Assembly: GCA_016432365.1 (NCBI GenBank)
Contig: CP066686.1
Span: 128,355-192,354 of the forward strand
Direction: 5' to 3'
Source: Candidatus Woesebacteria bacterium
Lineage (GTDB): Bacteria; Patescibacteriota; Microgenomatia; UBA8517
DNA: 64,000 bases
Part shown: piece after piece, positions 1 through 64,000 of the stretch
Layout of the letters: each line of letters opens with the position of its first letter
Position numbering within the stretch: the first letter of the stretch is position 1
Notes under the pieces: model-generated
What the model saw: the letters and a program-made list of their open reading frames with translations, nothing else
Told to the model about the DNA's origin: nothing
Database searches by the model: none
Program-made: the position numbers and the translations under genes

Positions 1-699
1 CCAACCTATTCCACTGATTCGTTCCATAGCGGCGTCATCGAGATCGTTGTTAAAAAAGGCGCCCGCTCACGTTATACAACAATCCAAAACTGGTCTACAA
101 ATGTTTATAACCTAGTTACCCAACGGGCCAAAGTTTACGGAAACGCGAGTCATGAGTGGGTTGACGCAAATCTCGGATCAAAATTAACAATGAAATATCC
201 ATCTTGTTACCTGATGGAACCTGGGGCTCATGGCGAAATGCTTTCAATGGCCTTTGCCGGACCGGGACAAGTACTTGATGCCGGTAGCAAAATGTATCAT
301 TTTGCCCCCAACACAACAAGTAAGATTACATCAAAATCAATTAGTATGGGTGGCGGTCGATCTTCCTACCGTGGACTTGTTAAGGTTGTCGACGGAGCCA
401 GCGGATCTAAATCCAGCGTTGTTTGCGACGCGCTTATTATGGATCCACAGTCAAGAAGTGATACTTACCCCACAGTCGAAATAGATGAGGACGATACAAC
501 AATCGGGCATGAAGCGTCTGTTTCTAAAGTTGATGATGAAAAACTCTTTTATCTAACAAGCCGGGGTATCTCCAAAGACGAAGCGACCGGCATGGTGGTG
601 AGGGGATTTATAGAACCCCTGGTTAAGGAACTGCCAATGGAATATGCGGTTGAGATGAATCGCTTGTTAGAGCTTCAGATGAGTGGCTCCGTGGGTTGA
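1..699 (+). CDS. sufB: Fe-S cluster assembly protein SufB, C-terminal part (gene begins upstream of window)
   Basis: Frame +1 is open from position 1 and continues into the 190..699 ORF; the C-terminal sequence is SufB/SufD-like (…[12 protein letters not shown]…, …[28 protein letters not shown]…). Confidence 0.8.
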
Positions 700-721
700 T
701 TCTTCTGATATAATTCAACAT

Positions 722-1102
722 ATGGCAGAAAACGTTTATATCAAAAGAACCACCAAGAAAGGGCTTGGGGTTTTTGCGGCCAGGAACATCAAAGAAGGTG
801 AAATTGTAGAAAGCGCTCCTGTTTTAGTTTTTTCTCCAACTGATCGCAAAAATTTAGAAAAAACCCCTCTTAGTCATTATATTTACCCCTGGCGCAGTAC
901 CCGAGGGGCGGCTTTAGCTTTTGGCTATGGGTCAATCTACAACCACTCCTATTCACCCAACGCTGACTGGAAACAGAACTTCAAAACCCAAAGCATGATT
1001 TATCGTGCAATAAAAGATATCAAAAAAGACGAAGAGATAACTGTTAATTATAACGGTGAGCCCGACGAACAAACTCCAATCGATTGGTTTGAAGTAAGCT
1101 AA
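722..1102 (+). CDS. SET-domain protein (lysine methyltransferase-like)
   Basis: SET signature SIYNHSYSPNA (compare NHSCxPN) plus a GEEITVNY motif; start taken at MAENVY to avoid overlap with the sufB stop. Confidence 0.6.
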   Translation: MAENVYIKRTTKKGLGVFAARNIKEGEIVESAPVLVFSPTDRKNLEKTPLSHYIYPWRSTRGAALAFGYGSIYNHSYSPNADWKQNFKTQSMIYRAIKDIKKDEEITVNYNGEPDEQTPIDWFEVS

Positions 1103-1105
1103 ACC

Positions 1106-1501
1106 CTAACCCGTGCCTTCACTTCTATACTGATCGTACTCTAATATCCTGTTTCGCTCCAACGTTTCCAGTTCTTCCCATTTCTCGTCGCCTAAAAAAT
1201 GTTTTAAGTGGGTATCTAAAGTAAGATTTAGGTTCTCAGTCCGAAAAATGCTATCAAATCTAAGTCTTTCCTCTTTGGTCATATCTGCAACGACCCGGCC
1301 AACTGCATCTTCGAGATGTTCCAAATTAGCACTTCCCAAAAACATCCTTTCTACTCTTCCTAAAAGCAAATGAAGAAAATGCCCCGCATCCATTTCCTGC
1401 AGACCAAAGCCCTCCCCCTCGCTTCTTGAGATATCGTGTGTGTTACGTTCTTTGGACACCCTTCCATTATACAAACTTAGGCAAATTATTTGCCATTTCA
1501 A
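1106..1501 (-). CDS. hypothetical protein
   Basis: ORF only; overlaps the 5' end of the + ORF at 1440, so one of the two starts is probably shorter. Confidence 0.3.
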   Translation of the reverse strand: MKWQIICLSLYNGRVSKERNTHDISRSEGEGFGLQEMDAGHFLHLLLGRVERMFLGSANLEHLEDAVGRVVADMTKEERLRFDSIFRTENLNLTLDTHLKHFLGDEKWEELETLERNRILEYDQYRSEGTG

Positions 1502-1973
1502 AGAAATTTGGTATCATGCTCGCGTGGAAAGATTGACTCATTCGGGAAATTTTAATTACGAAATTATTAAAACTTCAAAAAAGGACAGATTTGAATATTC
1601 AATCGGGGACTTTAAATATACCCCACCCGGATGGGTAAAAATTGAAAAAATGTGGTTTCCTCTGGGCTATAAAGTGGTAACCCAGAAAAATCAATCTCTC
1701 GGACTTAGAAGAAATCCGACAATTTATACTTACAAAATTGGCGAGTGGAATATTATGCCGGATGATCAAATAATTGGAGATGATGTGGACGAGGGTGGTA
1801 TATTTTCCGGGGCAAGTCTTGCCTCAGCCAGAAAAACACAAAAATATTGCCTGGAAAGACAAAAAGATCCGTTTGAAACAAGAATCTTTTTCGCGGCAGT
1901 CTATAAACCCTTTCTGGCCAATGGCTACAAAGTTAAGTCGCAAGGAATTATGCTTTTGGAAGAACTAAAATGA
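1440..1973 (+). CDS. hypothetical protein
   Basis: ORF only; no recognisable motif. Confidence 0.35.
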   Translation: MLRSLDTLPLYKLRQIICHFKEIWYHARVERLTHSGNFNYEIIKTSKKDRFEYSIGDFKYTPPGWVKIEKMWFPLGYKVVTQKNQSLGLRRNPTIYTYKIGEWNIMPDDQIIGDDVDEGGIFSGASLASARKTQKYCLERQKDPFETRIFFAAVYKPFLANGYKVKSQGIMLLEELK

Positions 1974-3113
1974 GTTGGTTCCTAGGTTCCCGAGGTGCCG
2001 CAAAAAACTTTCCGAAATTAAATCACTATTATTTGGGTATTCTTCCAACCATTTATAAGTATCGTTAACAAAATATTTAATTTCTCTTTTTGGAACTTTC
2101 GCAAAACGTGGATCGTGGTAATAAATTCTTCCTAACGTCATTCTTCTACACTTTATACAACTTCCACACCAATGATCCGAACTGTTTTCAAAGATGGCGG
2201 GTGTCTCCCTTTCCCACTTTCCTCTATTATTCCCCATTTGGTAAGGAGCGGTAAAGCAATTTTGAACCAAAGGAATAATATCTATACCAAGATTTTTTTC
2301 CAACTTTATAACCTCGCCAATTGTTTCAATGTCGTGTGCATCTATTCCTTCCGCTTGCGAATTTAAACCGGAATCTTTCATCAGTTTATTGAAAAATTCC
2401 CACGCTGGTTTGTACTCACTAAAATGGGATTTTGGACCAACCTGCATATCTCCTTCAATAAAAACCTTGGTTGACCCATAAGGTGCAGAGGCCATAGCAA
2501 CGGCAAGTGCCAAAAACATGTCGCGGGTCCTCATTGCAGAAAAACCTGTATTGTCAGTTCCATTTCTCAACCTAATTTCCTCGTACGGCAAACCAAAACT
2601 TTGAGCCTGCTCGCGACTAGCTACAGCTTCTCTGTAGTTTCCTTTGGGATTTAGATTCCTAAGATGGGCAATCAATACTTTTTTATTTTGCGATAAAAGA
2701 AGTGCAGCTCTATATACCGAGTCCAACCCCCCGGAATGTGCATTTGCATACAAGATTTTTTCCGTTTTATCCTCTTTTGATTCCATAAAAATCGGTTCAA
2801 CCTGATCTTTGCTTTTAACAATTTTAGGTGGAGAAAATCCATAATGTTTATAAACTTCGTTTAAAAATATCGTATGGTCTACTTTAAAGTTTGTTTCAAT
2901 AACTGCCGGAAAATGGCGAATTACCAAATGCGCAAGCATCACCGTACGCGTTAGGTCTTGGGAAGATTGTGAAGTCCCAACTCCAAAATTTTTAGGTTCT
3001 TCAATATAAAGACTTCTGTTTTTATCGGGTGCCGGAAAAGTCAAACCAAAAGGATTTTTTGGAGAAAGATCAACATGTACCCTTCCTGCGCGTTCGAATT
3101 CCATTGCACCCAC
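1965..3113 (-). CDS. PP-loop ATP pyrophosphatase family protein (QueC-like with extension)
   Basis: HSGGLDS PP-loop (SGGxDS) motif and a C-terminal CGSCIKC zinc-type motif as in QueC. At 382 aa it is longer than canonical QueC, so the exact function is uncertain. Confidence 0.55.
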   Translation of the reverse strand: MGAMEFERAGRVHVDLSPKNPFGLTFPAPDKNRSLYIEEPKNFGVGTSQSSQDLTRTVMLAHLVIRHFPAVIETNFKVDHTIFLNEVYKHYGFSPPKIVKSKDQVEPIFMESKEDKTEKILYANAHSGGLDSVYRAALLLSQNKKVLIAHLRNLNPKGNYREAVASREQAQSFGLPYEEIRLRNGTDNTGFSAMRTRDMFLALAVAMASAPYGSTKVFIEGDMQVGPKSHFSEYKPAWEFFNKLMKDSGLNSQAEGIDAHDIETIGEVIKLEKNLGIDIIPLVQNCFTAPYQMGNNRGKWERETPAIFENSSDHWCGSCIKCRRMTLGRIYYHDPRFAKVPKREIKYFVNDTYKWLEEYPNNSDLISESFLRHLGNLGTNSF

Positions 3114-3149
3114 GATAATAACACCAAAAAATAAGTTAACAAGAAGATA

Positions 3150-4499
3150 TCAAAATTCAATTTCCTGATTTAAAATGGGAAGACCAATATCTTTTATTCC
3201 CAAATCTGCTGTTATTTTTTTGGAAAGCGCGGTTCTTGAAATATCCTCACCGTGAGTTATAAAAACTTTCTTTACATCTTTAATATGTTTAAGCCAGCTC
3301 ATGAGCTGTCCTTGATCTGCGTGCGAACTCATTGACCGGGTACTGCCAACTGTGGCGTTAACCGTAGTTTTAATTCCATTAATTACAACTTGCTTATCCC
3401 CTTCCTGGAGCGACCTTCCCAATGTTTCCACCCCTTGATACCCGACAATAAATAATCTGGTTGATGCTATCGGCAAATAAAATGCCGCGTGTCCCACAAT
3501 TCTCCCCCCTACCATCATCCCGCTACCCGCCACAATCACTTTGGGCCCGTTTTGACTATGCAAAGCCTGGCTTTCTTCCCATCCGGGAATAACGGTAAGA
3601 CCTGGGAAGTCAAATGGATTTCCGTTTTTAAATTCACTCTGGATATGCGAGTTAAATATTGGTGAATATTTGTTGTAAACCGCTGTCGCTTTTTGCGCCA
3701 TGGGGCCGTCCATGTAAACCGGTGTTTCTGCTAAAACTTTTCTGTCTTTTTTAAGATGCATAATCATATGCAATATTTCCTGAGTCCTGTCCAGAGAAAA
3801 TGAAGGTATAAGAAGAGCCCCCCCCGAAATTTCAATTGCGTTTATTTCCTTTCTGATGTCATAGCTCGGATCACTTTTTGGATGAAGTTTATCGCCGTAA
3901 GTTGATTCCATAACAACCGCATCCGCCTCATTAATTAGTTCGGTTTCCATCAAAAGATCTTCGGGGGTGTTTCCCAGATCCCCGCTAAAAACAATTTTCC
4001 TGATTCCGGAATTTGGATTTTTATCTATGATTTCCACACTCGCCGAACCTAAAATATGTCCAGCATCCCGAAATGTGACTGTAAAATCACCAATTGTTAC
4101 AGGCTTGCGATATTCTGTGGTTTTGAACTGTCCAATTGTCTTTTCTGCTCCCTCTTTGTTGTACAAAAACGGCTTGCCGTCCTGCTTTGCGATTTTGGCG
4201 CTGTCGAGTAATGAAATCTCCGTCAAATCACGGGTGGGCGCAGTCATCCAAATATCCCCGCTGTAACCTTTGGACGAGAGAATTGGCAATCTGCCACAAT
4301 GGTCTAAATGGGCATGGGTCAAAATTGCCCCTGTCAGATTACTTGGATCGTAATCATACGGCTCATAATTCAACTTATCCTCCGCTTCGGGCCCCTGGAA
4401 CATGCCCAAATCAATTAGAATTGACTGCCCCGAGCCTGAGGTTAGCACATACGAAGACCCTGTCACTGTCCCCGCCGCCCCTAAAAATTTAATCATCAT
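3150..4499 (-). CDS. MBL-fold beta-CASP ribonuclease (RNase J / CPSF-like)
   Basis: N-terminal MMIKFLGAAGTVTGS…LTHAHLDHCG metallo-beta-lactamase motif (HxHxDH), followed by a beta-CASP-like region at 449 aa. Confidence 0.7.
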   Translation of the reverse strand: MMIKFLGAAGTVTGSSYVLTSGSGQSILIDLGMFQGPEAEDKLNYEPYDYDPSNLTGAILTHAHLDHCGRLPILSSKGYSGDIWMTAPTRDLTEISLLDSAKIAKQDGKPFLYNKEGAEKTIGQFKTTEYRKPVTIGDFTVTFRDAGHILGSASVEIIDKNPNSGIRKIVFSGDLGNTPEDLLMETELINEADAVVMESTYGDKLHPKSDPSYDIRKEINAIEISGGALLIPSFSLDRTQEILHMIMHLKKDRKVLAETPVYMDGPMAQKATAVYNKYSPIFNSHIQSEFKNGNPFDFPGLTVIPGWEESQALHSQNGPKVIVAGSGMMVGGRIVGHAAFYLPIASTRLFIVGYQGVETLGRSLQEGDKQVVINGIKTTVNATVGSTRSMSSHADQGQLMSWLKHIKDVKKVFITHGEDISRTALSKKITADLGIKDIGLPILNQEIEF

Positions 4500-4591
4500 A
4501 TGTGTGAACGCTCTTTATTAGAGCGTGATCCTTTTCATATATTTACTGTACAACATTATCGTCCCAACATTAAAGGGAGATCTATGGTATA

Positions 4592-5110
4592 ATGGACACT
4601 ATGGGAAGCTTTAACAGAGACGATAGGCAAGGCGGAGGGTTCCGTGGCGGTTTCCGTGGCGGAAGATCTTCTTTTGGCGGCCCCCGAAGCTTCGATAGAG
4701 GTGGAAATCGTGGAGATAGACCCATGTTTAAGACTACTTGTAGTAACTGCGGTAAAGAATGTGAAGTTCCATTTAGACCCACAAATGGCAAACCTGTGTA
4801 CTGTAGTGATTGTTTTGAAAAAATGGGCAACAGAAGCCAAGGCGGAGACACGAGACGCCCCTCAGCTCCCGCTTTTGACCAAAACAAGGCCACACTTGAT
4901 GCAATAAACGTCAAACTGGACAAAATCTTGAGTCTTTTGCAACCTAAAACAGCAACTCAAGTTGTTTCGGAACCGGTTATCAAGACCGAGGTTAAAGAAG
5001 AAGTAAAACCCGCCTCCGTTGAAAACTCCAGCGAGGCAAAGGAAGAAAAAGTTGTAAAAGCTCCAAAGGCTAAAAAAACTGTTAAAAAGTCGGCCTCCAT
5101 TAAAAAATAA
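4592..5110 (+). CDS. RGG-box / zinc-ribbon (CxxC-x17-CxxC) protein with lysine-rich C-terminal tail
   Basis: N-terminus GGGFRGGFRGGRSSFGGPRSFDRGGNRGDR; zinc ribbon CSNCGKECEVPFRPTNGKPVYCSDCF (zf-trcl-like); tail KAPKAKKTVKKSASIKK. TGGTATAAT sits at 4585-4593, so the real start may be the ATG at 4601 (leaderless). Confidence 0.6.
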   Translation: MDTMGSFNRDDRQGGGFRGGFRGGRSSFGGPRSFDRGGNRGDRPMFKTTCSNCGKECEVPFRPTNGKPVYCSDCFEKMGNRSQGGDTRRPSAPAFDQNKATLDAINVKLDKILSLLQPKTATQVVSEPVIKTEVKEEVKPASVENSSEAKEEKVVKAPKAKKTVKKSASIKK

Positions 5111-5125
5111 TTCGCTTCTGAGGTT

Positions 5126-5815
5126 TTACAGAGAAGACTTAAGTTTCATTGAAAATATATAGTTGTTTTTTAAAACCTCGCATGTGTCGGCTTTAACCGT
5201 ATTATCTCCGGAAAATTCGCGATACAACACGCCGGTGTTCTCACTTACCGGAACAAAACAGGAAACGGTTCCATCGCAAGTATAGGAAAAGGCCTTCAAA
5301 TCACCCGTCAGGTTGATTGGTGCTTCTATGCAACTTCCCAGCTGAACTTGCGCCTTATCTTTACTTATTATTTCCATTGTTTGCCAAATTGGAGAATTTC
5401 CGGAAGTGCGCCCTAATGGAATATAAATTTTGGATTCCGTTCTCGAAAATTCATAAGCATCCTTCCACTTTCCGGATGGGTCGGTAAGATTTACCATGTC
5501 ATCCGACTCAAATATGGTATCTATATAAATTAGGTTATAAAGCCTTGGTCTATAATCTTTGTCTATATACGGATACCCTGTTAAAACCAGATATGTATCC
5601 CTGAAATTGAGAGTGATTTCCCGCGTTTCCTGACCCTCAAATTGATTGTTTTTAGAAACTGTGGGCGTTGAGGTCTTTCCCTGCGCAGATTTATTCCCGG
5701 CAGAACCCCTTTTATTATTCATAAACCAAAATATCCCAATTACGAGTAGAGCCAACAATAGCAGTAACAGCCAAAGGTATTTCTTGCCGAATTTCTTATT
5801 ATTCTCTTCTTCCAT
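5126..5815 (-). CDS. membrane-anchored hypothetical protein
   Basis: N-terminal hydrophobic helix (KYLWLLLLLLALLVIGIFWF) followed by a soluble domain; no known motif. Confidence 0.45.
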   Translation of the reverse strand: MEEENNKKFGKKYLWLLLLLLALLVIGIFWFMNNKRGSAGNKSAQGKTSTPTVSKNNQFEGQETREITLNFRDTYLVLTGYPYIDKDYRPRLYNLIYIDTIFESDDMVNLTDPSGKWKDAYEFSRTESKIYIPLGRTSGNSPIWQTMEIISKDKAQVQLGSCIEAPINLTGDLKAFSYTCDGTVSCFVPVSENTGVLYREFSGDNTVKADTCEVLKNNYIFSMKLKSSL

Positions 5816-5973
5816 GTCTTTGGCCTACATCCTACGGCGATTCACCCCAGCTGTCAAGATTAACAAAGTACTTGACCCCACTGGGAATTTCGCACTCACT
5901 TTTCAAAACTATTCGTCTACGTTTCGTGCCAAATTCTGACGGGATCTGCGAGCCCTAAACAGCTCTTGACAAA

Positions 5974-6000
5974 TTAGCACTCGATATACTAGACTGCTAA
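5974..6000 (+). promoter_or_regulatory. CIRCE-like inverted repeat (HrcA-operator-like) upstream of the Hsp20 gene
   Basis: TTAGCACTC-N9-GACTGCTAA differs from the CIRCE consensus TTAGCACTC-N9-GAGTGCTAA at one position. TTGACA lies at 5966-5971 and the RBS AGGGAGGTG at 6011-6019. Confidence 0.55.
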
Positions 6001-6027
6001 TATACACAGAAGGGAGGTGAATATATT

Positions 6028-6456
6028 ATGCAAATAGTAAAATTTAATCCTTTTTCTCCATTCATCAACGATAGATTTTTTTCTACCTTTGATGACGACG
6101 AAAGCTGGCCGACCATTAAAACAAATGACGGCTTGGATGTTTACGAAACAGATTCAGACGTCGTGGTTAAGGCCGCTGTTCCGGGAATTCCATCAGATAA
6201 AGTCGAAGTAACTTTTGAAGACGGTGTTCTTAGAATATCCGCCAAATCTGAAGAAACTAAGGAAGAGAAGGATAAAAAGAAAGTAGTTTACAGACAGCAA
6301 AGAGCGAGCTACTTTGATTACACCACAACACTCCCCAGAGCCGTTGAAGGCAATAAAATTTCAGCAGAGGTAAGTGATGGTGTGGTCACCGTCAAAGCCC
6401 CAATCGCCCAAGAAGCAAAACCAAAAAGAATTGCTGTCAAAGCAAGGGCAAAGTAA
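6028..6456 (+). CDS. Hsp20/alpha-crystallin family small heat-shock protein
   Basis: Alpha-crystallin domain: …DVYETDSDVVVKAAVPGIPSDKVEVTFEDGVLRISAK…; strong RBS present. Confidence 0.85.
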   Translation: MQIVKFNPFSPFINDRFFSTFDDDESWPTIKTNDGLDVYETDSDVVVKAAVPGIPSDKVEVTFEDGVLRISAKSEETKEEKDKKKVVYRQQRASYFDYTTTLPRAVEGNKISAEVSDGVVTVKAPIAQEAKPKRIAVKARAK

Positions 6457-6478
6457 CTACGTCCAAAAGACCAAAAAA

Positions 6479-6505
6479 CCTCGTCTGTGTGACGGGGTTT
6501 TTTGC
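6479..6505 (+). terminator. rho-independent terminator after the Hsp20 gene
   Basis: CCTCGTC-tgtgt-GACGGGG hairpin followed by TTTTTT. Confidence 0.5.
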
Positions 6506-6521
6506 GATTTTGAAAAACCCA

Positions 6522-7127
6522 TCATTTTTTTGTAACTTCCAACATCCACCCGAAGTTTTTTCGTTTACCCGTTGTCCATCTTTTCTCAAATATCCCGACT
6601 GGAATCGGTCTTATCCCCTTACCATACTTCGTCTCGCGAAACCCAATTAGAGGATCCATCAATAAAAACTTTTCGTTGTAGTCATCTTCACTAAACCCAA
6701 AAACAATCGAATAGTGACCGTGCTTTTCACTTTTACCCGCTCTCCACTCGCTTTCTTTCTCTTTCAAAAATTCCGGGCGGTAATCAGTGTCGGGCGCCTG
6801 ATATTCAACCAAACAGAAATGTTTTCTTTGAAGCACACGTTTAATTGCCGGAATATCTGCCTTTGGATGCTCCCTGACACTAAGCCCCTTTCCCCTCAGA
6901 ACTTTAATGATTTTATCTGTGTCTGATGTTCCGTCTTTTGTTGTTCCTAATTCACTGTAGATCTTGTCATAATCTGCACGAATACCAAAAGTTAAAAATA
7001 AAGCCAAGACAACGCTCTCTGCGCAGTCCTCATCCCCCCGCTGGTTTTCTACCGCAACATGCTTAGGCCCTATTACATTTTTCGGTGATGTAAAGAGGTT
7101 CCTCTCTTTCATGCGGATATATGCCAT
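6522..7127 (-). CDS. hypothetical protein, possible papain-like (C39-like) cysteine peptidase
   Basis: Candidate Cys (GDEDCAESVV) and His (HGHYSIVFG) catalytic pair; start trimmed to MAYIRMKER to avoid overlapping the upstream gene. Weak call. Confidence 0.35.
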   Translation of the reverse strand: MAYIRMKERNLFTSPKNVIGPKHVAVENQRGDEDCAESVVLALFLTFGIRADYDKIYSELGTTKDGTSDTDKIIKVLRGKGLSVREHPKADIPAIKRVLQRKHFCLVEYQAPDTDYRPEFLKEKESEWRAGKSEKHGHYSIVFGFSEDDYNEKFLLMDPLIGFRETKYGKGIRPIPVGIFEKRWTTGKRKNFGWMLEVTKK

Positions 7128-7134
7128 AATTTTG

Positions 7135-7494
7135 TCATTGTGTTTTAATTCGCCGGCCAACAGCCAAGGGCAACAGGAAAGTTAAAATATAATACAAATA
7201 AACATCCAATTTATAATACCCGTCGGAGGGTTTAAATAACTTCACAAGAAAAATGTAATCAAAAAATATAGCAATAAGTGTCCATATAACCCCAAGCAAC
7301 AAATAGTAACGAAGCGAACGAGATTTAATTTTTTTCAATAAAACCCAGAGTGTAATTACAATTCCGATCGGCATTATCACCCAACCAAGAAGAGCCGAAG
7401 GGACAAACACGAAGAGGACTATACCCAAGACATACCCAATCAGCCAAAGAATAAATCCCCAACCAACCGTGTCCATAAGAAGCCGTTTGTTCAT
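7135..7494 (-). CDS. small integral membrane protein
   Basis: 3-4 predicted TM helices across 119 aa. Confidence 0.45.
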   Translation of the reverse strand: MNKRLLMDTVGWGFILWLIGYVLGIVLFVFVPSALLGWVIMPIGIVITLWVLLKKIKSRSLRYYLLLGVIWTLIAIFFDYIFLVKLFKPSDGYYKLDVYLYYILTFLLPLAVGRRIKTQ

Positions 7495-7617
7495 CGCACT
7501 CTAATTGATATTATTACATTGACATGAAGCTTTCAATTATTACCCGCTGGGAATGCTGCATGTTTATGTAAGAGCTCCCCCTTTGGAAGAAAAAACAAAA
7601 TGTTAGAAATTCAACTT

Positions 7618-8244
7618 TTATGATTGTCGAATGAAAGTATAATTGGCGGATTGTATTTTTAATTTATTCATAACTTGTTTATACTCCCCAATCTTTTCGT
7701 CTACGGATCCATGTAAATCATCAATGAGTATCACCCCCCGCAATTTATCTTTAGGTGTTTTAGTCACCACCTCCATACCCGGACTTCGCAATAAATGAGG
7801 TCTGGGTGTTGAGATGGTCATGAACTCAAAAAACGGATGATTCTCCTGAAGTTGAACGAAATAACGATCTCCTGCTTTGGTTTTAGAGGGACTGGCATAG
7901 GTTCTTGTATAATCAACTTCCTTTGTACCGGCAGGATATATCTTTACATTCCATGCTCCACCTCTAATCTGAAACCCTTCAGTCATAATAGATAAAAAAT
8001 TTTGAAAGGAGTCGACACCATTTGCGTCTCCGACCCCGTGAACGTAAGGAATGGGAACAAACTTAAATCCGAGCTCGTTCTTTTCAACCTGATATGGAGT
8101 AGTTATATGTTTCGAGTTCTGAAGATAAATACAGCCAACTGGTTCCGCCTCGGTAAGTAACGGTTTTATTTGATCAAATTGTTTTCCAAAATTAACAAAT
8201 TTCTTTTCCAAAACATCAGGATTTGCAACTTCTTCAAACGACAT
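7618..8244 (-). CDS. hypothetical protein
   Basis: ORF only. Confidence 0.45.
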   Translation of the reverse strand: MSFEEVANPDVLEKKFVNFGKQFDQIKPLLTEAEPVGCIYLQNSKHITTPYQVEKNELGFKFVPIPYVHGVGDANGVDSFQNFLSIMTEGFQIRGGAWNVKIYPAGTKEVDYTRTYASPSKTKAGDRYFVQLQENHPFFEFMTISTPRPHLLRSPGMEVVTKTPKDKLRGVILIDDLHGSVDEKIGEYKQVMNKLKIQSANYTFIRQS

Positions 8245-8247
8245 GTC

Positions 8248-8688
8248 CTAATAATACAACGTACCACACCCGGCTGTCATGGGGCCTACTCCTGGCGCAT
8301 AGGTTTCAGGGATAGTTTGGAGGCTCAAACTTATACAAAAGTAAAACACACCAATAAGGAAGATTACAAACCCCCAAAACACCTGTCCTCCTTTGAACAT
8401 TTGCGTTTTTTTGTTGACGCGGCCGGGTAGTGCAATTTTTTCAATTCCTTTTAACAATGTTGTCCAACCCAAAATGGTAATAGCCACCCTCCAATCGGCA
8501 ACCCAAATATTGTGCAGGGTTACAGTCATCAATCCTAGAAGAAATGTAATGTACCCGGTGGAGACAGTAATGGTTTTGTCTTCTGTGTATTTTATAATCC
8601 TGCCCAACAGTTTTGCGCCAACAGACATCAGACCCAAAATAATAAAAAGGCTTCCCCAAAATCTTGCGAGGTAGATTGAAATTTCCAT
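8248..8688 (-). CDS. integral membrane protein
   Basis: Four hydrophobic segments. Confidence 0.45.
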   Translation of the reverse strand: MEISIYLARFWGSLFIILGLMSVGAKLLGRIIKYTEDKTITVSTGYITFLLGLMTVTLHNIWVADWRVAITILGWTTLLKGIEKIALPGRVNKKTQMFKGGQVFWGFVIFLIGVFYFCISLSLQTIPETYAPGVGPMTAGCGTLYY

Positions 8689-8766
8689 ATTTATTTATAC
8701 TTTTAGTATATATCCAGAAGCACCAAATGCATTAATAATAGGATTCTTAGACATGTAATAATTATA

Positions 8767-9072
8767 TTACACCGCCTTTTTGTTAAGTATCCCCCGGACC
8801 GATGGGCTTAGGCGTTTATCTGTACGGTGAATGCAACCCAACCAACAGCATGGCCTGCGCTTCCCAGTTTTGAGTTCACTAATTGTTCTTTTAACATGCT
8901 CGTTCCTTGTCTCCTCTTTCTTAACTGATATAACCCAGCAAATCCACTCATTACGGGCAAGTGGTGTAAGTCCATCCCAAATTACAACAGCTTTCCGGTC
9001 GACAACCAAAGCATTCCGTAAGTCAGCCGGCACATTGTGAACCACACCGTTTGAAACATTTATTCTTCTCAT
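8767..9072 (-). CDS. YdeI/OmpD-associated family protein
   Basis: Motif EWICWVISVKKEETRNEHVKR, characteristic of this family; TGATATAAT sits directly upstream of the ATG (leaderless). Confidence 0.55.
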   Translation of the reverse strand: MRRINVSNGVVHNVPADLRNALVVDRKAVVIWDGLTPLARNEWICWVISVKKEETRNEHVKRTISELKTGKRRPCCWLGCIHRTDKRLSPSVRGILNKKAV

Positions 9073-9107
9073 CTCGATATTATATCAAGAGTTCGTCCTC
9101 ACCCCAC

Positions 9108-9623
9108 TTAGGCTGCAGCCGGTAGAACAATTTTTCTATCTACAATCTGCCACTTTATAGAACCGTCAACGACAACTCTCAAACCCATCAAACCAAAGTA
9201 GTCCGCATTAGGTTCTACGGTTACCTGAACATCTAGGTCTTTATCGTCCGGTGCAATAGCACAACAAAAAACGACTTCAGGAGTACCCAAGTCCCGATTC
9301 CTCATATTTCCTCTTCTATTCCAACCAGGAGCTGATTGGGATAGTTCAGCAATCTGCTTTGATTGATATATCGTTGGTCTTTCAGGAAAAAAGAACAATT
9401 CCCCACCATTAGGAACAACTTCATTTAAAACCTTTGGCGAAAAATGAAAACCACGCACCGCTTTCGCCGGACCAACCCATTTTTCTCCACGCTTTAAACA
9501 AGCAACCATATCGTAATACTCGCTAGGTGCGTTTTGCTCCAAATTGGGGGCAATTGTCTCCTTCTTATTGGCAGATCTCCATTGGTGAGCCAGGTCGACA
9601 GAATCTAAATCAATGCGATCCAT
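9108..9623 (-). CDS. hypothetical protein
   Basis: ORF only. Confidence 0.45.
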   Translation of the reverse strand: MDRIDLDSVDLAHQWRSANKKETIAPNLEQNAPSEYYDMVACLKRGEKWVGPAKAVRGFHFSPKVLNEVVPNGGELFFFPERPTIYQSKQIAELSQSAPGWNRRGNMRNRDLGTPEVVFCCAIAPDDKDLDVQVTVEPNADYFGLMGLRVVVDGSIKWQIVDRKIVLPAAA

Positions 9624-9698
9624 ACCAGGATTATATCAGAGTCTTTGTGTTCCGAAATTGAGTGGAGGGTTGGTATGGTATTGCTGACACAGTTAAAA

Positions 9699-10484
9699 CT
9701 ATCTTAAAAGCGGCAGTTTCTTAGGCGATTCCGGAGTTTTTACTATCTTTAATGTGGTATAGTCAAAACCAAAGTCGTCTTCCCCAACGTCAAGCACCAC
9801 GTCTACGCCGTTTGACTTCAACAAATCAACCCATTCTTTCACTCTTATACCTGTCTGTTCTAGCGCATGGGTAGTTGAGCCTTGAATAAGAATTGTGCCC
9901 CCGTCTTCAGAAACAATTTCCCACAATCTGTTAAAAACATAGCCGTAAAAATTCTCATTAAAAGGCAGGGATTGCACTCCCATTCCCCCCCGTTCTAATA
10001 TTAAGTTCGCTTTTCTCCCACCAAGAGTTTCTTTTAGCGTCTTCCAAGAAGCCGGTTGACTTAAGTCGCCAGGCACATGTTTAATACCCATCTGATCGTC
10101 ACGCCTTTTTTTATCCGGGAGTCTGTCGTCTTCTGATGATACTGCTATTCCTAATTTATTAGACTGACTCAATTGACCGAACAAGCTAGCGATTGCCTCG
10201 GTAGATGACATTAGGTCAACGACAACCGGCTCGTTGCTATCTCTAACCAAATCGACAATGTGGCCACCTTCAAGTACTGCTCTAAACGACTTATCGTAGT
10301 CTTCAATGGAACTGCCGTATGTTTTCCAATAATCAGGATCGCCTTTGTGTAATTCAGCTTTCTTTCCACGACCAAAAAAATCTCCTGTGAGTTTGTCCAC
10401 TCTTTCTTCCAGAGTGGTTTCTTGCTCCGGGTCACCTATTTGAATATTCTCTATCGTTTTTTCTTCCATAGAATAATTATCCAT
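9699..10484 (-). CDS. hypothetical protein
   Basis: Start trimmed to MDNYSMEEK (ATG at 10484). The longer 10694 start would overlap the downstream end of the transporter gene by 175 nt. Confidence 0.45.
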   Translation of the reverse strand: MDNYSMEEKTIENIQIGDPEQETTLEERVDKLTGDFFGRGKKAELHKGDPDYWKTYGSSIEDYDKSFRAVLEGGHIVDLVRDSNEPVVVDLMSSTEAIASLFGQLSQSNKLGIAVSSEDDRLPDKKRRDDQMGIKHVPGDLSQPASWKTLKETLGGRKANLILERGGMGVQSLPFNENFYGYVFNRLWEIVSEDGGTILIQGSTTHALEQTGIRVKEWVDLLKSNGVDVVLDVGEDDFGFDYTTLKIVKTPESPKKLPLLR

Positions 10485-10519
10485 GCCCCAATGCTGCGGA
10501 CAAATCCTGCGTTGAACAC

Positions 10520-11377
10520 TTAATAATACATGCTTATTCCAACAATGCCGATAATTGCAGTTATCAAACCTATCAACTCTTTTTTGCTTGGTTTTTCCTT
10601 TAAAAAGATCATTGAAAGTATCACCAACAGGGCCGGATAAGCGGCTGTAAGGGGTGATGCAATTGAGGCAAACGTACTCGAAAAGGCCAACCATAAAAAC
10701 AATACCGCCACAATATTTAAAAAGGAACCTAAAATGGCAAACTTGTATTTAGAAAATTCTCTTAGCGCCAGCTCAAATTGTCCGAGAGATTGCCTGCTAA
10801 TCAATAAGTATCCAATGGCAACCGGCAGCTGTGCAAAAGCCAGAGCAAACAGGAAAGTTTCAGCTGATGTTTTATCAATTATTCCCTTAGACAACGTGTC
10901 CGACAACCCGACTGTTATGGCAGCAGCTAACGGCCATACAACATACAACTTTTCTTTGAGCTCTTCTTTTTTAAACCTTTTTGGTAAAGATACGATTATT
11001 ACTCCAAGAATGGTTAAACCTACAAATAGCCAATGAAGAGGAAGTAGCCTTTCGCCGTTAAGAATGTAGGAAAAGAAAATAGTAAAGATCGGATAAGATG
11101 CAAAAAGTGTCCCACTAATGCTTAAGTACCCTTTAGATAATGCATAAAAAACAAACGCTTCCGACAATAGCGCACTTATAAGTGCAAATCCGACGACAAC
11201 CGGTAGCTGACTAAAGTTAATACCTGTGAACAATGCAAACGGAACCCACAATAACAATCCAAAACAGGCGTCAAAAAAGAAAGCAATGGACGGGTTCAGC
11301 TCTTTAAAACTCTTTTTGATACTCACATAGCCGAATGCCTGCCCCAATGCTGCAAGTAACCCGAAGATAATTCCCAT
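10520..11377 (-). CDS. DMT-superfamily (EamA-like) transporter
   Basis: Ten TM helices in a two-EamA-repeat architecture. The ORF track labels this +, but the protein MGIIFG…SMYY translates only from the minus strand (ATG is the reverse complement of 11375-11377, stop the reverse complement of 10520-10522). Confidence 0.7.
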   Translation of the reverse strand: MGIIFGLLAALGQAFGYVSIKKSFKELNPSIAFFFDACFGLLLWVPFALFTGINFSQLPVVVGFALISALLSEAFVFYALSKGYLSISGTLFASYPIFTIFFSYILNGERLLPLHWLFVGLTILGVIIVSLPKRFKKEELKEKLYVVWPLAAAITVGLSDTLSKGIIDKTSAETFLFALAFAQLPVAIGYLLISRQSLGQFELALREFSKYKFAILGSFLNIVAVLFLWLAFSSTFASIASPLTAAYPALLVILSMIFLKEKPSKKELIGLITAIIGIVGISMYY

Positions 11378-11504
11378 ATCTCGAGTATATCAAAAAGAAT
11401 ACCGTGCACTAACACCGCAACCAATTCGGTTTGTTCGATTTTGCGGGGAAATAAATCGGAAAGATGCCCCAAGAATTAGATAGTGTTAGAGCCCGCAACC
11501 AGCT

Positions 11505-12005
11505 TTACTCGCCGGCTTTTCGGATAGTTTCGAGATCAAGTTTTTTCATTGGCATAAAAGCAGCAGTTACTGCTTCTGCTTTTTCAGGATTACGCATCAG
11601 TTCATCCAGGATCCTTGGTGTTATTTGCCATGTTATCCCAAATTTATCTGTACACCACCCACATTGCTCTGCGGCTGGAACAGCAGATAATTTTTCCCAG
11701 AAGTAGTCAATTTCTTCTTGTGTCTCACACTCGATAATATAAGAAGTTGCGCCATTAAGTTTAAATTGTTCAACTGGACCTCCGTTAAGAAACATAAAGC
11801 TTACTCCATCAATTTCTGCTTCAGCAGTTAAAACAGATCCCTCAGGCCTGCCAGAGACTTCTTCGGATGCTTTAGGGGCTTTTGTGATATCTCCCATTCT
11901 TGCGCTGTGTTCCCCTGGGGCTTTGGTAAAAGTGTCTATGTAGTATTTTGCCGCCTCTTCTCCGTCATTATTGGCAAACCAGACACATGTAATTAATTTG
12001 CTCAT
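11505..12005 (-). CDS. PhnB-like VOC (glyoxalase-fold) family protein
   Basis: MSKLITCVWFANNDGEEAAKYY…GWCTDKFGITWQI matches the 3-demethylubiquinone-9 3-methyltransferase / PhnB-like domain. Confidence 0.6.
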   Translation of the reverse strand: MSKLITCVWFANNDGEEAAKYYIDTFTKAPGEHSARMGDITKAPKASEEVSGRPEGSVLTAEAEIDGVSFMFLNGGPVEQFKLNGATSYIIECETQEEIDYFWEKLSAVPAAEQCGWCTDKFGITWQITPRILDELMRNPEKAEAVTAAFMPMKKLDLETIRKAGE

Positions 12006-12109
12006 TTTACTTTTTGGTAGAAAACTCAATGGTCCTGAAGTTAATCCAGGGATTAATTGTAGCCATGAATAATTATATCAAGTCAAAACAATATGATAAA
12101 GTTAAATTA

Positions 12110-12904
12110 ATGAGAAAGTTTTTACTTTTAATTTTTGCAGGAATAATAATATTTTTAGTTGCCGGGGCAATCCGTACGCCGGAAAAAGTATTGCCCAAGG
12201 CACTAATTAACCGAGTCACAAATTCGTACGAAAAATGTCCGGATCCCTTCACTTTCAAAACACCGATAGATTTGAATAAAGTTACTTCCATTCTCTATCC
12301 GGGACAAATAAGAGGTGGAAATTACAAAGCGCACGGAGGATTCAGGTTTGACGGCTCAAGACCCGATGAGATAACCGTTTATGCACCCATCGATGCGCAA
12401 GTAATTGCCGGCGCCCGCTACCCCGTAAACGGCGAGGTTCAATATACATTTGATTTTGAACACCTATGCGGGATTCGATATCGCTTGGGACATCTTTTAA
12501 CATTAAGTCCAAAATTCCAGGCAATAGCAGAAAAGTTCCCTCTTCCCACCGACCTCAATTCCAGAACTACACAGGTTTCTCCTCCAATAGATGTCAAACA
12601 GGGTGAGATTATAGCAACTGCAGTTGGCTTAACAAAAGGCGGACCACAAACACTTGGAGGGTATAACACTTTTGTTGATTGGGGTGTGTATGACTACAGG
12701 CAACAAAACGAGGCGTCTCAAATGCCGGACTGGCCAACAAGGCATGCATCGGAAGATTCCGAATGGAGCAAATACTACAATTCTGAAATTTACCAACATG
12801 CTGTCTGTTGGTTTGATTGGATTTCCGAGGCAGATAAAGCAAAGGTTTTGTCCCTGCCATCATCTGATACCCAAAGCGGCAAAAATAGTGACTACTGCAA
12901 GTAA
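12110..12904 (+). CDS. secreted hypothetical protein
   Basis: N-terminal signal/TM (MRKFLLLIFAGIIIFLVAGA); no known motif. Confidence 0.4.
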   Translation: MRKFLLLIFAGIIIFLVAGAIRTPEKVLPKALINRVTNSYEKCPDPFTFKTPIDLNKVTSILYPGQIRGGNYKAHGGFRFDGSRPDEITVYAPIDAQVIAGARYPVNGEVQYTFDFEHLCGIRYRLGHLLTLSPKFQAIAEKFPLPTDLNSRTTQVSPPIDVKQGEIIATAVGLTKGGPQTLGGYNTFVDWGVYDYRQQNEASQMPDWPTRHASEDSEWSKYYNSEIYQHAVCWFDWISEADKAKVLSLPSSDTQSGKNSDYCK

Positions 12905-13031
12905 TCTGGCTCCTCCTGGTAGACAAATTCAAAACCTATTACAGGTTTATTTTGCCAATAAAAACGCCCTAAGCATATTTCCACTGAGGGCGTTGTCTTA
13001 CAGATCTTGATATTTAAAGCTTCGAGCTCAA

Positions 13032-13337
13032 TTAACGGCGGCCGAGGGCTTGGTCGAACTCAGGCTGTGTACAAACCCCATACTTGATGAGGTCATCTTC
13101 TTGGCTCCACCACCCGTTGGTCCTGTGCTCGAAAACGAAGGCAAGTGCCTCTTTATACTCCTCCTTTTGATCTCGCGCAAAACCAGGGTAAACGTTATTC
13201 TTGACTACAGGGAAACCCGCTTCCCGAAGAGCTGTATAGATGGTGCCCATCTGATCCAGATCCCCGTCAAAAAGAAAATAAGCACGATCATCATCCATGC
13301 CGTTCAATGCTGCCATTGTACCAGGCGCAATATCCAT
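13032..13337 (-). CDS. hypothetical small protein
   Basis: ORF only; may be a fragment. Confidence 0.3.
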   Translation of the reverse strand: MDIAPGTMAALNGMDDDRAYFLFDGDLDQMGTIYTALREAGFPVVKNNVYPGFARDQKEEYKEALAFVFEHRTNGWWSQEDDLIKYGVCTQPEFDQALGRR

Positions 13338-13459
13338 TTTGTCTTCTTTCTGCTCATTTGAGCGTTATTCAAGGTACGAACTAAAACCGGCCCAGATTGT
13401 ACAGAAGTTATGCTTAATAATCAATTTGATCCACCTTATGGACGAAGAGAGAACCTATT

Positions 13460-14056
13460 TCACAACATCGAGCTGGTTTTGACTTTCCCTGCACGTCTAT
13501 ATGATGCAAATATGACCCCAGAAGGAGTTGTTCTACTTTCAATAAGTTTAAATGCAGCAGGAATTGTTCCTTCATCAAAAAGTTTTTTACCTGTACCAAG
13601 AGTAATTGGAAATATTTTAAGCCAAAACTCATCTACCAAGTCATGCTTCATTAATGTCTGAAGAAGGTTGCTACTTCCGTATACCTGCATATCTTCCCCT
13701 ATTGAGTTTTTTAGTTTTTTTAGTTCGTCAATATTTTTTAGTATGACAGTATTTTCCCATGATGGTTTTTTTAAGGAGTGGGAAACCACATATTTTGTAA
13801 TTTTATTTACTTGGGGCCATCCTTTATCTGTGTTTGTTGGCCAATATCCCGCAAAAATATCATAAGTCTTGTGACCTAGGAGTAAGCTGTATGTCTTTTT
13901 CATCTGCTTATCCATTTCTTTCCCTCCCTCATCATCAAATAAAGGGCCCATCCATCCACCATATTTAAAGCCTTCGCTTGCATCTTCTTTGGAAGCACCT
14001 GGAGCTTGCATCACACCATCAAGAGTAATAAATTCAACTGCAATAATTTTTCTCAT
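13460..14056 (-). CDS. dihydrofolate reductase-like (RibD C-terminal domain) family protein
   Basis: MRKIIAVEFITLDGVMQAP… matches the RibD_C / YwjB-like reductase domain. Confidence 0.65.
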   Translation of the reverse strand: MRKIIAVEFITLDGVMQAPGASKEDASEGFKYGGWMGPLFDDEGGKEMDKQMKKTYSLLLGHKTYDIFAGYWPTNTDKGWPQVNKITKYVVSHSLKKPSWENTVILKNIDELKKLKNSIGEDMQVYGSSNLLQTLMKHDLVDEFWLKIFPITLGTGKKLFDEGTIPAAFKLIESRTTPSGVIFASYRRAGKVKTSSML

Positions 14057-14169
14057 CCAATTAGTATAACAAAGTCTAAAACTTTCAAATTTTTCTGGCT
14101 CCCCCTAGCATACAACCTTCGAGACTGGTTTTACAAAAACAGTCTATTAATTAATTTTCAATTAAGAAC

Positions 14170-14457
14170 CTAAAGTTCAAGAAAATAAACAGGAGCAAAA
14201 GCGATAAGTCCGGCTATAAATTGAAGTACTAGTACCAGAAGCGCCAACTTGGGTTTCTGCGGCAACCACTTGATCGCAAAGAATAAGATAATCGGCAACT
14301 GACCACCCATAAGTAATTGAAAAATGTGAGCGGCCATTCCTTCGTCTTCACTTCGCACAATTCCAAAAATTGCCAACCAAACCAAGGTAAATATTAAAGC
14401 AGTAGCAGACATTGCGATCGGAAGCCAAGCACTTGTTTTACTTAACAAGCTTTTCAT
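14170..14457 (-). CDS. small membrane protein
   Basis: Three TM helices; a leaderless TGATATACT promoter lies at 14458-14475. Confidence 0.4.
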   Translation of the reverse strand: MKSLLSKTSAWLPIAMSATALIFTLVWLAIFGIVRSEDEGMAAHIFQLLMGGQLPIILFFAIKWLPQKPKLALLVLVLQFIAGLIAFAPVYFLEL

Positions 14458-14644
14458 ATCTGAAGTATATCAAAGCAAGTTCTAACTTCGTATGCAATGC
14501 TCCCCAGCTCTGAAATCATAATAACCCCAATCAGCAAAATAATAAAGGATTTTTGGGACACTGTTCAGGTGGAGTTGATTAGGGTTAGGTGTGAGGAAAT
14601 AATGAAATTACAAACCCAAAAACCACCTTGGGATGCCCAGTTTA

Positions 14645-15289
14645 TCAAATAACAATTGGGTTTTTCAAAAATTCGGCCGGCTTAAACTTCACATTGCACT
14701 TTTTGTTTACAAGAACTTTAAATCTTAAGGTTGTTTGAGGTAACTTAATCTTTCTCATACCTTCTATAACTTCTTCCAGATCCTCTAATGGCAAATCATG
14801 GAGTGCTGCTTTTATCTCAGTATTTGCCTCTAGGGTCATTACCGCTGATATTTCTGTTAGGTCAAACACATTGTCGGGAACAAAGTAAAAGCCCGCTGCA
14901 AAGAAATCGCTTTCCAAAGCGACCACAAAAGGCAAAGAATTGTAGATGGGATCTGACTTACAGAGAGACAAAAACTGATTTCTTGCTGATACAAGTACCT
15001 CACGCGTTTTTCTGACCCCATCGGAAGTGAAAGCTCCTTTATTCCTAGTTGCCAGTTCTGGATCGAGTGTCGATATATGATACCGTCCTGAATCCAACGT
15101 TCCTGCACTTGCTATAAATTTACACTCACAAACAAACTTTTTTGGTCCTTTATTGACTAAATAGTCGGGCTTCCGGATGGTTCTATCTCTGTCTAGTTTA
15201 CTTACACCAAGGCCGTATTTTTTAAATATACCACCAATTCTTTTTTCAAAGTTCCCTCCTATTTCTTGAGCCAAGCGATTGTCCAACAT
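14645..15289 (-). CDS. hypothetical protein with PD-(D/E)xK-like nuclease motif
   Basis: RKPDYLVNKGPKKFVCECKF reads as a PD…E-x-K motif; start trimmed to avoid overlap with the upstream gene. Confidence 0.4.
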   Translation of the reverse strand: MLDNRLAQEIGGNFEKRIGGIFKKYGLGVSKLDRDRTIRKPDYLVNKGPKKFVCECKFIASAGTLDSGRYHISTLDPELATRNKGAFTSDGVRKTREVLVSARNQFLSLCKSDPIYNSLPFVVALESDFFAAGFYFVPDNVFDLTEISAVMTLEANTEIKAALHDLPLEDLEEVIEGMRKIKLPQTTLRFKVLVNKKCNVKFKPAEFLKNPIVI

Positions 15290-15885
15290 CAAGATAAAAC
15301 CCGGAAAACAGTTATGATTAATAACATTATTCCAATTAACCAAAACGTCCCCTGCATAATTAGATGGACGAGGTTTGATTCGCTTTCATTTTCCATATCG
15401 ATAATCTCAGTTTCTTTTTTAATTGACTCGTATTCATTCAGATATTGAGATATCTTACTGGGAGTTGGTGTACTTGGCCAAAATGAAACCGAGGCCCATT
15501 GTTTTAGCTTTTTGTCTTGATTCTTAAGCCACCGCTTAAAAAATTTATACTCTGATGCCATGTGTAAAAGGCCAGATACAAGTGAGGAAAATAGAAAAAT
15601 TAATGACAGTTCAAGCAACAAGCTATCACTTTTGTCCAATTTCTGTCGAACCTCATCCACCGTAGAGAACGAAAAAATAATTGGCACCAAAAGTGTGGCA
15701 AAACCAAAAAAGTATTTATTCAAGTCGGATACTACTTTGTTTCCCGCAAGGAAAGCTTCAACCTGCGATTGCTTAATATCACTTTTATTACCCACCCTCA
15801 ATTGTTCTAATCCCTGGCAAACTTCTAATAAATAAGTATTGTCGTTTCTTAGCGTTTTTATAACCTCGTCATCCATAAACTTCAA
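15289..15885 (-). CDS. membrane protein, hypothetical
   Basis: Several hydrophobic helices. Confidence 0.4.
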   Translation of the reverse strand: MKFMDDEVIKTLRNDNTYLLEVCQGLEQLRVGNKSDIKQSQVEAFLAGNKVVSDLNKYFFGFATLLVPIIFSFSTVDEVRQKLDKSDSLLLELSLIFLFSSLVSGLLHMASEYKFFKRWLKNQDKKLKQWASVSFWPSTPTPSKISQYLNEYESIKKETEIIDMENESESNLVHLIMQGTFWLIGIMLLIITVFRVLS

Positions 15886-15925
15886 AATTTAGGCAGGAAA
15901 TTACGTTCTAATAAAACCTGGCTGG

Positions 15926-16209
15926 CTCCCCGGGCTGGATTCGAACCAGCGACCTTAATCTTACTCGCTCCCCCACATTTCTGTGGGACGCGGAACTATA
16001 TCTTGCACCGTTTTGTAAAAAAGCAAACGAGGTGTCTGGGTACATAGTTTCTGAACCTTCCAAGTACCATAAGATGCCTGGCTCGGCTGCGGGTTACCTC
16101 GTCTTTTTGACAGGGGCTTCACGCAATTCTCCCAATTTTCATCTCGATGTTTCCATCGAGAGCTGCTAAGAAATCACAGGATTCCGCTCTACCGCTGAGC
16201 TACCGGGGA
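15926..16209 (-). tRNA. tRNA-Asn(GUU) interrupted by a group I intron in the anticodon loop
   Basis: 5' exon is the reverse complement of 16176-16209: TCCCCGGTAGCTCAGCGGTAGAGCGGAATCCTGT. 3' exon is the reverse complement of 15926-15963: TAAGATTAAGGTCGCTGGTTCGAATCCAGCCCGGGGAG. Acceptor is a perfect 7 bp; D arm GCTC/GAGC; T arm GCTGG-TTCGAAT-CCAGC; the spliced anticodon loop is CUGUUAA. CCA is encoded at 15923-15925. Confidence 0.7.
15964..16175 (-). mobile_element. group I self-splicing intron, ORF-less, ~212 nt
   Basis: Conserved core elements present in order: P-like AATTGCGTGAAGCC, Q-like AACCCGCAGCCGAGCC, R-like GGTTCAGAAACTATG, S-like GCAAGATATAGTTCCG. 5' splice follows a U, with GCAG available as internal guide; omega-G precedes the 3' exon. 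Confidence 0.7.
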
Positions 16210-16227
16210 TTATCAATGAACGTCTGG

Positions 16228-16238
16228 ATTATATCAAA
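16228..16238 (-). promoter_or_regulatory. extended -10 promoter (TTTGATATAAT) for the intron-containing tRNA
   Basis: The reverse complement of 16228-16238 is TTTGATATAAT, about 12 nt upstream of the tRNA 5' end. Its TG element is also the TGA stop codon of the HNH gene. Confidence 0.45.
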
Positions 16239-16572
16239 TTACACGCTTAACCGGAAGGTTAATCAATCCTCCGTGAATTTCCCGATGGCAATTTGCACAA
16301 ACCAAAATACATTTATTAATTTCTTCCTTAATTTTTTCCCAACTTCTGGTTAATCCCCTTGTAGACAAATTAAAGCTTTTATTCTTTTCGTCTAGATGGT
16401 GGAAATCCAAAGCGCCAATATATCTATCATAACCACAAATCTGGCATTTTCCTCCCTTGAGTTCAACTCCTAACGATTTCAGTCTTCTTCTTCTTTTAGA
16501 TACTGCGAGAACCAAATAGTGAGCTCTGTCTTTATATGTTCTAGTCTCTTTCCTTCGGGTTTTGTTGGGCAT
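16234..16572 (-). CDS. HNH endonuclease (free-standing homing-endonuclease-like)
   Basis: CQICGYDRYIGALDFHHLDEKNKSFN…CANCHREIH gives a CxxC…HH…CxxCH HNH motif; ATG at 16572 (an upstream TTG at 16581 is also possible). Confidence 0.75.
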   Translation of the reverse strand: MPNKTRRKETRTYKDRAHYLVLAVSKRRRRLKSLGVELKGGKCQICGYDRYIGALDFHHLDEKNKSFNLSTRGLTRSWEKIKEEINKCILVCANCHREIHGGLINLPVKRVI

Positions 16573-16602
16573 AACTAACAATAATCTCGAGAGGACTGGA
16601 TG

Positions 16603-17274
16603 TCAAGAAGTTAAACAATTATTTAGGTATTGTCCGCATAGTCCGGGCGTACGGGCGATTACAAAAACCGCCTTGCCGGGTTTGGGGTCCCAACCAAAAG
16701 CGCAGAGGATTGCAGCAATTGCTCCGTCAATATTTACAGGCAGCACTTTACCCTTTTGCTCCAATAGTTCTCTTGCAATTTCTTGGGCCAAATTTATATA
16801 TTCATCTGAGATTCCTTCATCTTTTGCAAGTTTGAAAAGAAGTTGACTTCTGGGGTCTACTTCGTAAATCCTGTGCCCAAATCCAGGTATTCTGTTCCCT
16901 TGCCTCAATTGTTCCTGCACTAAATTTTTAATATTTAATTTTTGATTTTTAATTTTGTACAGTAACCCCATTGCCGGTTCTATCGCCCCCCCGTGTGTAT
17001 CGTTTATTTGTAAAATCCCGGAAGCCACCGACTCGCTAATAGTCTTTCCTTCCTTTGCTGCCCTAATCGTTTCCGTAGCCGATGGGGTTTCTTCTCCATG
17101 ATCTATGGAAATATTGAGGATTGTTTCGAAAACTTTGCCCTGATGAATATCAGGGGCTTTCCCTGACAAGAGCTCAAAAATCATTTGAGAAAAACTTCTT
17201 TCAGGAGCAGTTTCAAGAAGCGATTCCTCTCCAAAATATGGCAAGTCGTTTTTATGTTGTATTGTCTTAGCCAT
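16603..17274 (-). CDS. citrate-synthase-family C-terminal catalytic domain protein (citryl-CoA lyase-like)
   Basis: Citrate synthase signature GFGHRIYEVDPR; DHGEETPSATETIRAAKEG…THGGAIEPAMG aligns with the His-containing catalytic segment; the N-terminal large domain is absent (223 aa). Confidence 0.65.
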   Translation of the reverse strand: MAKTIQHKNDLPYFGEESLLETAPERSFSQMIFELLSGKAPDIHQGKVFETILNISIDHGEETPSATETIRAAKEGKTISESVASGILQINDTHGGAIEPAMGLLYKIKNQKLNIKNLVQEQLRQGNRIPGFGHRIYEVDPRSQLLFKLAKDEGISDEYINLAQEIARELLEQKGKVLPVNIDGAIAAILCAFGWDPKPGKAVFVIARTPGLCGQYLNNCLTS

Positions 17275-17287
17275 ATTTGTAGTTTGC

Positions 17288-18187
17288 TTATTTGCTTATT
17301 TGCTTATTTAGCAACGTCGGTATTTCATCAAAATTCTCGGCAACCAAAATTCCGGCTTCTTTCAAAATCTTTCTTTTTTCGGAAGGAAGACCGCGCTTCC
17401 CTTCTATTATAGCTCCCGCATGACCGAATTGAACATCGCTTGGTAAACCTGTCGTGAATTCCCCCGCAATGTAGGCTACAACCGGTTTTTTGATTTTCCC
17501 TTTCCTTACATATTCCGCAATTTTTTCTTCATACTTCCCTCCAAGTTCTCCAAAAATTACCGAGGCTTTCGTATCCTTATCTTGTTCTAATTCCATTAAA
17601 AAGTCCGTAAAGTCGGTACATATTATTCTGTCTCCACCAATGCCCACAGCCCAGGAAACACCCATTCCGTTGTTTTTAAGAATTGAACCAAGCTCGGAAG
17701 TCATTCCGCCGGACTTGGATATAACTCCTATATTTCCCGCAACAAAAACCCTCTCCGGTGTTCCTCCACCGATTTGACCAAGTTTGATTTTGTTCTTGGG
17801 AGAAATAATCCCTACCGAACTTGGACCGATTATTGTTACTCTTTTTTTCTTGGCAAGCGCAAACATTTCAGCAGCATCCTTTGTAGGTACTTTTTCGGCA
17901 CCGATTAATATGAATTTTATTCCGGCATCGATCGCCTCAATAACCGCCCCTTTGGTAAATAGGGGCGGAACAAACTGTACGGTTCCGTCAACCTTTCCGA
18001 CTTTTTTCAGCGCCTCTTTTACACTGTTGAATATCGGCACTCCTTGTACTTCCTGCCCACCTTTACCCGGAGTTACTCCGGCCACGATCTTTGTTCCATA
18101 ACCCAGCATGTGCGCCAAAGAAGTTGAACCTTCCGCTCCTGTTAAACCTTGTCCTATAAATTTAGAGTTACTTTTTGGTAGATGCAT
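17288..18187 (-). CDS. succinyl-CoA synthetase alpha-like subunit (CoA-binding; GHAGA phosphohistidine loop)
   Basis: IGQGLTGAEGSTSLAHMLGYGTKIVAGVTPGKGG and QFGHAGAIIEG; start trimmed to MHLPKSN (ATG at 18187). Confidence 0.75.
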   Translation of the reverse strand: MHLPKSNSKFIGQGLTGAEGSTSLAHMLGYGTKIVAGVTPGKGGQEVQGVPIFNSVKEALKKVGKVDGTVQFVPPLFTKGAVIEAIDAGIKFILIGAEKVPTKDAAEMFALAKKKRVTIIGPSSVGIISPKNKIKLGQIGGGTPERVFVAGNIGVISKSGGMTSELGSILKNNGMGVSWAVGIGGDRIICTDFTDFLMELEQDKDTKASVIFGELGGKYEEKIAEYVRKGKIKKPVVAYIAGEFTTGLPSDVQFGHAGAIIEGKRGLPSEKRKILKEAGILVAENFDEIPTLLNKQISK

Positions 18188-19316
18188 ATTTTTTTGCCAA
18201 ACGGGACATAATTTTAGCCGATTCGGCGATTGATGTCTTTTCTCCATAAAGATGTAAATCAAAATCTTTAACTTTTTTAAGCATGTCAAAAGCTTCTTTG
18301 TCGTGTGGCCCTCCCCGGCGTATAACTACTGGGTAATCCGGTTTGGGATTCATCTTTCTCAATGATTCTATAAACCCGGTAAGTGTCTCAAAGATGTTGG
18401 TAAAGTTGGCAATAGCCCCAACCACCCAAAGACCATTTATTCCTTTTTTAGATAGCACAATCTTGGTGAGTTTTGCCACTTTTTCTTTTGAAGGATTGCC
18501 GGAATATTCAGTATAATTTGCAGGGGCCCCACCCGCTTTGACCAATGCGTCCATCGCAGTTAATGATGCTCCTCCGCCTGAGGCAAGAACCGCAATGTCC
18601 CCAGGTAAATCAAAATAAGTTGAACCGGCAGTTCCCCTATAATCACCCTCATCGATTTTCTTGGCGGCAATTTCCCTTCTTGTTGGACTGCGACCTGGAA
18701 TGGACCTGGGTGAATAAGTCCATTCTTTATGGCGTCCAATAGCTGAATCGTCCAACTTAACCTTAGCATCAAGCGCATAGACATTTCCTTTTTCATCAAT
18801 AACCAAGGGATTAATTTCCAGTAGCAACAAGTCGTTATCCAAGAACGACTTGATTAATTTAGGTAATATTTTTTGAATTTTCCCAGGTAGCGCAACTTTT
18901 GTTTTTTTGGGGTTAAGGGTGTCTAGGGGAACAATTTTCGATTCCCTTGTCTCAATTCCGGTTCCTCCCGATTCTGAAAATGTTAAGACAGGACCGCGAC
19001 TTCCTGTGTCATATGACAATGCCAAATAGAATTCGCGTCTGTGTTTGATTATTTCTTCTGCAAGTATTTCTGTAACAACTTCTCCGTTTATTTTTTTGCC
19101 CAAAAGTTTTTTAACCTTAGATTTGAATTCTTCCTTTTTGTTTACAAAAATAATTCCACCGGCATCTTTTCTCTTACCGGAAAGGACCTGAGCTTTAAGA
19201 ACCATCGGGAATTTAATTCTGACCTTATTTGTAGCCGAATCCACAATCTGAAACGGGGGAACTTTTATACCTTTATCCGAAAGAAGTTTCTTACCTTCAA
19301 ATTCGTATAGAATCAT
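18168..19316 (-). CDS. succinyl-CoA synthetase beta-like ATP-grasp subunit
   Basis: SucC/AclB-like ATP-grasp N-terminus (MILYEFEGKKLLSDKGIKVP…) with a C-terminal ligase-CoA domain. Confidence 0.7.
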   Translation of the reverse strand: MILYEFEGKKLLSDKGIKVPPFQIVDSATNKVRIKFPMVLKAQVLSGKRKDAGGIIFVNKKEEFKSKVKKLLGKKINGEVVTEILAEEIIKHRREFYLALSYDTGSRGPVLTFSESGGTGIETRESKIVPLDTLNPKKTKVALPGKIQKILPKLIKSFLDNDLLLLEINPLVIDEKGNVYALDAKVKLDDSAIGRHKEWTYSPRSIPGRSPTRREIAAKKIDEGDYRGTAGSTYFDLPGDIAVLASGGGASLTAMDALVKAGGAPANYTEYSGNPSKEKVAKLTKIVLSKKGINGLWVVGAIANFTNIFETLTGFIESLRKMNPKPDYPVVIRRGGPHDKEAFDMLKKVKDFDLHLYGEKTSIAESAKIMSRLAKKYASTKK

Positions 19317-19429
19317 GCCAATATCATACCAGAATATTGATCCGAAGCAACCACCGACAACTTAAAGACGTTGTTAATCCAAATAGTCCTGTAGCCACGC
19401 CCTTCCGAAGCCTTGACGAAGGAGGGTTT

Positions 19430-20509
19430 TTAATCTAAGTAGTCTTGTAACTTTTTCCTTCTACTTGGATGTTTAAGTTTTCGGAGAGCCTTGGCTTCAA
19501 TCTGGCGGATACGTTCGCGGGTGACACCAAAGACCTTACCCACCTCTTCAAGTGTCATTGCTTTGCTACCTTCCAAACCAAATCTAAGTTTAAGAACTTT
19601 GGCTTCCCTCTCAGACAGTGTTCCCAGAACTTCTTCCAAATGATCTTTGAGAAGTTGTTTACTTGCCTGATCCACCGGGGAAAGCGCATTTTCGTCAGGA
19701 ATAAAGTCTCCCAAGAAACTTTCCTGATCTTCTCCCACAGGGGCTTCCAGGGAAGTTGTTTCTTGGGCAATTTTAAATATTTCGCGAACCCTGTCTCCGT
19801 CCAACTCAAGCTCTCCTCCGATTTCCTCGGGTGTGGGCTCACGTCCAAGCTCCTGCATAAGTCTTCTGGAAGTGCGGTAAATCTTGTTAATAGTCTCGAC
19901 CATGTGGACCGGAATGCGGATGGTTCTTGCCTGGTCGGCAATGGCTCGGGTTATGGCCTGTCTAATCCACCAGGTTGCGTAAGTTGAGAATTTGTAGCCT
20001 TTTCTCCAATCATACTTCTCTACTGCACGAATTAGCCCCTGGTTTCCTTCCTGGATAAGATCCAGAAGTGACAAACCACGTCCAATATATTTCTTTGCTA
20101 TGGAGACAACTAAACGCAAATTGCTCTCAGTTAGCTTATCTTTTGCTCTTTTGTCGGCTTTTTCGTATCTTTTAGCAAGTTCAACCTCGTCTTCCGCCAA
20201 AAGAAGAGGAACGCGTCCAATTTCTCTAAGATACTGTCTAACAGGGTCTGTGGACTCAATTCCTTCAAGTTTAGTAAGAAGTTCAATTTCTCGATCAAGT
20301 TTTTCTTTGGCCTTTTCGTCACTTTCGATTTCCCCGGGAGTTACCGATTCAAAGACGTCGATACCTTCACCAAGAAGTTTTTCGTAGAGCTCGTCGAGCT
20401 CAATTACCCTTTCTTCGGCATCAGGGAAAACATCCAAAATTTCATCTTGGGTTAAAAATCCCTGGTCGCGTCCTTTTTTAATTAAGTCTAAAACAGGTTT
20501 TCGTATCAT
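19430..20509 (-). CDS. rpoD: RNA polymerase sigma factor RpoD (sigma-70)
   Basis: Regions 2-4: [54 protein letters not shown]; …[20 protein letters not shown]. Confidence 0.9.
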
Positions 20510-20535
20510 AGTGTTGCCAAGCAAACAAGCCAGAA

Positions 20536-22344
20536 TTAATCCGGCTCTTTGAGTATTATACCTCCTCCGTCGGACTCAGTATACCCTGATAATTTTTTAG
20601 CCAGTTTTCCGAACTTTTGTTGTGCCGAAAGGAGCCTCTCTTTATCGCCGCTTTCTTCTAAACTCCGCATCTCGTGGGCCAAAAGTTTGAGATTTTCCTT
20701 CGTCGAAAGTATTTTAAGCTCTTTTTGGACCAAATCAAACTCCTTTTTAAAAAGATCGGAACCGACATCTTCCCTTTTATTCTCGCTCATTACCATTTTG
20801 GCAAATCCATCAAACAGCTCTTTAGGCATAGAGTTTGCGAATTCGGAAAGATTAAAATCTTTGTGTGAACTTGAAAACTTGTTGTATTCTTCCAAAATTC
20901 TTACATTTATAGGAGATGAGATGAGGCTGGAAACACTGTCGGAAAGGAGAATTTTCGGATCTTGCCGAAACGCCATAGATATTAAATCCTCTTCTAAAAG
21001 AACTTTCCTGTCTCTCACTGCTTCAGGCTCTTGTTTTGTTAACACGTTGGGCAAAACATCCGCTTTTTTGCTTTTATCGAGCTCATCTGTGACAGCATTA
21101 AGAGGTACCTCCAAACGTCTGGCAACAATGTTGGCATAGTGAGCCTGAACTATTTTATCTCCAATTTCAGACAAAATCGGTATCAGCTCTTTGGAAATTT
21201 TGGCTTTTCCTGAACCTGTTGAGGAATCAAATCTGGAGAAAATCGAGTTGGTCAGATAGTCCCATGATCCCTCTGCACCAATTAAGTCTTTTTTATAACC
21301 CGCCAAGTCGTTTCTTGCAGCCTCGTCGGGATCCTTGAAATTACTTAATTTGGCAACTTTAACCTCGATCCCGGCATTACTTGCAATCGTTAATCCGCGC
21401 CTCGAAGCCGCGTCCCCTGCCATATCAGCATCAAGTGCCAGAATGAATTTAGGTGCAAAACGGGATAGAAGCCTTATTTGTTCTTCGGTCAGTGCCGACC
21501 CTTTGATCGCTACAACATTCTTAATTCCGGCTTGGTAAGAAGAGATTGCGTCAAGCTCTCCTTCAACTATAATTGCGACTTTCTTCTTTTTAATAAAACT
21601 CCTGGTTATGTTTAGAGCATATAAAACATGACTTTTATGATAAATGGGGGTTTCGGGTGAATTTATATATTTCCCTGTTTCGCGTTTATCCCAAGGAAGC
21701 ACCCTGCCGGCAAACCCAATAGGGTTACCTCTGTGGTCAAAAAGTGGAAAGATTATACGTCCGTTGAATCTGTCATAAATGTTACCCCCTCTAACTATCC
21801 CTATACCTGCACGTTCAATATCGCTTGGCAGAAACTTTTTCTTGTCGATCAAAAATTTTTTAAGTGAATACGAGTTTTCCGGAGAAAATCCCAATTGGAA
21901 TTCTTTGATTATGTCCGGTTTCAACCCTCTGTCTTTGACTAGATATTCCAAGGCTTTCTTACCAACGGGGTGTTCCAAAAGAAGATAACTGTAAAATTTT
22001 AGGGCTTGAGAATTTACTTCGATCAATCTCTCACGGTCAGTTGACTGCCCAAAATTGGTCTTTTGAAGTTTAACTCCGACACGATCGGCAAGGTATTTTA
22101 ATGCTTCCGGAAAATCCATTCCTTCGAATTTCTCAAGAAAATTAAAAACGTCCCCAGCCTCCCCACAACCAAAACATTTAAAAATCTGAAGTTCGGGAGA
22201 AACCATAAAAGAAGGAGTTTTTTCACCGTGGAAAGGGCAAGGCGCTTTATAATTTCTGCCCGCTTTTTTAAGATCGATTCTTTCTCCGATGATTGACACT
22301 ATATCTATCTTTGATTTTATCTCGGCAACTTGATCATCAGACAT
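20536..22344 (-). CDS. dnaG: DNA primase DnaG
   Basis: Zinc finger [30 protein letters not shown] and [15 protein letters not shown]; lies upstream of rpoD (MMS operon order). TGGTATAAT sits 9 nt before the ATG. Confidence 0.9.
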
Positions 22345-22378
22345 TCTAGTTCGATTATACCAGACCCGAAGAAATCCC

Positions 22379-23122
22379 TTAGCTCTTTATATCAAATTCT
22401 AAAACTAAGGGGAGGTGGTCAGAAATCTCAATATTGGGAACCTCAAAATTTTTTACCTTTATGTCTGGCGAAATAAAAAGATAGTCGGCAAAATATTGGC
22501 GTTCAAAAAACTGCTCCCCACGCTCTTTAAACTGTCTCTCGGCCTGCTCCCAAGAAAAATGATTCCTTGTAGACCCTATTTTATACTCCTCAATCAAATT
22601 CCGATAACCGGCCATTTCAAACATCTTTACGCTCTTTGTGTTGGGCATTAAATTAAAATCCCCGCCGATAATCTTGGGTCCATTTTTGTGTTTAAAGTAG
22701 TCAATTATTATTTTTGACTGCTTAATCCTAGCAGGAGTGTCTAGTTTGTGACCCGGTTTGGCTTTTCCGTGAACACTACCTATAAAAAAACTTCCTCCAT
22801 TGCTACCTACCTCGGCTACCTGGAATCCTCCCGCATCTTTTCTGGTTATTTTATAGGCAAGCATATTGGTATGGTTGATTACCCTGACACCTCTTTTAAT
22901 AAAAATTGTTTGTCCGTCGATACCTTCGTCTAAATAATCCGTTTTGATTAACTCATCGTAAAATGGTTGGAAATCCGGCAAAAGGCGTACCAGTTTTGTT
23001 TGGAGTTCGGGACCAACCTCTGTAAAACAGAGTATGTCGGCAATTTTGGCCTCACTCAATATATATTCCTGGAGTTTGTCCCAGACGTGTGCATGCCAGA
23101 TATTTAGAAAGATTATTTTCAT
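22379..23122 (-). CDS. endonuclease/exonuclease/phosphatase (EEP) family protein
   Basis: N-terminal MKIIFLNIWHAH, C-terminal SDHLPLVLEF motif. Confidence 0.7.
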   Translation of the reverse strand: MKIIFLNIWHAHVWDKLQEYILSEAKIADILCFTEVGPELQTKLVRLLPDFQPFYDELIKTDYLDEGIDGQTIFIKRGVRVINHTNMLAYKITRKDAGGFQVAEVGSNGGSFFIGSVHGKAKPGHKLDTPARIKQSKIIIDYFKHKNGPKIIGGDFNLMPNTKSVKMFEMAGYRNLIEEYKIGSTRNHFSWEQAERQFKERGEQFFERQYFADYLFISPDIKVKNFEVPNIEISDHLPLVLEFDIKS

Positions 23123-23238
23123 TTACGTTGCGTCTGCACTCAACAAAATTGCAAAGCAATTTTGAGAGGAAGAGCAGACTGTAAAAAGCGAAGTTCCGAT
23201 TTTATCGGAACGAAGCAGTAAAGTCTTGCTCTGACGAG

Positions 23239-23322
23239 CGGTGGGGACAGGATTCGAACCTGCGAGGCCTTTCGACCACACGATTTCCAATCGTGCTCCT
23301 TGAACCACTCGGACACCCCACC
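23239..23322 (-). tRNA. tRNA-Ser(GGA)
   Basis: Minus-strand sequence GGTGGGGTGTCCGAGTGG…ACGATTGGAAATCGT…long variable arm…GGTTCGAATCC…CCCCACCG. Promoter TTTGATATAATACGCTT immediately upstream. Confidence 0.8.
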
Positions 23323-23361
23323 TTGTAAAGCGTATTATATCAAAGAAGGAAGGTTTCGAAG

Positions 23362-25365
23362 TTATCTAACTTTCTTACTCATTATCTTCTCTTTTTCTTC
23401 TTTTCTCAGTCCTTTTAGAAGAATTAACGCCTCATGGGTGTCTACCGATTCTAAAAAGGTTGATGTCGGAATCACAAGCTTCTGATCTGGGAAAAGAATT
23501 ACTGCCTGCCCACCCAAGGGCGCCCTCTTTTTGTTGGATTTACCTCCGGAATCATATTCAGAAAACCAACCCGGAGCAACATAATCAGCATCTGGTGTAG
23601 TCATAAAGCCTCCGCCCAACATATGCCCTCCCGCAACGACATCGGATCTTAATAATGCTTTTCTCCTTGCCTGCACGAGACCTCTAAAAGGATCGAACTC
23701 ACTTCCGGAACTGGCTAGGTGATCCATAAGTAAAAATTCATATGAAGCCTTTCCGAAATCCAAATACATTAGAGATTGGTTAAGGTACAAAGGCACTTTC
23801 TTTGAAAACGCCCTATAAATATAAGTTCCCGGATATAAACGAGTTTTTCTTTCTCTTTCAAAACGAACCTTCCCCCTACTGTCTTTAATTTTTATGACAT
23901 TTCCCAAAACATCTTTCTTCCATCTGTCGTCCAACAAACTGGAGGACATCATAAAACCCAAAAGCCTGTCTTTATTGACAATCGGAGAGAGGTCATTAAT
24001 CATCCTATCTAGTACATAATCACGGCTATACATTTTAGCTACATCAGGATCTATAAAATGCCTCATTACAAGCCCGTATTCAAACGGATTTCCTTCAATT
24101 TGTTTGATAATTTCAAACAACTTCTCTTTATCTCTTTTCTCAAAACTGGTACTCGAATATCTGGCACCCGCCAGAAGAAACACCATTCTGGGGATACTGC
24201 CGGAGTCCTCAAATTTCCATTTGAAGTTTTCAAACATGGGAGTGTCAAACTGATTGTCTTTGATTTTTGTCCTCGAACTTTTCCTGTCAAATTCGGCTTT
24301 AGGTTTTCTTGATCTATCTATTATTTCTTCAATAAGTTCACCCGTCTTCTGCAGTTTTTCAGTTTTGTCTAACAATTTGGCTGCCTCATACAAAATTTCT
24401 CCTTTGTTAAATCCATACGACAACCAAGCGTATTCTCCATTTTTCCCGTCACCCTTTTTTCTTTCAGGTTGATTGAGAATCAACTGGACTCCCGGAGTTA
24501 GCGTTGGTCCTTTTGCCATTTTAGACAAATACGTATCGGGTCTATTGGGGTCGTTTCCTTTTGTGGTCCCGTTTGCAAAAAGAAGATGTCCTTTTTCCCT
24601 CCCCTCCTTAAGATCAAACACCATTTCCTTGGACACACCGGCCCTGTGATGCCAATGTCCGCCGCCGGCACCGTCAACATCTCCTCTGTGGCTGACATAT
24701 TCCCAAAGGCGGTTCCTTTGGGCCCCCAATGGATTCACTTCATCCGACCCGCCGCCACCCGGAGCGTGATAAACAAGTTGTGTGTAAGTCACACCGTTAT
24801 TTAAGTGAATAATTAACCTGCCTCCGTTATACAACACCTTCAGCTCTGTTCCATCAGGTTGGGTAAATCCGTCAGCAATCAGTTGAACTACATCAATTCC
24901 TAAGTATCTGTCTCCCCACCCCTCGTGACCATCAAAAGTTCCAACCATACAAATAATCTTTCCGGTTTTTACATATGGTTCAATAATTTTTTTGGCCGCC
25001 TTTATCTGATTGCTAAACCCTATCTCGACATTGTTGATGTGATCAGGAATACCGGGATTAGCCCCCTCAATGAAATCTCCCATTATAATTCCATACGTAT
25101 GGGGCTCCTCAAGTTTAGCTAACAGTTCATTGACCTTACTTTTGTCAGTTTGTACCGCAAACAAGTGAGTATCAGATATCGGGATTATTCTTACGGGCTC
25201 ATTAAACCCTACCGAAAGCTCTACCTTTTCCTGCAACAAGGTCATGTCTTCTTCGATTTCTTGCTTGAGTTGATGAACGGTGTCAAGTTTGATTTGAATT
25301 TTATCAAAAGCGGGGCGATCTTTATCTACAAATCGAAGTTTGATCTCCGGCATCTTTTCTTTCAT
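23362..25365 (-). CDS. large calcineurin-like metallophosphoesterase-domain protein
   Basis: IIPISDTHLF…IIMGDFIEG…GGGHWHHRAGV metallophosphatase motifs; the ~350 aa C-terminal extension has no known motif. Confidence 0.55.
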   Translation of the reverse strand: MKEKMPEIKLRFVDKDRPAFDKIQIKLDTVHQLKQEIEEDMTLLQEKVELSVGFNEPVRIIPISDTHLFAVQTDKSKVNELLAKLEEPHTYGIIMGDFIEGANPGIPDHINNVEIGFSNQIKAAKKIIEPYVKTGKIICMVGTFDGHEGWGDRYLGIDVVQLIADGFTQPDGTELKVLYNGGRLIIHLNNGVTYTQLVYHAPGGGGSDEVNPLGAQRNRLWEYVSHRGDVDGAGGGHWHHRAGVSKEMVFDLKEGREKGHLLFANGTTKGNDPNRPDTYLSKMAKGPTLTPGVQLILNQPERKKGDGKNGEYAWLSYGFNKGEILYEAAKLLDKTEKLQKTGELIEEIIDRSRKPKAEFDRKSSRTKIKDNQFDTPMFENFKWKFEDSGSIPRMVFLLAGARYSSTSFEKRDKEKLFEIIKQIEGNPFEYGLVMRHFIDPDVAKMYSRDYVLDRMINDLSPIVNKDRLLGFMMSSSLLDDRWKKDVLGNVIKIKDSRGKVRFERERKTRLYPGTYIYRAFSKKVPLYLNQSLMYLDFGKASYEFLLMDHLASSGSEFDPFRGLVQARRKALLRSDVVAGGHMLGGGFMTTPDADYVAPGWFSEYDSGGKSNKKRAPLGGQAVILFPDQKLVIPTSTFLESVDTHEALILLKGLRKEEKEKIMSKKVR

Positions 25366-25446
25366 TTCAACCTCATTATAGAAAACAAAATATTCTTTTC
25401 AAGTATTGACTTAATCTGTGAAAAGTCGTAAAAATTAGGACAGCTC

Positions 25447-25989
25447 TTACCGAAGTTCCTCCGCCTTTTTTAGTATTTCCTTTTCCCTTGTGAACGAAAG
25501 TAGTTTATATGCTTCATCATATGAAAGCCATGCAACCTCTGAGGTTTCGCCGTCAAATCCTTCCGGCAAGTCGCGCAAATACTCCATTAAATAAAAGGTC
25601 ACGAACTTCATAATTTTTCCCCGAACCGGATGTGTATAAAAAAATGTCGAAGTGCCAATCTTATCAATTATTTTTGCCTCAACCCCACCTTCTTCTCTAA
25701 CTTCTCTCAAGGCGGTTTCTCTGAGAGTCTTTTCGTCTGCTTTTTTGACTCCGCTTGCCATAGGACCCGGAATCCCATCACTTTCGTCATCCAGCCAACC
25801 CTTTGGTAATCGCCAGAAAACATCCGGAAACATTTTGCTGGGCATTGTTGCCGCCACGAGCCAAAGAATTTTTAATTTTTCATTTTTAATTTTTAATTTT
25901 TTATAGACCACCCCACCTGAAGAAAACTCTCTCCCAATCGAAGATTTTGTAGTTAAAACTGTTGTTTTTTGTTGTGTGTCTTTTCCCAC
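25447..25989 (-). CDS. NUDIX hydrolase
   Basis: Nudix box LRETALREVREEGGVEAKI. Confidence 0.7.
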   Translation of the reverse strand: MGKDTQQKTTVLTTKSSIGREFSSGGVVYKKLKIKNEKLKILWLVAATMPSKMFPDVFWRLPKGWLDDESDGIPGPMASGVKKADEKTLRETALREVREEGGVEAKIIDKIGTSTFFYTHPVRGKIMKFVTFYLMEYLRDLPEGFDGETSEVAWLSYDEAYKLLSFTREKEILKKAEELR

Positions 25990-26411
25990 TCTTTCAGTAT
26001 ATCTTTTGCGCTTTTCAACATTTCCTTTTCCCTTTTAATAGTTACTTTTTTCATGGCTTGGGCGTGTTCCAACCAAACAAAATCTGTAAAACCTATCGCA
26101 TCAGCCCCACCGGCCTTGAGAATCATTAAGTAATAATAGAATTTTTGAGGAATCGATTTCGCATTTACTATTGTCGTCCCGGTAGCGCGTCCGGCTTCTT
26201 CCAAAACTCTCGTAGCCATCCCTGCTTGTTCTCCGGTTAAACGTATAACTGCGCGGACAGAAGATTCACCCTTTCTTACGGTCACCTTCGGCAACTCCCA
26301 ATCTCCGTCCTCTTTTTGTTTGACCACAAACCACTGCCGCTTACCACGGTTATCTCTAAAAATAATGGCGATTCCTATTAATACTTGTTGATTTTGTTTT
26401 GGTGTAATCAT
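25953..26411 (-). CDS. hypothetical protein (possibly a degenerate NUDIX-like fold)
   Basis: Start trimmed to MITPKQ (ATG at 26411) so it does not run into the tRNA-Ser gene; weak RLTGEQAGMATRVLEEAG resemblance. Confidence 0.4.
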   Translation of the reverse strand: MITPKQNQQVLIGIAIIFRDNRGKRQWFVVKQKEDGDWELPKVTVRKGESSVRAVIRLTGEQAGMATRVLEEAGRATGTTIVNAKSIPQKFYYYLMILKAGGADAIGFTDFVWLEHAQAMKKVTIKREKEMLKSAKDILKEWEKTHNKKQQF

Positions 26412-26451
26412 ATTAATTATTCCTGTGATACAGGAGTCGTCCCGCACTGAG

Positions 26452-26533
26452 CGGAGGATACAGGAGTCGAACCTGTTATCCCTTTCGAGAATTGGTTTTC
26501 GAAACCAACGCGTTACCGTCCCGCCCATCCTCC
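26452..26533 (-). tRNA. tRNA-Ser(CGA)
   Basis: Minus-strand sequence GGAGGATGG…TTGGTTTCGAAAACCAA…long variable arm…AGGTTCGACTCCTGTATCCTCCG. Confidence 0.75.
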
Positions 26534-26537
26534 AGTG

Positions 26538-26611
26538 TGTACCCGGTGAGACTCGGACTCACAATCTTCAGATCCGCAATCTGATGCTTAATCCAATTAA
26601 GCTACGGGTAC
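26538..26611 (-). tRNA. tRNA-Arg(GCG), atypical T-loop (C55)
   Basis: GTACCCGTAGCTTAATTGGATTAAGCATCAGATTGCGGATCTGAAGATTGTGAGTCCGAGTCTCACCGGGTACA. Cloverleaf is good except that the T-loop reads TCCGAGT. Confidence 0.6.
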
Positions 26612-26671
26612 TTATAAAGCACCCTGCGCTCGCCAACTGGCTAAAGCTACGGGTACGAGTCTACTAGCTAT

Positions 26672-27226
26672 TTAACTATTTCCCGGCAGCTTTTTTCCTA
26701 CCCAGTCCGTAAATTTATCGATTCCGGATGCGGGCACCTCTTCAAGAGGTAGATAGGCAGATATCTCTTTTGTGATTTTTTCTTTCACTGACGGCTCTAT
26801 CACCATCTCGATTCTTCCCGGGATTAAACCTGTATCAATAACCAAGAGTTCCTGATCAAATCTTTTGGTAAACCAAAATCTATTTAAAAAACTCCACGAT
26901 GTCAGGTTGTTGCCGATTTTTATTCCTTTACTGGTTATTTTGTATTCGATTCTTTCCGGCTCCACCGTAGATAGAACATAATACAAAAAAACAAGTGCAA
27001 TAATTAAAAGTACAGGCATAAACCCTTCGGCAAAAAAAAGTACCAATCCCAAAATCCCAGCCATCGCAAAAACTGTTACAAAAAACTGCTTGTCACGCCT
27101 TTTAAACGGACGGGCCGGAGCGGACCAGCTAACCAATTCTCTCTCGGGTTCGCGCCTAACAACCACAGCCTGTGGCTGACTTTCTTGATCTTTGGCAGGA
27201 TCCATATAACTCGTAGTATACCTCAA
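26672..27226 (-). CDS. membrane protein, hypothetical
   Basis: Two TM helices (FFVTVFAMAGILGLVLFF…PVLLIIALVFLYYVL). Confidence 0.45.
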   Translation of the reverse strand: MRYTTSYMDPAKDQESQPQAVVVRREPERELVSWSAPARPFKRRDKQFFVTVFAMAGILGLVLFFAEGFMPVLLIIALVFLYYVLSTVEPERIEYKITSKGIKIGNNLTSWSFLNRFWFTKRFDQELLVIDTGLIPGRIEMVIEPSVKEKITKEISAYLPLEEVPASGIDKFTDWVGKKLPGNS

Positions 27227-27273
27227 ATGACAGTTCCGTTCCAGAGGCTGTAAACTGATATAATACGCTTGTT

Positions 27274-27358
27274 GGAGGATATGCCGAGCGGCTAAGGCAA
27301 AGGTTTGCTAAACCTTGACCACGCAAGTGGTCGGTGGGTTCGACTCCCTCATCCTCCG
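27274..27358 (+). tRNA. tRNA-Ser(GCU)
   Basis: GGAGGATATGCCGAGCGGCTAAGGCAAAGGTTTGCTAAACCTT…long variable arm…GGTTCGACTCCCTCATCCTCCG. Promoter CTGATATAATACGCTT sits directly upstream. Confidence 0.8.
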
Positions 27359-27522
27359 CTCGTCAGAGTTAGACCTTTACGCTTCGTTTCTGCGTAGCAG
27401 AAACTTTGCTATTTTTGGTCTACTCTTCCTCTCAAAATTGCTTTGCAATTTTGGAAGAAGAAACGGCAAAGCGGAAAGCAAAAGCGATAGCGATCTGCGA
27501 ACAGTATAGGAAATTTCGACGA

Positions 27523-27607
27523 GGAGAGGTCGCATAGCGGTCTAGTGCAGCGGTTTACTAAACCGCCGTATCGCAAGATACCGAGAGTTCGAATCTCTCC
27601 CTCTCCG
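27523..27607 (+). tRNA. class II (long variable arm) tRNA with apparent ACU anticodon; identity uncertain
   Basis: GGAGAGGTCGCATAGCGGTCTAGTGCAGCGGTTTACTAAACCGC…CCGAGAGTTCGAATCTCTCCCTCTCCG. Acceptor, D, T and variable arms fold well. Anticodon stem is GCGGT/ACCGC and the loop TTACTAA places ACT at positions 34-36; discriminator is G. Confidence 0.5.
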
Positions 27608-27633
27608 CACTGATATAATTGATTGTCCAACGA

Positions 27634-27715
27634 GGTGGGCGGGCAGGACGGTAATGCGCGGGTCTTGAAAACCCGTGAGCGAAAGCTCTAACAGGTTCGA
27701 CCCCTGTGCCCACCG
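27634..27715 (+). tRNA. tRNA-Ser(UGA)
   Basis: GGTGGGCGG…CGGGTCTTGAAAACCCG…long variable arm…AGGTTCGACCCCTGTGCCCACCG. CTGATATAAT lies 15 nt upstream. Confidence 0.75.
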
Positions 27716-27809
27716 CTTTCACCCGCCGAAGCCTAGAGCGAAAGAGGGCTTCGGTTGGGTTTCAGCGGTCGAAGACCGCCAGATACCTGCGGTGTGTGCC
27801 GCAAAAAAA

Positions 27810-28721
27810 ATGGAAATCCCAAAAGCGACCTGGCAAACAAATTGGCCAGAACAAGCAGAAGTGCTTAGGAGCATGAATCGCACCCTTAACGAGGGCCGAG
27901 GGTTGTCGGTTTTAGAAATGGTTGCAAATGATTTGGAACGCAACGATCCAGACGTTGCAAGAATAAACGCTCGTAATCAGTCTGACAAATGGGATTACGT
28001 TACAGATAAAGTTAGGAAATGGTTAATAAATAATATTTTTGACAACTTCAGAGCGCCTTGGGAACTAACACCAGAAACTTTCTACGAGCGCATGGCAAGT
28101 AAACGAATTGCAGAAATAGACACCAGATATGATGAGCACAGCAACACCGAGGAAGGAGTAAGGCAAAAATTAGTAGAGAAAGGCTTTCACCAAATAAACA
28201 GGGTTGCCCTAACCATGAACCCACTCGACCGCTCAGGTCTTTTTAGGTCCATTGATGTCAAAACAGCCGATGAAGCTTTGGAACAAGAACTTGAAAAGGC
28301 TCAATTAACAAGTGGAAAAACAATGCTTGGCAAAGCTGTTGTAATTGTTAGAGAGCATGACCAAAAAGAGGCATTTGTTTTTGTGCGTACTAAAGTTAAA
28401 CGGGAAGATCTTGTCCCCGGCTGGAACACCGGTACAACTGTTTGGACTGAAAGCGACGGAACCATTGTCGGAAAAGCCGTTTCTAGTTATGGAGCTCTCG
28501 ACGAAAAAATTGAGGTGATGTTGTTAAAAAGATACTATCCTGAAGGTAAGCTGGAAGAAAAACTCGACGAGCTTTCAGCTGCAAACCTTCCTATCGAAAT
28601 TGAAGAGTCGGACAACCCAGACTATATTAGATTTCACATTGACCTTAAGAAAACTCACAACGCTAACTTAGCTTTTAATAGTTTAAAAACAGAGTTCGAC
28701 AATTGGTTTACCCGATCCTAG
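27810..28721 (+). CDS. hypothetical protein
   Basis: The ORF-track start at 27675 overlaps tRNA-Ser(UGA); trimmed to MEIPKATWQ. Confidence 0.45.
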   Translation: MEIPKATWQTNWPEQAEVLRSMNRTLNEGRGLSVLEMVANDLERNDPDVARINARNQSDKWDYVTDKVRKWLINNIFDNFRAPWELTPETFYERMASKRIAEIDTRYDEHSNTEEGVRQKLVEKGFHQINRVALTMNPLDRSGLFRSIDVKTADEALEQELEKAQLTSGKTMLGKAVVIVREHDQKEAFVFVRTKVKREDLVPGWNTGTTVWTESDGTIVGKAVSSYGALDEKIEVMLLKRYYPEGKLEEKLDELSAANLPIEIEESDNPDYIRFHIDLKKTHNANLAFNSLKTEFDNWFTRS

Positions 28722-28771
28722 TTAATGTTGACACCCCTCTATCTTCAGTGTATTAATGGTCTTACAAACAC

Positions 28772-29275
28772 ATGTCCCCTGAAACAAAACCTGAAAAAAA
28801 AGACTCCTGTTTCTTTTGTGAAGCCGGAAAAGATCCTGAGAAAGTAATTTATGAGAACGAACTTTTCTACGCACAACTTGATAGGTTCCCCATTACCCCG
28901 GGGCATACTGAAGTAATTCCCAAAAAACACATTGATTCGCTGTTGGATCTGACACCGGAAGAATGGACCTTACTACAAGTTGCCATAACAGAAACAGTAC
29001 ATCTAATTGAGGCTCTCGATTTTAAAAAAATTTATACTGAATTTGCGGATAAACCCATTAACGAAAAATCTGCCTGGTTTTGCCAACAAATGCTAAAGCA
29101 CCCCGGAATAAACAAAAAACCGGACGGCTATAATTTTGGCAACAATGACGGTGAGGCCGCAGGCCGAACCATCCACCACCTTCACATCCACATAATTCCG
29201 AGATTTAACGGAGATGTAGAAGACCCCCGCGGTGGCATAAGGCACATCATTCCGGGAATGGGAAATTACAAATAG
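28772..29275 (+). CDS. HIT (histidine triad) family protein
   Basis: HHLHIHIIPR histidine triad and an N-terminal CFFCE zinc motif. Confidence 0.8.
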   Translation: MSPETKPEKKDSCFFCEAGKDPEKVIYENELFYAQLDRFPITPGHTEVIPKKHIDSLLDLTPEEWTLLQVAITETVHLIEALDFKKIYTEFADKPINEKSAWFCQQMLKHPGINKKPDGYNFGNNDGEAAGRTIHHLHIHIIPRFNGDVEDPRGGIRHIIPGMGNYK

Positions 29276-29387
29276 GATTGTCATCCTCCAAGCCAAAAGT
29301 CAGTCGAAAAACGGTTTTAGTTGATTTATTTGTAAAAATACTATAGAATACTTTCGAAGCACATTTCAGTCAAAAAAGGAGCTAAAA

Positions 29388-29849
29388 ATGTCTAATTTGC
29401 CGCAAGTTGGCGACGTTATCAAATCGCCGAAGTTTGCCTACGGCTACTGGGAATCTGAGGACAAGGAAATCATCACCATTGATGGCCAGTCTACCTCGTA
29501 TGTCGTTGGCTACACCGTAAGTGTTGAGGAAAGGCTCAAGGCAGCGGCTGTCACCGGCAACCCGGACCAACCGTTAGTAAGAGAGGTTGATCTTGGTGCG
29601 TACGACCCCTCGCGGGGAAATGCCGAGTTCATCGTGGAGAAAGCATCAATGGAAGGTGGAGGCACCGGTATGGGTCCGCATGACGTTTATCCCGACGGTT
29701 GGCTTATCAACGCCAGACGGCTTTCGAAAGCGGGTGTCTACGATCCTGACGGTGAGGTAATAAGATTTTACATGTCAGGCTCTTTCACCTGCATGGTCCT
29801 TCCCGTCGACGTGGCCATTGTTCGCCACATGAAGATGTCTTTCAAGTAA
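29388..29849 (+). CDS. hypothetical protein
   Basis: Good RBS (AAGGAG) 9 nt upstream and a -35/-10-like TTGATT…TATAGAAT pair. Confidence 0.5.
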   Translation: MSNLPQVGDVIKSPKFAYGYWESEDKEIITIDGQSTSYVVGYTVSVEERLKAAAVTGNPDQPLVREVDLGAYDPSRGNAEFIVEKASMEGGGTGMGPHDVYPDGWLINARRLSKAGVYDPDGEVIRFYMSGSFTCMVLPVDVAIVRHMKMSFK

Positions 29850-29970
29850 TTTGCTCTTAGGGGAGCTCTGAAACCAAAAATTTCATCTCCCCGATCTATC
29901 CTACAATTGTAATTTCCCACTCCAGCGAAGCACACATCGTTCTAAAAATGAACAATATAAATTGACCTCT

Positions 29971-31749
29971 TTAATAACGCTTAAAAAAACCTACAAAAAA
30001 CTGCCAGATTGAAGAAAAAAACAATTTAAGATTGCGGCACAGGTTTCCCCAAAAACCAAGCGTCCCTGAATCGGTCGATTGGTTGTCGTCGAGAACAGGC
30101 ATGGCTGTCGGTATAGGAGAAGTTGGATTTACATTGATACTTGCCGCTGTCGGAGTCGGACTGGCAACAAAAGTTGTTGCACTCTGACTACCACCAAACC
30201 CCGTTTTTACCCTTAAAATGTTACTCCAAGCACCGGGCATACATCCATTCCCACCCCTGATTCTAAAATAATAGTTAGTGTTTGACTTGAGAGCTTTTAT
30301 TGTTAGCGATAATGCCCCTGTGTTGTCAGCTTGGTAATATTCAAACCCGTAAATCGGATTATTTTCAGTTAGACCATATGCTAGGTAATATCTATCGACA
30401 GGTTCGCCTGCCGGAACAAAATAGAGTTTAACAGAATTGTTAAATGCGTCTGCTTTTAATAGATGTGGCGCAGAGGACGGAGCCTGAGCACTACACACCG
30501 ATGGACCGGCAGCCGAAAGTGGCGGGAGGGTTGGAACCGGAGTCGGAACTGGTAATGCATATGAGTAAACAACTCCATTTCCCGTATCACCACCGGCAGA
30601 AGCTATGCCATAAAGATTGTAAGACATCCAGAAAGGGTGGCTATATGGCGAGGACCCGTCAGCAGTACCACCGGCAAATTCGTGAAGAAGAGTAAAACCG
30701 GTTCCGTCGGTGTTGATCTGATACAACACCCCGGCATTTGTATCACCGCCTTGGACTGAAGTTCCATACAAAACACCGCTTGAGATTACTGGGCCAATAA
30801 AAGGCCACTTTCCGTCACTGCCACCACCGGCAAATTCGTGAAGAAGAGTAAAACCGGTTCCGTCGGTGTTGATCTTGTAAACAGTACCAAAGTTACTATC
30901 TCCACCACTAAAAGAGGCACCATATATAACCCCATCCCGCAAGATCATTGATTTGGGTGAATCACTGTCACTCGCCCCACCGGCAAATTCGTGAAGCAAA
31001 GTAAATCCTGTACCGTCTGTATTCATCGAGAAAATTGTTCCTTTGTTACTATCTCCACCCTGGGCAGTTGTACCATATAAAACACCTGAATCCAATGATA
31101 AAGTGCTAATACTGGCATCGCTTCCATCGCTTGCCCCACCCGCGAATTCACGCAGCAGTGTAAACCCTGTACCGTCTGTATTCATCGAGAAAATTGTTCC
31201 TTTATTGCTGTCTCCACCCAAAGAGGTTGTACCATACAACACCGATCCGGATAGCGTTAAACCACCAATCGCCGGCTTACTTCCATCGCTCGCCCCGCCT
31301 GCAAACTCATGAAGCAAGGTAAATCCTGTACCGTCTGTATTCATTGAAAAAATTGTTCCCAAACTACTGTCACCTCCAACAAACGTGGTGCCATATAGTT
31401 TTGTGCCAGACAGTACCAGTGTCGATTCTGGTGTTGCTCCGTCACTTCCGCCCCCAGCAAAATTATGCAGGATACTATATCCAGAACCGTCTGTATTCAT
31501 TGAAAAAATTGTTCCCAAACCGGCGCTACCGCCGGCATATGTAATTCCATATAGTTTGGTTCCTGAACCGGCTAAACTTCCATAATAAGGGGTTGCCCCA
31601 TCACTGGGCCCACCGGCAAATTCGTGAAGCAGTGTCACGGCGGCATTCACCCTGGACGCAAAAGACAAAAAGGCAATAGATACTACAAGAAAAAAAGCCA
31701 AACGAACAATTCTCCGACCCATATAATTTATATTATCACGAAAAGTCAT
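29971..31749 (-). CDS. secreted tandem-repeat protein (GloVer-type 'choice-of-anchor' beta-propeller repeats) with C-terminal Fn3-like region
   Basis: Signal peptide, then ~8 repeats of LHEFAGG(A/G)SDG…LYGTT..GGDSN.GTIFSMNTDGTGFTLL. Confidence 0.65.
   Translation of the reverse strand: MTFRDNINYMGRRIVRLAFFLVVSIAFLSFASRVNAAVTLLHEFAGGPSDGATPYYGSLAGSGTKLYGITYAGGSAGLGTIFSMNTDGSGYSILHNFAGGGSDGATPESTLVLSGTKLYGTTFVGGDSSLGTIFSMNTDGTGFTLLHEFAGGASDGSKPAIGGLTLSGSVLYGTTSLGGDSNKGTIFSMNTDGTGFTLLREFAGGASDGSDASISTLSLDSGVLYGTTAQGGDSNKGTIFSMNTDGTGFTLLHEFAGGASDSDSPKSMILRDGVIYGASFSGGDSNFGTVYKINTDGTGFTLLHEFAGGGSDGKWPFIGPVISSGVLYGTSVQGGDTNAGVLYQINTDGTGFTLLHEFAGGTADGSSPYSHPFWMSYNLYGIASAGGDTGNGVVYSYALPVPTPVPTLPPLSAAGPSVCSAQAPSSAPHLLKADAFNNSVKLYFVPAGEPVDRYYLAYGLTENNPIYGFEYYQADNTGALSLTIKALKSNTNYYFRIRGGNGCMPGAWSNILRVKTGFGGSQSATTFVASPTPTAASINVNPTSPIPTAMPVLDDNQSTDSGTLGFWGNLCRNLKLFFSSIWQFFVGFFKRY
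30600..31640. repeat. tandem ~150 bp coding repeats (inside the 29971..31749 gene)
   Basis: Near-identical DNA blocks, for example 30655-30710 vs 30821-30875, and 30985-31060 vs 31140-31215 vs 31295-31370. Confidence 0.6.
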
Positions 31750-31780
31750 TGTATTATTATTATTATTTTACACAAAAGTA

Positions 31781-32467
31781 TCATCTCGCAATGGTCATTC
31801 CCCAAACCCTTTCCACCCCATTAGATTTTAAAATTTTTGCCGCTTCTTTAAGGGTGGAGCCAGTGGTAAATACATCGTCGAAGAGAATAACAGATCTAAG
31901 ATTTAAGACTGATGATTTATAAATGGGGTTGAGGGAAAAGACACCGCGGAGATTTTCTTTTCTCGCTTTGACAGAAAGTTCAACTTGTGATTTGGTTGAT
32001 TTATTCTTTATAAGCAAGTCTGGAACAAATTTCCATCCCATTTCTTTGGCCACAATTTTTCCAATTTCTTCCGACTGATTAAACCCCCGTACGTTCTCCC
32101 GATGCCAATAAATAGGTATTGGCACCATGTGAGAGTTGCCAGTAACTAGATTTTGAGCACCGACCTTTTTCAATTCAGGCACAAAATAACCGCATATTTC
32201 CTGCACAATTTCCGTGGCATATCTATATTTGATGGCATGAACAGCATTTTTAACCACCCCTTCGTATTTCCACATCGAAGTTAACCCGTCTAGTCCACGT
32301 TTTTTTCTGCATTTTGAGTGAGTAAATCCGTCAATGGATGGCTTCTCACAATAAGGGCACGCCTGCTTTAAAGTCCGGACCTTAATCAGACAATTCTCAC
32401 AAATGTATTTACCCGCCTTCCCGCAGGAAAGGCATGTTTTTGGGAAAATTAGATCAAGAATTCCCAT
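31781..32467 (-). CDS. ComF-family phosphoribosyltransferase (competence protein ComFC-like)
   Basis: N-terminal double CxxC zinc finger (CLSCGK…CENC…CPYC…C) and PRTase motif VILFDDVFTTGSTL. Confidence 0.7.
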   Translation of the reverse strand: MGILDLIFPKTCLSCGKAGKYICENCLIKVRTLKQACPYCEKPSIDGFTHSKCRKKRGLDGLTSMWKYEGVVKNAVHAIKYRYATEIVQEICGYFVPELKKVGAQNLVTGNSHMVPIPIYWHRENVRGFNQSEEIGKIVAKEMGWKFVPDLLIKNKSTKSQVELSVKARKENLRGVFSLNPIYKSSVLNLRSVILFDDVFTTGSTLKEAAKILKSNGVERVWGMTIAR

Positions 32468-32487
32468 ATGCGTTACAATATCAGTAT

Positions 32488-32922
32488 ATGCGAATGGTTA
32501 ACAAACGCGCCAGATTTGAATACGAGCTTGTGGGAGAGGGGGTTGAGGCTGGAATTTCCCTAAAAGGAGTCGAGGCTAAGTCTATCCGTGAGAACCGCGG
32601 AGATATCTCCAGATCTAGCGTGAGAATCCTAAACGGAGAGGCCTATTTAATTAATGCAAACATACCGGCCACGGGAATTCAGAAATATGATCCGACAAGA
32701 ACACGTAAGCTTTTACTGCACAAACGGGAAATACTCTCTATTTTGACAAAAGCAAAGCAGCAAAAGTTGCAAATCGTGCCTGTTAGGATGTATAATAAGG
32801 GTCGCTTAATCAAGGTTTATCTTGAACTTGGCAAATCTAAACGCAAGTTCGAAAAGAAAGAAACAATTAAGTTGAGAGATGTCCAAAGGGACATCGAAAC
32901 AGAGCTTAAAAACTCTGTCTGA
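32488..32922 (+). CDS. smpB: SsrA-binding protein SmpB
   Basis: MRMVNKRARFEYELVGEGVEAGISLKGVEAKSIR…; the tmRNA gene lies 100 nt downstream. Confidence 0.85.
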   Translation: MRMVNKRARFEYELVGEGVEAGISLKGVEAKSIRENRGDISRSSVRILNGEAYLINANIPATGIQKYDPTRTRKLLLHKREILSILTKAKQQKLQIVPVRMYNKGRLIKVYLELGKSKRKFEKKETIKLRDVQRDIETELKNSV

Positions 32923-33026
32923 GTTCCAAACAAAATTTGCATATGCAAATTTTGAAAGGAGAAGCCAGCGAAAAGCCAAACCCCGAAATTTGTTCGGGGG
33001 AAGGCGCCGAAGCTGCGCTTCGACGC

Positions 33027-33390
33027 GGGGACGATCGGTTTCGACGAGAGCTCTTTAACAAAACTGCAAGCGGACTTTTATCTGTAGTCCTTAAAAATGG
33101 GTTAAAAAACTAAAGCTAAATCTTACGATTCAGCTCCCCGTTTCCAGATGGCATTCGCCTAAGGAATGGGTGTCCTTTAATTTGATTCTCGACCGAATTA
33201 GATGGGCATAAACCTGTTCGAGATGCTGTATAAATCTTATGATTTAGAGATTTATAAATAAGCCAATTACATCTTACCTTGAAATTTCTTGTTGATTAGA
33301 TAAGTTCAAGGGAAATTAAAAAATCAAATAAGCTTGTAGATGTTTTGTTTTAATGTTTTTCGGACGCGGGTTCGATTCCCGCCGTCTCCA
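33027..33390 (+). ncRNA. ssrA: tmRNA (SsrA)
   Basis: 5' GGGGACGATCGGTTTCGACG pairs with 3' CGTCTCCA. T arm is GGACGCGGGTTCGATTCCCGC. A candidate tag ORF reads …GCTAAATCTTACGATTCAGCTCCCCGTTTCCAGATGGCATTCGCCTAA (…MAFA*). Sits downstream of smpB. Confidence 0.8.
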
Positions 33391-33452
33391 CTCACATTCG
33401 TCGTTGCGCCATCGGTAATCGATAGTGCTCGGGTACTTCGTGTTTTGCACAC

Positions 33453-33472
33453 GATTCCCGCCGTCTCCACCA
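33453..33472 (+). repeat. direct repeat duplicating the tmRNA 3' end (gattcccgccgtctccacca)
   Basis: 18 of 18 nt identical to 33374-33391, and this copy ends in CCA. No T-stem 5' half precedes it, so it is a partial copy. Confidence 0.55.
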
Positions 33473-33474
33473 AG

Positions 33475-35469
33475 TCAGATGTGTTTGATATCAACCGAGT
33501 AGAGTTTGTCTCCCGTCAGAAGTATTATCTTTTTGTCCGTTTCAGACACCACAACATTTGAGGCCCCAGAAATAGAATCGCTTAGATATTGTGCTTTGTA
33601 TGCTCCTTTTTTGTCCGTAACCACCACCCTCTTACCCGCGCGATCAAGTAAATAAACATATTGTGTATCATCTCCTGCAAATATGGCGTCCGTATTGCCA
33701 ATTTCGGGAGTGACACCGTTAATTTTAAAGTTCTGGGGACTTCCCTGACTGTATTTCAAAATTTTCGAATTGGGGAAAAGCGCATAAACAGCTCCATCGA
33801 TTACCCACTGTCTGACTCCGGAAAAATCAGGCTTTGTACTTGCCGATAACCAATTTGTTTTATTAGGAAAATCATTACCCACTCCGGCATATCTGTATAT
33901 TTGATTGCCGGATACATCCAGTACGTAAATATTCCCCGCAAAAGCTTTTACCAAGGCCTGGCCATCCCAGGTTTTGTCTATAACTTTATTTTTTTGTTTA
34001 CCAACCTCGTAAACTCCGTCTGAGGATAAAATGAATGCCCTGTCTTCGTATGAAGCAAGGTCTTCGGCACTATCTATTACACCCGGACCCGCAACCACTT
34101 TACTTTTCTTGGTAGAGATAGCAATACTGACAATCCTTTTCCCTGCTTTGTCCAAAATAAATATATTCCCTCCTGACACCGTTAAAGCGTCCCCTTTAAA
34201 CCCTGAAGAAAGCAAACCCAAGTCTAAGAAAAGCTCTGGGGCAGCCAAAAATTCACCCAAAATTGAGGCCCGACTTGAATCCATCTTCTTTCTAACTGCA
34301 TCATATGCCGGATCTTTGATATGAAGACTCTCCAGCGTCGCAAGTTTATTGCTGGCGTCGTAGAAAAGCTCTCTTGACCTCTCCGGACTAACACTGGACA
34401 AACTGATTGCTTCATCTATCTCACTTTGAACCTGTTGAAGTATTCCTTGATACTTGTTTTTAACGTCATTAATTTTTTTCTGCCTAATTCCAAACCCGAT
34501 ACTTACAGCCAGAACAAAGATGAGGATTAAAGCCACGGAAAAGGTTAATTTTTTGCTTTGTGACGAGTATTCATCGTTGACTTCATTTTTTACATAAATT
34601 TGTTTTTGGGGCAACTTCTTTAAAATCCCGTCGATAACATTAGACAATTTTTGTTTGAAACTCGGCTGTGGAAAACTAAAACCATTTGCAACCGGAGGGG
34701 ATTCAAAATATTCTGCCTGTTCTTGGGAAAACCGGAGAACTATCGCGGCCATATTTCCGGTAGTGTTTTCGCCGCTAGACCCGGGAGAAAATATTGATAT
34801 TGCCTCTTCGGGGCTCCCGGCGGAAAGCGCGGCCTTAATAACACCCGGAGAAACCCCATCGTAAAAAGATTTTGTTCCAATGAGCATCACATCACCTTTT
34901 TTTGGAAAACCTGAAGAAACAATTGTCTCCTCATCGACGCTCTTTAGAATTGTTCCGATAGACCCCTCTCTACAGATTGTTACTTCCGCCCCGCCAACAG
35001 CAGCAGAGTAGACAACGTCTCCGCAAACGCTTGCGGCCGCAATTTCCACATCCCCCCAAGATTCTTTGAATCCCCTGGCCAAATTTTCCACCGCAGACTT
35101 GAGGGCGTTAAACGGTTTGACCGAAAGGTCGTTAAAATAATCCTCACGAAATCTCGCTATTAAGGCACGCCCGGCAGAGATAGTTTCCACGTCCCGGCTT
35201 TCGATTCTCGAAGTAGATGAAGCTCCCTCGACCTTGCGGTCGGGGTATCTTCTCCCAAGCTTCGTCGGGAGCGGAATCCCTCCGAAGCGAAACTCTTCGC
35301 TTACATCCGCGAGCTCACGCTCGGGGTATTTCGCGAAGGAGGATAAAACCACAAATAAATGTCCGCGGAGAGATTTCTTCTCAGCACCTTCGGGTACAAA
35401 ATCATAGGACTCGGCCCATCCGGGTCCTTTCGGAATTCCTGTTAATTTTGCGCTAACAATCTCAAACAT
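33475..35469 (-). CDS. single-pass membrane protein with cytoplasmic N-terminal domain and large extracytoplasmic C-terminal domain
   Basis: TM helix LTFSVALILIFVLAVSIGFGI near residue 300; no confident domain call. Confidence 0.45.
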   Translation of the reverse strand: MFEIVSAKLTGIPKGPGWAESYDFVPEGAEKKSLRGHLFVVLSSFAKYPERELADVSEEFRFGGIPLPTKLGRRYPDRKVEGASSTSRIESRDVETISAGRALIARFREDYFNDLSVKPFNALKSAVENLARGFKESWGDVEIAAASVCGDVVYSAAVGGAEVTICREGSIGTILKSVDEETIVSSGFPKKGDVMLIGTKSFYDGVSPGVIKAALSAGSPEEAISIFSPGSSGENTTGNMAAIVLRFSQEQAEYFESPPVANGFSFPQPSFKQKLSNVIDGILKKLPQKQIYVKNEVNDEYSSQSKKLTFSVALILIFVLAVSIGFGIRQKKINDVKNKYQGILQQVQSEIDEAISLSSVSPERSRELFYDASNKLATLESLHIKDPAYDAVRKKMDSSRASILGEFLAAPELFLDLGLLSSGFKGDALTVSGGNIFILDKAGKRIVSIAISTKKSKVVAGPGVIDSAEDLASYEDRAFILSSDGVYEVGKQKNKVIDKTWDGQALVKAFAGNIYVLDVSGNQIYRYAGVGNDFPNKTNWLSASTKPDFSGVRQWVIDGAVYALFPNSKILKYSQGSPQNFKINGVTPEIGNTDAIFAGDDTQYVYLLDRAGKRVVVTDKKGAYKAQYLSDSISGASNVVVSETDKKIILLTGDKLYSVDIKHI

Positions 35470-35470
35470 T

Positions 35471-35692
35471 CTAAAGAATAACTAAAGCTGTCAAAAAGAC
35501 CAAAATTGCAAATCCCATGTGGAGCCAACTTAATGTTTTTGCCAAGCTTTCAAAGCCCAGCTGTAATGTATCCGTCATCATTTTGACCTGCCGCACCACG
35601 ACTAAGGAAAACACCAGATACATTCCCAACAACAATAGAGCAAATATTTTGGCTATCAACCATACATTAATGTCTGTAAATAAAGTTTCCAT
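35471..35692 (-). CDS. small membrane protein
   Basis: Two TM helices in 73 aa. Confidence 0.3.
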   Translation of the reverse strand: METLFTDINVWLIAKIFALLLLGMYLVFSLVVVRQVKMMTDTLQLGFESLAKTLSWLHMGFAILVFLTALVIL

Positions 35693-35694
35693 AT

Positions 35695-36351
35695 TTAAAC
35701 CTTTGACCTCAGATCGTCCAATATCTTAACTGCCCGTTCAGGGTTTGGAACAGCGTAGAAATCAAATTCAGACACCTCTGCAGCTGTCTGAATAAAAACA
35801 TCTCCATAATTAAGTAGAGTCCGTATCACTCCACCTGTTGTATAACTTACGTCCTCAATTTTCTCTATCTCGGCATTTGAAACTCTCTTATTTATAAGGT
35901 TGTAAAAGTCGACATCGACTATCCTCTGGTCCGTAATAAAGTAAACATTAAAATACCAATCCAAAAACCCTTCGATCGCATAAGCACTTGTCACCAAATA
36001 CCAAGAAAGTGTTATTACAAGCGAAAACCCTTCCGGCAGAAGCGTAAATACTCCGAAAAGATTCAGAAGAGTTGGCCCTGATAGTAAGAAGATAGAAGTA
36101 ACAATCCACCTTAAGTTGACAACGGGGTGCTGTCTAAGCATCAAAATTATTTGCTCCTTGCTGGCTTTTGTCTCAAAATCAATATCGTCGGGGTAAAGGC
36201 TAAAGGCAGACCACCTGCTATGAGAGTGTCCATGAACCTCTGACTTTTGGGCTTCTGTTTTTGGCGGAGTGGCTGGTATACCCGATTGCTCCTGCGGAAC
36301 GTTCTGAGGTTCGATCTTTGCTTCTTCGGGGGAGATGAATATATCTGGCAT
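35695..36351 (-). CDS. bacterial PH-domain (YdbT-like, bPH_2) membrane protein
   Basis: Two TM helices followed by a YFITDQRIVDVDFYN…GDVFIQTAAE PH-like segment; leaderless TTGATATAAT promoter at 36352-36380. Confidence 0.55.
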   Translation of the reverse strand: MPDIFISPEEAKIEPQNVPQEQSGIPATPPKTEAQKSEVHGHSHSRWSAFSLYPDDIDFETKASKEQIILMLRQHPVVNLRWIVTSIFLLSGPTLLNLFGVFTLLPEGFSLVITLSWYLVTSAYAIEGFLDWYFNVYFITDQRIVDVDFYNLINKRVSNAEIEKIEDVSYTTGGVIRTLLNYGDVFIQTAAEVSEFDFYAVPNPERAVKILDDLRSKV

Positions 36352-36447
36352 TGTAACTTGATTATATCAAGTTAAGCGAAGAAGTAAAAACTAAAAAGTA
36401 AAAGTGTTCTTCACTCTTCGTTCTTCACTTTGTCACTTTTCACTTTT

Positions 36448-38268
36448 TTACAGTTTTTCTATATTAAACAAGCTTGACTTAAGTCCTATATATCCTGGTG
36501 CCCTAAGATTGAATGCCTCTTTAAATTTAGTCCCGTTTATCGTTATTGACCCTTTGTTGGTAGAAAAAGTAAGGCTTTGTGTCGATCCGTCATTTCCATA
36601 GACAACTGAAACCCCTGAAACAGAACTGTAACCCCCGATTCCTTGTAATTCTGCCAAGGAATACGGATTGTGTCCATTTCCCAAACAGTCTACGGGCCAT
36701 ATTCTACCAATATCTCCATTTCCATCCAAAACGTATCGAGCATTTAAAATATCTGCCATTTCTTCTGATTTCAGCCATGGATTGTTTCTATTACAGCTTT
36801 TTCCGCTTCGATCTTTATACCAACCTTTGTAGAACCATGGTGATCCGCCCGCAATTTCATAAGCATTATTTGGCCAACCACCCTGGCCATTTGATGTATC
36901 CCATAAATTTGGTGTCGTGTAGCCACCACTAGAATAACTGAAGGTATATCCACCAGCGGTAGAAGCATACCACGAAGAAAAAGGTTTTCCTCCCGTCACA
37001 AGCACCCACCCAGACGTGTCGTTTACGGCGGTCTCCCAATTACCACCTTTGTTTGTGCTTTTATAAACTTGGCAATCCTCACTTGGGCATATTTCGCCAC
37101 CTCTCGCCAAGGCGTACGACCTTGCCGCCACTGCCTGCGCTCTTAAGGCCGCCATTCCACCACTTCCCCCCCACGATTCTGGAATCTCATAAATTCTTTT
37201 TGTATAAGTCTCAATATTTACCGTCTCATCAATCCATCTACCACCCTTAGAGGCACACTGAGAGAAAGACAAGTTGCCTGAGAGGCTACAACCTTTAATA
37301 TGGATGTTTGCTCCTGTTCCGTAACTTTTATTTATTTCTATTCCACCATAATAGGCGTGCAAAATATCTTCTGCTGATTGCCCACTCTTTGCTCTCCCAT
37401 AAGCACCATATTGACTCATGCCTTTTCTGTGCGGTGCACCATATGAAAAAGCGGCAAATGCTGGTCTAAAAGGAGGGTCACAAAAATTACTCGATCCAGG
37501 TTTTCCGGAACAAGGTTCAGCAGAAGCTGGGACATCACCTATCGATGTAGAGAACCCTCCCGCTTTGGCAGCAGCTAATTCATTTTGTTTGGCAGAAAGG
37601 GAACTAAGGTAGCTCTCCACTTTTGCCACCTCCCCCGCCAAAAATTTTTGCTTTTCGGCAACCTGCGCTTGAAGTGAGGATAAATTTGCTTTATTTTTTT
37701 CTAAACTCTGCTTGTCAGTTTTAAGTTTGGATAGATCAGTTCCATACTGCTCCATCGTCTTTCTGTCTTCATCTGCCGCCTTTTGCCGAAAACTAATTTC
37801 TTGGAACGCTTGCGAGGCGCTATCAGAGAAAATAAAAGGGGTGATTGGATCGTACAAACGCATGAAGGTGTAGTGATTTTTGGCTTTTCCTTCAAATATT
37901 TCTTTTGTATAAGCCAAATCTTCCTCCCTTTTATCGATTTGTTTGGCAAGATTCACAAGTTGTTTTCCCAAATTTGAAATTTTGGCATTGAGGTCTGCTA
38001 TCTGTTTGTTTAGGGATGCCAGATCTGCCTTGTTCTTTTCCTGGGCGGGAGAAAGGGCGTTTATTTCTCTTTGAATTTGGGAGATTTGACAATCGTAATC
38101 TGAGGCGGGACACTCCTGAGCCTTGACAAAAGTGAAGGCTGAAAACAAAATTACAAGCACGAATATCGAAACTCGAAACAAATTCCAAATCTTAAATTTT
38201 AAATTTAAAACATTTGGATTTTGATATAGTTTAAAATTTCGGATTTCGAATTTCGAATTTAAAAGCAT
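36448..38268 (-). CDS. SpoIID/LytB-domain protein with N-terminal TM and long coiled coil
   Basis: GMSQYGAYGRAKSGQSAEDILHAYYGGIEI SpoIID/LytB motif; the N-terminus is rich in heptad-like repeats (LASLNKQIADLNAKISNLGKQLVNLAKQI). Confidence 0.6.
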   Translation of the reverse strand: MLLNSKFEIRNFKLYQNPNVLNLKFKIWNLFRVSIFVLVILFSAFTFVKAQECPASDYDCQISQIQREINALSPAQEKNKADLASLNKQIADLNAKISNLGKQLVNLAKQIDKREEDLAYTKEIFEGKAKNHYTFMRLYDPITPFIFSDSASQAFQEISFRQKAADEDRKTMEQYGTDLSKLKTDKQSLEKNKANLSSLQAQVAEKQKFLAGEVAKVESYLSSLSAKQNELAAAKAGGFSTSIGDVPASAEPCSGKPGSSNFCDPPFRPAFAAFSYGAPHRKGMSQYGAYGRAKSGQSAEDILHAYYGGIEINKSYGTGANIHIKGCSLSGNLSFSQCASKGGRWIDETVNIETYTKRIYEIPESWGGSGGMAALRAQAVAARSYALARGGEICPSEDCQVYKSTNKGGNWETAVNDTSGWVLVTGGKPFSSWYASTAGGYTFSYSSGGYTTPNLWDTSNGQGGWPNNAYEIAGGSPWFYKGWYKDRSGKSCNRNNPWLKSEEMADILNARYVLDGNGDIGRIWPVDCLGNGHNPYSLAELQGIGGYSSVSGVSVVYGNDGSTQSLTFSTNKGSITINGTKFKEAFNLRAPGYIGLKSSLFNIEKL

Positions 38269-38311
38269 CGCCTTTCATTATACCAGCCAAAAATGGTAAA
38301 ATATCTTTAGG

Positions 38312-38725
38312 ATGAAAAAGAAATTACTTATGGCTGCATTTGGGATGACGCTACTCCTGCAAACGACTATCTCCACCAAGGTTGTTTTTGCAGACGCTCT
38401 CGGAACCGCCAAATGCGGAGCCGATGAAATTGATACCGCAATCGGATGTCTAAATGTTCTGGGAAGCCAGGAACAATTTTTTGGAAGCCTTCTTAAGTGG
38501 GCCGTGGGGGTAGGTGGTGGAATTGCGTTCCTTTTGATTGTCTATGCCGGATTTATGGTAATGACATCAGCCGGTGACCCGGAGCGCCTTAAGGCAGGGC
38601 AGGAGCTTTTAACCAGCGCTATTTCAGGTTTGATTTTACTCATTTTTTCGATATTTATACTCAAATTCATAGGAGTTGATATACTAGGACTATGTACGTT
38701 TGGTTTTGGAACTTGCAGCCCTTAA
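38312..38725 (+). CDS. pilin-like two-TM protein, paralog 1 (VirB2/TrbC-like candidate)
   Basis: Signal peptide plus TM1-MTSAGDPERLKAGQELLTSAISGLILLIF-TM2; first gene of an 8-gene overlapping array. Confidence 0.55.
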   Translation: MKKKLLMAAFGMTLLLQTTISTKVVFADALGTAKCGADEIDTAIGCLNVLGSQEQFFGSLLKWAVGVGGGIAFLLIVYAGFMVMTSAGDPERLKAGQELLTSAISGLILLIFSIFILKFIGVDILGLCTFGFGTCSP

Positions 38726-38729
38726 ATAT

Positions 38730-39047
38730 ATGCCACTTAACCTTAATGGAGTACAAACTTTAGCCGGAATTCCACTTGAACAATTTGGAATTACGTCCAT
38801 GGGAACTTTAATTTCAAAAATCCTACCTTTTGTCTTTGGTGCTGCCGGAATTGCCCTCCTAATTTATCTTGTTATGGGCGGGTTCCAAATGATGACATCA
38901 CGCGGAGACCCCAAAGCCATGCAAGGGGCACAAGGCAAAATTACCAACGCTCTATTAGGTTTTGTCATTATCGCTGTCGCTTATTTATTTGTTAAGATAA
39001 TCGGACAGGTTTTTGGTATTACGGCATTTTCAGGTATCTTTATCTAA
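38730..39047 (+). CDS. pilin-like two-TM protein, paralog 2
   Basis: …MGGFQMMTSRGDPKAMQGAQGKITNALLGFVIIAVAY…. Confidence 0.55.
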   Translation: MPLNLNGVQTLAGIPLEQFGITSMGTLISKILPFVFGAAGIALLIYLVMGGFQMMTSRGDPKAMQGAQGKITNALLGFVIIAVAYLFVKIIGQVFGITAFSGIFI

Positions 39048-39344
39048 ATGGACATTAATTCTGTATTCAAATCGCCTTTTACGGCCATTACCGACACAGC
39101 TAAGTTGGTAACTTTGTTTTTAAACACCGCGTTTGTCATTTCCGGGCTTATTCTTCTCTTTTTCTTCATCATGGGTGGAATCGGGATGATTTCAAGCGCC
39201 GGACAATCCGATCCCCAAAAAGCCGAACAGGCAAAAAAAACTGTTACTAGCGCCCTAATTGGCTTTATTATTGTATTTGCATCCTATTGGATAGTACAAT
39301 TAGTGGGGAATATCACAAATGTTCCTATTTTACCAAATCAATAA
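39048..39344 (+). CDS. pilin-like two-TM protein, paralog 3
   Basis: …MGGIGMISSAGQSDPQKAEQAKKTVTSALIGFIIVFASY…. Confidence 0.55.
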   Translation: MDINSVFKSPFTAITDTAKLVTLFLNTAFVISGLILLFFFIMGGIGMISSAGQSDPQKAEQAKKTVTSALIGFIIVFASYWIVQLVGNITNVPILPNQ

Positions 39345-39695
39345 ATGACACTTTTATCAGACGCTAACCCTTTTGGATCGATTGCTGCCCCGTCGGCTCT
39401 CTCACAATATGGAACAGACGCAGGTCCTGCAATCGGAGGTCTAATTGAAAGGGTTCTTCAGTTTCTAATTGTCGGTGCCGGAATTTATGCCCTGTTTAAT
39501 TTAGTGCTTGCGGGATACGATTTTATGGCTGCCGGGGACGATGCCAAAAAAGTTGCCGGTGCCTGGGCAAAAATTTACCAGACAATAATTGGTCTTGCCT
39601 TCTCAGCGGGAGCTTTTGTTCTTGCAGCACTATTTGGACAGTTGATATTTGGCAAATGGGACTTTATTCTTAGCCCCTCTATTCCAACACTATGA
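39345..39695 (+). CDS. pilin-like two-TM protein, paralog 4
   Basis: …LAGYDFMAAGDDAKKVAGAWAKIYQTIIGLAFSAGAF…. Confidence 0.5.
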   Translation: MTLLSDANPFGSIAAPSALSQYGTDAGPAIGGLIERVLQFLIVGAGIYALFNLVLAGYDFMAAGDDAKKVAGAWAKIYQTIIGLAFSAGAFVLAALFGQLIFGKWDFILSPSIPTL

Positions 39696-40078
39696 ACAAC
39701 ACTTTAGCGCAAATTAACCTGTTTCCGTCCGGAGGGTTCAAAGGTTTTGGCAAACTAGGCTTAGAGACCGACGCGGCCACAAGTGCCGACAGGGTGTTTA
39801 CAAACTTTATTTCATCCGCGATCGGACTCATTACAATCATTGCCATAATTTGGTTTGTGTTTTTGGTAACTACCGGTTCTTTTGCGTTTATGACCGCTGG
39901 TGGGGATAAACAATCCCTGGAAACTGCAAGGAAAAAGATTATGAACGGCCTTGTTGGTTTAATGGTTTGTATATTCGGAATCTTTGTTGTTAGGTTTATC
40001 GGATATCTTATTGGTATTCCCGACATTTTGAATTTCGTCTCATTATTTTCTTTATTAACCGGCAACAATGTTCCATAA
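39692..40078 (+). CDS. pilin-like two-TM protein, paralog 5
   Basis: …TGSFAFMTAGGDKQSLETARKKIMNGLVGLMVCIFGIF…. Confidence 0.55.
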   Translation: MNNTLAQINLFPSGGFKGFGKLGLETDAATSADRVFTNFISSAIGLITIIAIIWFVFLVTTGSFAFMTAGGDKQSLETARKKIMNGLVGLMVCIFGIFVVRFIGYLIGIPDILNFVSLFSLLTGNNVP

Positions 40079-40445
40079 TTCACAAAACTTACTAGCGGGA
40101 GCTCCTGTAAATGAGGAGATTACAAACCCTGTTTTTGGGCCGGGTTTAAAAGGTGTGTATTCCTCCGGGCCAACCGCATTTCTGTCAACCTTTATCCCCA
40201 ACTTTATTGGTTTGGTATTTGTCATTGGCGTTTTGGTTTTCTTCTTTATGCTTATCTGGGGAGCCGTTCAATGGATTTCCTCCGGTGGTGATAAACAGGG
40301 TCTCGAGGCAGCACGCGGAAGAATTACAAGTGCTGTGATCGGAATTGTTATTCTTTTGGGGGCTTTTGCGGTTATAAATGTTGTAGAGACGTTCTTTGGC
40401 CTAAATATTCTGACTATTGACATTGGTCCCTTGGTAATTCAATAA
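40068..40445 (+). CDS. pilin-like two-TM protein, paralog 6
   Basis: …WGAVQWISSGGDKQGLEAARGRITSAVIGIVILLGAF…. Confidence 0.55.
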   Translation: MFHNSQNLLAGAPVNEEITNPVFGPGLKGVYSSGPTAFLSTFIPNFIGLVFVIGVLVFFFMLIWGAVQWISSGGDKQGLEAARGRITSAVIGIVILLGAFAVINVVETFFGLNILTIDIGPLVIQ

Positions 40446-40453
40446 TATACATA

Positions 40454-40795
40454 ATGACAAATTTATTAGCAGTTACAAGCGATTCGATTAACTTACAACC
40501 ACCCAGCAACACTCAGTTTGCCCAACTTGGGGGCCTTACAATCCCCGGTATCATTTCTGCACTTATCAGGCTCACCGTGGTCGTTGCCGCGATTGTATTC
40601 TTCTTTATTTTGGTGATCGGTGGAATTCGCTGGATCGCATCCGGTGGAGACAAAGCTCAAACAGAAGCAGCCAGGAATCAAATCACAGCGGCTTTGGTCG
40701 GACTTGTCATCGTTTTTGCAGCTTGGGCCATAGTCGCTCTTATCAACACCTTCTTCCATATCGACATCTTCTCCCTTGCAATCCCAACGGTTTAA
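40454..40795 (+). CDS. pilin-like two-TM protein, paralog 7
   Basis: …IGGIRWIASGGDKAQTEAARNQITAALVGLVIVFAAW…. Confidence 0.55.
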   Translation: MTNLLAVTSDSINLQPPSNTQFAQLGGLTIPGIISALIRLTVVVAAIVFFFILVIGGIRWIASGGDKAQTEAARNQITAALVGLVIVFAAWAIVALINTFFHIDIFSLAIPTV

Positions 40796-40839
40796 TCCCG
40801 CTTGCTCAAAGTTATCTACTGGTTTAGAATTGTTATTGT

Positions 40840-41115
40840 ATGAAAATCGCAACGATTGAGGATTTAGGAACTGTTTTTCAAAGTCTTGTTGGGGCGCTTT
40901 TGGGCTTTGCCGGAATTGCCCTCTTTGTGCTTCTTTTAATGGGAGGTTTTAAATATATAACTAGCGGAGGCGACCCCAAAGCCGTAGAGGGTGCGCAAAA
41001 AACACTTACTTACGCAATTGGGGGCTTGATCATAATTTTGATTTCCTATCTTATTCTCGTCTTGATCAAAACCATTACGGGCGTAGATATTACCAATTTC
41101 AAGGTAGTTCAATGA
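40840..41115 (+). CDS. pilin-like two-TM protein, paralog 8
   Basis: …MGGFKYITSGGDPKAVEGAQKTLTYAIGGLIIILISY…. Confidence 0.55.
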   Translation: MKIATIEDLGTVFQSLVGALLGFAGIALFVLLLMGGFKYITSGGDPKAVEGAQKTLTYAIGGLIIILISYLILVLIKTITGVDITNFKVVQ

Positions 41116-41127
41116 CCAAAATGAAAA

Positions 41128-43890
41128 ATGTCAGAACACAAATCTGCACCTCAAATTTTAAAATTTTTTAAATTCCCTTTGCTTGTTTTCGTTTCCTTTT
41201 TGTCATTATTAATTATTAATTCTTCATTATTAATTAAAGTCGCCCGCGCGGCGAACGCCATTCCACCTCCAGGCCGGATTCCCTGCGATCCAACATTGGT
41301 TGCAGACCCGGAATACGCCTCCGATAGACCATATCAAGCCTCCCCCTGCGAGGGTGACGGGGCAACCATAACTTACTGGTGTGGAAACGATGTTGTCGTA
41401 ATGTTGGGAACTTCCAAAACCCCTTATTGTGACAGTGCAAACGGACAACAAACAGTCTGCCCTTGTAACGGCGGGCCAAACTGCGACCACACCGGCAGCA
41501 ATATGCAAACAATTGACATCGATTTAACAAATGTAGAACTTCCGATCTTGGGAAACACCAACGATACAAATAACAGCCAAACCGGAGACACAATTGATGA
41601 CGGTACAAAAGTAAGTAACTATGTTGCCTGGTACTTGGGAGGGGTTGACAACCGAGCTGAATATCCGGGGGATGCGACCACACCTGAAGGCCTTTCAAGG
41701 ATTGTTGACTTCTCCGGCCCAACCAGGAGGCTTCTCCCATCAATTATTCAAGAGGCCACCAGATCTGCAACGGTCGCTTCTGCAAACAATCAAGTGACTT
41801 ATACCGATAGCGAAACAAACCAAACCGTAACCGAAGCCGAGAACCATAATCAAATTGTGGTTTGTGGCAAAGAAGGAAACGGAGGATTTTTCGGTTGGAT
41901 CCTGGATGTTTTAAATCTTGGTAAAACCAATCCAATAGATTGTTACACCGGCGGTGGGTCACCCACCCAAGGAACGGGGTATAGGCTTAACGACTGGCAG
42001 GGCGACCTGTCTTTTTGGAATTCCGGCATTAATGCGATTGTCAGCGGCTTGGCCTCTCTTTTCCCGACCATTCCGGCTAGCGTCATCCAGGAATCCGTTG
42101 GCGATCATTGGAACAGCCGCCTCCCCCCACTTCCCTGGTGTGACAAAGACTGCAAACCTTTTGCAAGCGACGCACTGTATCAAAAGGCTTACAATGAATG
42201 GCAGGGAAAAACTTGTGTGTTGATTCCCGGAATAAATTTAGTTGTCTGCATAGACAACATTTTTGTACCAAACAAATACGCTGATCTTTTTCCGTACATT
42301 CCACTAGCAAAGAATATTGACAAAAAGGGCGCCCACATGATCCTCGACACTCACCTGGACGCACCAAAGGCCACAATTGAGTGCGGATCCCAGGGTTGTT
42401 ACGAAATTATTCATAATCCCCAACTTTACCTTGCTCATTCGGTTGAAAATTATCAGCTTTCAAGCCTACTCAAAAATACATATCTTCCCGGGGAGGCTTC
42501 TGGTAGTGCCGCTGCGACCCTTCCGACTGATGTTGAAAACAACGTAAACTCCGGTTTAAGTGGATGTAGAATTATTCCAAGTAGAAGCAACTCCGGGGAC
42601 GATGCCACATTTGATGAACCAAAAAGCCATATTGAAGTTGACGTAAGCTACATTGCAACAGATTTCCGTTGTACAAATATTCACGAGGTTTGCGACGACC
42701 CACAATGTACAACTACTCACTGGGAAGGAAACTGTTCTTCCGATGTCTATGCAACAATCGCAACAGTATCCAAAACCCCATTTGCCAACGAAATTTGGAA
42801 AAACACAGTGGCAGGAAGTGATTCAATCTTTAGAAGAATTTACCCCAAAACCGGTGTCGGGGCACCAATCCGATGCATTGCCGATAATCCCGCTCAATCC
42901 AAAGCCACATACACCGTTGACCCAAACAGCTCTAAGGAGGTTCAACTTTGGAGGATTATTGAACCTGACAAAAGTGCAGTAACAGGCCCCGGAGGAAACC
43001 AGGGATCTGACGAAATTGAAGCCCAACTTTACTACCCACATTATGGCGGCGTTCTGGATTACTTTCTAAACGGAATCCAACAAGCCTTGCGTCCCAAGGG
43101 ATTTGGCCCGGGACAACCTCAAAACGGACAATATTGTACAAATGTCGCTTGCGGAGAATTGCCGGATTTACCCAAAGCTTCCGGTTCATGTAATTTAGGT
43201 GGCGTCAGTTCCAAAGTGGGAAATATTCCGCAGGGCTTAAAAGATATCGTTTCAGCCGCGGCCCAAACATACAGTGTTCCGCCAGGGCTGATAATAGGAG
43301 TTATGTACGGCGAAGGAGCGTTTAACACAGACGCGAGCGGAAACTACACAAGGTATAACTGGACAGAAGAAAACGTAAAAAACTGGGCTTCGTGTGAGCC
43401 TCTACCTAACTGCTCGGCGAGTGCCGATCCTATAAACAGCGTTGTACCTTTTTACCACACATATTGGGACAAAATCGCCGACGATATTCTTCCCGACTTA
43501 AAGAAAATCGACCCAACCAAAACCCAGGCCGATCCGTGTAATTTACTGGACATTACTTTTGGTCTGGCAAAAGATCTGCACGACAACGCCGGAGGAGCGG
43601 GAATTGCAGGAAATTCGTGTTTTGGAATCACTTTAACAAGCACAATCCCATCGTCGTGCGATTGGAGTGACGATCAATACGAAACGTCAATAAAAGTCTG
43701 GGAAAACGGCGCTGACCCGGCTTGTTATACCAAACCCGGGAGTTGTTTATTGGGAACTGGCGGCGACACATGCCCCTTTGATACCGGTAATACTCCAGCT
43801 CCGGGGTGCGAATCGGCTGGAGCACATTCAACAGACCCCGGGGTAAATAGCCACAATGCGTGTGTGTGGGATGTGTCTCATGGTAATTAA
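41128..43890 (+). CDS. large secreted cysteine-rich protein (920 aa), hypothetical
   Basis: Signal/TM N-terminus; about 40 Cys spread through a low-complexity Asn/Thr/Gly-rich sequence; no confident catalytic motif. Confidence 0.5.
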   Translation: MSEHKSAPQILKFFKFPLLVFVSFLSLLIINSSLLIKVARAANAIPPPGRIPCDPTLVADPEYASDRPYQASPCEGDGATITYWCGNDVVVMLGTSKTPYCDSANGQQTVCPCNGGPNCDHTGSNMQTIDIDLTNVELPILGNTNDTNNSQTGDTIDDGTKVSNYVAWYLGGVDNRAEYPGDATTPEGLSRIVDFSGPTRRLLPSIIQEATRSATVASANNQVTYTDSETNQTVTEAENHNQIVVCGKEGNGGFFGWILDVLNLGKTNPIDCYTGGGSPTQGTGYRLNDWQGDLSFWNSGINAIVSGLASLFPTIPASVIQESVGDHWNSRLPPLPWCDKDCKPFASDALYQKAYNEWQGKTCVLIPGINLVVCIDNIFVPNKYADLFPYIPLAKNIDKKGAHMILDTHLDAPKATIECGSQGCYEIIHNPQLYLAHSVENYQLSSLLKNTYLPGEASGSAAATLPTDVENNVNSGLSGCRIIPSRSNSGDDATFDEPKSHIEVDVSYIATDFRCTNIHEVCDDPQCTTTHWEGNCSSDVYATIATVSKTPFANEIWKNTVAGSDSIFRRIYPKTGVGAPIRCIADNPAQSKATYTVDPNSSKEVQLWRIIEPDKSAVTGPGGNQGSDEIEAQLYYPHYGGVLDYFLNGIQQALRPKGFGPGQPQNGQYCTNVACGELPDLPKASGSCNLGGVSSKVGNIPQGLKDIVSAAAQTYSVPPGLIIGVMYGEGAFNTDASGNYTRYNWTEENVKNWASCEPLPNCSASADPINSVVPFYHTYWDKIADDILPDLKKIDPTKTQADPCNLLDITFGLAKDLHDNAGGAGIAGNSCFGITLTSTIPSSCDWSDDQYETSIKVWENGADPACYTKPGSCLLGTGGDTCPFDTGNTPAPGCESAGAHSTDPGVNSHNACVWDVSHGN

Positions 43891-43945
43891 TAATTAAAAA
43901 GTTAAAAATCAAAAGTCAAAAATACAATTCAAAAATAAAAATTAT

Positions 43946-44302
43946 ATGAATAATCAAAATTATAAAAGCAATTTACAAGACAGGTGTTATAAATTTAGTT
44001 TAGATTTAATTTCCCTACTAGATACACTTCCCAACAAAAGAAGTTCTTGGGCAATTTCTGACCAACTAGTTAGAAGTGGAACGAGTATCGGCGCAAATCT
44101 CGTAGAAGCAACGGCTTCCAGTTCAAGACTGGAGTTTAAAAAGTTCCACGAAATAGCCTTAAAGAGTGCAAACGAATCCAAATACTGGTTGATGCTCTTA
44201 AATGATTCACAAAAAGTTGATACAATTGATTTGTTAAGAGAAGTAACCGAGTTATCAAACATGATAGCTTCTGGTATACTGAAACTTAAAGGTAAAATAT
44301 AA
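43946..44302 (+). CDS. four-helix-bundle protein (23S rRNA intervening-sequence protein family)
   Basis: VRSGTSIGANLVEATASSSRLEFKKFHEIALKSANESKYWLMLL fits the family motif (RS..SI.aNiaEg…F…ia.gS..E…W). Confidence 0.65.
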   Translation: MNNQNYKSNLQDRCYKFSLDLISLLDTLPNKRSSWAISDQLVRSGTSIGANLVEATASSSRLEFKKFHEIALKSANESKYWLMLLNDSQKVDTIDLLREVTELSNMIASGILKLKGKI

Positions 44303-44388
44303 ATCAAAAATTAGGAGTATAAAGTTATTTGATTTTAAGTTTTTACTTGTATTTTTGGTTTTTGCCTTTTAAATTTTAACTTAATCTA

Positions 44389-46101
44389 ATGAAAAAACTG
44401 CTCTTAATTCTTCTTTCTTCATTCTTAATTATTAATTCTTTATTGTTTCCTTTTGCTGTAAATGCTCAACGCGGGGGACCACCCCCCACTCCAGCGCCCT
44501 CTGCCGCCCCATCAACTGCTCCAACCTGGTACAACCAAAGCTTTAAAGATTGGCAAACAAAAGTTTTTGATACCAAAAACCCAAGCGATATTTTTGGAGA
44601 ACGGTATACTGCAGCTCAGGTGCAATGGGTCATTTACAGTTTGTGGTCTTTCATAATTTATGCACCTTCCCAAGGAAATTCGGAAACCCAGGCCGTCATT
44701 ACTTGTCTCTTTGCTTCCACAGTAGACGTAACCGGATGTATGGACGCTTTTGCCAAAGCTATAGCAGAAAACCCAAGACCTCCTAGCGTTGCGCAAAAAA
44801 CAGATAACGAAAACATTTTTCAACTTGTCTTTGCATCCGACAGACCACTCTCCGGAATCTCTTTCGTAAAAGAGAAGGTTCAGAATTTTAGTCTTGTGCC
44901 CAGTGCACACGCCCAAACCGTCGGCTTCGGTTTTGGTGCTTTGTCCCCAATTCAAGGTGCCTGGAAGGCAATTAGAGACATCTCTTTTGGAATGTTTGTG
45001 CTTGTAGCTATAGTTTTCGCTTTTATGATAATGTTCCGGGTAAAACTTTCCCCACAGACTGTAATTTCTGTACAATCCGCTCTACCCAAAATTATAATCG
45101 CCTTAGTTTTGGTGACATTCTCGTATGCGATTGCCGGATTTTTGGTAGATTTAATGTATGTCGTGATTGGCTTAATTAGCTTTGCTGCCACTAGTATATA
45201 TGCATCAACACTTGGTGTCCCACTCGCAAACCTCGATTCTTCTTTTTATTTCAAACTCATGACCTTGGGCCAGACTTCCGGCATACCTGTAAATTTATCT
45301 GTTTTCGGGCTCTCTGCAGTTTTATGTTTTATTTTTATACTACCATTCATGATTCTTCTGATAATAATCGGGGCAATAATTATGGCGGCCTTTCCTCCAT
45401 CTATACCGGTGGTTTTATTTATACTAGTCGTTGCTATTGTAATAGTCTTTATAGTTTTCATTTGGAACGTTCTTAAAACCGTCTGGGCCCTTGTTAAGGC
45501 GTTTGTAAACATACTTTTGCTTACAATTTTTGCTCCAATTCAAATTGTCGCGGGAGTGCTTATTCCAAGCCTTGGTTTTGGTCAATGGATAAAAAGTTAT
45601 GTTTCAAACTTGGCTGTTTTTGTAGTCACGGGTACGCTGTTTTTATTTTCTATACTGTTTATTGTTTTAGGCATCGTAATAGGATTCCAAGATTTCGGTG
45701 CAGCTACCGCGACCATTATTGCGTTTTTTGTGAGCCCAGTTTTGGGTACTCAGGTATTTAATGCTGCTTTCCCTGTTAGTTACGCTGCTTGGCCGCCACT
45801 TTTGGGCATGGGGTCGAGTGCAGCTGTCGGACTTCTTTTCCTGGGTGTAAGTTTTGTATTATTTACCCTAACACCAAAGGCAACTGAAATAATTCAAGGA
45901 CTAATGAGCGGCAAGCCCTTTGCATACGGAACTGCTGTTGGTGAAGCTATGGCGCCCGTAGGATTAGCTTATGGGCAAACGGCCGGACCAGTCCTTGAAG
46001 CTTACAGGAGAGCCAATCTTGAAGAGATGGTAAGGACACGTCAGAAAGATATAACGGATCTGGTTGGGAAAATTATCCCCAAGAAAGCAGCCGGAAAATA
46101 A
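44389..46101 (+). CDS. polytopic membrane protein (signal peptide + periplasmic domain + ~8 TM), VirB6/TrbL-like candidate
   Basis: Topology only; no sequence-level proof. Confidence 0.45.
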   Translation: MKKLLLILLSSFLIINSLLFPFAVNAQRGGPPPTPAPSAAPSTAPTWYNQSFKDWQTKVFDTKNPSDIFGERYTAAQVQWVIYSLWSFIIYAPSQGNSETQAVITCLFASTVDVTGCMDAFAKAIAENPRPPSVAQKTDNENIFQLVFASDRPLSGISFVKEKVQNFSLVPSAHAQTVGFGFGALSPIQGAWKAIRDISFGMFVLVAIVFAFMIMFRVKLSPQTVISVQSALPKIIIALVLVTFSYAIAGFLVDLMYVVIGLISFAATSIYASTLGVPLANLDSSFYFKLMTLGQTSGIPVNLSVFGLSAVLCFIFILPFMILLIIIGAIIMAAFPPSIPVVLFILVVAIVIVFIVFIWNVLKTVWALVKAFVNILLLTIFAPIQIVAGVLIPSLGFGQWIKSYVSNLAVFVVTGTLFLFSILFIVLGIVIGFQDFGAATATIIAFFVSPVLGTQVFNAAFPVSYAAWPPLLGMGSSAAVGLLFLGVSFVLFTLTPKATEIIQGLMSGKPFAYGTAVGEAMAPVGLAYGQTAGPVLEAYRRANLEEMVRTRQKDITDLVGKIIPKKAAGK

Positions 46102-46103
46102 TA

Positions 46104-48449
46104 TTAAATTTGAGTTTTACCTATTACCCTCCCCGCAGGAAGTTTCTTGTCAATCCTTGCTTGTGAGCTTGCTCGAATAGCGGCAACCCCCTTCCACTCT
46201 ATTCCCAATCTTTCCAGCCTTGCTAAGTCATCAATGTAGTGATCTATGACTCCTTGTTCGTCTTTTGGATTTTCTCTCATGGCTTCATCTGCAAAAAGTT
46301 CATTTAATATTGCGTTCGGTACCTCAAAAAATGGTTTACCTGTACCACGGTTAAATATAAGTGTTGTTTTCGGTATAATACCAACCATATAGTCGTAACT
46401 TACCGTTCTCGCGTCCTGGAGGGCTCTGAAGTATCTCTTTTTGATCGTCTCTATGCTTTTTGTTGTAACCATGCGGGTGTTAAATTTGACAGACCCCTCG
46501 GCTGTTAGATCGTACGTCTTCACTTCTTCCTTTGTTTCAACTCCTAAATCGTATAAATCCCTCGACCCTTTAGTTAAAACGATAGGATTCATAACAATGT
46601 CGATATACTTCCACCTTTTCTTTTGAGGATTTAGCTTAAAATCTTCAGGCTTAAGATCGTCAATATTAAGTGCATCTATAAGCACACCCGTCGGGCCTCT
46701 TTCATTTCCCATCAACCACTGCATGATCGAGAATGTCGCGTGAAATTCACGCTCCAATGAGTTGAAGTTGAGATCCCCTAGCCTGGTATAGCCCTGGCCT
46801 TCCGTAATTTTAGTTGCATCTTGGGTGGGTTTTCCTGTAAGTATGTCTATCTTTCTTTTGCCACCTGGGGCACCAAGCCACGCATCCCAAATAGACTTTT
46901 GTACCTTTTTTTCTTTGCCATCTTTATCTTTTACAACCGTTCCGTCACTTCGTTTTTGTACAACTTCAACTTGTGCCCAATCGAACAAATTCATCGCCAT
47001 GTCAGGGATTTTACCAATCATGTCCTTCAACCCCGAAGTTCTACCCTTCAGCCCCTCCTTCATGTTGAACATATATACATGAAACTTTCCAGTATCGTCC
47101 CCTGATATAAATCTACCCTCTCCCAGAGGTAACAATGTCTTTCCGTTAGATAAAGCAACATAACCTTCAGAAGCGTAAGTACCCGTGGCTCTCATGATCG
47201 CACAGGCAAGCCAAGCGGCCTGTACACTTTCTTCTCCACCTATAATATCCCCCATTGTTTTCTCAATAAATTCTTTTTCCTTTTCCTCGCTGAATTCCGA
47301 AGGGTTACCGCCCCAAGCGGCAATGTTGGCATACTTCGTCAGTTCTCCCCTTCCACCTTCCATGCCCAATTTCCCCTTTTCTGCTTCGATTCTCCATGTC
47401 GCTTTCATATCATCACCTTTTGCATCTTTATAGTCGGTTAACTCTCTAAGGCTGTCATCCACCCAGTACTTTACATCCCCTATATATTTCTTCGTCCATA
47501 CGTCATCGGTCATTCCCTGCCTTTCGGCAAATCGGTGAATCAAGCCTTGTGCCCCGGGTCTTTCGAGAAATTCCTCCATTTTTTGCTTGCTACCAGAATT
47601 TAACATTACAAGATTTAAGAACAACCCTTCTTCAACTTTATCCCCGAGTAGATGGTTTTCTTTTTCAGGATTTTTACCCATCTCTTCAAGAGAGGATAGG
47701 TTGAAAAGTGTATGCAAATGTATAGGTTTTAATTTAGGCATTCTGCCACCGTGAAGATATTGAACCATTGTTTCCAATGAATCGCGTATATCAATACTTA
47801 GCCTTAATCCAAGCTGTTCGCCAACAATATCCCGGGCTGAAAGTTCATTAGCAGCCTCGTTGTAAGCTTCTGCAAGTGCCGCCCTTTCTTTGGAATAATA
47901 CTTAACATCTTTACCCTCTGGATCCTTTGCAATAAATGTGACAACGTCTTTACCATCCGGCCCTTTTATTGTTTGAGTTTCCGCTTTTCCAAAAAAATAA
48001 TGGATCACTCGCCCGGTAGGGCGACCTTTCTGATCTTTGGTTTCTTCAATCTCTTTTTTTAAAGCTAAAGCCGCAAAACGATCGTCTTTTAATTCAGCCT
48101 CTCCTGTTGTCGGATTATAGGTATCTTTTTTGATCCACCCTTTTTTAATAAGATCGTCTATCGAAAGTCTCAACATCTCCCTTCGCTCATACATAGCAGA
48201 AAGATGTCTTGGGGGGGAGTATCTTTCTTGTAGGTTGGGTGGAATAAAAGCTTCTTCCATTTGCTTTTCGAGAAGTCTCAACCCAATATAAAGTTCTTCT
48301 GGGTTTTCTGCGCCGCTGATTAACTCATCACTTAAGGACTCCTTTCTATTGTATTTTTGTGCCTCAGCCTCAGCCGCGGCTCTTTGAGCATCTCCTGGTT
48401 CTGCGGGTTCTTGATTCTGGTTGGCTCCTGGTGGTAAAAGTTCTGCCAT
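46104..48449 (-). CDS. large hypothetical soluble protein (~780 aa)
   Basis: Start trimmed to MAELLPPG; no motif recognised. Confidence 0.5.
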   Translation of the reverse strand: MAELLPPGANQNQEPAEPGDAQRAAAEAEAQKYNRKESLSDELISGAENPEELYIGLRLLEKQMEEAFIPPNLQERYSPPRHLSAMYERREMLRLSIDDLIKKGWIKKDTYNPTTGEAELKDDRFAALALKKEIEETKDQKGRPTGRVIHYFFGKAETQTIKGPDGKDVVTFIAKDPEGKDVKYYSKERAALAEAYNEAANELSARDIVGEQLGLRLSIDIRDSLETMVQYLHGGRMPKLKPIHLHTLFNLSSLEEMGKNPEKENHLLGDKVEEGLFLNLVMLNSGSKQKMEEFLERPGAQGLIHRFAERQGMTDDVWTKKYIGDVKYWVDDSLRELTDYKDAKGDDMKATWRIEAEKGKLGMEGGRGELTKYANIAAWGGNPSEFSEEKEKEFIEKTMGDIIGGEESVQAAWLACAIMRATGTYASEGYVALSNGKTLLPLGEGRFISGDDTGKFHVYMFNMKEGLKGRTSGLKDMIGKIPDMAMNLFDWAQVEVVQKRSDGTVVKDKDGKEKKVQKSIWDAWLGAPGGKRKIDILTGKPTQDATKITEGQGYTRLGDLNFNSLEREFHATFSIMQWLMGNERGPTGVLIDALNIDDLKPEDFKLNPQKKRWKYIDIVMNPIVLTKGSRDLYDLGVETKEEVKTYDLTAEGSVKFNTRMVTTKSIETIKKRYFRALQDARTVSYDYMVGIIPKTTLIFNRGTGKPFFEVPNAILNELFADEAMRENPKDEQGVIDHYIDDLARLERLGIEWKGVAAIRASSQARIDKKLPAGRVIGKTQI

Positions 48450-48578
48450 GCCCAAATTGTAGCATATTGACCAGTACTCAGTACAGAGCACGCAGTTGTC
48501 AGAGTATAAGACTGACAGGGTGCTAAAAATTCACTTCTCTTGACACCTCTTCTAAGCAGGTATACACTCGCGGGCAAG

Positions 48579-49235
48579 ATGTCTAGAGAGAATGACAAGA
48601 ATATTTTTAATCAAATACTTAAGGCGGAAGAGAAAGCGCTTTCCCCCAAACGAGACCCTCTTTGGGAAGCACACTTGCGGTTTCTGGGGGCACACGAAAT
48701 ACAACTTAAGGCTGCCGAACAGATTTTTTTAGAAACCGAACCAACAGCCTCGTTAATAAACGCCATCGAGCTGACGGCAGACGCAGTCAAAACAAAAGAA
48801 TGGTTTGCCGAGCCTGCCCCATATTTTCTCGATTCAACAAAAAGAGAGCTCAAAAAAACGCTTGTATTTGATATTGAAATTTTAGACCACCACGGTGATG
48901 GAATCAATTTGCAATGGGAGAAAGAGGCGAAATTTGCGCTTGAGGTCGAAAACGGAAAAGAATTGTCAAAATTGTTAAGGGGTTTCAAATTATCATATGA
49001 TTATCACGGTGCTGATGATATTTCGATAAGGATTGCCGCAACAAAAGACGACAGTGGAAACATTTCTGCAATACAATGGGGGTTAGGTAGAACAAATGGA
49101 AATCTAGAAATCAAAAATTCAGACGTAACCCCACTTCTGGAATTGTTTGCAAAGGGTGTTGCTCAAAAAAAACACATTTACCACAGCTCGGTCAGCAATG
49201 GAGGTGGAGATTGGGATCATTGGAGTATTAATTGA
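48579..49235 (+). CDS. hypothetical protein
   Basis: ORF only; start taken at MSRENDK. Confidence 0.4.
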   Translation: MSRENDKNIFNQILKAEEKALSPKRDPLWEAHLRFLGAHEIQLKAAEQIFLETEPTASLINAIELTADAVKTKEWFAEPAPYFLDSTKRELKKTLVFDIEILDHHGDGINLQWEKEAKFALEVENGKELSKLLRGFKLSYDYHGADDISIRIAATKDDSGNISAIQWGLGRTNGNLEIKNSDVTPLLELFAKGVAQKKHIYHSSVSNGGGDWDHWSIN

Positions 49236-49468
49236 CAATCTCAAAATATTGAAACACCTACTGTAAAAACCCTTCATCTTTCACCGCACAATTTGACACT
49301 TGGCGACCCAGAACCTACAATTCCAGCCAGTTACGAATGTTTCGTAGCTGGTGAGTTTTTTGCACCTTTGAAAACAAGTACAGAGTACTAAGTACTGCGT
49401 ACTTAGTATGAAGTACATAAAAATTTAGCCAGGAGGCTTAAATGTAAGTTTTTGAATATGCTAACGTC

Positions 49469-49801
49469 GTGTTGGATTTTTTAGCTGAACAAGATCCTGT
49501 TGAAAGTGACGGCATTATAACAAAGCAGACCGCTGTTTGGGTTAAAACATATGATAGCGCTGGCAAAGCCACAAGAACCGTGAGAAAAACCGGTGATCAT
49601 TTTATTAAAGAGTCATTCGAAGTTGGAAGGGGTACATACCGCCGATTCGCATGGACAGATCCCGATTATCCTGTGGAGGCGTTAACCCCCATCTTTGCAG
49701 AAATGGGTGCAGAGGGATGGGAAGTCGTAGACTTTAAATTCGCATCGGGCCTTGATTCGTTTGCCAACGCCCTGCTCAAACGAAAGGTTCAAAAAGAATA
49801 A
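49469..49801 (+). CDS. small hypothetical protein (DUF4177-like, EGWEVV motif)
   Basis: C-terminal AEMGAEGWEVVDFKF resembles the DUF4177 signature. Confidence 0.35.
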   Translation: MLDFLAEQDPVESDGIITKQTAVWVKTYDSAGKATRTVRKTGDHFIKESFEVGRGTYRRFAWTDPDYPVEALTPIFAEMGAEGWEVVDFKFASGLDSFANALLKRKVQKE

Positions 49802-49803
49802 CA

Positions 49804-49853
49804 CACCCCTCCGGATCTGGAAATCAATTTTTTCCATCCGGAGGTGTTTTTCT
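49804..49853 (+). terminator. rho-independent terminator
   Basis: CACCCCTCCGGAT…ATCCGGAGGTG hairpin followed by TTTTTCT. Confidence 0.5.
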
Positions 49854-49858
49854 GGAAA

Positions 49859-50383
49859 CTACTTTATCTGAAAGGCAAAAAGGATAAAACTCAGAAGAAA
49901 ACCTACAATAAGAAGGTTTTTGGACAAGTTAAATAATTTTCTTTTTGGCAAATAGGAAAATTTTGACAGGTTGTATATTTCAAGGGCGTACTGCTCCACA
50001 GTCTTTTCTTTATCCGCAAGCATCGTTTTTATTGCTTCATAATAATCCTCCTGGAATTTATAACCCGCAATTCCGTGGGTATAAAGTTTACTGTCTTTCT
50101 GTCCCCTTTTATCCAAAAACCCGGGTGGGTTCAGTGCCAAAAGTCCTGTGACGGCGGACAAAGAAGAAAAAAGCGCAAGGACTAAAAGGTAATAGTGAAT
50201 TGTGGGCCCGCCGGATATGTACCCGGTCGCCGAAAATGCAAAAAGTGCAGAACCTAAAATTACAAGGTTATTTACTTGAATATCTATGTGTTCCGTATTG
50301 CCGTTTATTTTGTGAAGAACCTCATTAAGTACAAATACGTCATCTATCTCCTCTTTTAATTCTTTTATTATGTCCTGCGCCAT
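49859..50383 (-). CDS. membrane protein, hypothetical
   Basis: Three to four TM helices. Confidence 0.4.
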   Translation of the reverse strand: MAQDIIKELKEEIDDVFVLNEVLHKINGNTEHIDIQVNNLVILGSALFAFSATGYISGGPTIHYYLLVLALFSSLSAVTGLLALNPPGFLDKRGQKDSKLYTHGIAGYKFQEDYYEAIKTMLADKEKTVEQYALEIYNLSKFSYLPKRKLFNLSKNLLIVGFLLSFILFAFQIK

Positions 50384-50515
50384 TTAAAAAATTTTATCAT
50401 AAAAGCCGGATCGACAATAAATCTTTTCGCTCAAAGTTCATTGTGTGAAAAGACATTCATCTTGCACAAGTCGCTTCACGAGCTACGCTATAGAGAGTAG
50501 AACTGCATACCTGCC

Positions 50516-51580
50516 ATGGAACAACACGCGATACCTCAAAACATAAGTTCGTACCAATTCAGGCTGGTTGGGGACATGACCCTTAAACAATTCTTCCAAC
50601 TTGCAGGAGGACTTTTGGTAGCTCTTATCTTTTATTCGGCCCCACTTGTGGGGATAATTAAATGGCCTTTTGTAATTATCTCCGCAATCTTAGGTGTTGC
50701 TTTGGCGTTCCTCCCTCTTGAAGAACGCCCTCTGGAAAAGTGGATTTTTGCATTTTTTAGGGCAATTTATGCTCCTACGGAGTTCTTTTGGAAAAAAATA
50801 ACCATTCCTCCTAAAATATTCCAGGACGAGCCGGCTGTTCCTGTTGCTACCCCCGGGCCCCAACAGCAAGCCGTCGAACAGTATTTAGCCTCTCCTGGAC
50901 AAAAAACAGAGCCCACCAACAAACTTGAAAATGCAGAAAAAGGGTTTTTTGCAACCTTGATGGGGATTGCTTCCGGCCTTGTTTCCCCGACAAAAACTCC
51001 CGCAGTTGTCCCTGTCCCACAGCAACCTGAGCCTGTAGCTAAAACCGAAATGGCCATCCCCCAAAACATACCGGTTAAAGTTCCTGCTCAGATGCCGCAT
51101 CTTGTTGTAGAAGAAAAGCGTCAGGAACCGGTTTACACCTCCCCTCAAATATCAGCAACGCAAGTAAACCCGAGTATTGTGGGAAATGAGATGGTTTCAA
51201 CAACCGCAGCCATTTTCTCGGTAGACGCGGCTCCCCCCAACCCCCCAACATATCCAAATGTGGTAGTAGGGCAAGTGGTGGATGCTGAAAGAAAAATAAT
51301 AGAAGGAGCCATTATGGAAATAAGAGACTCTTCCGGGCGCCCGGTACGTGCCTTAAGAAGTAACAAGGTGGGGCATTTTATTACCATTACTCCCCTGGAA
51401 AACGGAAAATATCAAATTGTCACTGAAAAAGAAGATCATGAATTTACTCCCGTGTCATTTGAGGCGGTAGGGCAAATCATTCCACCGATTTTGGTTCAGG
51501 GAAGAAGAATTGTTCAAGAAGTAATGCCAACAGCAGCTATTCCAACCCAAACTCAAGCTAACGTTCCTGCAATGCAATAA
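50516..51580 (+). CDS. PrgI/VirB3-like two-TM protein with Pro-rich linker and C-terminal carboxypeptidase-regulatory-like beta domain
   Basis: N-terminus FRLVGDMTLKQFFQLAGGLLVALIFYSAPL…FLPLEERPLEKWIFAFF (two TM, PrgI-like); C-terminus GQVVDAERKIIEGAIMEIRDSSGRPVRALRSNKVGHFIT…GKYQIV. Confidence 0.4.
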   Translation: MEQHAIPQNISSYQFRLVGDMTLKQFFQLAGGLLVALIFYSAPLVGIIKWPFVIISAILGVALAFLPLEERPLEKWIFAFFRAIYAPTEFFWKKITIPPKIFQDEPAVPVATPGPQQQAVEQYLASPGQKTEPTNKLENAEKGFFATLMGIASGLVSPTKTPAVVPVPQQPEPVAKTEMAIPQNIPVKVPAQMPHLVVEEKRQEPVYTSPQISATQVNPSIVGNEMVSTTAAIFSVDAAPPNPPTYPNVVVGQVVDAERKIIEGAIMEIRDSSGRPVRALRSNKVGHFITITPLENGKYQIVTEKEDHEFTPVSFEAVGQIIPPILVQGRRIVQEVMPTAAIPTQTQANVPAMQ

Positions 51581-51582
51581 TC

Positions 51583-52269
51583 ATGATTAATTTACCCAAA
51601 ATTCCATATTTGTCGGTTCCCGATAAGCCTATTTTGTCCACAACTCAGGAACATTTGCCCATAGCCGATGTAACTAACGATGTGGTTATTTACAAAGACG
51701 GCGGCGCCGCACTTGTAATGGAATCGACATCCCTTAACTTCGGACTTTTGAGCGAAAAAGAGCAGGCTGCCGTAATTACCGCCTACGCTGCCATGATTAA
51801 CTCACTTTCTTTTTCGGTACAGATTGTTGTTAGGACTCAAAGAAAAGACATCAGTAGTTACATAAGCTTTCTGGATGAACAGGCTGCCAAAATAACACAC
51901 CCGCTTCTTGCACGTCTTATGCGTGAATACAAAGGGTTTATACTCGACTCGGTTAAAAAGAAGAACGTTTTGGGAAAAAGATTTTTTGTTGTGCTTTACC
52001 TGTCCCCTCTTGAACTGGGGGTTGGTAAATCGATAGCATCCTTAACCAAACGCGGGGTTACACTTCCTTTCCCAAAATCGTATGTTATTAAAAAAGCAAA
52101 GATTACTTTGTATCCAAGACGTGACCACTTGATCCGCCAGGCCGGAAGACTCGGTATAAAGTTCAGGCAATTAACAACCGCGGAACTAATAGACCTATAT
52201 TTTACAGTTTACAATCCCGAAAAACCTGCCGTTAAGAAAGAGCCGGAAGTGATACTAGAGCACAAGTAA
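51583..52269 (+). CDS. VirB4/TraC N-terminal-domain-like protein (split VirB4?)
   Basis: LPIADVTNDVVIYKDGGAALVMESTSLNFGLLSEKEQAAVITAYAAMINSLSFSVQIVV resembles the N-domain of VirB4/TraC-type ATPases; the ATPase gene follows directly. Confidence 0.35.
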   Translation: MINLPKIPYLSVPDKPILSTTQEHLPIADVTNDVVIYKDGGAALVMESTSLNFGLLSEKEQAAVITAYAAMINSLSFSVQIVVRTQRKDISSYISFLDEQAAKITHPLLARLMREYKGFILDSVKKKNVLGKRFFVVLYLSPLELGVGKSIASLTKRGVTLPFPKSYVIKKAKITLYPRRDHLIRQAGRLGIKFRQLTTAELIDLYFTVYNPEKPAVKKEPEVILEHK

Positions 52270-52309
52270 TTAAGAGTTAAGAATTTAAAATTCAGAATTT
52301 TAGAAAAAA

Positions 52310-54163
52310 ATGAATAAAGATCAAACAAACACAAATACGACACCTATAGCACCACCAATACAACCTGCAGTTTCCGGGCAACAACAACCGCCCCAGCAGG
52401 AGCTTAAGCCAAAGTTGGTCAGTCCAAATATTGCAATATCTCAAGGACTTACCGTCTTTGATGCTATTGCACCACAAAATATCGAGGTTGATTTTGATTA
52501 TTTCAAAATAAACGATGTTTATTTTAGAACCATATTCGTGGGTGGCTACCCAAGATTTGTTGCCCCGGGTTGGCTTGAACCTGTGGTTAATTTTGATTCA
52601 AGTTTGGATATTTCTTTTTATGTCTACCCTGTTGACGGAAAATCGGTCCTGGATGACTTGAGAAGAAAGATCGCTGAAATGGAGGCGGAAATTTCTACCG
52701 ACATAGAACGCGGAAGAATCGTAGATCCTTCAACACAGGCCAAACTCGAAGACGCCCGAGCACTACAGGAACAACTTGTAAAAGGAATTGAAAGGTTTTA
52801 CGAATTCAGTTTTTATATAACTATTCCTGCAAGCTCTGTAGAAGAATTAAATCACGTAACCAAACAGATTGAATCCCAACTTGGATCGCTCTTAATTGTA
52901 AGTAAACACGCGCTTCTGGATCAGGAAGCCGGATTTTTATCCACCGCTCCGTTTGGAATGGACAGATTGAATGTTACAAGGAATATGGATACCACCAGTG
53001 TGGCTACAACTTTCCCACTTACCTCATCCGAACTTTCAAGTGATCGTGGAGTTTTGTATGGCATCAATTCTCAAAATGAATCTTTTATCATTTTCGACAG
53101 ATTCTCTCTTCAAAACAGTAATATGGTAATCTTTGCTACCTCCGGAGCCGGAAAGTCATACTTTGTTAAACTTGAAGCCCTTCGCTCTCTTATGACCGGC
53201 ACCGAGGCAATTATTATAGACCCCGAAAGTGAATATAAAACACTGGCTGATGCGGTAGGAGGAGAATATATATCCTTCTCTTTCAACGCTCCCGCCAAAA
53301 TTAATCCGTTTGACTTAGCCCAAATCCGCGAAGAAGGAGAAAACCAATTGGGAATTAAAATTCTTTCGCTTCATTCCCTAATGAAAGTAATTATGGGTGT
53401 TATTACCCCAACACAGGAGGCAATGCTCGACCGCGCACTGATAATGACCTATCGCAACAAAGGAATTACTATGGACCCGGACACACAAGGCAAAGAACCA
53501 CCCCTTATGGAGGATTTGTACAAAACCTTAATCGGAATGGAAGTCCCCGACGCTCTAGACCTTGCAGCCCGCATTGAAAAATTTGTAAGAGGGTCCTTTG
53601 TCGGAATTTTCGATAAACAAACAAATATTAATATCACCAATCCTTTTACAGTTTTCTCGGTTAAAGATTTGCAGGAAACTCTTAGACCAATCGCTATGTT
53701 TATTATTCTTGATTACATTTGGACAAGGGTCAAAAAAGACATCAAGAAACGCATCTTAATCGTAGATGAGGCCTGGCACATGATGAAATACCCTGATACT
53801 GCCCAATTCCTTTGGAGTGTCGTTAAAAGGGCACGTAAATACTATTTAGGCTTAACAACAATTACTCAGGATGTAGAAGACTTTTTGGGACAAGACATCG
53901 GTAAAGCTATTGTTACAAACAGCGCTCTACAGGTTCTTTTGAAACAGTCTCCTGCGGCAATAGATAAAATTGGTGAAGTTTTTTATCTTTCCCAAGGAGA
54001 AAAGAATTTGCTTCTTGCTGCAAATGTGGGAGAGGGAATATTTTTTGCAGGACCTCACCATGCCCCAATTCGTGTTGTGGCTTCAACTGAAGAGGATAAG
54101 TTAATCACAACCAAACCTCTTGAGGTTGCAAAAATAAACCCAAATGCATATGAAGCAAAATAA
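52310..54163 (+). CDS. VirB4/TraC/TrbE-family type IV secretion ATPase
   Basis: Walker A FATSGAGKSYFVK, DPESEY motif, Walker B ILIVDEAWHMM. Confidence 0.8.
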   Translation: MNKDQTNTNTTPIAPPIQPAVSGQQQPPQQELKPKLVSPNIAISQGLTVFDAIAPQNIEVDFDYFKINDVYFRTIFVGGYPRFVAPGWLEPVVNFDSSLDISFYVYPVDGKSVLDDLRRKIAEMEAEISTDIERGRIVDPSTQAKLEDARALQEQLVKGIERFYEFSFYITIPASSVEELNHVTKQIESQLGSLLIVSKHALLDQEAGFLSTAPFGMDRLNVTRNMDTTSVATTFPLTSSELSSDRGVLYGINSQNESFIIFDRFSLQNSNMVIFATSGAGKSYFVKLEALRSLMTGTEAIIIDPESEYKTLADAVGGEYISFSFNAPAKINPFDLAQIREEGENQLGIKILSLHSLMKVIMGVITPTQEAMLDRALIMTYRNKGITMDPDTQGKEPPLMEDLYKTLIGMEVPDALDLAARIEKFVRGSFVGIFDKQTNINITNPFTVFSVKDLQETLRPIAMFIILDYIWTRVKKDIKKRILIVDEAWHMMKYPDTAQFLWSVVKRARKYYLGLTTITQDVEDFLGQDIGKAIVTNSALQVLLKQSPAAIDKIGEVFYLSQGEKNLLLAANVGEGIFFAGPHHAPIRVVASTEEDKLITTKPLEVAKINPNAYEAK

Positions 54164-54167
54164 TTAA

Positions 54168-62922: not shown

Positions 62923-64000
62923 ATGTTCACAAAAACACTTTTTTTGGCAGAAAAGATTCTCGCCATCCTCACTGTTTTTTTATTACCAACACAACTGGCT
63001 CTTCATTTTTGGCCGTCTTACGCTTTTGTTTTTGGAATAAGAGTTGATTATCTATCCCCATCTATTTACTTGACGGACATTTTAGTATTTTGTCTAGTAT
63101 TTTTTTGGTTTATAAACGACAGAATAAATTTTATTAACTTTTTTAAACATTACAAATTGAAAATTTTTTTGTTTGTTTTGTTTGTTTTTTTTAACCTGTT
63201 TTTTTCGACATTCTTTTGGATATCGTTTTGGAAATGGGCAAAAGTGATTGAAATGGTTTTGTTTTCACTCTATATATATTTTCGTAAAGACTTTGTAGAA
63301 CAAAAGAACCTTTTAACTAGTTTGTTTATTTCTGCTGGATCTTTTTCGTTAATTGGAATATCTCAATTCTTATTAGGAAGAACGACCGGACTTTTCTATT
63401 TTTTGGGAGAGCGCACTTTCAATTCAATGACCCCGGGAATTGCCTTAGTTGAAATATACGGTAGGGATTTTATAAGGATATATTCTACTTTTTCTCACCC
63501 AAATTCTTTAGCGGGTTTTTTGGGTGGAATAATATTGTTGTTGCTTTACACGAAGGATTCGCTTAGGTGGAAACGGATTTTAATTATTCTTATTTGTTTT
63601 ATTGCTTTTTTTCTAACATTCTCGCTATCAGCGACAATGTCTTTATTTGTCGTAATTTTGTTATTAAAAACCAATCCACTAAAGAAGTTAGAAAGGAAAA
63701 TTGTATTGACCGTTTGCACACTTTCGTTAACTCTAAGCTTATTACTACCCCTCGTATCTCGCACTTTTTATACCCAATTTAATTTTATGGGAAAAAAATA
63801 CACTGAAAGAATTGACTTGGCATATGTTTCAGGCAGCATGATCAGCTCACATTTTTTTCAAGGAGTGGGTTTAAACAATTTCATAATAAACCTTCCAAAA
63901 CACAACGGTGTTTTTACCTACCAGTGGATCCTTCAGCCGGTTCATAACTCGTTCCTTTTAATTTTTTCCGAGACCGGCTTCATTGGACTTGCAGTATATT
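62923..64000 (+). CDS. O-antigen ligase / Wzy-like polytopic membrane protein (3' end beyond window)
   Basis: Open frame from ATG 62923 to the window end; it is absent from the ORF track because no stop is reached. Many TM helices, and the terminal QPVHNSFLLIFSETGFIGL matches the O-antigen ligase (Wzy_C) motif. Confidence 0.55.
   Translation, partial: MFTKTLFLAEKILAILTVFLLPTQLALHFWPSYAFVFGIRVDYLSPSIYLTDILVFCLVFFWFINDRINFINFFKHYKLKIFLFVLFVFFNLFFSTFFWISFWKWAKVIEMVLFSLYIYFRKDFVEQKNLLTSLFISAGSFSLIGISQFLLGRTTGLFYFLGERTFNSMTPGIALVEIYGRDFIRIYSTFSHPNSLAGFLGGIILLLLYTKDSLRWKRILIILICFIAFFLTFSLSATMSLFVVILLLKTNPLKKLERKIVLTVCTLSLTLSLLLPLVSRTFYTQFNFMGKKYTERIDLAYVSGSMISSHFFQGVGLNNFIINLPKHNGVFTYQWILQPVHNSFLLIFSETGFIGLAVY

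Follow-up and report, generated by a model that had tools for sequence, protein, structure and literature searches.

A compact group I intron with an A-U pair at the guanosine-binding site splits a Patescibacteria tRNA-Asn gene next to a predicted HNH endonuclease gene

A tRNA-Asn(GUU) gene split by a 212-nt insert

The window (i.e., the whole 64-kb stretch of DNA analysed here, from a Candidatus Woesebacteria bacterium) carries on its minus strand, at 16209..15923, a tRNA-Asn(GUU) gene including the encoded CCA, which is split by a 212-nt insert. The gene, its insert and a promoter-like element upstream of it comprise the following features:

16228..16236, minus strand: TGATATAAT, a promoter-like element of the extended -10 type, 19 nt 5' of the mature tRNA end, whose TGA also terminates the HNH ORF described below
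16176..16209, minus strand: tRNA-Asn 5' exon, 34 nt, 3' end ..CCUGU; acceptor strand, D arm, 5' strand of the anticodon stem and loop positions C32, U33, G34 and U35
15964..16175, minus strand: group I intron, 212 nt, no ORF, from GAUUUCUUAGCAGC.. to ..GAGCGAG (from Rfam RF00028 and covariation)
16163..16169, minus strand: internal guide UUAGCAG, intron bases 7-13 (read from the sequence)
15964, minus strand: terminal intron guanosine, omega-G212, directly preceded by the unpaired A211 and needed for a 7-nt loop CUGUUAA
15923..15963, minus strand: tRNA-Asn 3' exon (15963..15926) with the encoded CCA (15925..15923), from the sequence and in-silico splicing

The first-pass annotation of this DNA had proposed a tRNA-Asn(GUU) interrupted by a compact, ORF-less group I intron at 15926-16209; these coordinates are correct, and the gene lies on the minus strand. 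In the 5' exon, UCCCCGG forms the acceptor strand, GCUC-AGCGGUA-GAGC the D arm and GAAUC the anticodon-stem strand, with CUGU at the end. The 3' exon starts with UAA-GAUUA (U36, A37 and A38 followed by the 3' strand of the anticodon stem) and continues through the variable loop and the T arm to the acceptor strand CCGGGGA and the discriminator G73. Joined in silico, the exons form a 72-nt cloverleaf which ARAGORN calls tRNA-Asn(gtt), in agreement with the proposed identity. As a boundary test we used likeness to an intronless tRNA-Asn, following Nakagawa et al.: the spliced product aligns with the intronless tRNA-Asn of a related locus (L036) free of gaps, with 56 of 72 positions identical. 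The U1-A72 pair and discriminator G73 are consistent with Asn identity. The G27-A43 mismatch in the spliced anticodon stem, which had been entered as a caveat, is real; since position 27-43 is unpaired in 14 out of 14 aligned related tRNA-Asn genes, it is a conserved family trait and no defect. A search of the 64-kb window with ARAGORN and with permissive settings yielded no second tRNA-Asn.

The TGA directly followed by TATAAT is kept in six relatives (L003-L006, L009 and L027), and we infer that TGATATAAT serves as the tRNA promoter.

The insert was identified as a group I intron by a match to the Rfam model RF00028 (Intron_gpI) at 16185..15971, which spans the full model (1-253) with 46.9 bits and an E-value of 5.9e-11 in a local search and 8.3e-09 in a permissive search of the whole 64-kb window. 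The Infernal/Rfam comparison suggested by the first-pass annotation thus gave a significant full-length match (E = 8e-9 in the window), albeit one that falls 3 bits short of the gathering score of 50, and for this reason a default gathering run misses the intron. The mismatches to the model include both positions of the guanosine-binding pair, A127 and U182, at which the Rfam consensus bases are conserved. No further group I intron was found in the 64-kb window by the permissive Rfam search, and the default ARAGORN run did not report the split tRNA gene. Together with the covariation described below, the full-length match bears out the earlier view of a compact, ORF-less intron of 212 nt.

Structure and conservation of the intron

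Intron positions are numbered n, where the window coordinate equals 16176 - n. The following helices were assigned, all on the minus strand:

n 15-34: P2, GAAA loop
n 41-45/136-140: P3
n 51-56/83-88: P4
n 61-79: P5
n 89-121: P6/P6a
n 125-131/178-183: P7
n 142-170: P8
n 186-188/208-210: P9.0
n 189-204: P9, GAAA loop

We scored a hand-drawn structure (anticodon stem, P1, P10, P2, P3, P4, P5, P6, P6a, P7, P8, P9.0 and P9) on an alignment of 14 sequences, i.e., the window, L003 from a genome scan, 11 sequences from a metagenome scan and L027, the nearest relative with a G-C guanosine-binding pair. Standard pairs occupied 92.3% of the cells across the 14 sequences, compared with 35-43% when the partners were slid by 1-3 columns, and in 30 of the 65 pairs both partners had changed. 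The observed percentage paired, number of compensated pairs and covariation score were not reached in any of 500 shuffles. The compensated pairs lie in P2, P3, P5, P6a, P8, P9 and P9.0 as well as in the tRNA anticodon stem. Covariation and the full-length Rfam alignment both place in the insert the conserved P3-P8 core with its P3/P7 pseudoknot.

The minimum free energy (MFE) fold of the intron alone (z = -2.2) recovered P2, P4-P6a, P7, P8, P9.0 and P9, so that folding the insert, as the first-pass annotation had advised, gave part of the P1-P9 structure directly, with the P3-P8 core backed by covariation. For P9.0 we dropped the register 184-186/208-210 in favour of 186-188/208-210, because two relatives (L092 and L083) compensate only in the latter. 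Several members of the clade carry CCUAAG...UAUGG in P5, which we take to be the 11-nt receptor motif. Given that the structure has been kept through many compensatory changes while the exons are intact, the clade is structurally conserved and its intron under selection, and it presumably splices.

The internal guide defines both splice sites. Its GCAG pairs with exon CUGU to form P1, with a U35-G10 wobble at the 5' splice site and a P1 loop of only 9 nt, and its UUA pairs with the first three bases of the 3' exon (UAA) to form P10, so that P1 and P10 are contiguous on one guide. Both helices are invariant and fully paired in 14 out of 14 aligned sequences. The Rfam alignment sets the conserved splice-site U on U35, as expected from the earlier placement of the insertion after that base, and all 13 members of the A-U clade defined below end in ..GAG|UAA. 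A junction shifted to A211 would leave an 8-nt loop or a wrong anticodon. These observations support CUGU|UAA as the junction, with GUU as the anticodon and the insertion at 35/36.

Relation to published tRNA introns

The first-pass annotation regarded tRNA-Asn as an unusual host for a group I intron. This part of it does not stand, as the same host with an insertion at exactly 35/36 has already been published. Specifically, Nakagawa et al. (mSystems 2026) described 15 tRNA-Asn(GUU) genes with 35/36 introns among 95 complete Patescibacteria genomes, found the site to be enriched in Patescibacteria, located HNH homing-endonuclease genes within four of the introns and demonstrated accurate in vitro self-splicing of one Patescibacteria tRNA-Asn 35/36 intron (PMC13011429). 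According to that article, the class was already covered as Asn.4Ug by the tFind work of Williams (2020), a preprint with a list of 21 tRNA/site classes (PMC13011429).

Judged by its sequence, the window intron is, as a tRNA-Asn intron, a further member of this published class, being 62-73% identical to the published tRNA-Asn introns over aligned positions. It shares with the Patescibacteria 35/36 introns the host tRNA and the site, the U-1/G wobble, the terminal G, a guide complementary to the anticodon loop and the core blocks AAUUGCG, GGUAA.CCGCAGCC, GGUUCAGA.ACUA and AGAUAUAGU; like them, it is missed or mis-called by standard tRNA finders. It differs from them in the A-U pair at the guanosine-binding site (G-site), in having A rather than U at omega-1, and in the position of the HNH gene, which lies outside the intron. 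Unlike the Saccharimonadia examples, it has no extra hairpin between P7 and P3', and it looks Azoarcus-like. The Azoarcus pre-tRNA-Ile(CAU) intron (IC3) is likewise a minimal intron of a bacterial tRNA, ~200 nt long, in which P2-P9 are present and L2 and L9 are GAAA tetraloops; in Azoarcus, however, the tRNA differs, the insertion site is 3' of the anticodon and the pocket is G129-C176 (PMC13168695).

An A-U pair at the guanosine-binding site

The G264-C311 pair of the Tetrahymena intron, which binds guanosine, has been described as completely conserved in group I introns (PMC5192423). It is the sole sequence-constrained pair of P7: G264A abolishes the activity of the Tetrahymena ribozyme and is used as an inactive control, and a swap of 264:311 destroys activity (PMC2860135). 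In the window the two strands of P7 read as follows:

16045..16051, minus strand: P7 5' strand GAAACUA (consensus elsewhere in tRNA introns GAGACUA); Tetrahymena G264 corresponds to A127 (16049)
15993..15998, minus strand: P7 3' strand UAGUUC (consensus elsewhere UAGUCC); Tetrahymena C311 corresponds to U182 (15994), the pairing partner of A127

The J6/7-P7 segment is thus UUCAGAAACUAUG in the window compared with UUCAGAGACUA in other bacterial tRNA introns, and the 3' strand of P7 is AUAUAGUUCC compared with AUAGUCC. We established the equivalence to G264 and C311 by alignment to Tetrahymena (ACAGACUA / AUAGUCG), and took the triple-layer numbering of its G-site from PMC9943679.

To see how this pair is distributed, we surveyed 18 published tRNA introns together with 63 fetched tRNA-Asn introns. 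A-U was present only in the window and L003, and AGAGACU was found in all others; the AGUCC pattern was matched by all surveyed G-C introns except L027, which reads AUGUAGUCC. When metagenomes were scanned for the A-U version, 12 loci were recovered, of which 11 are tRNA-Asn genes with the same intron from different projects, with differences in exon variants and peripheral helices; the twelfth (L091) was rejected as an AT-rich chance match. Viral contigs gave 0 matches to the A-U pattern. In the 14-sequence alignment the pair is therefore A-U in 13 sequences and G-C in one (L027), where 11 of the 13 A-U members were found with a pattern that demanded A-U, so that the invariance of P7 among those 11 is by construction; detection of the window and L003 did not depend on this pattern. 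The window and 12 relatives thus depart from the completely conserved G-C pair of P7. L027 combines a G-C pair at the G-site with the rest of the clade's core, the ..ACGAG|UAA tail included; it also differs from the clade at 313 (A to C), 314 (U to G) and one J8/7 base. Because of the changes at 313/314, the omega-1 A211 loses its pairing partner.

A limited literature search did not turn up any natural A-U G-site, and in the accessible portion of the supplement of Nakagawa et al. the strings 'agaaacta' and 'atagttc' occur 0 times, compared with 83 occurrences of 'agagact'. A natural intron lineage with A-U at the guanosine-binding pair, a change that reviews describe as absent from nature, is what is new here.

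The A-U version of G264-C311 is a classic laboratory specificity switch, and the engineered Tetrahymena A264:U311 mutant carries the same substitution at the same structural position. In the work of Michel from 1989 and of Been and Perrotta from 1991, such an A:U pocket is said to prefer 2-aminopurine or adenosine, and the 1991 Tetrahymena double mutant was reportedly blocked in exon ligation with omega-G, for which it needed omega-A. The lineage described here differs from that laboratory-made variant in being natural, conserved and in keeping omega-G. We considered what the pocket might bind, and regard as possible but less likely than not the broader proposal that, in this conserved natural lineage, the change from G-C to A-U goes together with either a shifted G-A-U triple or the use of adenosine or ATP in the first step. 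Under the first option, the A-U pocket may bind G in another geometry (e.g., G N1-H to A N7 and G O6 to A N6-H), which the altered 313/314/omega-1 context, the 3-bp P9.0 and P10 could aid.

A true change of cofactor, in which adenosine, ATP or another non-G nucleoside would act in the first step and omega-G would be fitted through tethering by P9.0/P10 or through a shifted triple, strikes us as rather doubtful, although several observations are in line with it. A-U is found in 13 independent sequences compared with G-C in ~80 other tRNA introns, and L027 differs from the clade not only at the G-site pair itself but also at the neighbouring positions given above. Furthermore, adenosine transfer has been achieved with an engineered mutant ribozyme (PMC3245953; PMC9971707), and P9.0 and P10 greatly raise the affinity for tethered G (PMC2588497). 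Against it, the last intron base is G in every member, where a junction at A211 would spoil the anticodon loop; the ligation block reported for Tetrahymena would apply to an A:U pocket with omega-G; and the P7 invariance of 11 members follows from a scan that demanded A-U. A 2022 review states that an 'ATP-responsive group I ribozyme' has not been observed in nature; if the use of adenosine or ATP were true, the clade would be a natural example. The natural A-U clade offers a direct and cheap experiment on the evolution of nucleoside recognition, and could show whether tRNA maturation can be tied to a nucleotide other than GTP.

We consider it very unlikely that the G-site change has inactivated the ribozyme and that the split gene is a pseudogene with a backup tRNA-Asn elsewhere in the genome. 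The use of G264A as an inactive control speaks for such a loss, and a backup could lie beyond the window, which itself holds no other tRNA-Asn. However, the double substitution is compensated and preserves a Watson-Crick pair, and the clade, found in many metagenomes and with several variants of the tRNA-Asn exons, shows compensatory changes in six intron helices and in the tRNA stems, which a pseudogene would not keep. In addition, intron-bearing and intronless copies of one anticodon rarely coexist in a genome (PMC13011429).

A free-standing HNH gene upstream of the tRNA gene

By sequence, then, the lineage breaks the rule of the G-C guanosine-binding pair, and it also has a putative free-standing endonuclease partner. 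Two further features lie upstream of the tRNA gene:

16234..16572, minus strand: predicted free-standing HNH endonuclease gene, 112 aa, ATG at 16572 (MPNKTR...), stop codon at 16236..16234
16578..16606, minus strand: promoter-like TTGACA-17-TATTGT just upstream of the HNH ATG (10/12 matches in a consensus scan, a consensus match only)

The HNH ORF lies outside the intron, with 24 nt between its stop codon and the 5' end of the tRNA. Its product is 52-66% identical to four HNH proteins encoded within published tRNA-Asn introns and shares with these intron-borne homologues the invariant C-x2-C, FHH and C-x-N-C-H. The likeness extends to the C-terminal tail G-L-x-x-L-P-V, encoded in the intron-borne genes by a stretch that overlaps the guide and P2. 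The match to Pfam HNH (PF01844) scores 20.1 bits, just under the cut-off of 21.4. The N-terminus MPNKTR is common to the window, L003 and L005, and reads MANKTR in L004. Most of the upstream HNH copies group together in a neighbour-joining tree; among them dN is ~0.1 and dS is saturated, with dN/dS of 0.07-0.10 where computable, a pattern of purifying selection at the sequence level. The promoter-like site would give a leaderless or near-leaderless HNH mRNA; promoter-like sites in the region were not in excess over shuffled sequences. A conserved HNH homologue of intron-borne enzymes placed, as read from the sequence, directly upstream of the tRNA gene is the second new element of this locus.

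The genome scan detected 492 HNH relatives, almost all in Patescibacteria MAGs. The nearest relatives by HNH and exons are likewise mostly from Patescibacteria MAGs (e.g., Woesebacteria and Berkelbacteria), with some records labelled Gammaproteobacteria; they suggest that the window itself comes from Patescibacteria. We fetched 80 loci of the 492 relatives, in which the gene was arranged as follows:

55/80 loci: HNH in the P1 loop of a tRNA-Asn 35/36 intron
11/80 loci: HNH directly 5' of a tRNA-Asn whose intron has no ORF
2/80 loci (L041, L073): HNH downstream of the tRNA gene
1/80 loci (L036): HNH beside an intronless tRNA-Asn
11/80 loci: arrangement not resolved

Three members of the A-U clade (the window, L003 and L088) have an intact HNH gene, whereas L089 carries a frameshifted copy, L087 and L090 retain only its tail, and the other members lack it; as far as these sequences go, such gain and decay is the usual pattern of homing endonuclease genes. 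L004 and L005 match L003 exactly in the 5' exon and the anticodon arm, and since the three loci share the HNH gene and the exons and have unrelated introns, the comparison points to intron replacement at one tRNA-Asn site. No second tRNA 5'-exon remnant, which a tandem duplication would leave, was found upstream of the HNH gene.

Free-standing endonucleases paired with introns are known from collaborative homing, for example the cyanophage S-PM2 psbA intron with F-CphI, and T4 mobE with I-TevIII (PMC3984707). Unlike those pairs, the host here is a cellular tRNA, and the free-standing HNH protein is a close homologue of enzymes encoded inside sister introns. By analogy, homing in trans (collaborative homing) is most likely the best-fitting mechanism, in which the HNH protein would promote the spread or retention of the module. 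The family occurs inside introns, upstream, downstream and beside an intronless gene, and different introns occur in identical exons; it thus forms a natural series for the association and parting of endonuclease and intron. Against this mechanism, the HNH homologue of L036 beside an intronless tRNA-Asn does not fit simple self-protection by the intron.

Another idea is that splicing depends on help from a protein, e.g., that the neighbouring HNH protein acts as a maturase and offsets a weakened G-site. An intact HNH gene does flank the window intron and those of L003 and L088, yet the contig DNA of at least 7 A-U members has no HNH gene, and in L089, L087 and L090 the intron persists beside the frameshifted copy or tail remnants, which makes the idea highly improbable.

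Alternative splice sites and tRNA annotation

In intron mode, ARAGORN calls the gene tRNA-Thr(agt) with a 212-nt intron, which would place the insertion at 33/34 and give a mature tRNA-Thr(AGU); here too, U stands at -1 and G is the last intron base. This placement is hardly credible, since there is no P1 around U33 and no P10 for AGU, the identity to the intronless tRNA-Asn of L036 is 54/72 compared with 56/72 for Asn, the U1-A72 pair and G73 are Asn-like, and in L004 and L005, with identical exons and a different intron, the only U/G-compatible junction gives GUU. Moreover, a two-base mis-call of the ARAGORN type has been described for the tRNA-Asn 35/36 class, in which the 35/36 junction was sequence-verified in the spliced product of a related intron (PMC13011429). 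The His(GUG) reading that the first-pass annotation had left open was rejected, as it demands non-canonical bases at both intron ends (A at -1 and a last intron base other than G) and has no P1 or P10.

Because default ARAGORN and Rfam runs miss the gene and intron-aware ARAGORN reports tRNA-Thr, carrier genomes seem to have no tRNA-Asn, and this apparent loss affects genome completeness scores.

A proposed pathway for splicing and spread

Resting on the observed anatomy, homology, covariation and distribution, our preferred reading (with a probability of roughly 0.88) is that the locus is a functional tRNA-Asn(GUU) gene split at 35/36 by a compact, putatively self-splicing group I intron of the Patescibacteria type, with an A-U pocket and an HNH protein that would promote its spread or retention. 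Under this reading, a precursor would be transcribed from the TGATATAAT element and the intron would fold into P1-P9, with L2 and L9 closed by GAAA tetraloops like those of Azoarcus-like minimal introns. [quoted passage not shown] G212 would then enter the same P7 pocket, the 3' exon would pair through its UAA with the guide (P10), and ligation would produce the loop CUGUUAA. The nucleoside-binding pair in the pocket would be A127-U182 rather than G-C as in other group I introns. Finally, the HNH protein may cut intronless tRNA-Asn alleles (trans or collaborative homing), such that the module of tRNA, intron and HNH gene spreads or persists.

Genomic context

Elsewhere the window encodes DnaA, DnaG and RpoD, a tmRNA, a cluster of Ser/Arg tRNAs and many large ORFs in which no Pfam domains were found. 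A three-gene set resembling citryl-CoA/ATP-citrate lyase adjoins the HNH gene. Comparison of six flanking proteins with the relatives revealed no conserved gene order, with a single weak match to a RibD_C-like ORF in L094. The nearby Ser/Arg tRNA cluster is common to the window and L087.

Placement of the HNH gene around tRNA-Asn

We compared the position of a single HNH endonuclease family relative to tRNA-Asn in the window and in 80 loci (L003-L082) of the 492 relatives that a genome scan with the HNH protein returned, and found four placements:

HNH gene within the P1 loop of the intron: 55 of the scanned loci
HNH gene immediately upstream of tRNA-Asn: 11 of the scanned loci, and the window (16234..16572, minus strand)
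HNH gene immediately downstream of tRNA-Asn: L041 and L073
HNH gene upstream of an intronless tRNA-Asn: L036

The published survey of tRNA-Asn introns in Patescibacteria, whose conclusion was limited mobility, tallied only intron-internal endonuclease genes (Nakagawa et al. 2026; PMC13011429).

Three loci with near-identical HNH genes (L003, L004 and L005, each at 3363-3640; approximately 82-84% amino-acid identity to the HNH protein of the window) differ in the intron itself. The 5' exon and anticodon arm of L004 and L005 are identical to those of L003, but L003 carries the A-U type of intron (A-U at the P7 guanosine-binding pair), whereas L004 and L005 carry another type resembling the Microgenomatia tRNA-Asp intron. 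This pattern resembles the replacement of one intron by another at the same site.

At the intronless locus (L036:2289-2792), the HNH homologue lies directly 5' of tRNA-Asn(GUU), and a partial repeat of the tRNA anticodon/T-arm segment (CACTGTTAAGGATAAGGTCGTAGG) comes after; this repeat may be a scar left when an intron was lost or by homing.

Promoter-like elements

In the window, the TG of an extended -10-like element of the tRNA (16228..16236, minus strand) forms part of the HNH stop codon TGA. Another promoter-like element, TTGACA-17-TATTGT (16578..16606, minus strand), ends 5 nt upstream of the HNH ATG, a spacing which suggests that the HNH mRNA may be leaderless.

Variation in P4

All 14 introns of the alignment, with the nearest G-C relative (L027) among them, keep a U-C mismatch within P4 (intron U55 and C84; window 16121 and 16092), where the published relatives show G-C. 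The P4 5' strand is an unusual site for peripheral insertion. Two metagenomic members of the A-U clade (L085:3146-3404 and L094:5477-5749) have approximately 35-45 extra nt there, forming two small hairpins between UUG and CGUG, and a third locus (L092) has one additional U at the same spot.

Other genes in the window

Adjoining the HNH gene on its upstream side is a three-gene set (16603..19316, minus strand):

ATP-grasp and citrate-binding protein
CoA-ligase alpha-like protein
short citrate-synthase-like protein

By sequence, the set is a predicted citryl-CoA synthetase/lyase or split ATP-citrate-lyase arrangement, which would be unexpected if the host has a reduced Patescibacteria genome. 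Seven window ORFs of 570-984 aa had no Pfam match at E <= 1e-5. ORFs located elsewhere in the window include:

23362..25365, 29971..31749, 33475..35469, 41128..43890, 44389..48491 and 54168..57122: the seven ORFs without a Pfam match
52310..54163: TraG/VirB4-like ATPase

A tmRNA (33027..33393, plus strand; Rfam 140 bits) has a short tag predicted by ARAGORN, GHKPVRDAV, which lacks the usual ..LAA ending. The gene between tRNA-Ser(GCU) and tRNA-Ser(UGA) (27523..27608, plus strand) encodes a tRNA that has a long variable arm, the anticodon ACU (Ser) and A at the wobble position. A34 is unusual in bacterial tRNAs outside Arg(ACG). The Ser/Arg tRNA cluster is also present at the related locus L087, without the ACU gene.

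Follow-up and report, generated by a model that had tools for sequence, protein, structure and literature searches.

Can a free-standing nuclease gene and an intron that carries no open reading frame (ORF) of its own move together as one unit in a cellular chromosome? We address this question at a locus in a Candidatus Woesebacteria genome (GenBank assembly GCA_016432365.1, contig CP066686.1), within a stretch of 64,000 nucleotides that we refer to as the window. A reading of the sequence alone had proposed that an HNH gene (CxxC…HH…CxxCH) lies 24 nt upstream of a tRNA-Asn gene, and the coordinates of the ORF and of the tRNA, both on the minus strand, bear this out. The same reading likened the locus to collaborative homing, which is known from phages (PMC3984707, PMC2790892). 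We note that many of the functions discussed below are putative, as they are predicted from homology, conserved motifs and structural models.

Anatomy of the cassette

The HNH gene and an intron-split tRNA-Asn together form a cassette of 684 bp (16606-15923, minus strand) that is without a counterpart in the closest relatives. Read 5' to 3', the cassette consists of an HNH promoter, a 112-aa HNH gene, a tRNA promoter and the split tRNA-Asn(GUU) (Table 1), with 24 nt separating the HNH stop codon (16236-16234) from the 5' end of the tRNA (16209). This tRNA-Asn(GUU) was the sole such gene found in the window, and a search of the window returned neither a second tRNA-Asn nor a remnant of one. No vestigial 5' exon was found upstream of the window HNH gene (score of 12 versus a null 95th percentile of 16). 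The last codons of the upstream gene ccl (citryl-CoA lyase) contain the left junction of the cassette. The C-terminus of the window protein departs from that of its relatives over the last two to three codons, reading LNNCLTS before the stop where relatives read LN[V/S/N]SK, and the TGA stop of ccl (16605-16603) falls within the -35 hexamer TTGACA of the HNH promoter.

Table 1. Features of the cassette and of its intron, with the basis for each assignment (positions are those of the window)
Feature	Position	Strand	Basis or remark
HNH gene promoter	16578..16606	-	Consensus scan; -35 TTGACA 16606-16601, 17-nt spacer, -10 TATTGT 16583-16578
HNH ORF, 112 aa	16234..16572	-	ATG 16572, TGA 16236-16234; homologues, invariant motifs, AF2 model
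ORF 3' tail AACCTTCCGGTTAAGCGTGTAATTTGA (protein ends NLPVKRVI, then stop)	16234..16260	-	Alignment with intron-encoded relatives and L108
tRNA extended -10 TGATATAAT	16228..16236	-	Motif enrichment, conservation; TGA is the HNH stop
Predicted pre-tRNA leader CCAGACGTTCATTGATAA	16210..16227	-	Conserved CAGnCGTTC.. in HNH+ and HNH- alleles
tRNA-Asn 5' exon, 34 nt, ends ..CUGU (U35 is the 5' splice-site U)	16176..16209	-	ARAGORN; boundary from intronless L108
ORF-less group I intron, 212 nt	15964..16175	-	Rfam RF00028; RNAalifold covariation
P10 CUUA	16170-16167	-	
Guide sequence GCAG	16166-16163	-	
P2	16162-16142	-	
J3/4-P4	16129-16120	-	
J6/7-P7 CAGAAACUAU	16053-16044	-	
J8/7 AAGAUAUAGUU	16004-15994	-	
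P9	15988-15971	-	
omega-G	15964	-	
tRNA-Asn 3' exon UAAGAUUA..., discriminator G73, encoded CCA	15923..15963	-	ARAGORN, L108 alignment

The tRNA-Asn gene and its group I intron

Both the tRNA and the intron were missed by ARAGORN at its default settings and by Rfam at the gathering score, so genomes with such a gene would be scored as lacking tRNA-Asn. With introns allowed, ARAGORN recovered a split tRNA at 15923-16209. The Rfam model RF00028 reached 46.9 bits in the window intron against a gathering score of 50 (local E 1.3e-10), and it reached 67.5 bits in the intron of a related locus, L009. ARAGORN labeled the split tRNA Thr(agt) because its choice of junction was arbitrary. This label was overruled by the P1 U.G pair (CUGU/GCAG), omega-G at 15964, G73 and the junction of an intronless syntenic allele, L108, which together identify the gene as tRNA-Asn(GUU) with an intron at 16175-15964. 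The junction in L108 equals window position 16176/15963 and places the intron in the anticodon, between tRNA nucleotides 35 and 36. The ligated exons read CUGUUAA, with the anticodon GUU, G73 and an encoded CCA, and ARAGORN assigns the intronless orthologues to tRNA-Asn(gtt).

An alignment of 15 ORF-less introns showed invariant CTGT, GCAGC, AATT, AGACTA, GATATAGTCC and G/TAA elements. RNAalifold, applied to the 15 ORF-less homologues, recovered the anticodon stem, P1 with its invariant U.G, and P2, P3, P4, P5, P8 and P9, with compensatory changes in 29 of 43 pairs. The pairing of CUUA with UAAG as P10 holds in the window and in L001 and was set aside as a general feature, as it is not conserved across the ORF-less introns. 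By its core, its P1 U.G pair and its 3'-terminal G, the window element is a genuine group I intron, and it is predicted to be self-splicing. [quoted passage not shown]

The HNH protein

The ORF is listed from 16234 to 16581 with a TTG start, but the conserved start is the ATG at 16572, which gives a protein of 112 aa (MPNKTRRKETRTY...CANCHREIHGGLINLPVKRVI; ORF 16581/16572-16234). Across 30 aligned sequences, C43xxC46, H58H59 and C92xxC95H96 are invariant, and in the protein a basic helix at the N-terminus precedes a zinc-bound beta-beta-alpha-metal core. The AF2 model (pLDDT 87) contains the strand-strand-helix elements. A protein search returned 1478 homologues, mostly from Patescibacteria. 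Among profile libraries, PHROG 2255 ("HNH endonuclease") matched at E 2e-30, Pfam HNH (PF01844) scored 20.1 bits, slightly under its cut-off of 21.4, and NCBIfam gave no match for the window protein. The top Foldseek matches were all HNH nucleases (Cap5, Gme HNH nickase, T5 SciA, T4 endonuclease VII and the Cas9 HNH domain), none of them at E<=0.001, and in a PDB sequence profile search the sole matches, both weak, were McrA (E 0.024) and the LtrA En domain. Taken together, these matches and motifs place the window protein, by prediction, in the HNH / His-Me finger nuclease superfamily. A likeness to I-HmuI and other phage HNH homing endonucleases had also been suggested, and the comparison gave no support for kinship with I-HmuI, which was neither among the 42 Foldseek hits nor in the results of the PDB profile search.

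Among ORFs of the window clade, dN ranged from 0.09 to 0.30 with dS saturated, which indicates purifying selection on the HNH ORF. With 112 aa and without a recognizable additional DNA-binding domain, the protein offers no obvious means of recognizing a long specific site.

The 3' tail of the window ORF (16234..16260) is homologous to the guide sequence plus the P2 coding stretch (T-Q-L-P) of relatives whose ORF lies inside the intron. In free-standing members, K, E, N or D replaces the Gln of the G-I/V-T-Q-L-P motif, and the window protein reads G-L-I-N-L-P. A palindrome in the ORF tail, TTAACCTTCCGGTTAA, is not conserved in L001 or L008 and was left uninterpreted.

Promoters and expression

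The HNH gene is preceded by a promoter whose geometry, TTGACA-17-TAnnnT-5-ATG/GTG, is kept in all eight of the clade members compared, and the sequence farther upstream is unrelated among them. Since the ATG follows the -10 element by 5 nt, the HNH mRNA is probably leaderless and probably transcribed from this dedicated sigma-70-type promoter.

The tRNA appears to have a promoter of its own. The motif TGNTATAAT occurs 17 times in the window versus 2.45 expected, a number reached by none of 100 shuffles, and four of the 17 copies sit 9-18 nt upstream of tRNA genes (16228, 23334, 27256 and 27611). We interpret this enrichment, together with the positions before tRNAs, as the mark of a promoter type of this organism rather than a chance match. 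The proposal that the TGA of the HNH gene supplies the TG of the extended -10 TGATATAAT was correct, and the overlap recurs in related loci that carry the HNH gene: "TGA TATAAT" and the leader are both conserved in the window locus and in L001, L002, L004, L008 and L081-L086. Intronless alleles without the HNH gene bear the same promoter and leader, in the form TTTG[AGC]TATAAT followed by CAGnCGTTC.. The pre-tRNA leader at 16210..16227 is presumably removed by RNase P.

Presence and absence of the cassette among relatives

The window locus and ten related loci (L001, L002, L004, L008 and L081-L086) form a clade with a common architecture: an HNH promoter, an ORF of 111-112 aa, the "TGA TATAAT" overlap, a leader of 17-18 nt and a tRNA-Asn with an ORF-less intron. 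All 11 of these HNH+ loci contain the intron. When metagenomes were scanned for the junction of the joined exons, 22 intronless alleles with exons identical to those of HNH+ loci turned up, and none of the 22 has the HNH gene. The presence of the HNH gene and that of the intron thus coincide fully across the 11 HNH+ loci and 22 intronless alleles of the clade, as the linkage proposed from the window sequence would have it. The arrangement is that of collaborative homing, with a free-standing endonuclease gene next to an intron-bearing gene and complete co-occurrence of the two in the clade.

We used the flanking citryl-CoA lyase gene (ccl) to collect relatives, so this sample is independent of HNH and intron state. 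The nearest relatives were L118 (87% nucleotide identity over ccsB-ccsA-ccl) and L119 and L120 (84%). All three have the order rpoD-ccsB-ccsA-ccl-92 nt-tRNA-Asn with neither intron nor HNH gene, and L121 and L122 show the same synteny and likewise lack both. In L108 and L121, synteny holds on both sides and the intron is missing precisely at the predicted splice sites. The locus comparison across relatives that had been called for therefore gives a clear result, in that the cassette is missing from the nearest syntenic loci (L118-L120, L121 and L122), and the HNH gene shows presence and absence at one conserved site among related genomes. Although L108 lacks the HNH gene, it keeps a stub of ~27 nt homologous to the HNH 3' end. 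This stub may be a deletion remnant, or it may be ancestral sequence upstream of the promoter into which the ORF reads.

The window tRNA differs from the tRNA-Asn of its nearest relatives at 6 of 72 nt and from that of lineages with 68%-identical flanks at only 2-3 nt. This foreign type suggests that the tRNA came in as part of the cassette or underwent conversion by it. Together with the relatives that lack the cassette, it supports the earlier view that the cassette is mobile or was recently acquired. We note that the anticodon-stem pair of the window matches its own relatives while the remaining tRNA is of the foreign type, which is the opposite of the simplest co-conversion gradient from a break in the anticodon.

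The modules of the clade (ORF, exons and intron) evolve out of step. Between the window and L081, identity is 80.5% in the ORF, 95-97% in the exons and 60% in the intron; between the window and L001, it is 77% in the ORF and 86% in the intron. The window and L001 are homologous only over the cassette (16574-15925) and rpoD. The intron shared by these two loci is an outlier, with 57-60% identity to sister lineages whose ORFs are 74-80% identical, and no donor lineage for it was found, so an intron swap and fast divergence look alike here. The proteins flanking L081 had no counterparts in the HNH-less loci.

Arrangements of the HNH family at tRNA-Asn genes

A scan of one genome per species yielded at least 526 loci of the family, of which the best 80 were retained for counts of arrangements and classed by ARAGORN with introns allowed, with manual resolution of three loci. 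In 79 of these 80 loci (the best 80 of at least 526, mostly from Patescibacteria) the HNH gene lies inside or within ~125 nt of a tRNA-Asn. The most common arrangement was an HNH gene inside the tRNA intron on the same strand (58/80), followed by the window arrangement, with the HNH gene immediately upstream of a tRNA that contains an intron (12/80). Less often, it lay immediately upstream of an intronless tRNA-Asn (5/80) or immediately downstream of the tRNA (4/80), and one of the 80 was at a contig start. The tRNA exons at these loci always read ...CTGT before and (G)TAA... after the junction, corresponding to Asn(GUU) and an identical insertion site, while the anticodon stem beside the insertion site is highly variable among carriers. 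The family to which the window HNH gene belongs is thus dedicated to tRNA-Asn and normally intron-encoded.

In the intron-encoded form, the ORF fills the P1 loop, and its last codons encode the guide sequence, P2 and P3. Between the 5' splice site and the ATG lie ~30-40 nt, which include a promoter-like TGGTATACT. In 55 of 57 intron-encoded loci, GCAGC has a constant position 38 nt past the first Cys codon of CxxCH and is read in frame, its CAG encoding the Gln of G-I/V-T-Q-L-P. P2, J2/3 and P3 come next in these loci, within or just past the ORF.

An apparently intact HNH gene stands beside an intact intronless tRNA-Asn in six Patescibacteria loci (L010, L016, L033, L053, L056 and L073), as it does in four phage lineages; in all of these cases, either immunity does not depend on the intron or the nuclease has its target at another place. 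The sequence-only reading had named an HNH gene at an intronless tRNA-Asn as the observation that would count against it. Such loci do occur in other clades (these six, plus four phage lineages described below), but not among the 11 HNH+ loci examined in the window clade.

Free-standing and intron-encoded members were intermixed in a neighbor-joining (NJ) tree of the proteins; the NJ trees were built on 104 aa or 211 nt and are indicative only. L007, of the upstream type, was sister to L005 and L006, both of the inside type, and the tRNAs of all three are identical. L070 paired with L062, and L050 with L023. Remnants of earlier arrangements were also found. L056 has a degenerate 5' exon and the start of a P1 loop upstream of the HNH gene, and downstream of it an intact intronless tRNA-Asn and then a further partial copy starting with CTGTTAA. 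L020 and L016 share the order resident tRNA, HNH gene, degenerate intron core and vestigial 3' exon end ("ACCCGCGGAGC"). These vestigial exons and intron cores show that L056, L016 and L020 derive from intron-containing arrangements, and the mismatch between the vestigial 3' exon of L016 and the resident tRNA indicates that the HNH segment there arrived horizontally. The intron-embedded HNH gene is truncated and pseudogenized in L012, L069 and L078. Two further candidates were discarded: an apparent vestige in L055 lies inside a coding region and is probably due to chance, and "CTCCTGT" in L007 is suggestive by position and statistically non-significant.

The states observed are therefore an ORF in the P1 loop, an ORF upstream or downstream of a tRNA with an intron, an ORF beside a tRNA without one, and loss of both. 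We lean, by a narrow balance, towards the view that one HNH family and one tRNA-Asn group I intron have repeatedly changed their physical relationship, in a series that covers the genomes of more than 500 species as well as tRNA clusters of phages.

Relatives in phages

A tblastn search found homologues of the HNH protein in 477 phage records. All nine phage loci that we inspected (from eight lineages) lie in or adjoin clusters of tRNA genes, and homologues of the window HNH gene occur in T5-like, FelixO1-like, KVP40-like, jumbo-phage and cyanophage tRNA clusters. The HNH gene is directly beside a tRNA-Asn(GTT) in four independent lineages among the eight sampled (Vibrio VH1_2019; Klebsiella Muenster and phiKp_21; Aeromonas LAh_6; Synechococcus S-WAM2). 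At the loci of the crAss-like DAC15, a T5-like phage, the FelixO1-like wV8 and the Prevotella megaphage Lak-B6, no tRNA-Asn was annotated or called by ARAGORN beside the HNH gene.

Proposed mechanism and alternatives

We consider it likely that a selfish cassette of 684 bp replaced the native tRNA-Asn and that its free-standing homing endonuclease is mobilized together with the partner intron by collaborative homing; the target, the immunity, the self-splicing and the leaderless expression are the predicted parts of this account. The nuclease would cut or nick tRNA-Asn alleles that lack the intron, at its insertion site or close by, and repair from the cassette would copy the intron into the cut allele. 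With the nuclease gene only ~60-400 bp from the break, the gene would be copied along (collaborative or trans homing). The intron would split the target site and so render its carrier immune, and self-splicing would keep the essential tRNA functional.

A different target would change this account. The protein could be a free-standing homing endonuclease of the tRNA-Asn locus that cuts elsewhere, in the T-arm, the D-arm or the flanks, with the intron as a tightly linked passenger. SegB, which recognizes the conserved T-psi-C motif of tRNA genes (PMC2330249), offers a precedent. The HNH genes beside intact intronless tRNA-Asn genes (six Patescibacteria loci and four phage lineages) would fit such a target, as would the intron of the clade, which has diverged much more than the ORF and exons (window versus L081). 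However, in the window clade the HNH gene and the intron co-occur perfectly (11/11 HNH+ loci with the intron, 0/22 intronless alleles with the HNH gene), and at 58 of 80 loci the ORF is embedded in the intron, as expected if the cut site coincides with the insertion site. We regard a target elsewhere as unlikely.

That the HNH protein no longer homes at all seems more improbable still. It would then be domesticated, or a decaying relic of an intron-encoded gene, kept for help in splicing, for maintenance of the tRNA locus or for defense. Strong purifying selection, a conserved private promoter and an arrangement that is stable in at least nine lineages are consistent with this, and free-standing copies can stem from intron-encoded ones, as L056, L016 and L020 show by their vestiges. 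However, presence and absence among close relatives and the foreign-type tRNA point to recent movement, the catalytic and zinc residues are intact, and the family is found beside intronless tRNAs too. HNH proteins are not known to act as group I maturases, which also counts against this reading. The names of homologues ("McrA", "predicted HNH restriction endonuclease") and the weak PDB match to McrA could be taken to mean that a generic HNH protein of the restriction or defense type landed near a tRNA by chance. With 79 of 80 loci (the best 80 of at least 526) at tRNA-Asn and a conserved overlap of stop codon and promoter, the comparative data effectively refute such a coincidence, to which we give almost no credence.

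Comparison with known systems

In the literature searched, no paper reports an HNH gene within or beside a group I intron of tRNA-Asn, and the widespread tRNA-Asn intron/HNH element of Patescibacteria to which our data point seems to be undescribed there. A survey by Williams (2020; bioRxiv 10.1101/2020.01.27.920355) reports 21 tRNA/intron classes. In the parts of that source available as text, the tRNA introns resemble that of the window in being small and in having an anticodon-loop position, a U-1 wobble pair and an omega-G. The words "Asn", "HNH" and "endonuclease" are absent from this text, and the table of classes is an image.

The union of endonuclease and intron has so far been argued from two phage examples. 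The HNH family adds hundreds of natural intermediates at one small, alignable locus, where vestigial exons orient some of the transitions. The overlap of a nuclease ORF with the guide sequence of a ribozyme is also an unusually tight case of dual coding for protein and RNA, and the family connects elements in the chromosomes of ultra-small bacteria to nucleases that stand free in the tRNA clusters of phages. If the proposed series of changing relationships is correct, it would provide the first case of collaborative homing in a cell rather than a phage and a direct record of the assembly and disassembly of mobile introns through relocation of a 34-nt 5' exon.

Free-standing nucleases and an intron-encoded enzyme are known from tRNA genes. 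[quoted passage not shown] The window HNH family shares with these the placement of free-standing nuclease genes among tRNA genes, but the SegB and F-Tfl cases are without an intron and SegB belongs to a different nuclease family. I-Ssp6803I (I-SspI), from a cyanobacterial tRNA-fMet intron, is likewise a homing endonuclease associated with a group I intron that interrupts the anticodon loop of a bacterial tRNA gene (cited in PMC3984707). It is a PD-(D/E)XK enzyme encoded within the intron, whereas the window nuclease is an HNH protein encoded outside an intron that interrupts tRNA-Asn at nt 35/36.

The closest parallels are the collaborative pairs of phages, namely mobE of T-even phages with the nrdB intron/I-TevIII and F-CphI of cyanophage S-PM2 with the psbA intron (PMC2790892, PMC3984707, PMC6083498). 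As in the mobE and F-CphI pairs, the free-standing endonuclease gene of the window adjoins a gene with a group I intron whose own ORF is absent or defunct. Endonuclease and intron are co-inherited in both settings, and the phage arrangement has been proposed as an intermediate between free-standing and intron-encoded states. Unlike the phage pairs, the window cassette resides in a cellular Patescibacteria chromosome and interrupts a tRNA rather than a protein gene, and its nuclease family occurs both free-standing and intron-encoded at one locus, with vestiges of interconversion between the two.

Surroundings of the tRNA-Asn gene and related loci

Directly 3' of the tRNA-Asn end, the window carries about 1.86 kb of extra DNA compared with L108, a syntenic contig with an intronless, HNH-less tRNA-Asn allele. 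This insert holds three ORFs without Pfam assignment, encoding proteins of 198 aa (membrane-like), 232 aa and 95 aa. Since a serine-recombinase island takes up the same position in relatives (the HNH+ loci L085/L086 of the window's clade, and L119/L120, near relatives sampled through the ccl flank), DNA seems to integrate preferentially at the 3' end of tRNA-Asn.

Vestigial exons mark several rearranged HNH/tRNA-Asn loci. At L056, a degenerate 5' exon lies upstream of HNH, and the first bases of a second, partial tRNA copy match the spliced junction exactly (CTGTTAA). At L016, the vestigial 3' exon comes from a foreign tRNA-Asn type.

For seven loci in which the HNH is encoded in the intron, the source MAGs bear other labels: Omnitrophota (two MAGs, independent of each other), Aerophobetes, Acidobacteria, Methylomirabilota, Heliobacteriaceae and Burkholderiales. 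Either the element is present beyond Patescibacteria or these contigs were mis-binned.

Coordinates of the features discussed
Feature	Locus	Position	Strand	Remark
DNA after tRNA-Asn	window	14057-15922	-	comparison with L108
Citryl-CoA operon	window	16603-19316	-	
tRNA-Ser(GCU)	window	27274-27359	+	
tRNA-Ser(ACU)	window	27523-27608	+	loop TTACTAA
tmRNA	window	33027-33393	+	Rfam 140 bits
TGNTATAAT copies	window	706, 4585, 9079, 12072, 23334, 27256, 27611		examples
Rearranged, vestigial exons	L056	2250-2792		
Rearranged, vestigial exons	L016	2130-2280		
Rearranged, vestigial exons	L020	4300-4370		
Intron-encoded HNH, MAGs labelled outside Patescibacteria	L027, L037, L038, L045, L048, L063, L067			
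Phage HNH + tRNA-Asn(GTT)	L087	1201-1572		
Phage HNH + tRNA-Asn(GTT)	L094	1070-1388		
Phage HNH + tRNA-Asn(GTT)	L088	759-1452		
Phage HNH + tRNA-Asn(GTT)	L091	850-1252		
Candidate tRNA, Lak-B6	L092	721-936		ARAGORN proposal

Other features of the window

Downstream of rpoD and upstream of the cassette lies an operon that combines citryl-CoA lyase (ccl) with genes resembling citryl-CoA synthetase, for an ATP-grasp/Citrate_bind subunit and a CoA-ligase subunit. Many Woesebacteria/Microgenomates conserve it (ccl has 475 homologues at E<=1e-40), and as a component of central carbon metabolism it is notable in a genome from the Patescibacteria.

All five tRNA-Ser genes (gga, cga, gct, act, tga) fall inside 4.5 kb, with tRNA-Ser(ACU) located 160 nt downstream of tRNA-Ser(GCU). 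In bacteria, A34 is unusual except in tRNA-Arg(ACG). Tag peptides of tmRNA usually have an ...ALAA-type ending, which is missing from the tag that ARAGORN predicts here (GHKPVRDAV*); the central part of this tmRNA aligned poorly to the Rfam model.

The extended -10 motif TGNTATAAT occurs 17 times in the window versus 2.45 expected, and this roughly 7-fold enrichment suggests that promoters of the organism depend on extended -10 elements.

Comparison with phage HNH loci

Homologues of the window HNH directly adjoin an intronless tRNA-Asn(GTT) within a tRNA cluster in four unrelated phages, namely the KVP40-like Vibrio phage VH1_2019, cyanophage S-WAM2, the jumbo phage Muenster of Klebsiella, and Aeromonas LAh_6. 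The HNH ORF of VH1_2019 and the tRNAs of LAh_6 are unannotated. In the Prevotella megaphage Lak-B6, the HNH homologue is directly preceded by a candidate tRNA with a putative 141-nt insertion.

Follow-up and report, generated by a model that had tools for sequence, protein, structure and literature searches.

A probable citrate-cleavage operon with a tail-less citryl-CoA-lyase-type protein in a Candidatus Woesebacteria genome

Bacteria of the CPR are usually described as lacking a TCA cycle, and a cluster of three genes in a Candidatus Woesebacteria genome (GCA_016432365.1) raises the question of which reaction a succinyl-CoA-synthetase-like pair and a short citrate-synthase-like protein would carry out together. 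The window analysed here is the whole stretch CP066686.1:128355-192354, with a length of 64,000 nucleotides, and all positions are counted from its first letter. Its open reading frames include three tightly packed genes, all on the minus strand, for a beta-like subunit, an alpha-like subunit and a 223-aa protein of the citrate synthase family (Table 1), with exactly the limits of the three co-directional genes described in an earlier note on this DNA. The alpha ORF (17288-18289) extends to a TTG at 18289; the supported start is the ATG at 18187, from which the CoA-binding motif GxTGxxG is retained and the product equals QQG41862.1 and matches homologues of 297-300 aa. The overlap of the beta and alpha genes, an arrangement also present among the called genes of the related loci L084-L086, is consistent with translational coupling. 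The present annotation is fragmentary, the NCBI names being "acetate--CoA ligase family protein" (beta), "CoA-binding protein" (alpha) and "citryl-CoA lyase" (the 223-aa protein).

Table 1. Positions of the three genes and of their predicted functional sites in the window
Feature	Position	Strand	Remark
ccsA/aclB-like gene, large (beta) subunit, 382 aa	18168..19316	(-)	ATP-grasp and citrate-binding; QQG41863.1
ccsB-like gene, small (alpha) subunit, 299 aa	17288..18187	(-)	CoA-binding, phosphohistidine; QQG41862.1
ccl-like gene, citryl-CoA-lyase-type protein, 223 aa, tail-less variant	16603..17274	(-)	citrate-synthase family; QQG41861.1
Codons of predicted citrate-binding residues of beta	18315..18500	(-)	G273 18498-18500; N304-F305-T306 18399-18407; R333-R334 18315-18320
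Codon of predicted phosphohistidine H256 of alpha, in DVQFGHAGA	17420..17422	(-)	ACLY alignment
Codons of conserved CCL-like active-site residues H59, H94, H134, R142, D183, F204, R208	16651..17100	(-)	GltA mapping
Overlap of beta end and alpha start, 20 nt	18168..18187	(-)	direct sequence reading
Spacer between alpha stop and CCL start, 13 nt	17275..17287	(-)	direct sequence reading
Intergenic region between rpoD and beta, 113 nt	19317..19429	(-)	direct sequence reading

With a GC content of 0.41-0.43, the locus does not depart from the average of the window and shows no sign of a foreign origin. A promoter and terminator consensus scan of positions 16400-19600 gave sites no more numerous than in shuffled sequence, none of them convincing in the gap between rpoD and the beta gene, and we therefore claim no transcription unit from it. 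Paralogues of the module were not found within the 64-kb window.

The beta subunit matches the Pfam families ATP-grasp_2 (PF08442; 95 bits, 4.7e-27) and Citrate_bind (PF16114; 84 bits, 1.1e-23; cutoff 26.8), the latter scoring 49 bits with CcsA of Hydrogenobacter thermophilus, the large subunit of citryl-CoA synthetase (CCS), and giving no match with E. coli SucC, which matches Ligase_CoA; the Pfam scan gave no match of the Woesebacteria beta subunit to Ligase_CoA (PF00549). Among solved structures it is closest to the large subunit of H. thermophilus CCS (6hxq_B, 1.9e-49), and the match to AclB of C. limicola (5e-40) is stronger than that to the beta subunit of succinyl-CoA synthetase (SCS; 6.6e-31), for which the NCBIfam model TIGR01016 gives 182 against a cutoff of 376. 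As aligned with human ATP-citrate lyase (3mwd_A), residues G273, N304-F305-T306 and R333-R334 are identical to G309, N346-F347-T348 and R378-R379 of ACLY, where G309, N346, T348 and R379 are the citrate ligands reportedly identified by Sun and colleagues in 2010. The corresponding sites of SCS beta subunits read DxGGGA, FGGI(T/V)R and VR(L/V)xG, whereas the substrate loop here is IANFTN, without FGGI. In a distance tree built by neighbour-joining, the beta subunit lies inside the clade of ATP-citrate lyases (ACL) and CCS, apart from the SucC-type proteins (bootstrap 81-82); bootstraps within this clade are mostly below 30, so that membership of the clade is claimed and a sister group is not. 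Phylogenetic placement and inspection of the AclB-type citrate-binding residues, both proposed in the earlier note, thus agree with a citrate-activating subunit.

The alpha subunit matches CoA_binding (3.2e-21), Ligase_CoA and Succ_CoA_lig, and contains the motifs GxTGxxG (residues 12-21), FGHAGA (residues 254-259) and GELGG, so that the ATP-grasp and CoA-binding assignments of the earlier note hold, with Pfam matches far above the chance level, and the GHAGA loop that it quoted is present. Two insertions absent from SCS alpha subunits, one of 3 aa before the catalytic histidine and the other "IGG", are common to this protein and CcsB, and the former is also common to ACLY. The stretch DVQFGHAGA aligns without gaps with human ACLY 714-793 (EVQFGHAGA there), where the phosphohistidine is His760 (PMC10115795). 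The best whole-length solved relatives are nevertheless archaeal SCS alpha subunits (236 bits, against 214 for CcsB), with which the protein is 40-50% identical, while the NCBIfam SCS model TIGR01019 gives 284 against a cutoff of 353.

The 223-aa protein matches Citrate_synt (1.1e-29) and covers model positions 137-346 of 357, the whole core module of a citryl-CoA lyase (CCL), and the earlier note, which took it for no more than the catalytic small domain of citrate synthase, is therefore imprecise on this point. Its nearest solved sequence is the citryl-CoA lyase of H. thermophilus (6hxp; 1.7e-38, 135 bits), while the lyase module of ACL gives 56 bits and citrate synthases at most 63 bits. 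The AlphaFold2 model (pLDDT 94.7) superposes in Foldseek on 6hxp with a TM of 0.93 (rmsd 1.9 Å), on ACL with 0.86-0.91 and on citrate synthases with 0.62-0.74. The best NCBIfam model, citryl-CoA lyase NF004869, gives 160 bits, under the curated cutoff of 212. As already noted from the sequence, the signature GFGHRIY..DPR (residues 131-142) and both catalytic histidines (H94 and H134) are present. Seven of the eight active-site residues of citrate synthase GltA (listed in PMC13147460 with the numbering of PDB 4G6B) are kept, where H59, H94, H134, R142, D183, F204 and R208 correspond to GltA H229, H264, H305, R314, D362, F383 and R387, while alignment mapping gave no counterpart of R407. These seven residues are invariant across 52 homologues, and more than 1300 homologues exist. 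In its predicted structure, the 223-aa protein has a confident fold and makes up a complete CCL module.

The missing residue belongs to a conserved C-terminal tail of CCL proteins (EE...KP[MFY]R[KR]), which in the alignment coincides with the arginine that citrate synthase contributes between subunits (GltA R407). The corresponding arginine of the pig and E. coli citrate synthases (R421' and R407', respectively) binds an oxaloacetate carboxylate in the neighbouring active site. The Woesebacteria lyase ends 15 residues past R208 and lacks the tail, which 30 of 32 other CCL-like proteins carry; of the remaining two, one is truly without it (L037) and one is cut by a contig end (L061). None of the 12 group-1 loci has the tail, and it is absent from all of P0001-P0120. 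None of the three frames, translated over the next 240 nt downstream, revealed a tail hidden by a frameshift, and a compensating extension of the alpha subunit was not seen, as the alpha C-termini of tail-less and tailed groups are alike. The group-1 lyases also have the specific residues G15, I70 and K74, with loss of the otherwise conserved basic residues at 15 and 70. The tail-less lyases are a monophyletic Microgenomates subfamily (group 1) which includes the Woesebacteria gene, and this is the new point of the present analysis. As the lyase of this lineage lacks the tail arginine, it must differ from tailed CCLs either in its quaternary arrangement or in how it binds oxaloacetate or the citryl moiety. 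The subfamily, in which an element of the active site has been deleted naturally, is directly testable.

Of 80 loci fetched from CPR, DPANN and other phyla, 56 contain all three genes (beta, alpha and CCL) and 46 have them tightly collinear; the module, which the earlier note held to be unexpected in a reduced genome, is in fact widespread in CPR and DPANN. Its flanks are not conserved, except for an upstream dnaG-rpoD kept in close Woesebacteria alone. The dN/dS values of the three genes (0.04-0.13; 0.12 for the lyase) indicate that they are under strong purifying selection. Locus L053 carries a true fusion ORF of alpha and CCL, joined at the junction that is also fused in AclA of ACL. In loci of other lineages (L039-L041 and L055), CCL-like genes adjoin SucC-type beta subunits, and the lyase family is therefore paired with more than one type of synthetase.

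Among the characterised systems, CCS/CCL of H. thermophilus shares with this locus three separate polypeptides of the same domain content, the best solved relatives of beta and lyase, the first catalytic histidine of the lyase and the CcsB insertions. However, identity is only about 35%, and the beta motifs EYSG, ANFT and RRGGP are of ACL type, where CcsA has DIGG, ANNT and RRNGP. The lyase is some 35 residues shorter than Ccl, whose chain of 256-268 residues is aligned as far as residue 222, and differs from it at G15, I70 and K74, which are R, R and S in Ccl. The hosts differ as well, this one being a small-genome CPR fermenter and the other an rTCA autotroph. ACL (AclB/AclA of C. limicola, 6hxj; human ACLY) shares the identical citrate-binding residues of beta, the gapless phosphohistidine loop of alpha, the order beta, alpha, lyase, which is the domain order of ACL, and, in a lyase module close in fold, an isoleucine at position 70. 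In contrast, AclA fuses alpha with the lyase module, while here alpha ends with TAA before a separate lyase gene, and the ACL module has phenylalanine at the site of His94 and is weakly similar in sequence. SucC/SucD (EC 6.2.1.5) belongs to the same superfamily, with a two-subunit architecture, ATP-grasp, a CoA-binding Rossmann fold and a phosphohistidine loop, but differs in the domain and substrate loop of beta and in lacking the two alpha insertions. Citrate synthase (EC 2.3.3.1) shares the fold of its C-terminal half and the seven active-site residues, but has a full length of about 360-430 aa, of which the 223-aa protein lacks the N-terminal 200 or so residues and the C-terminal segment bearing R407.

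The three genes probably form an operon for two-step ATP-dependent citrate cleavage of the CCS/CCL type, as the earlier note had proposed; the citrate-binding domain and residues, the CcsB insertions and the match to 6hxp in both sequence and fold all argue for this assignment, by which the module would amount to an ATP-citrate lyase with its parts as separate polypeptides. In the beta subunit, the ATP-grasp fold would hold ATP and the C-terminal domain would hold citrate, while His256 of alpha would be phosphorylated and then pass the phosphate to citrate. CoA bound to alpha would attack the citryl phosphate, giving (3S)-citryl-CoA, which the 223-aa protein would cleave into acetyl-CoA and oxaloacetate using H94, H134 and D183. 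From the sequences we infer complex formation, substrate, activity and direction alike, and the module would most likely serve a fermentative organism in obtaining acetyl-CoA and a C4-acid from citrate that is external or comes from a host. Against the CCS/CCL reading, all three proteins score under the NCBIfam curated cutoffs, the nearest whole-length solved relatives of alpha are SCS subunits, and the lyase lacks the tail, the R407 counterpart and the basic residues 15 and 70. Our own trees are by neighbour-joining only, with an ACL/CCS clade whose interior lacks resolution. Moreover, no transporter, malate dehydrogenase or other partner gene adjoins the module here or in relatives: about 45 window ORFs scanned with Pfam include no TCA genes, and neither they nor the surroundings of four homologous loci include a citrate transporter, malate dehydrogenase, aconitase or similar gene.

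That the locus holds an ordinary SucCD pair beside a decayed citrate synthase fragment is highly improbable and already contradicted by the present evidence, even though close homologues are annotated as "Succinyl-CoA synthetase, beta subunit" and "Citrate synthase" and the alpha subunit is nearest to SCS alpha subunits in whole-length solved comparisons. The pair does not fall within ordinary SCS, given the clade and the Citrate_bind domain of beta and the insertions of alpha, and beta lacks the Ligase_CoA signature and the FGGI loop; the scores with the SCS equivalog models are roughly half of the cutoffs. A protein with a complete CCL module, the catalytic His/His/Asp kept, invariant active-site residues, a low dN/dS and a large family of homologues is not a degenerate fragment. 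Another hydroxy-acid, such as malate, citramalate or 2-methylcitrate, is an unlikely substrate, whose acyl-CoA the tail-less lyase would cleave into acetyl-CoA and glyoxylate, pyruvate or the corresponding products. The lost tail arginine, which keeps alive the earlier suggestion of another acyl-CoA substrate, speaks for it, as do G15, I70 and K74 of group 1 and the CCL-like genes beside SucC-type beta subunits, but the intact citrate-binding residues disfavour the idea. All citrate-contact positions of ACLY are identical in beta, including R379, whose counterpart there would be no reason to keep for a substrate without a third carboxylate. Furthermore, beta scores higher with Citrate_bind than the characterised CcsA, and those oxaloacetate/citrate ligands that the lyase retains (H59, H134, R142 and R208) are invariant in the 52 sequences.

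[quoted passage not shown] The ATP-citrate lyase of Desulfobacter postgatei, for example, was reportedly found by Moller and colleagues in 1987 to be used oxidatively with ATP gain. [quoted passage not shown] However, one oxaloacetate would be spent per ATP, downstream use or export of citrate is not evident, an ADP-forming acetyl-CoA synthetase already fills this role in Microgenomates (PMC7143001), and the sequence carries no indication of direction. It is likewise a tentative and rather improbable proposal that the tail-less lyase and the ACL-type beta and alpha subunits form a non-covalent three-subunit ATP-citrate lyase or, alternatively, that tail loss retuned the module for another substrate or for ATP-yielding citrate synthesis. 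In the three-subunit version, the module may be an unfused relative of the AclA ancestor, or the arginine may have been lost because the lyase works only docked on the synthetase. If true, either version would represent a previously unrecognised energy or carbon node in fermentative CPR bacteria.

This kind of module is already known, as CPR sequences group with CCS/CCL in the phylogeny of a 2022 preprint, NCBI names the lyase as such and the order beta, alpha, lyase recurs. When the literature was searched for CPR taxa together with citrate lyase, succinyl-CoA synthetase or citrate synthase, this preprint was the only item found, and the CPR metabolism literature examined does not mention the module. 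Under the preferred CCS/CCL reading, a conserved and selected citrate-cleavage operon implies uptake or exchange of citrate, acetyl-CoA or C4-acid with hosts or neighbours. The combination of ACL-type loops with an unfused lyase possessing the citrate-synthase-type first histidine is the arrangement expected near the fusion leading from CCS/CCL to ACL. For the lyase module of ACLY, a catalytic and an allosteric role are in dispute (PMC10115795), a question on which a system whose lyase is naturally separate might shed light.

Evidence from family matches, residues, fold and gene order all favours the citryl-CoA synthetase plus lyase candidate proposed in the earlier note, and supports a CCS/CCL-type, split ATP-citrate lyase (ACL)-like citrate-cleavage system. 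The three co-directional genes it claimed are present as ORFs (table), with rpoD and dnaG upstream on the same strand, and NCBI names the identical proteins ('Candidatus Woesebacteria bacterium', CPR, Microgenomates) 'acetate--CoA ligase family protein' (beta), 'CoA-binding protein' (alpha) and 'citryl-CoA lyase'. The supported alpha start retains the N-terminal GxTGxxG CoA-binding motif, gives a protein identical to QQG41862.1 (homologues 297–300 aa) and overlaps beta by 20 nt, while 13 nt separate alpha from the ccl-like gene. Gene calls in Logan, ENA and JGI/IMG place the start 3' of this motif (window 18118–18187; L082:5056 and L083:1805 in two fetched loci), yielding 274–277 aa, apparently to avoid the overlap; the 299-aa NCBI call is plausibly preferable. 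The HNH-endonuclease-like ORF beginning 21 nt past the lyase stop looks like a local insertion, as it was not found downstream of the module in any related locus.

Coordinates of the module and of other features in the window
Feature	Position	Strand	Length or remark
beta-like gene	18168-19316	-	382 aa
alpha-like ORF	ends 17288; readable from TTG 18289, supported start ATG 18187	-	299 aa
ccl-like gene	16603-17274	-	223 aa
HNH-endonuclease-like ORF	16234-16581	-	115 aa
tRNA genes	23238-27716		five tRNA-Ser, one tRNA-Arg (ARAGORN calls)
tRNA-Ser, anticodon ACT	27523-27608		
tmRNA gene	33027-33393	+	
type IV secretion-like cluster	50516-57122	+	
TraG/VirB4-type P-loop ATPase	52310-54163		
dnaN	57737-58864	-	
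dnaA	59130-60524	-	
yidC	61598-62413	+	

In Pfam, beta matches ATP-grasp_2 and PF16114 'ATP citrate lyase citrate-binding', the latter at 84 bits (cutoff 26.8); as controls, E. coli SucC matches Ligase_CoA with no PF16114 match, and the biochemically characterised CcsA of H. thermophilus reaches only 49 bits for PF16114. Against solved structures, beta matches the CCS large subunit best (6hxq_B, 1.9e-49), ahead of C. limicola AclB (5e-40) and succinyl-CoA synthetase (SCS) beta (6.6e-31). The citrate-binding residues, whose inspection had been proposed, agree with human ACLY: the C-terminal domain aligned to chain 3mwd_A is identical at G309 (EYSG), N346-F347-T348 (IANFT) and R378-R379 (RRGGP), which reportedly make up the citrate site (Sun et al. 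2010), whereas H. thermophilus CcsA (DIGG / ANNT / RRNGP) and SCS beta (DxGGGA / FGGI / VRLxG) differ at these positions. In a neighbour-joining tree built from 169 beta-type sequences, beta falls within a clade of 98 members that share the EYSG / ANFT / RRxGP signature; this clade includes C. limicola AclB and adjoins the Aquificae CcsA branch (bootstrap 58). Resolution within the clade is poor, and clade and CcsA branch together stand apart from SucC-type proteins (bootstrap 81–82). This distance-based placement thus puts beta on the ACL/CCS side. The CcsA, AclB, Ccl and ACL-module references are incomplete at their ends, because they were rebuilt from regions aligned in PDB searches.

Alpha matches CoA_binding and Ligase_CoA in Pfam and, among solved structures, archaeal SCS alpha with a slightly better score than CcsB. 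Two features set it apart from SCS alpha: ACLY 714–793 aligns to it without gaps (EVQFGHAGA in ACLY, DVQFGHAGA in alpha), whereas SCS alpha requires a 3-residue gap at the phosphohistidine loop (MGHAGA), and an 'IGG' insertion is common to alpha and CcsB.

The 223-aa protein covers Citrate_synt model positions 137–346 of 357 (Pfam) and matches H. thermophilus citryl-CoA lyase 6hxp (1.7e-38) far better than it does citrate synthases (2e-16 or weaker) or ACL lyase modules (3e-14); none of the three proteins (beta, alpha, lyase) reaches the curated NCBIfam cutoffs of the SCS and citryl-CoA lyase models. The functional residues of E. coli citrate synthase are H229, H264, H305, R314, D362, F383, R387 and R407 (FEMS Microbes 2026 survey, PMC13147460). 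The first seven in GltA correspond to lyase H59, H94, H134, R142, D183, F204 and R208, all invariant in 52 homologues, so that the loss of catalytic residues raised in the earlier note as contrary evidence is not seen; the ACL lyase module, in contrast, has Phe in place of the first catalytic His. The AlphaFold2 model (pLDDT 94.7) superposes on CCL 6hxp with a TM-score of 0.93 (rmsd 1.9 A), on ACL lyase modules with 0.86–0.91, and on citrate and methylcitrate synthases with 0.62–0.74.

A C-terminal tail, EE..(E/Q)KP(M/F/Y)R(K/R), is conserved in 30 of 32 other CCL-like proteins, among them those of a second CPR group (mainly Daviesbacteria), DPANN, WOR-3, Phycisphaerales, Aminicenantes, Zixibacteria and Thermoplasmata; of the two exceptions, L061 is truncated at the contig edge, whereas L037 is genuinely tail-less. 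Its basic pair aligns with GltA 'ARPR', which holds R407, the arginine given to the active site of the adjacent subunit in citrate synthase. The window lyase ends about 15 residues past R208 without this tail, which is likewise missing in 12/12 loci of group 1 (L003–L023, Microgenomates lineages) and in all of the best 120 database homologues (median length 221 aa); no hidden tail was found in other reading frames downstream. Group 1, which includes the window protein, is monophyletic (bootstrap 98, distance-based tree) and, compared with the tailed proteins, has three substitutions at sites that are otherwise conserved (R/H15 to G, R70 to I, S74 to K), Ile70 being common to the C. limicola ACL module; L037, an unrelated short sequence, has the same I70 / K74 / tail-less combination. 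H. thermophilus CCL runs about 35 residues past the end of its alignment with the window lyase. The lyase thus falls short of the CCL definition on two features, tail and curated score, and the alpha-lyase fusion defining ACL is absent; the system is filed under CCS/CCL for its predicted mode of action.

Among 80 loci with lyase relatives (one genome per species, flanks up to 6 kb per side), 56 encode beta and alpha homologues within the fetched flanks, 46 of these in tight collinear beta-alpha-lyase order. The taxa include Woesebacteria, Daviesbacteria, Woykebacteria, Harrisonbacteria, Woesearchaeota (DPANN), WOR-3, Phycisphaerales, Stahlbacteria and Methanomassiliicoccales. The genes on either side vary (dnaG-rpoD lies upstream in close Woesebacteria only, and one genome has the module within the mur/dcw cluster), and the three genes therefore constitute the conserved unit. 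The dN/dS values against the two nearest relatives are 0.04–0.13 for all three.

In L053 (4270–5982), one 565-aa ORF joins alpha to a tailed CCL module, as AclA does, and belongs to a distinct clade whose beta subunits are ~525 aa long (DTSGNP / GVASQE / RLGGN); the beta of this type in WOR-3 (L031) carries a C-terminal 4Fe-4S dicluster-like stretch (23 bits, under the Pfam cutoff). L039, L040, L041 and L055 (about 3750–6720 each; Stahlbacteria, Methanomassiliicoccales and relatives) have a tailed CCL-like gene preceded by a beta of SucC type (Ligase_CoA domain, FGGISR loop) and an alpha of SCS type that lacks the CCS/ACL insertions, by sequence a different synthetase-lyase pairing. Many loci with CPR-typical genes (L002, L004, L006, L007 and other 'TPA_asm' loci) bear titles such as 'uncultured Gammaproteobacteria bacterium' and 'Pseudomonadales', apparently through taxonomic mislabelling of third-party MAG assemblies.

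SucCD with a citrate-synthase fragment was rejected on the family, residue and comparative evidence, as was a decaying remnant. Somewhat probably, beta and alpha form citryl-CoA in an ATP-dependent step, and the 223-aa protein would then cleave it to acetyl-CoA and oxaloacetate; at only about -8 kJ/mol (PMC13147460), the reaction could run in either direction. The intact citrate site of beta speaks against action on another acyl-CoA substrate, the alternative in the earlier note, although the missing tail arginine of the lyase leaves that alternative some probability. Citrate cleavage of this kind is already known: CCS/CCL was reportedly characterised by Aoshima in 2004, and the structures 6hxp and 6hxq came out in 2019. 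According to a 2022 bioRxiv preprint, sequences from CPR and DPANN that carry SCS or CS annotations are monophyletic with CCS and CCL, and NCBI already applies the lyase name. The CPR metabolism literature searched does not mention the module, and no description was found of the tail-less Microgenomates lyases or of ACL-type beta and alpha loops combined with an unfused, His-retaining lyase.

Elsewhere in the window, the type IV secretion-like cluster encodes a PrgI-family protein and two large proteins (984 aa and 228 aa) without a Pfam match. ARAGORN places the six tRNA genes within 4.5 kb; the tRNA-Ser with the unusual anticodon ACT is also scored as a tRNA by Rfam (53 bits), which does not confirm the calls at 27274 and 27638. 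The tmRNA gene (Rfam, 140 bits) has a predicted tag peptide, GHKPVRDAV* (ARAGORN), whose end is not the usual ...LAA. As dnaN, dnaA and yidC adjoin (57737–62413), the window holds the probable chromosomal replication-origin region near 60.5–61.5 kb.

Follow-up and report, generated by a model that had tools for sequence, protein, structure and literature searches.

Tandem arrays of VirB2-like pilin genes have been described in Patescibacteria. Quinonero-Coronel et al. (2025) reported 441 arrays of 2–11 genes from 383 assemblies, most abundant in Microgenomatia and Saccharimonadia and with ~25% identity within arrays (PMC12102498). They defined an array as at least two PF18895 or PF04956 genes, in tandem or with one non-pilin gene between them, at most 20 CDS from a virB4 of the Patescibacteria/MPF-FATA-like clade (PMC12102498). 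In Ca. Southlakia epibionticum ML1, both the T4SS and its pilin array are essential (PMC10633639; PMC12857230), and this array comprises six pilins (Wang et al. 2023, PMC10633639). Cryo-ET of the Saccharimonadia parasite Mycosynbacter revealed a tube ~9 nm wide and 61–70 nm long, with a tip density, joining it to its host (PMC11880426). Monoderm conjugative T4SSs normally lack pili (PMC12102498; PMC10633639), and a 2024 perspective called the role of Patescibacteria T4SS “completely unknown” (PMC11665869).

We analyzed a 64-kb stretch of DNA (64,000 nucleotides, hereafter the window) from a Candidatus Woesebacteria MAG (Microgenomatia). A sequence-only reading had pointed out eight tandem pilin-like genes in it, here p1–p8, and had tentatively placed the organism in the CPR, in agreement with the origin of the genome. 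By the published definition the eight genes form an array: they are contiguous, VirB4 is the tenth gene after p8, the host is a Patescibacterium and the mean identity is 24.9%. They share with other Patescibacteria arrays, including the six-pilin array of Southlakia ML1 and the “Sec secreted array” of TM7x, the PF18895 family, a tandem arrangement within the 2–11 range, ~25% identity, a chromosomal monoderm-type T4SS with PrgI, TrsD and VirB4, a lack of relaxase or coupling protein nearby, and the vicinity of dnaA/dnaN. Microgenomatia, the class of the window, was itself named as array-rich. The window holds a system of a kind already described. New here is a set of eight, in fixed order, kept across related species. 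The text of PMC12102498 has no mention of orthology between arrays or of fused pilins, whereas the octet in the window is orthologous position by position.

Array and surrounding locus

The array spans positions 38312–41115 (Table 1), with locus tags from HYV90_01050 onward, and NCBI annotates the pilin genes only as hypothetical proteins. The eight consecutive ORFs of 91–137 aa, separated or overlapping by a few nucleotides, were all found as the sequence-only reading had listed them. For p2, a TTG at 38700 would give an alternative form of 115 aa; the 105-aa form is the one called by NCBI and by one Logan gene call. From p1 to p8 the intergenic spacing was +4 (or −26), 0, 0, −4, −11, +8 and +44 nt. 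The p2/p3 and p3/p4 junctions read TAAATG, p4/p5 is an ATGA overlap, p5 and p6 overlap by 11 nt, and the gene for a 920-aa protein starts 12 nt past p8. These tight or overlapping junctions suggest that p1–p8 are made together, from one operon running into the 920-aa gene. A scan for sigma-70 promoters and terminators between 36.3 and 52.4 kb gave 34 and 23 hits, respectively, with no excess over shuffled sequences (29.8 and 17.0), and the scan therefore gives no operon boundaries.

Table 1 Features of the pilin array and its locus in the window.
Feature	Position	Strand	Length (aa)	Evidence and remarks
SpoIID-domain protein	36448..38268	−	606	PF08486 E 5.6e-12; divergent neighbour of p1
Pilin p1	38312..38725	+	137	PF18895 33.7 bits (cutoff 26.6)
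Pilin p2	38730..39047	+	105	From ATG 38730; PF18895 38.7 bits
Pilin p3	39048..39344	+	98	PF18895 42.2 bits
Pilin p4	39345..39695	+	116	PF18895 15.9 bits, below cutoff; divergent member
Pilin p5	39692..40078	+	128	PF18895 21.1 bits, below cutoff
Pilin p6	40068..40445	+	125	PF18895 32.1 bits
Pilin p7	40454..40795	+	113	PF18895 34.2 bits
Pilin p8	40840..41115	+	91	Shortest of the eight; 15-residue N-tail; PF18895 29.2 bits
920-aa protein	41128..43890	+	920	N-terminal membrane anchor; 34 Cys; lysozyme/lytic-transglycosylase-like fold
Polytopic membrane protein	44389..46101	+	570	9 predicted TM segments (hydropathy scan)
PrgI/VirB3-like	50516..51580	+	354	PF12666 (PrgI) 27.6 bits (cutoff 27)
TrsD-like	51583..52269	+	228	NF041427 (TrsD) E 2.9e-5 and NF045975 E 5.1e-6, both below cutoff; PF26593 (TraC-like) weak
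VirB4-family ATPase	52310..54163	+	617	NF045971 371.8 bits (cutoff 325); PF19044 E 2.6e-30

The array lies near dnaN/dnaA and ~11 kb upstream of the PrgI/VirB3-like, TrsD-like and VirB4 genes. The VirB4 is of the monoderm CD1110 type, judged by its NF045971 score, and the TrsD-like protein resembles the N-terminal region of VirB4. We found no relaxase or coupling-protein genes near the T4SS. The order SpoIID (opposite strand), eight pilins, Cys-rich protein, polytopic protein, PrgI, TrsD and VirB4 recurs in related genomes, whose names are Woesebacteria or Microgenomates. The upstream SpoIID gene on the opposite strand was present in nearly all related loci, and the synteny of the array with PrgI, TrsD and VirB4 is conserved across dozens of species. 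The proposal that the array heads a locus with VirB4 and PrgI/VirB3-like genes was therefore borne out here and in nearly all relatives.

For the 920-aa, 570-aa, 795-aa, 231-aa and 984-aa neighbours, Pfam and NCBIfam searches at lax thresholds gave no usable matches. The lysozyme/lytic-transglycosylase-like fold of the 920-aa protein was seen by fold search alone and missed by HMMs, and a phmmer search of its C-terminal part against the PDB returned nothing. On the predicted fold, this protein may be an analogue of VirB1, an enzyme acting on the host wall, or both. The 570-aa protein, whose gene is kept downstream of the 920-aa gene in ~33 related loci, is a candidate VirB6 analogue by its TM prediction, with no HMM match.

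Family membership and predicted topology

PF18895 (T4SS_pilin) matched all eight proteins, with E-values from 9e-11 to 1.4e-2. Six exceeded the gathering cutoff of 26.6 bits (29.2–42.2 bits); p4 and p5 scored below it, with the same region aligned. Against a family profile built from the eight window proteins, and thus including p4 and p5 themselves, these two had E-values of 5.8e-35 and 3.9e-40. Their orthologs in three other genomes (L004, L007, L010) scored between 1e-27 and 1e-38. The same profile matched 83,402 cluster representatives, and it found no further member among window ORFs of 60 aa or longer. PF18895 matches in eight of eight, together with this specificity within the window, are not due to chance. 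By profile matching, p1–p8 are members of the Patescibacteria T4SS pilin family PF18895, as the pilin proposal had anticipated.

The link to proven conjugative pilins, for which PF04956 (TrbC/VirB2) had also been suggested, did not materialize: none of the eight matched this family at E-values up to 1. The sole TrbC trace was NCBIfam PRK13871 against p7 (E 0.06), and p2 had a weak VirB3 match (E 0.058). An hhalign comparison of 124 family members with seven verified VirB2/TrbC proteins from plasmid records gave a probability of 7.5% (E 0.0047), which is no evidence of homology despite an alignment in register. A PDB sequence search with the profile of the eight found no pilin, the best match being an unrelated viral glycoprotein (E 0.057). 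This lack of demonstrable homology to proven conjugative pilins (PF04956, PDB profile, hhalign) speaks against a filament.

Compared with A. tumefaciens VirB2, RP4 TrbC and F TraA (PF04956), the window proteins are likewise small, with two hydrophobic helices, a short basic loop, a predicted N-out/C-out orientation, and VirB3-like and VirB4 genes alongside. They differ in having no PF04956 match, in the hhalign result, and in the lack of a signal peptide in seven of eight. Moreover, those diderm systems have one major pilin, against eight distinct subunits in a monoderm here. The Mollicutes ICE proteins Mbov_0395/MMCAP2_0565 (NF045849, pilin-like conjugal transfer) also have a monoderm T4SS context, with a VirB4 of the related Mbov_0397/CD1110 kind. 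All eight window proteins align over nearly the whole 80-residue NF045849 model, with 14.5–30.3 bits, all below the 40-bit equivalog cutoff, and the Mollicutes genes are single. By these scores p1–p8 would be distant relatives of that family at best. Type IV and Flp/Tad pilins were rejected: no class III signal peptide (G/F-T-L-I-E or G/XXXXEY) stands at any of the eight N-termini, each protein carries two TM helices, and no T4P/Flp Pfam family matched. Type IV pili and type II secretion pseudopili, with their major and minor pilins, are alike in function only, in that several conserved, co-encoded subunits form one filament and some of them take special places, for instance in a tip complex; their fold and biogenesis are different, and their subunits have one TM helix.

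A hydropathy scan found two TM segments in each of the eight proteins, as had been claimed. The connecting loop has 20–32 residues with 2–4 K/R, and it is richer in K/R than the tails, which are neutral or acidic. From hydropathy and charge, p1–p8 are predicted to be hairpins in the cytoplasmic membrane, with both termini outside and the short basic loop inside. The AF2 model of p7 is a helical hairpin (H30–62 and H67–101, pLDDT 82.8), and fold searches return generic helical hairpins. A loop motif close to the one that the sequence-only reading described, (M/I)(T/S/A)(S/A)xGD(P/K), is present in seven of the eight, with a two-residue insertion in p3; p4 departs from it and reads MAAGDD. Identity among the paralogs has a maximum of 36.7%, and the only residues shared by all eight are D and one G.

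A hydrophobic N-terminus, claimed for all eight, was found in p1 only. This is also the only protein with a Sec-type signal peptide. In p2–p8 the N-tails before TM1 are 15–45 residues long and polar, neutral or acidic. The lack of a signal peptide in seven of eight, unlike VirB2/TrbC/TraA, is another point against a filament. In p1, an ectodomain with a conserved C-x(n)-TAIGC motif is combined with the two-TM core, and in its orthologs the signal peptide is followed by an insert of 0–150 aa that is hypervariable and Cys-rich.

Could p1–p8 be unrelated small membrane proteins, such as holins or bacteriocin immunity proteins, that stand near a T4SS by chance? Short two-TM proteins are generic, and the fold searches were uninformative. 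Yet no holin or immunity family in Pfam or NCBIfam matched; the sole bacteriocin-related match, p3 to PF08129 (enterocin family, E 0.053), was sub-threshold and far weaker than its PF18895 match. Against such proteins also stand the specific PF18895 matches in eight of eight, the sub-threshold scores against the pilin-like family of Mollicutes ICEs, and a synteny with VirB4, PrgI and TrsD kept across dozens of species. The HMM results and the conserved T4SS synteny effectively refute this explanation, and we give it a negligible chance.

Orthology, selection and fused pilins

We compared 28 species-level Woesebacteria genomes with a complete array, namely 25 GTDB species loci, two metagenome loci and this window. 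The 25 GTDB loci had exactly eight pilins in the order p1 to p8, and copy number and order were constant in all 28 genomes. In view of this fixed number and the published range of 2–11 genes in 383 Patescibacteria assemblies, an array of eight is not unusual here, contrary to what the sequence-only reading had supposed. In a neighbour-joining tree of the 224 pilins, each position formed its own group, with groups 6 and 7 broken by one protein (L043_6); p6 is the closest paralog of p7 (39%). The nearest neighbour was at the same position for 223 of the 224. Orthologs shared 48–68% identity per position (mean 62% for p4), compared with 26% between positions. On this positional orthology, a recent tandem amplification was rejected.

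At the seven positions with estimable dS, dN/dS was 0.02–0.18; p5 was saturated. Values were 0.022 for p7 and 0.030 for p8, and p7 is among the two most conserved positions. The fastest-evolving positions are p1 and p2, with p2 ahead (dN 0.36). By these sequence comparisons, the octet is a set of ancient, position-specific orthologous groups under purifying selection in Woesebacteria.

These results bear on the idea, suggested for Patescibacteria by Quinonero-Coronel et al. (PMC12102498), that an array supplies a stock of alternative major pilins. Such a repertoire, with its members deployed singly or in exchange for one another, would serve to vary antigens or host range. The “variant subunits” of the sequence-only reading were a similar option. 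The low within-array identity (24.9%), the fast evolution of p1 and p2 and the hypervariable p1 ectodomain would suit such a use. The position-by-position orthology argues against it, with one old group per position and no recent duplication or gene conversion, as do the eight copies in constant order in 28 species and the low dN/dS wherever it was estimable. In addition, the tight or overlapping junctions imply co-expression and not a choice among genes, and different positions are fused collinearly in single polypeptides (see below). We therefore consider a repertoire improbable. Bartonella and Anaplasma also have several divergent VirB2-like genes in tandem in a T4SS locus. Those arrays are read as variation repertoires, whereas here number, order and per-position sequence are kept under purifying selection.

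In other lineages we found multi-domain pilin polypeptides with 2–17 domains each. Among the fusions in which all domains scored at least 50 bits (n = 64), adjacent pairs followed the gene order in 52 cases versus 5. Gene-calling artefacts are an improbable source: the linkers between fused domains look natural, and fusion P0140, the one verified in this way, is an intact ORF in its own contig. VirB2-type pilins have their two ends near each other (cyclic T-pilin, TrbC), and a filament could therefore accommodate collinear fusions. Polypeptides with as many as 17 hairpins in a row, or 34 TM segments, might fit a membrane-embedded assembly better than extraction into a filament.

Such an assembly would consist of p1–p8 as membrane-resident parts of the T4SS translocon, whether as a ring, as a platform or as the base of a stalk, located within the cytoplasmic membrane or immediately above it, with no extended pilus. 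All eight are strongly hydrophobic two-TM hairpins, and natural polypeptides with 6–17 fused hairpins would be hard to extract from the bilayer. Monoderm T4SSs of the class of this VirB4 normally have no pili (PMC12102498; PMC10633639). The weak VirB3 match of p2 and the lack of demonstrable homology to pilus-forming VirB2 point the same way. On the other side are the large secreted Cys-rich ectodomains of the p1 orthologs, a peptidoglycan-lytic-like protein within the same gene string, and the tube of conjugative-pilus width in a Patescibacterium (PMC11880426). The fusions fit a filament too, given the adjacent VirB2-type termini. On balance, a purely membrane-resident assembly is possible, if somewhat unlikely.

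A proposed heteromeric pilus or conduit

We favour, with a probability of roughly 0.55, the reading that p1–p8 are eight non-redundant, non-interchangeable subunits which together build a single heteromeric pilus or conduit of the T4SS. It draws on family membership, predicted topology, positional orthology, purifying selection, T4SS synteny and the domain fusions; from these we infer pilus formation by p1–p8. The eight genes would be co-transcribed, and their products would sit in the cytoplasmic membrane as two-helix hairpins. The monoderm-type T4SS encoded downstream (VirB6-like candidate, PrgI/VirB3-like, TrsD-like and VirB4 ATPase) would extract them from the membrane, a step that would involve VirB4. 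The extracted pilins would then polymerise into one extracellular tube of heteromeric composition, crossing the cell wall and touching the host cell, with a separate structural role for every one of the eight positions, and would have a role in host interaction. The parts likeliest to contact the host or the wall would be the 920-aa protein and p1, which has the signal peptide and the hypervariable Cys-rich ectodomain. We know of no organism in which a pilus made of PF18895-type array proteins has been observed.

A bolder version, which we consider unlikely, is an ordered polar “lance” of set length. The paralogs would form layers from base to tip, gene order would mirror the order of assembly or of neighbours, and p1 and the lytic 920-aa protein would be at the host-piercing end. 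It is drawn by analogy with the ~9 × 60–70 nm cryo-ET tube with a tip density in another Patescibacterium. To our knowledge, conjugative T4SS filaments are built from a single major pilin. If the “lance” were true, it would be a heteromeric T4SS filament unlike these, and would give a molecular identity to the structure by which epibionts tap their hosts.

The only Patescibacterium that is genetically tractable needs its T4SS and pilin array to grow as an epibiont. The 920-aa gene points to a hidden VirB1-like wall-lytic partner, which HMM surveys reported as mostly missing. In Woesebacteria the octet is fixed and ordered, and other lineages fuse the pilin domains collinearly. With these results, the loose idea of host-range variation becomes a testable structural one, in which eight defined subunits make up a heteromeric filament or channel.

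The pilin array and its T4SS locus

Eight plus-strand ORFs (p1 to p8, in gene order) were confirmed exactly where the sequence-only reading had placed them. The proteins have 137, 115 (or 105 from ATG 38730, the start chosen by NCBI and one Logan gene call), 98, 116, 128, 125, 113 and 91 aa. The junctions from p1 to p8 are +4 (or -26), 0, 0, -4, -11, +8 and +44 nt, with a 12-nt gap to the next gene. A hydropathy scan found two TM segments in all eight proteins. With 2-4 Lys/Arg in the loop between them and neutral or acidic tails, the proteins are predicted to form an N-out/C-out hairpin. The loop motif (M/I)(T/S/A)(S/A)xGD(P/K) occurs in seven proteins, p4 having MAAGDD, and mean pairwise identity is 24.9%. 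A hydrophobic N-terminus had been attributed to the whole set, but a signal peptide of that kind was found in p1 only.

All eight matched PF18895 (T4SS_pilin) in a Pfam search, six exceeding the gathering cutoff, and all gave full-length, sub-threshold matches to NF045849, the “pilin-like conjugal transfer protein” of Mollicutes ICEs. Together with the T4SS genes downstream, this upholds the earlier assignment of family and context; that these are unrelated small membrane proteins is highly improbable. A profile built from the eight found no ninth member in the 64-kb window. Exact database matches place the eight genes in a Candidatus Woesebacteria MAG (1.08-Mb contig, locus tags HYV90_01050 onward), which annotates them as “hypothetical protein”.

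The extended -10-like sequence TGGTAAAAT (38294-38302) ends 9 nt ahead of the p1 ATG, within the 43-nt divergent spacer separating p1 from a SpoIID-like gene. By eye, no Shine-Dalgarno-like sequence was evident ahead of any of the eight genes. Both observations suggest that the leader is very short or missing and that translation is coupled.

Features of the window and of loci from other genomes (L-numbers)
Feature	Position	Strand	Remarks
ATP-grasp_2 + Citrate_bind and CoA_binding + CoA-ligase genes	17288-19316	-	Adjacent pair
Five tRNA-Ser, one tRNA-Arg	23238-27716		ARAGORN
tRNA-Ser with anticodon ACT, one of the five	27523-27608
tmRNA	33027-33391		Rfam, 140 bits
p1-p8	38312-41115	+
p1	38312-38725	+
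920-aa Cys-rich protein	41128-43890	+	Downstream of p8
23S-rRNA-IVP gene			Downstream of array, after 920-aa gene
570-aa protein			Downstream of array; nine predicted TM segments
795-aa ORF		-	Downstream of array; no assigned family
231-aa and 110-aa ORFs			Downstream of array; no assigned family
PycTM-like gene			Downstream of array, before PrgI/VirB3-like gene
PrgI/VirB3-like protein			Downstream of array; 27.6 bits (cutoff 27)
TrsD-like protein, 228 aa	51583-52269		Between PrgI-like gene and VirB4; resembles VirB4 N-terminal region
VirB4 ATPase, monoderm CD1110 type			Downstream of array; 371.8 bits (cutoff 325)
984-aa membrane protein			After VirB4
Accessory/defence-type insertions	43946-44302, 49859-50383; L004:8148-8513, 10751-11633, 7232-7663
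Pilin fusion loci	L061:7792-9651; L060:1-940

The 984-aa gene is followed by dnaN, dnaA, rnpA, yidC and jag, marking the region as the chromosomal origin. Pfam and NCBIfam scans found no relaxase or coupling-protein family among the ORFs from the array to dnaN. A PF18895 and PF04956 search across 3,035 Patescibacteria genomes described an MPF-FATA-like T4SS with TrsD, PrgI and VirB4, usually without a relaxase and often adjoining dnaA/dnaN (Quinonero-Coronel et al. 2025, PMC12102498). The TrsD-like ORF corresponds to the accessory component reported as most abundant in Patescibacteria T4SSs. Identity within the published arrays averages 25%, with a maximum of 54% (PMC12102498). Contrary to what had been supposed, an array of eight is not unusual; the Woesebacteria octet is one more array of a type already described. 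The text of that study mentions neither orthology between arrays nor pilin fusions. [quoted passage not shown] 2023, PMC10633639). A 2024 perspective called the role of the T4SS “completely unknown” (PMC11665869).

Elsewhere in the window, two ARAGORN tRNA calls (27274-27359 and 27638-27716) had no Rfam match at gathering score. The short tag peptide predicted by ARAGORN for the tmRNA, GHKPVRDAV, apparently lacks the usual hydrophobic ...LAA-type ending. The ATP-grasp_2/CoA-ligase pair is ATP-citrate-lyase- or citryl-CoA-synthetase-like and appears to be an unexpected component of central metabolism in a reduced CPR genome.

Conservation of the octet

Three independent metagenomic relatives share the gene string of the window: SpoIID (minus strand), the eight pilins, a ~900-aa Cys-rich protein, a ~570-aa polytopic protein, PrgI-like, TrsD-like and VirB4. 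When GTDB species genomes were scanned with the p7 alignment, 42 loci matched. In the 25 Woesebacteria loci whose arrays were complete, there were always eight pilin ORFs, ordered p1 to p8; Levybacteria, Daviesbacteria and other Microgenomatia further removed had 3-11 pilins in other combinations. Across four genomes, identity was 53-81% at the same position versus 17-39% between positions. The nearest neighbour stood at the same position for 223 of 224 pilins from 28 genomes. In their neighbour-joining tree a single branch separated each position except 6 and 7, where the split failed only because of a single protein, encoded by the most distant genome. Against the closest relative, dN/dS was 0.02-0.18 at seven positions, with dS near saturation at some of them and saturated at p5, precluding an estimate there; p1 and p2 evolved fastest, p7 and p8 slowest. 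The octet is thus ancient and fixed in its order, and purifying selection acts on each position (p5 dS saturated). This pattern argues for eight non-redundant roles and makes a repertoire of variants improbable.

The p1 orthologs (loci L007, L010, L011-L043) have in common a signal peptide and a highly conserved two-TM core, separated by a hypervariable Cys-rich ectodomain (0-150 residues, 2-18 Cys) and then a conserved C...TAIGC motif; the p1 of the window is a minimal version. The ectodomain seems to be a tip module or one for host contact.

In one metagenomic relative, 23S_rRNA_IVP and AbiEii genes are inserted among the pilins, none of which is lost. Genes for 23S_rRNA_IVP four-helix proteins, AbiEii, PemK toxin and a PycTM-like protein occupy different points in and around the locus in different genomes, so that it seems an insertion hotspot. 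Woesebacteria-type pilin/T4SS loci also occurred in several public MAG records with the titles “uncultured Gammaproteobacteria”, “Pseudomonadales” or “Alphaproteobacteria” (L012-L015, L017, L024, L025, L027-L029, L031, L040, L044, L048 and protein P0097); these names look like placeholders or mislabels.

Fused pilins and a proposed heteromeric tube

An exhaustive profile search matched 83,402 cluster representatives, with 18,015 of them at E 1e-10 or below. Many top matches (P0121-P0268) were single polypeptides with 2-17 pilin domains head to tail, up to 17 in the 1775 aa of P0136, with natural-looking linkers. The P0140 fusion is an intact ORF in its own contig, and in an NCBI assembly another fusion stands at the head of a pilin array. 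Some fusions (P0121, P0140) carry long Cys/Pro-rich C-terminal extensions. Position-specific HMMs recognized recurrent architectures: p6-p7, p1-p2-p8, p2-p8, p4-p5 and p5-p6. In the 64 fusion proteins with every domain at or above 50 bits, 52 adjacent-domain pairs ascended in gene order, 5 descended and 17 were of the same type. By Rosetta-stone logic, such fusions support physical association of different positions.

Linkage from C-out to N-out agrees with the topology. In VirB2-type pilins the two termini lie next to each other (cyclic T-pilin and TrbC), making the fusions compatible with a filament. As the most likely mechanism (probability about 0.55), the eight hairpins would be co-expressed and inserted N-out/C-out, and a VirB4-powered machine would pull them out of the membrane to build one heteromeric tube, with p1 and the lytic-like 920-aa protein at its wall- or host-facing end. 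Their remaining in the membrane as a translocon assembly is a possible, less likely arrangement. Conjugative pili equal in width the tube of the Saccharimonadia parasite Mycosynbacter, making the latter a plausible product of such arrays. That tube measures 8.6-9 nm across by 61-70 nm in length, lies between parasite and host and has a tip density (cryo-ET, PMC11880426). The new points are modest: a fixed, ordered, orthologous octet, collinear fusions and a hidden, putatively lytic partner. Together they make the heteromer hypothesis testable.

Follow-up and report, generated by a model that had tools for sequence, protein, structure and literature searches.

A probable three-gene form of the VirB3-VirB4 module, with a beta-sandwich on its PrgI-like component, in the chromosomal type IV secretion locus of a Woesebacteria bacterium

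The closest described counterpart of the locus analyzed here is the chromosomal type IV secretion system (T4SS) of Patescibacteria (Quinonero-Coronel et al. 2025, Microb Genom, PMC12102498). Its locus lies near dnaA and dnaN, and TrsD was reported in 2025 to be the most abundant T4SS component of these bacteria, 1664 of 2272 TrsD copies being associated with virB4 (PMC12102498). The same study described remote homology between TrsD and the VirB4 N-terminus and, according to the data of Wang et al. (2023) as cited there, TrsD is essential in Southlakia epibionticum. A comparable gene order is known from the TrsC/TrsD/TrsE (TraC/TraD/TraE) genes of the staphylococcal plasmids pGO1 and pSK41 (MPF_FATA subclass), where the gene for a relative of the VirB4 N-terminus of about 200 aa stands between a small VirB3-like gene and that of a short VirB4. 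The N-terminal domains of VirB4 contact VirB3 and VirB8 and mediate dimerization (PMC12857230). VirB3-VirB4 fusions, such as those of Campylobacter plasmids as cited in PMC12102498, place the VirB3 C-terminus and the VirB4 N-terminus on the same side of the membrane, where they act together.

The window, a stretch of 64,000 nucleotides from Candidatus Woesebacteria bacterium (assembly GCA_016432365.1, contig CP066686.1, positions 128,355 to 192,354), carries the same set of PrgI/VirB3, TrsD, VirB4 and an array of VirB2-like pilins as the Patescibacteria T4SS (Table 1), and the same proximity to dnaN (57737-58864) and dnaA (59130-60524). The Pfam family T4SS_pilin (PF18895) was recognized on all eight pilin ORFs, six of them above the gathering score (E-values from 1e-6 to 9e-11). 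No relaxase or coupling-protein (T4CP) domain was found among the window ORFs scanned against Pfam, which likewise agrees with the published system. VirB4, TrsD, PrgI and pilins near dnaA/dnaN, with neither relaxase nor coupling protein close by, are what characterizes the Patescibacteria-type chromosomal T4SS. The T4SS of this locus is related to monoderm conjugation machines. In contrast to the staphylococcal genes, it is chromosomal and stands outside any conjugative plasmid, and its PrgI has an extra domain. A mobile-element origin in this window was considered and rejected in view of the housekeeping neighbors dnaA, dnaN, rpoD, dnaG and smpB. Overall the locus is ordinary and does not alter the understanding of type IV secretion as a whole; the PrgI beta-sandwich is a modest new variant. 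We consider it highly probable that the energy module of this T4SS at the cytoplasmic membrane is encoded in 50516-54163, with VirB3-VirB4 spread over three genes by a split that selection maintains, and with polypeptides that would reassemble non-covalently.

Table 1. Features of the T4SS locus (positions within the window)
Feature	Coordinates	Strand	Basis
PrgI/VirB3-like membrane anchor, 354 aa	50516..51580	+	Pfam PrgI residues 6-84
C-terminal transthyretin-like/CnaB-like beta-sandwich of the PrgI protein, aa ~245-335	51248..51520	+	AF2 model, Foldseek
TrsD-like protein, 228 aa, detached VirB4 N-terminal ~200 residues	51583..52269	+	NCBIfam, collinearity
AT-rich spacer of 40 nt between the TrsD-like gene and virB4	52270..52309	.	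sequence reading; stops in several frames
N-terminally short VirB4 ATPase, 617 aa	52310..54163	+	NF045971, Pfam P-loop_TraG, PDB 4AG5
Context: 984-aa membrane protein directly downstream of virB4	54168..57122	+	translation; homologues in relatives
Context: 570-aa polytopic membrane protein, VirB6-type channel candidate	44389..46101	+	translation; upstream homologues
Context: array of eight VirB2-like T4SS pilin genes	38312..41115	+	Pfam T4SS_pilin PF18895

The 617-aa protein matched NF045971 (VirB4-like CD1110) with 371.8 bits (E=6.7e-111), above the curated whole-protein cutoff of 325. Its residues 267-598 matched the VirB4 C-terminal domain of PDB 4AG5 (E=2.2e-44), a Pfam P-loop_TraG match was obtained (E=2.6e-30), and the Walker A motif in the translation is SGAGKS. 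This C-terminal ATPase domain is shared with the full-length VirB4/TraC/TrwK proteins, including R388 TrwK (PDB 7O43/8RTB) and T. pseudethanolicus VirB4 (4AG5). The NF045971 match extends over model positions 182-735 of 752 only and hence falls short of full-length coverage. Since it starts at 182, about 180 N-terminal positions are absent, which bears out an earlier sequence-only reading in which the ATPase had been described as shorter than typical VirB4/TraC proteins. The protein begins with a low-complexity P/Q-rich head (aa 1 to ~45), which is a linker remnant; aa ~53-235 form the middle subdomain, and aa 267-598 the C-terminal domain with the P-loop.

The 228-aa protein is a member of the TrsD group, which has already been described, and its gene has the TrsD-type position, i.e. 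that of a VirB4 N-terminus relative of about 200 aa directly upstream of a short virB4. Among NCBIfam models it matched three VirB4 models in their N-terminal parts, including Mbov_0397 VirB4 (positions 109-234 of 894, E=5e-6) and CD1110 NF045971 (positions 27-108 of 752, E=0.03), and also the staphylococcal TrsD/TraD model NF041427, the latter at residues 20-99 only (24 bits, E=2.9e-5). Because these 24 bits do not reach the curated cutoff of 200, the protein is only a distant relative of staphylococcal TrsD, outside the curated subfamily. Matches to models of the VirB4 N-terminal region and of TrsD were also found for all 26 diverse relatives examined, with best E-values of 4.5e-12 (VirB4_plasma) and 2.3e-10 (TrsD); 19 of the 26 matched NF045971 (best E 5e-7), and some matched TIGR00929 VirB4_CagE and TraC as well. 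A Walker A motif in the right context is absent from 149 of the 150 closest representatives at 50% identity. The domain PF26593 is precomputed on all TrsD-like homologues; a Pfam profile scan of the 228-aa protein itself gave no match, and we found no paper mentioning the PF26593 accession. Searches of PDB sequences with phmmer and with a 26-sequence profile gave no relevant match for this protein. Its AF2 model is poor (pLDDT 48, from an alignment of 30 sequences that are 80-100% identical), and thus the fact that the top nine Foldseek PDB matches of this model are all R388 TrwK/VirB4 chains is weak, though concordant, evidence.

The two proteins are collinear with single-chain VirB4 proteins of relatives. 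In P0144, a VirB4 of 787 aa, residues 4-199 align with residues 15-211 of the 228-aa protein (47% identity), and residues 213-767 with residues 53-606 of the 617-aa protein (68% identity). The alignment to single-chain VirB4 that had been proposed as a check thus gives collinearity of both proteins, and it does so with two further fused VirB4s. One of these (L076) has 794 aa, its N-terminal 357 residues aligning to Pfam TraC_F_IV; the other is an Amesbacteria protein (L064) described below. The suggested resemblance of the 228-aa ORF to the VirB4 N-terminal domain therefore holds as homology, but the ORF covers roughly the first half of the classical domain only. The second half corresponds to residues ~53-235 of the 617-aa protein and is still attached to the ATPase. 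Compared with full-length VirB4/TraC/TrwK, the N-terminal ~200 residues form a polypeptide of their own, and the split point lies inside the classical N-terminal domain rather than at its end. The published statement that TrsD is related to the VirB4 N-terminus was based on profiles; collinearity and Rosetta-stone evidence can now be added to it.

The three genes have the same orientation in the ORF list, and the ORF limits given for them in the earlier reading are exact (Table 1). Direct reading of the sequence likewise confirms the 40-nt gap and the different frames of the flanking genes. Adjacent, co-oriented genes in different frames and only 40 nt apart, together with the existence of full-length fused versions in relatives, would speak for a full-length virB4 recently turned into a pseudogene by a frameshift or nonsense mutation, or for an error of assembly or sequencing. 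Both had been put forward beside a genuine split gene, and both are exceedingly improbable. Stops at 52267 (TAA), 52286 (TAA) and 52301 (TAG, in the ATPase frame) close several frames, so that no single-base indel can join the two genes into one ORF. The split is shared by 76 of 78 independent species-level Microgenomatia assemblies, the commonest junction in relatives being a 4-nt overlap, and it is also carried by a Bacillota plasmid. Among the 1733 homologue clusters of the 228-aa protein, the best 120 are all of 225-242 aa. In a neighbor-joining tree, the two fused forms are sisters and branch from within the split sequences. Both genes are under purifying selection, as low dN (0.08-0.21; 0.11-0.21 for the TrsD-like gene) is accompanied by saturated dS in each; dN/dS ratios were mostly incomputable because synonymous sites were saturated, and we used only the observation that dN stays low where dS is saturated. 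Conservation, collinearity and purifying selection select the genuine split gene among the three options. Rather than a lesion, the split is an ancient and inherited state that selection maintains, and the annotation question is settled in favor of two functional genes. A class of short VirB4 that is always accompanied by TrsD occurs in Bacillota plasmids as well.

No terminator-like site was found in the spacer (52270-52309) by the terminator scan. The promoter/terminator scan was indistinguishable from shuffled sequence; to judge by their spacing, the three genes are probably co-transcribed.

The 354-aa protein encoded by the first gene, which adjoins the TrsD-virB4 pair, matched Pfam PrgI (PF12666) over residues 6-84 with 27.6 bits (E=4e-6), just above the gathering score of 27. 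PF12666 is precomputed on most homologues, and two of them are named PrgI family protein by NCBI. The protein starts with a two-TM hairpin (aa 26-68; segments 26-48 and 50-68); along the rest, the conservation profile shows a helical segment that is semi-conserved (aa 100-155), a Pro-rich linker that varies, and the C-terminal beta-sandwich; linker and extra domain account for a length of 354 aa rather than the ~100 aa of small PrgI proteins. A third TM helix at aa 143-156 was considered and rejected, as this stretch has only 14 hydrophobic residues and the maximal 19-residue hydropathy after residue 90 is 1.06. In the AF2 model the C-terminal domain is all-beta (pLDDT 80-92), and its best Foldseek PDB matches are the transthyretin-like domain of carboxypeptidase N/D, CnaB2 and the SpaA C-domain (E 1e-5 to 1e-4, rmsd 2.3-2.9 Å, TM-score relative to the target up to 0.77). 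Model and matches agree with a transthyretin/prealbumin-like beta-sandwich of seven to eight strands. By sequence, CarboxypepD_reg (PF13620) is matched weakly at residues 250-305 (17.2 bits, E=0.0067), below the gathering score of 32.3; the Amesbacteria homologue scores 29.1 bits, and PF13620 is precomputed on some homologues. The architecture read from the sequence, PrgI followed by a proline-rich linker and a transthyretin-like domain, is thus upheld by Pfam, the conservation profile, AF2 and Foldseek.

The beta-sandwich is conserved on PrgI in 73 of 80 loci. The PrgI-like protein has 2022 homologue clusters, of which the best 120 are all full-length (330-384 aa); the beta-sandwich alone as a query returned only 30 short gene fragments. 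The fusion is real, a confident structural model matching transthyretin-like and CnaB domains, and it is the only apparently undescribed feature of the locus. We found no published description of it, and PMC12102498 neither describes a C-terminal PrgI beta-sandwich nor mentions inteins.

Natural fusions fix the order of the domains and their topology without experiment. An Embleya plasmid encodes a PrgI-TrsD fusion with a separate ATPase, PrgI-TrsD-VirB4 is one protein in Rubrobacter (L003), and a Pontibacillus plasmid has the same three-gene split. PMC12102498 states that its dataset contains no VirB3-VirB4 fusion; here, a single ORF of 1584 aa in Candidatus Amesbacteria GW2011_GWA1_47_20 (LCOA01000014.1) joins PrgI, CarboxypepD_reg, TrsD and VirB4 in this order, although this all-in-one fusion is known from one metagenome-assembled genome. 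The ORF apparently arose by a 31-nt deletion at the junction of PrgI and TrsD. The Rubrobacter and Amesbacteria proteins show for this lineage the same-side arrangement of the Campylobacter fusions; the window, with three separate genes, represents the opposite state. From the Amesbacteria ORF it follows that the four modules are probably functionally linked and that the beta-sandwich is probably cytoplasmic.

Placement of the domain outside the membrane was also considered, with the Pro-rich linker as a wall-spanning stalk and the beta-sandwich as a wall- or host-binding module. Beta-sandwiches of the transthyretin-like/CnaB fold are usually extracellular, which counts against a cytoplasmic position: the nearest folds come from extracellular proteins (CnaB, pilin domains, S-layer, carboxypeptidase D). 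Proline-rich linkers are typical wall-spanning segments, and one fragment was automatically named "surface anchored protein" by JGI. However, the two TM segments form a tight hairpin and nothing after residue 100 is hydrophobic. Moreover, in Embleya, Rubrobacter and Amesbacteria the PrgI C-terminus continues into TrsD or VirB4 modules, which are cytoplasmic, and in the last of these the beta-sandwich itself occupies the stretch from PrgI to TrsD, which contains no TM segment. External display is therefore unlikely, and a cytoplasmic position is the one suggested by the membrane topology and the Amesbacteria protein.

In the arrangement that we favor, the usual VirB3 and the single VirB4 of ~800 aa are distributed across the three genes. 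The first supplies a PrgI/VirB3-like two-helix hairpin to which a flexible proline-rich linker tethers an additional, probably cytoplasmic, beta-sandwich, the second the detached first ~200 residues of VirB4, and the third a VirB4 keeping the middle subdomain and the P-loop motor. Most likely, the three products come together again without covalent links and form a counterpart of the VirB3-VirB4 complex. TrsD would bridge membrane anchor and motor, like the covalent N-terminal domain in the R388 machine, and the beta-sandwich, at the cytoplasmic face beside PrgI, TrsD and VirB4, may offer an additional docking surface.

TrsD could instead be derived from VirB4 and have taken a separate role, as a scaffold, a regulator or a hub recruiting substrates through its disordered tail, rather than simply complementing VirB4. 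Long disordered P/Q/T-rich tails are present on TrsD in many relatives, where the low-complexity sequence added at the C-terminus can reach ~500 residues, and hint at functions beyond plain reconstitution of VirB4; Gracilibacteria TrsD homologues have been reported without virB4 association (PMC12102498). However, the tail has only ~17 residues in the window protein, gene order and translational coupling to virB4 are near-universal in this class, and secondary re-fusion of TrsD to VirB4 is tolerated. We regard a separate role as rather improbable. More speculative still, and hardly probable, is that the PrgI beta-sandwich and free TrsD serve as a docking platform particular to this lineage, placed at the base of the VirB4 motor and taking over substrate recruitment in systems without relaxase and coupling protein; if true, it would give a concrete handle on the cargo of the essential Patescibacteria T4SS. 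Modeling or reconstitution of this machine, without which the epibiotic lifestyle is not possible, should take PrgI, TrsD and VirB4 together as a single assembly; sequences from ~550 species were found from which deep alignments of the three proteins could be built. Models for Microgenomatia should include the conserved, presumably cytoplasmic, PrgI beta-sandwich, which is absent from published surveys.

Two further membrane proteins accompany the module. The 570-aa protein, with homologues upstream in many loci and no Pfam/NCBIfam family match, may be a VirB6-type channel. The 984-aa protein, for which no Pfam or NCBIfam family was found, combines a membrane region rich in Gly and Ala with an HEVSH (HExxH) motif close to its C-terminus. 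Its homologues (25-40% identity) are located downstream of virB4 in most loci, and it may be a component of the envelope or one that takes part in wall processing.

The 617-aa protein encoded in the window belongs to the CD1110 family of VirB4-like ATPases (371.8 bits versus a cutoff of 325 in the family scan), and its residues 267–598 match the solved VirB4 C-terminal domain 4AG5 (E=2e-44). It is indeed short, as the sequence-only reading had claimed: its alignment to the CD1110 model begins only at position 182 and ends at 735 of 752. In the family scan the product of the preceding gene, 228 aa, matched the TrsD/TraD family and the N-terminal portions of VirB4 models weakly but specifically. 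The positions first read for these two ORFs and for the upstream PrgI-type gene match exactly, and the 40-nt gap reported between the 228-aa and 617-aa genes is present at 52270–52309. Stop codons interrupt several frames of this AT-rich spacer, among them a TAG at 52301 in the ATPase frame; by direct reading, the two genes could not be joined by any one indel.

Features of the type IV secretion (T4SS) locus and its surroundings in the window
Feature	Coordinates	Strand	Basis or remark
606-aa SpoIID-domain protein	36448-38268	-	E=6e-12; adjoins pilin array
Eight tandem small VirB2-like pilin genes	38312-41115	+	each with Pfam T4SS_pilin match
118-aa "23S rRNA-intervening sequence protein"	43946-44302	+	PF05635, E=1e-19
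Conserved polytopic membrane protein, 570 aa			part of T4SS locus
174-aa membrane protein, divergent from PrgI gene	49859-50383	-	sub-threshold PycTM match
PrgI-type gene, 354 aa	50516-51580	+	ORF reading
TrsD-like gene, 228 aa	51583-52269	+	ORF reading
VirB4 ATPase gene, 617 aa	52310-54163	+	ORF reading
Fourth co-oriented gene, conserved 984-aa membrane protein	54168-57122	+	ORF reading; directly 3' of virB4

Four independent lines agree that the 228-aa protein is the N-terminus of VirB4. When 26 diverse relatives (38–65% identical) were scanned individually, every one matched both the TrsD model (best E 2.3e-10) and the N-terminal part of the VirB4 model Mbov_0397 (best E 4.5e-12), 19 matched CD1110, and some matched TIGR00929 VirB4_CagE and F-type TraC. 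When 1.84 billion representatives were searched exhaustively with HMMER, 1722 relatives emerged, and one among the 150 best, P0144, is a single-chain VirB4 of 787 aa. Residues 15–211 of the 228-aa protein align with its residues 4–199 (47% identity) and residues 53–606 of the 617-aa protein with its residues 213–767 (68% identity). The two genes are therefore collinear with one full-length VirB4, the break between them falling in a short linker, and the likeness to a VirB4 N-terminal domain proposed from the sequence is borne out. In L076, an Amesbacteria locus with a fused protein of 794 aa, the first 357 residues span Pfam TraC_F_IV, the family of F-type VirB4 N-terminal domains, end to end. 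TrsD and residues 1 to ~235 of the 617-aa protein thus together make up the classical N-terminal domain, and the split falls inside this domain, not at its end. Sequence and profile searches of PDB sequences with the 228-aa protein gave no match. Its AF2 model is poor (pLDDT 48), and the top nine Foldseek matches of this model among 350,000 PDB chains, all R388 TrwK/VirB4 (E 0.02–0.16), can be regarded only as concordant.

Three explanations had been offered for the split: a genuine split gene, a frameshift pseudogene or a sequencing error. Homologues of the 228-aa protein fall into 1733 clusters, of which the best 120 are 80–100% identical and all 225–242 aa long. The TrsD-like domain lies at the very N-terminus, without an ATPase, in 149 of the 150 closest 50%-identity representatives, any sequence behind it being of low complexity and rich in P/Q/T/A/S. 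A one-genome-per-species scan found a relative in 554 genomes. The best 80 loci, all Microgenomatia (Woesebacteria, Gottesmanbacteria, Amesbacteria, Shapirobacteria, Beckwithbacteria and Daviesbacteria), were analysed, and TrsD and virB4 are separate ORFs in 76 of the 78 showing both. Most frequently the two overlap by 4 nt, which usually signals translational coupling. Non-synonymous divergence from seven relatives is low in both genes (0.11–0.21 for TrsD, 0.08–0.16 for VirB4), synonymous sites being saturated. A Pontibacillus plasmid has the same three-gene order, with a 116-aa PrgI/TraL-like protein, a 274-aa homologue and a 621-aa protein annotated as "VirB4-like, CD1110 family". The conserved lengths, the split loci, the divergence pattern and this plasmid therefore rule out a pseudogene or a sequencing error: the TrsD/VirB4 split is genuine, ancient and under selection.

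Other relatives are arranged differently. An Embleya plasmid carries a 349-aa fusion of PrgI (E=1e-17) with the TrsD-like domain and, separately, a 643-aa ATPase; a Rubrobacter plasmid encodes PrgI, TrsD-like domain and VirB4 as a single 1344-aa protein. Within Microgenomatia two loci are fused, both from Amesbacteria: L076, with TrsD joined to VirB4, and L064, one 1584-aa ORF comprising a PrgI hairpin, a CarboxypepD_reg-like domain (E=1e-6), the TrsD domain and a VirB4 interrupted by a LAGLIDADG intein right behind the Walker A GKS. Relative to L076, L064 has lost 31 nt, and with them the stop of PrgI and the start of TrsD, so that the frames coincide. When the TrsD domains were placed in a neighbour-joining tree without bootstrap, the two fused loci came out as sisters nested among split ones, which tentatively indicates that the fusion is secondary.

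The 354-aa protein narrowly passes the Pfam PrgI threshold (27.6 versus 27 bits). Its reported fusion to a carboxypeptidase-regulatory-like domain holds for the fusion and the fold, but not for Pfam membership, as the CarboxypepD_reg match at residues 250–305 is sub-threshold (17.2 versus 32.3 bits). The architecture is kept full-length among 2022 homologue clusters (best 120: 330–384 aa, 57–94% identity), and PrgI and the C-terminal domain share a single ORF in 73 of the 80 loci. In the alignment, a nearly invariant PrgI module (residues 1–100) is followed by a semi-conserved helical segment (100–155), a variable proline-rich linker, a conserved PHLVVEEK motif and a well-conserved C-terminal domain (225–330). 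AF2 predicts residues ~245–335 to be all-beta (pLDDT 80–92), and Foldseek matches them to transthyretin-like domains of carboxypeptidases N and D, CnaB2 and pilin C-domains (E about 1e-5, rmsd 2.3–2.9 Å, TM-score relative to small targets up to 0.77). A transthyretin-like/CnaB-like fold is therefore supported by the predicted model. Hydropathy shows just two adjacent TM segments (26–48 and 50–68) and none beyond residue 100, so that both termini lie on the same membrane side. Cytoplasmic modules are covalently joined to PrgI C-termini in Embleya, Rubrobacter and L064, and in L064 the beta-sandwich lies between PrgI and TrsD with no TM segment in between. From the TM count and these natural fusions, the beta-sandwich is most likely cytoplasmic, which is noteworthy for a fold typically found in surface proteins.

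Quinonero-Coronel et al. (2025; PMC12102498) described a VirB4 clade specific to Patescibacteria and akin to the MPF_FATA class of monoderms; they also reported homologues of PrgI/VirB3 and arrays of VirB2, particularly in Microgenomatia, and placed the system near dnaA/dnaN. The split is therefore already known under another name, as TrsD plus VirB4. That study is silent on the PrgI C-terminal domain and on inteins, and states that no VirB3–VirB4 fusion was found; L064, from one MAG only, is a counter-example. New but modest are the explicit collinearity and Rosetta-stone evidence for TrsD/VirB4, the placement of the break within the classical N-terminal domain, the conserved beta-sandwich (probably cytoplasmic) of Microgenomatia PrgI and the all-in-one L064 fusion, which is probably secondary. 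A 2025 review (PMC12857230) ascribes to the VirB4 N-terminal domains of the R388 machine roles in dimerisation, in membrane embedding and in contacting VirB3 and VirB8; on this basis we infer that TrsD would bridge PrgI and the VirB4 motor.

In the window, whose host is Candidatus Woesebacteria, dnaN and dnaA lie directly downstream of the T4SS locus, and the eight-gene array represents the divergent array of pilins that has been reported in Microgenomatia and Saccharimonadia. Among the window ORFs scanned against Pfam, none had a relaxase or coupling-protein domain. The 984-aa protein, without a family match in family scans, has a long Gly/Ala-rich membrane region and, near its C-terminus, a metalloprotease-like HEVSH (HExxH) motif; the Pontibacillus plasmid encodes a peptidoglycan metalloendopeptidase at this position, which homologues of the 984-aa protein hold in most related loci. 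The SpoIID-domain protein may assist the secretion system by remodelling the wall. The 118-aa gene is flanked by T4SS-associated genes for 920-aa and 570-aa proteins, and the match of the 174-aa protein to PycTM, the Pycsar effector transmembrane family, stays below the cutoff (E=5e-5, 24 versus 27.2 bits).

The 617-aa VirB4 has a ~45-residue P/Q-rich head. Its middle subdomain (residues 106–217) aligns with the last part of the SCO6880 family model from Actinobacteria (368–477 of 477, E=2e-4), which suggests that the VirB4 split of Streptomyces-type systems lies at another, more downstream point. In most TrsD-like relatives from other lineages (P0123–P0268) the C-terminus is extended by 100 to ~500 residues of low-complexity sequence rich in P/Q/T/A/S, compared with just ~17 extra residues in the window protein. 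Several Microgenomatia have a virB4 of 1086–1232 codons (L018:6656-10171, L064:5239-9993; also L054, L059, L071 and L072). In L018 and L064 a large insertion lies immediately behind the Walker A GKS; that of L064 matches Pfam Intein_splicing and LAGLIDADG_3 and is thus an intein with a homing endonuclease. The window virB4 has no intein. In a complete Woesebacteria chromosome (OY970314.1; L008:6705-8529) virB4 forms two ORFs of 394 and 218 aa, broken inside the ATPase. In contrast to the conserved TrsD/VirB4 split, this break seems to be a true frameshift or to stem from a sequencing error. Similar fragmentation occurs in L069 and L072. Finally, L014, L017, L019, L025, L043, L048 and others carry a Microgenomatia-type PrgI–TrsD–VirB4 locus (45–67% identity) under the titles "uncultured Gammaproteobacteria", "Nevskiaceae" or "Bathyarchaeia", so these contigs probably come from mislabelled bins.
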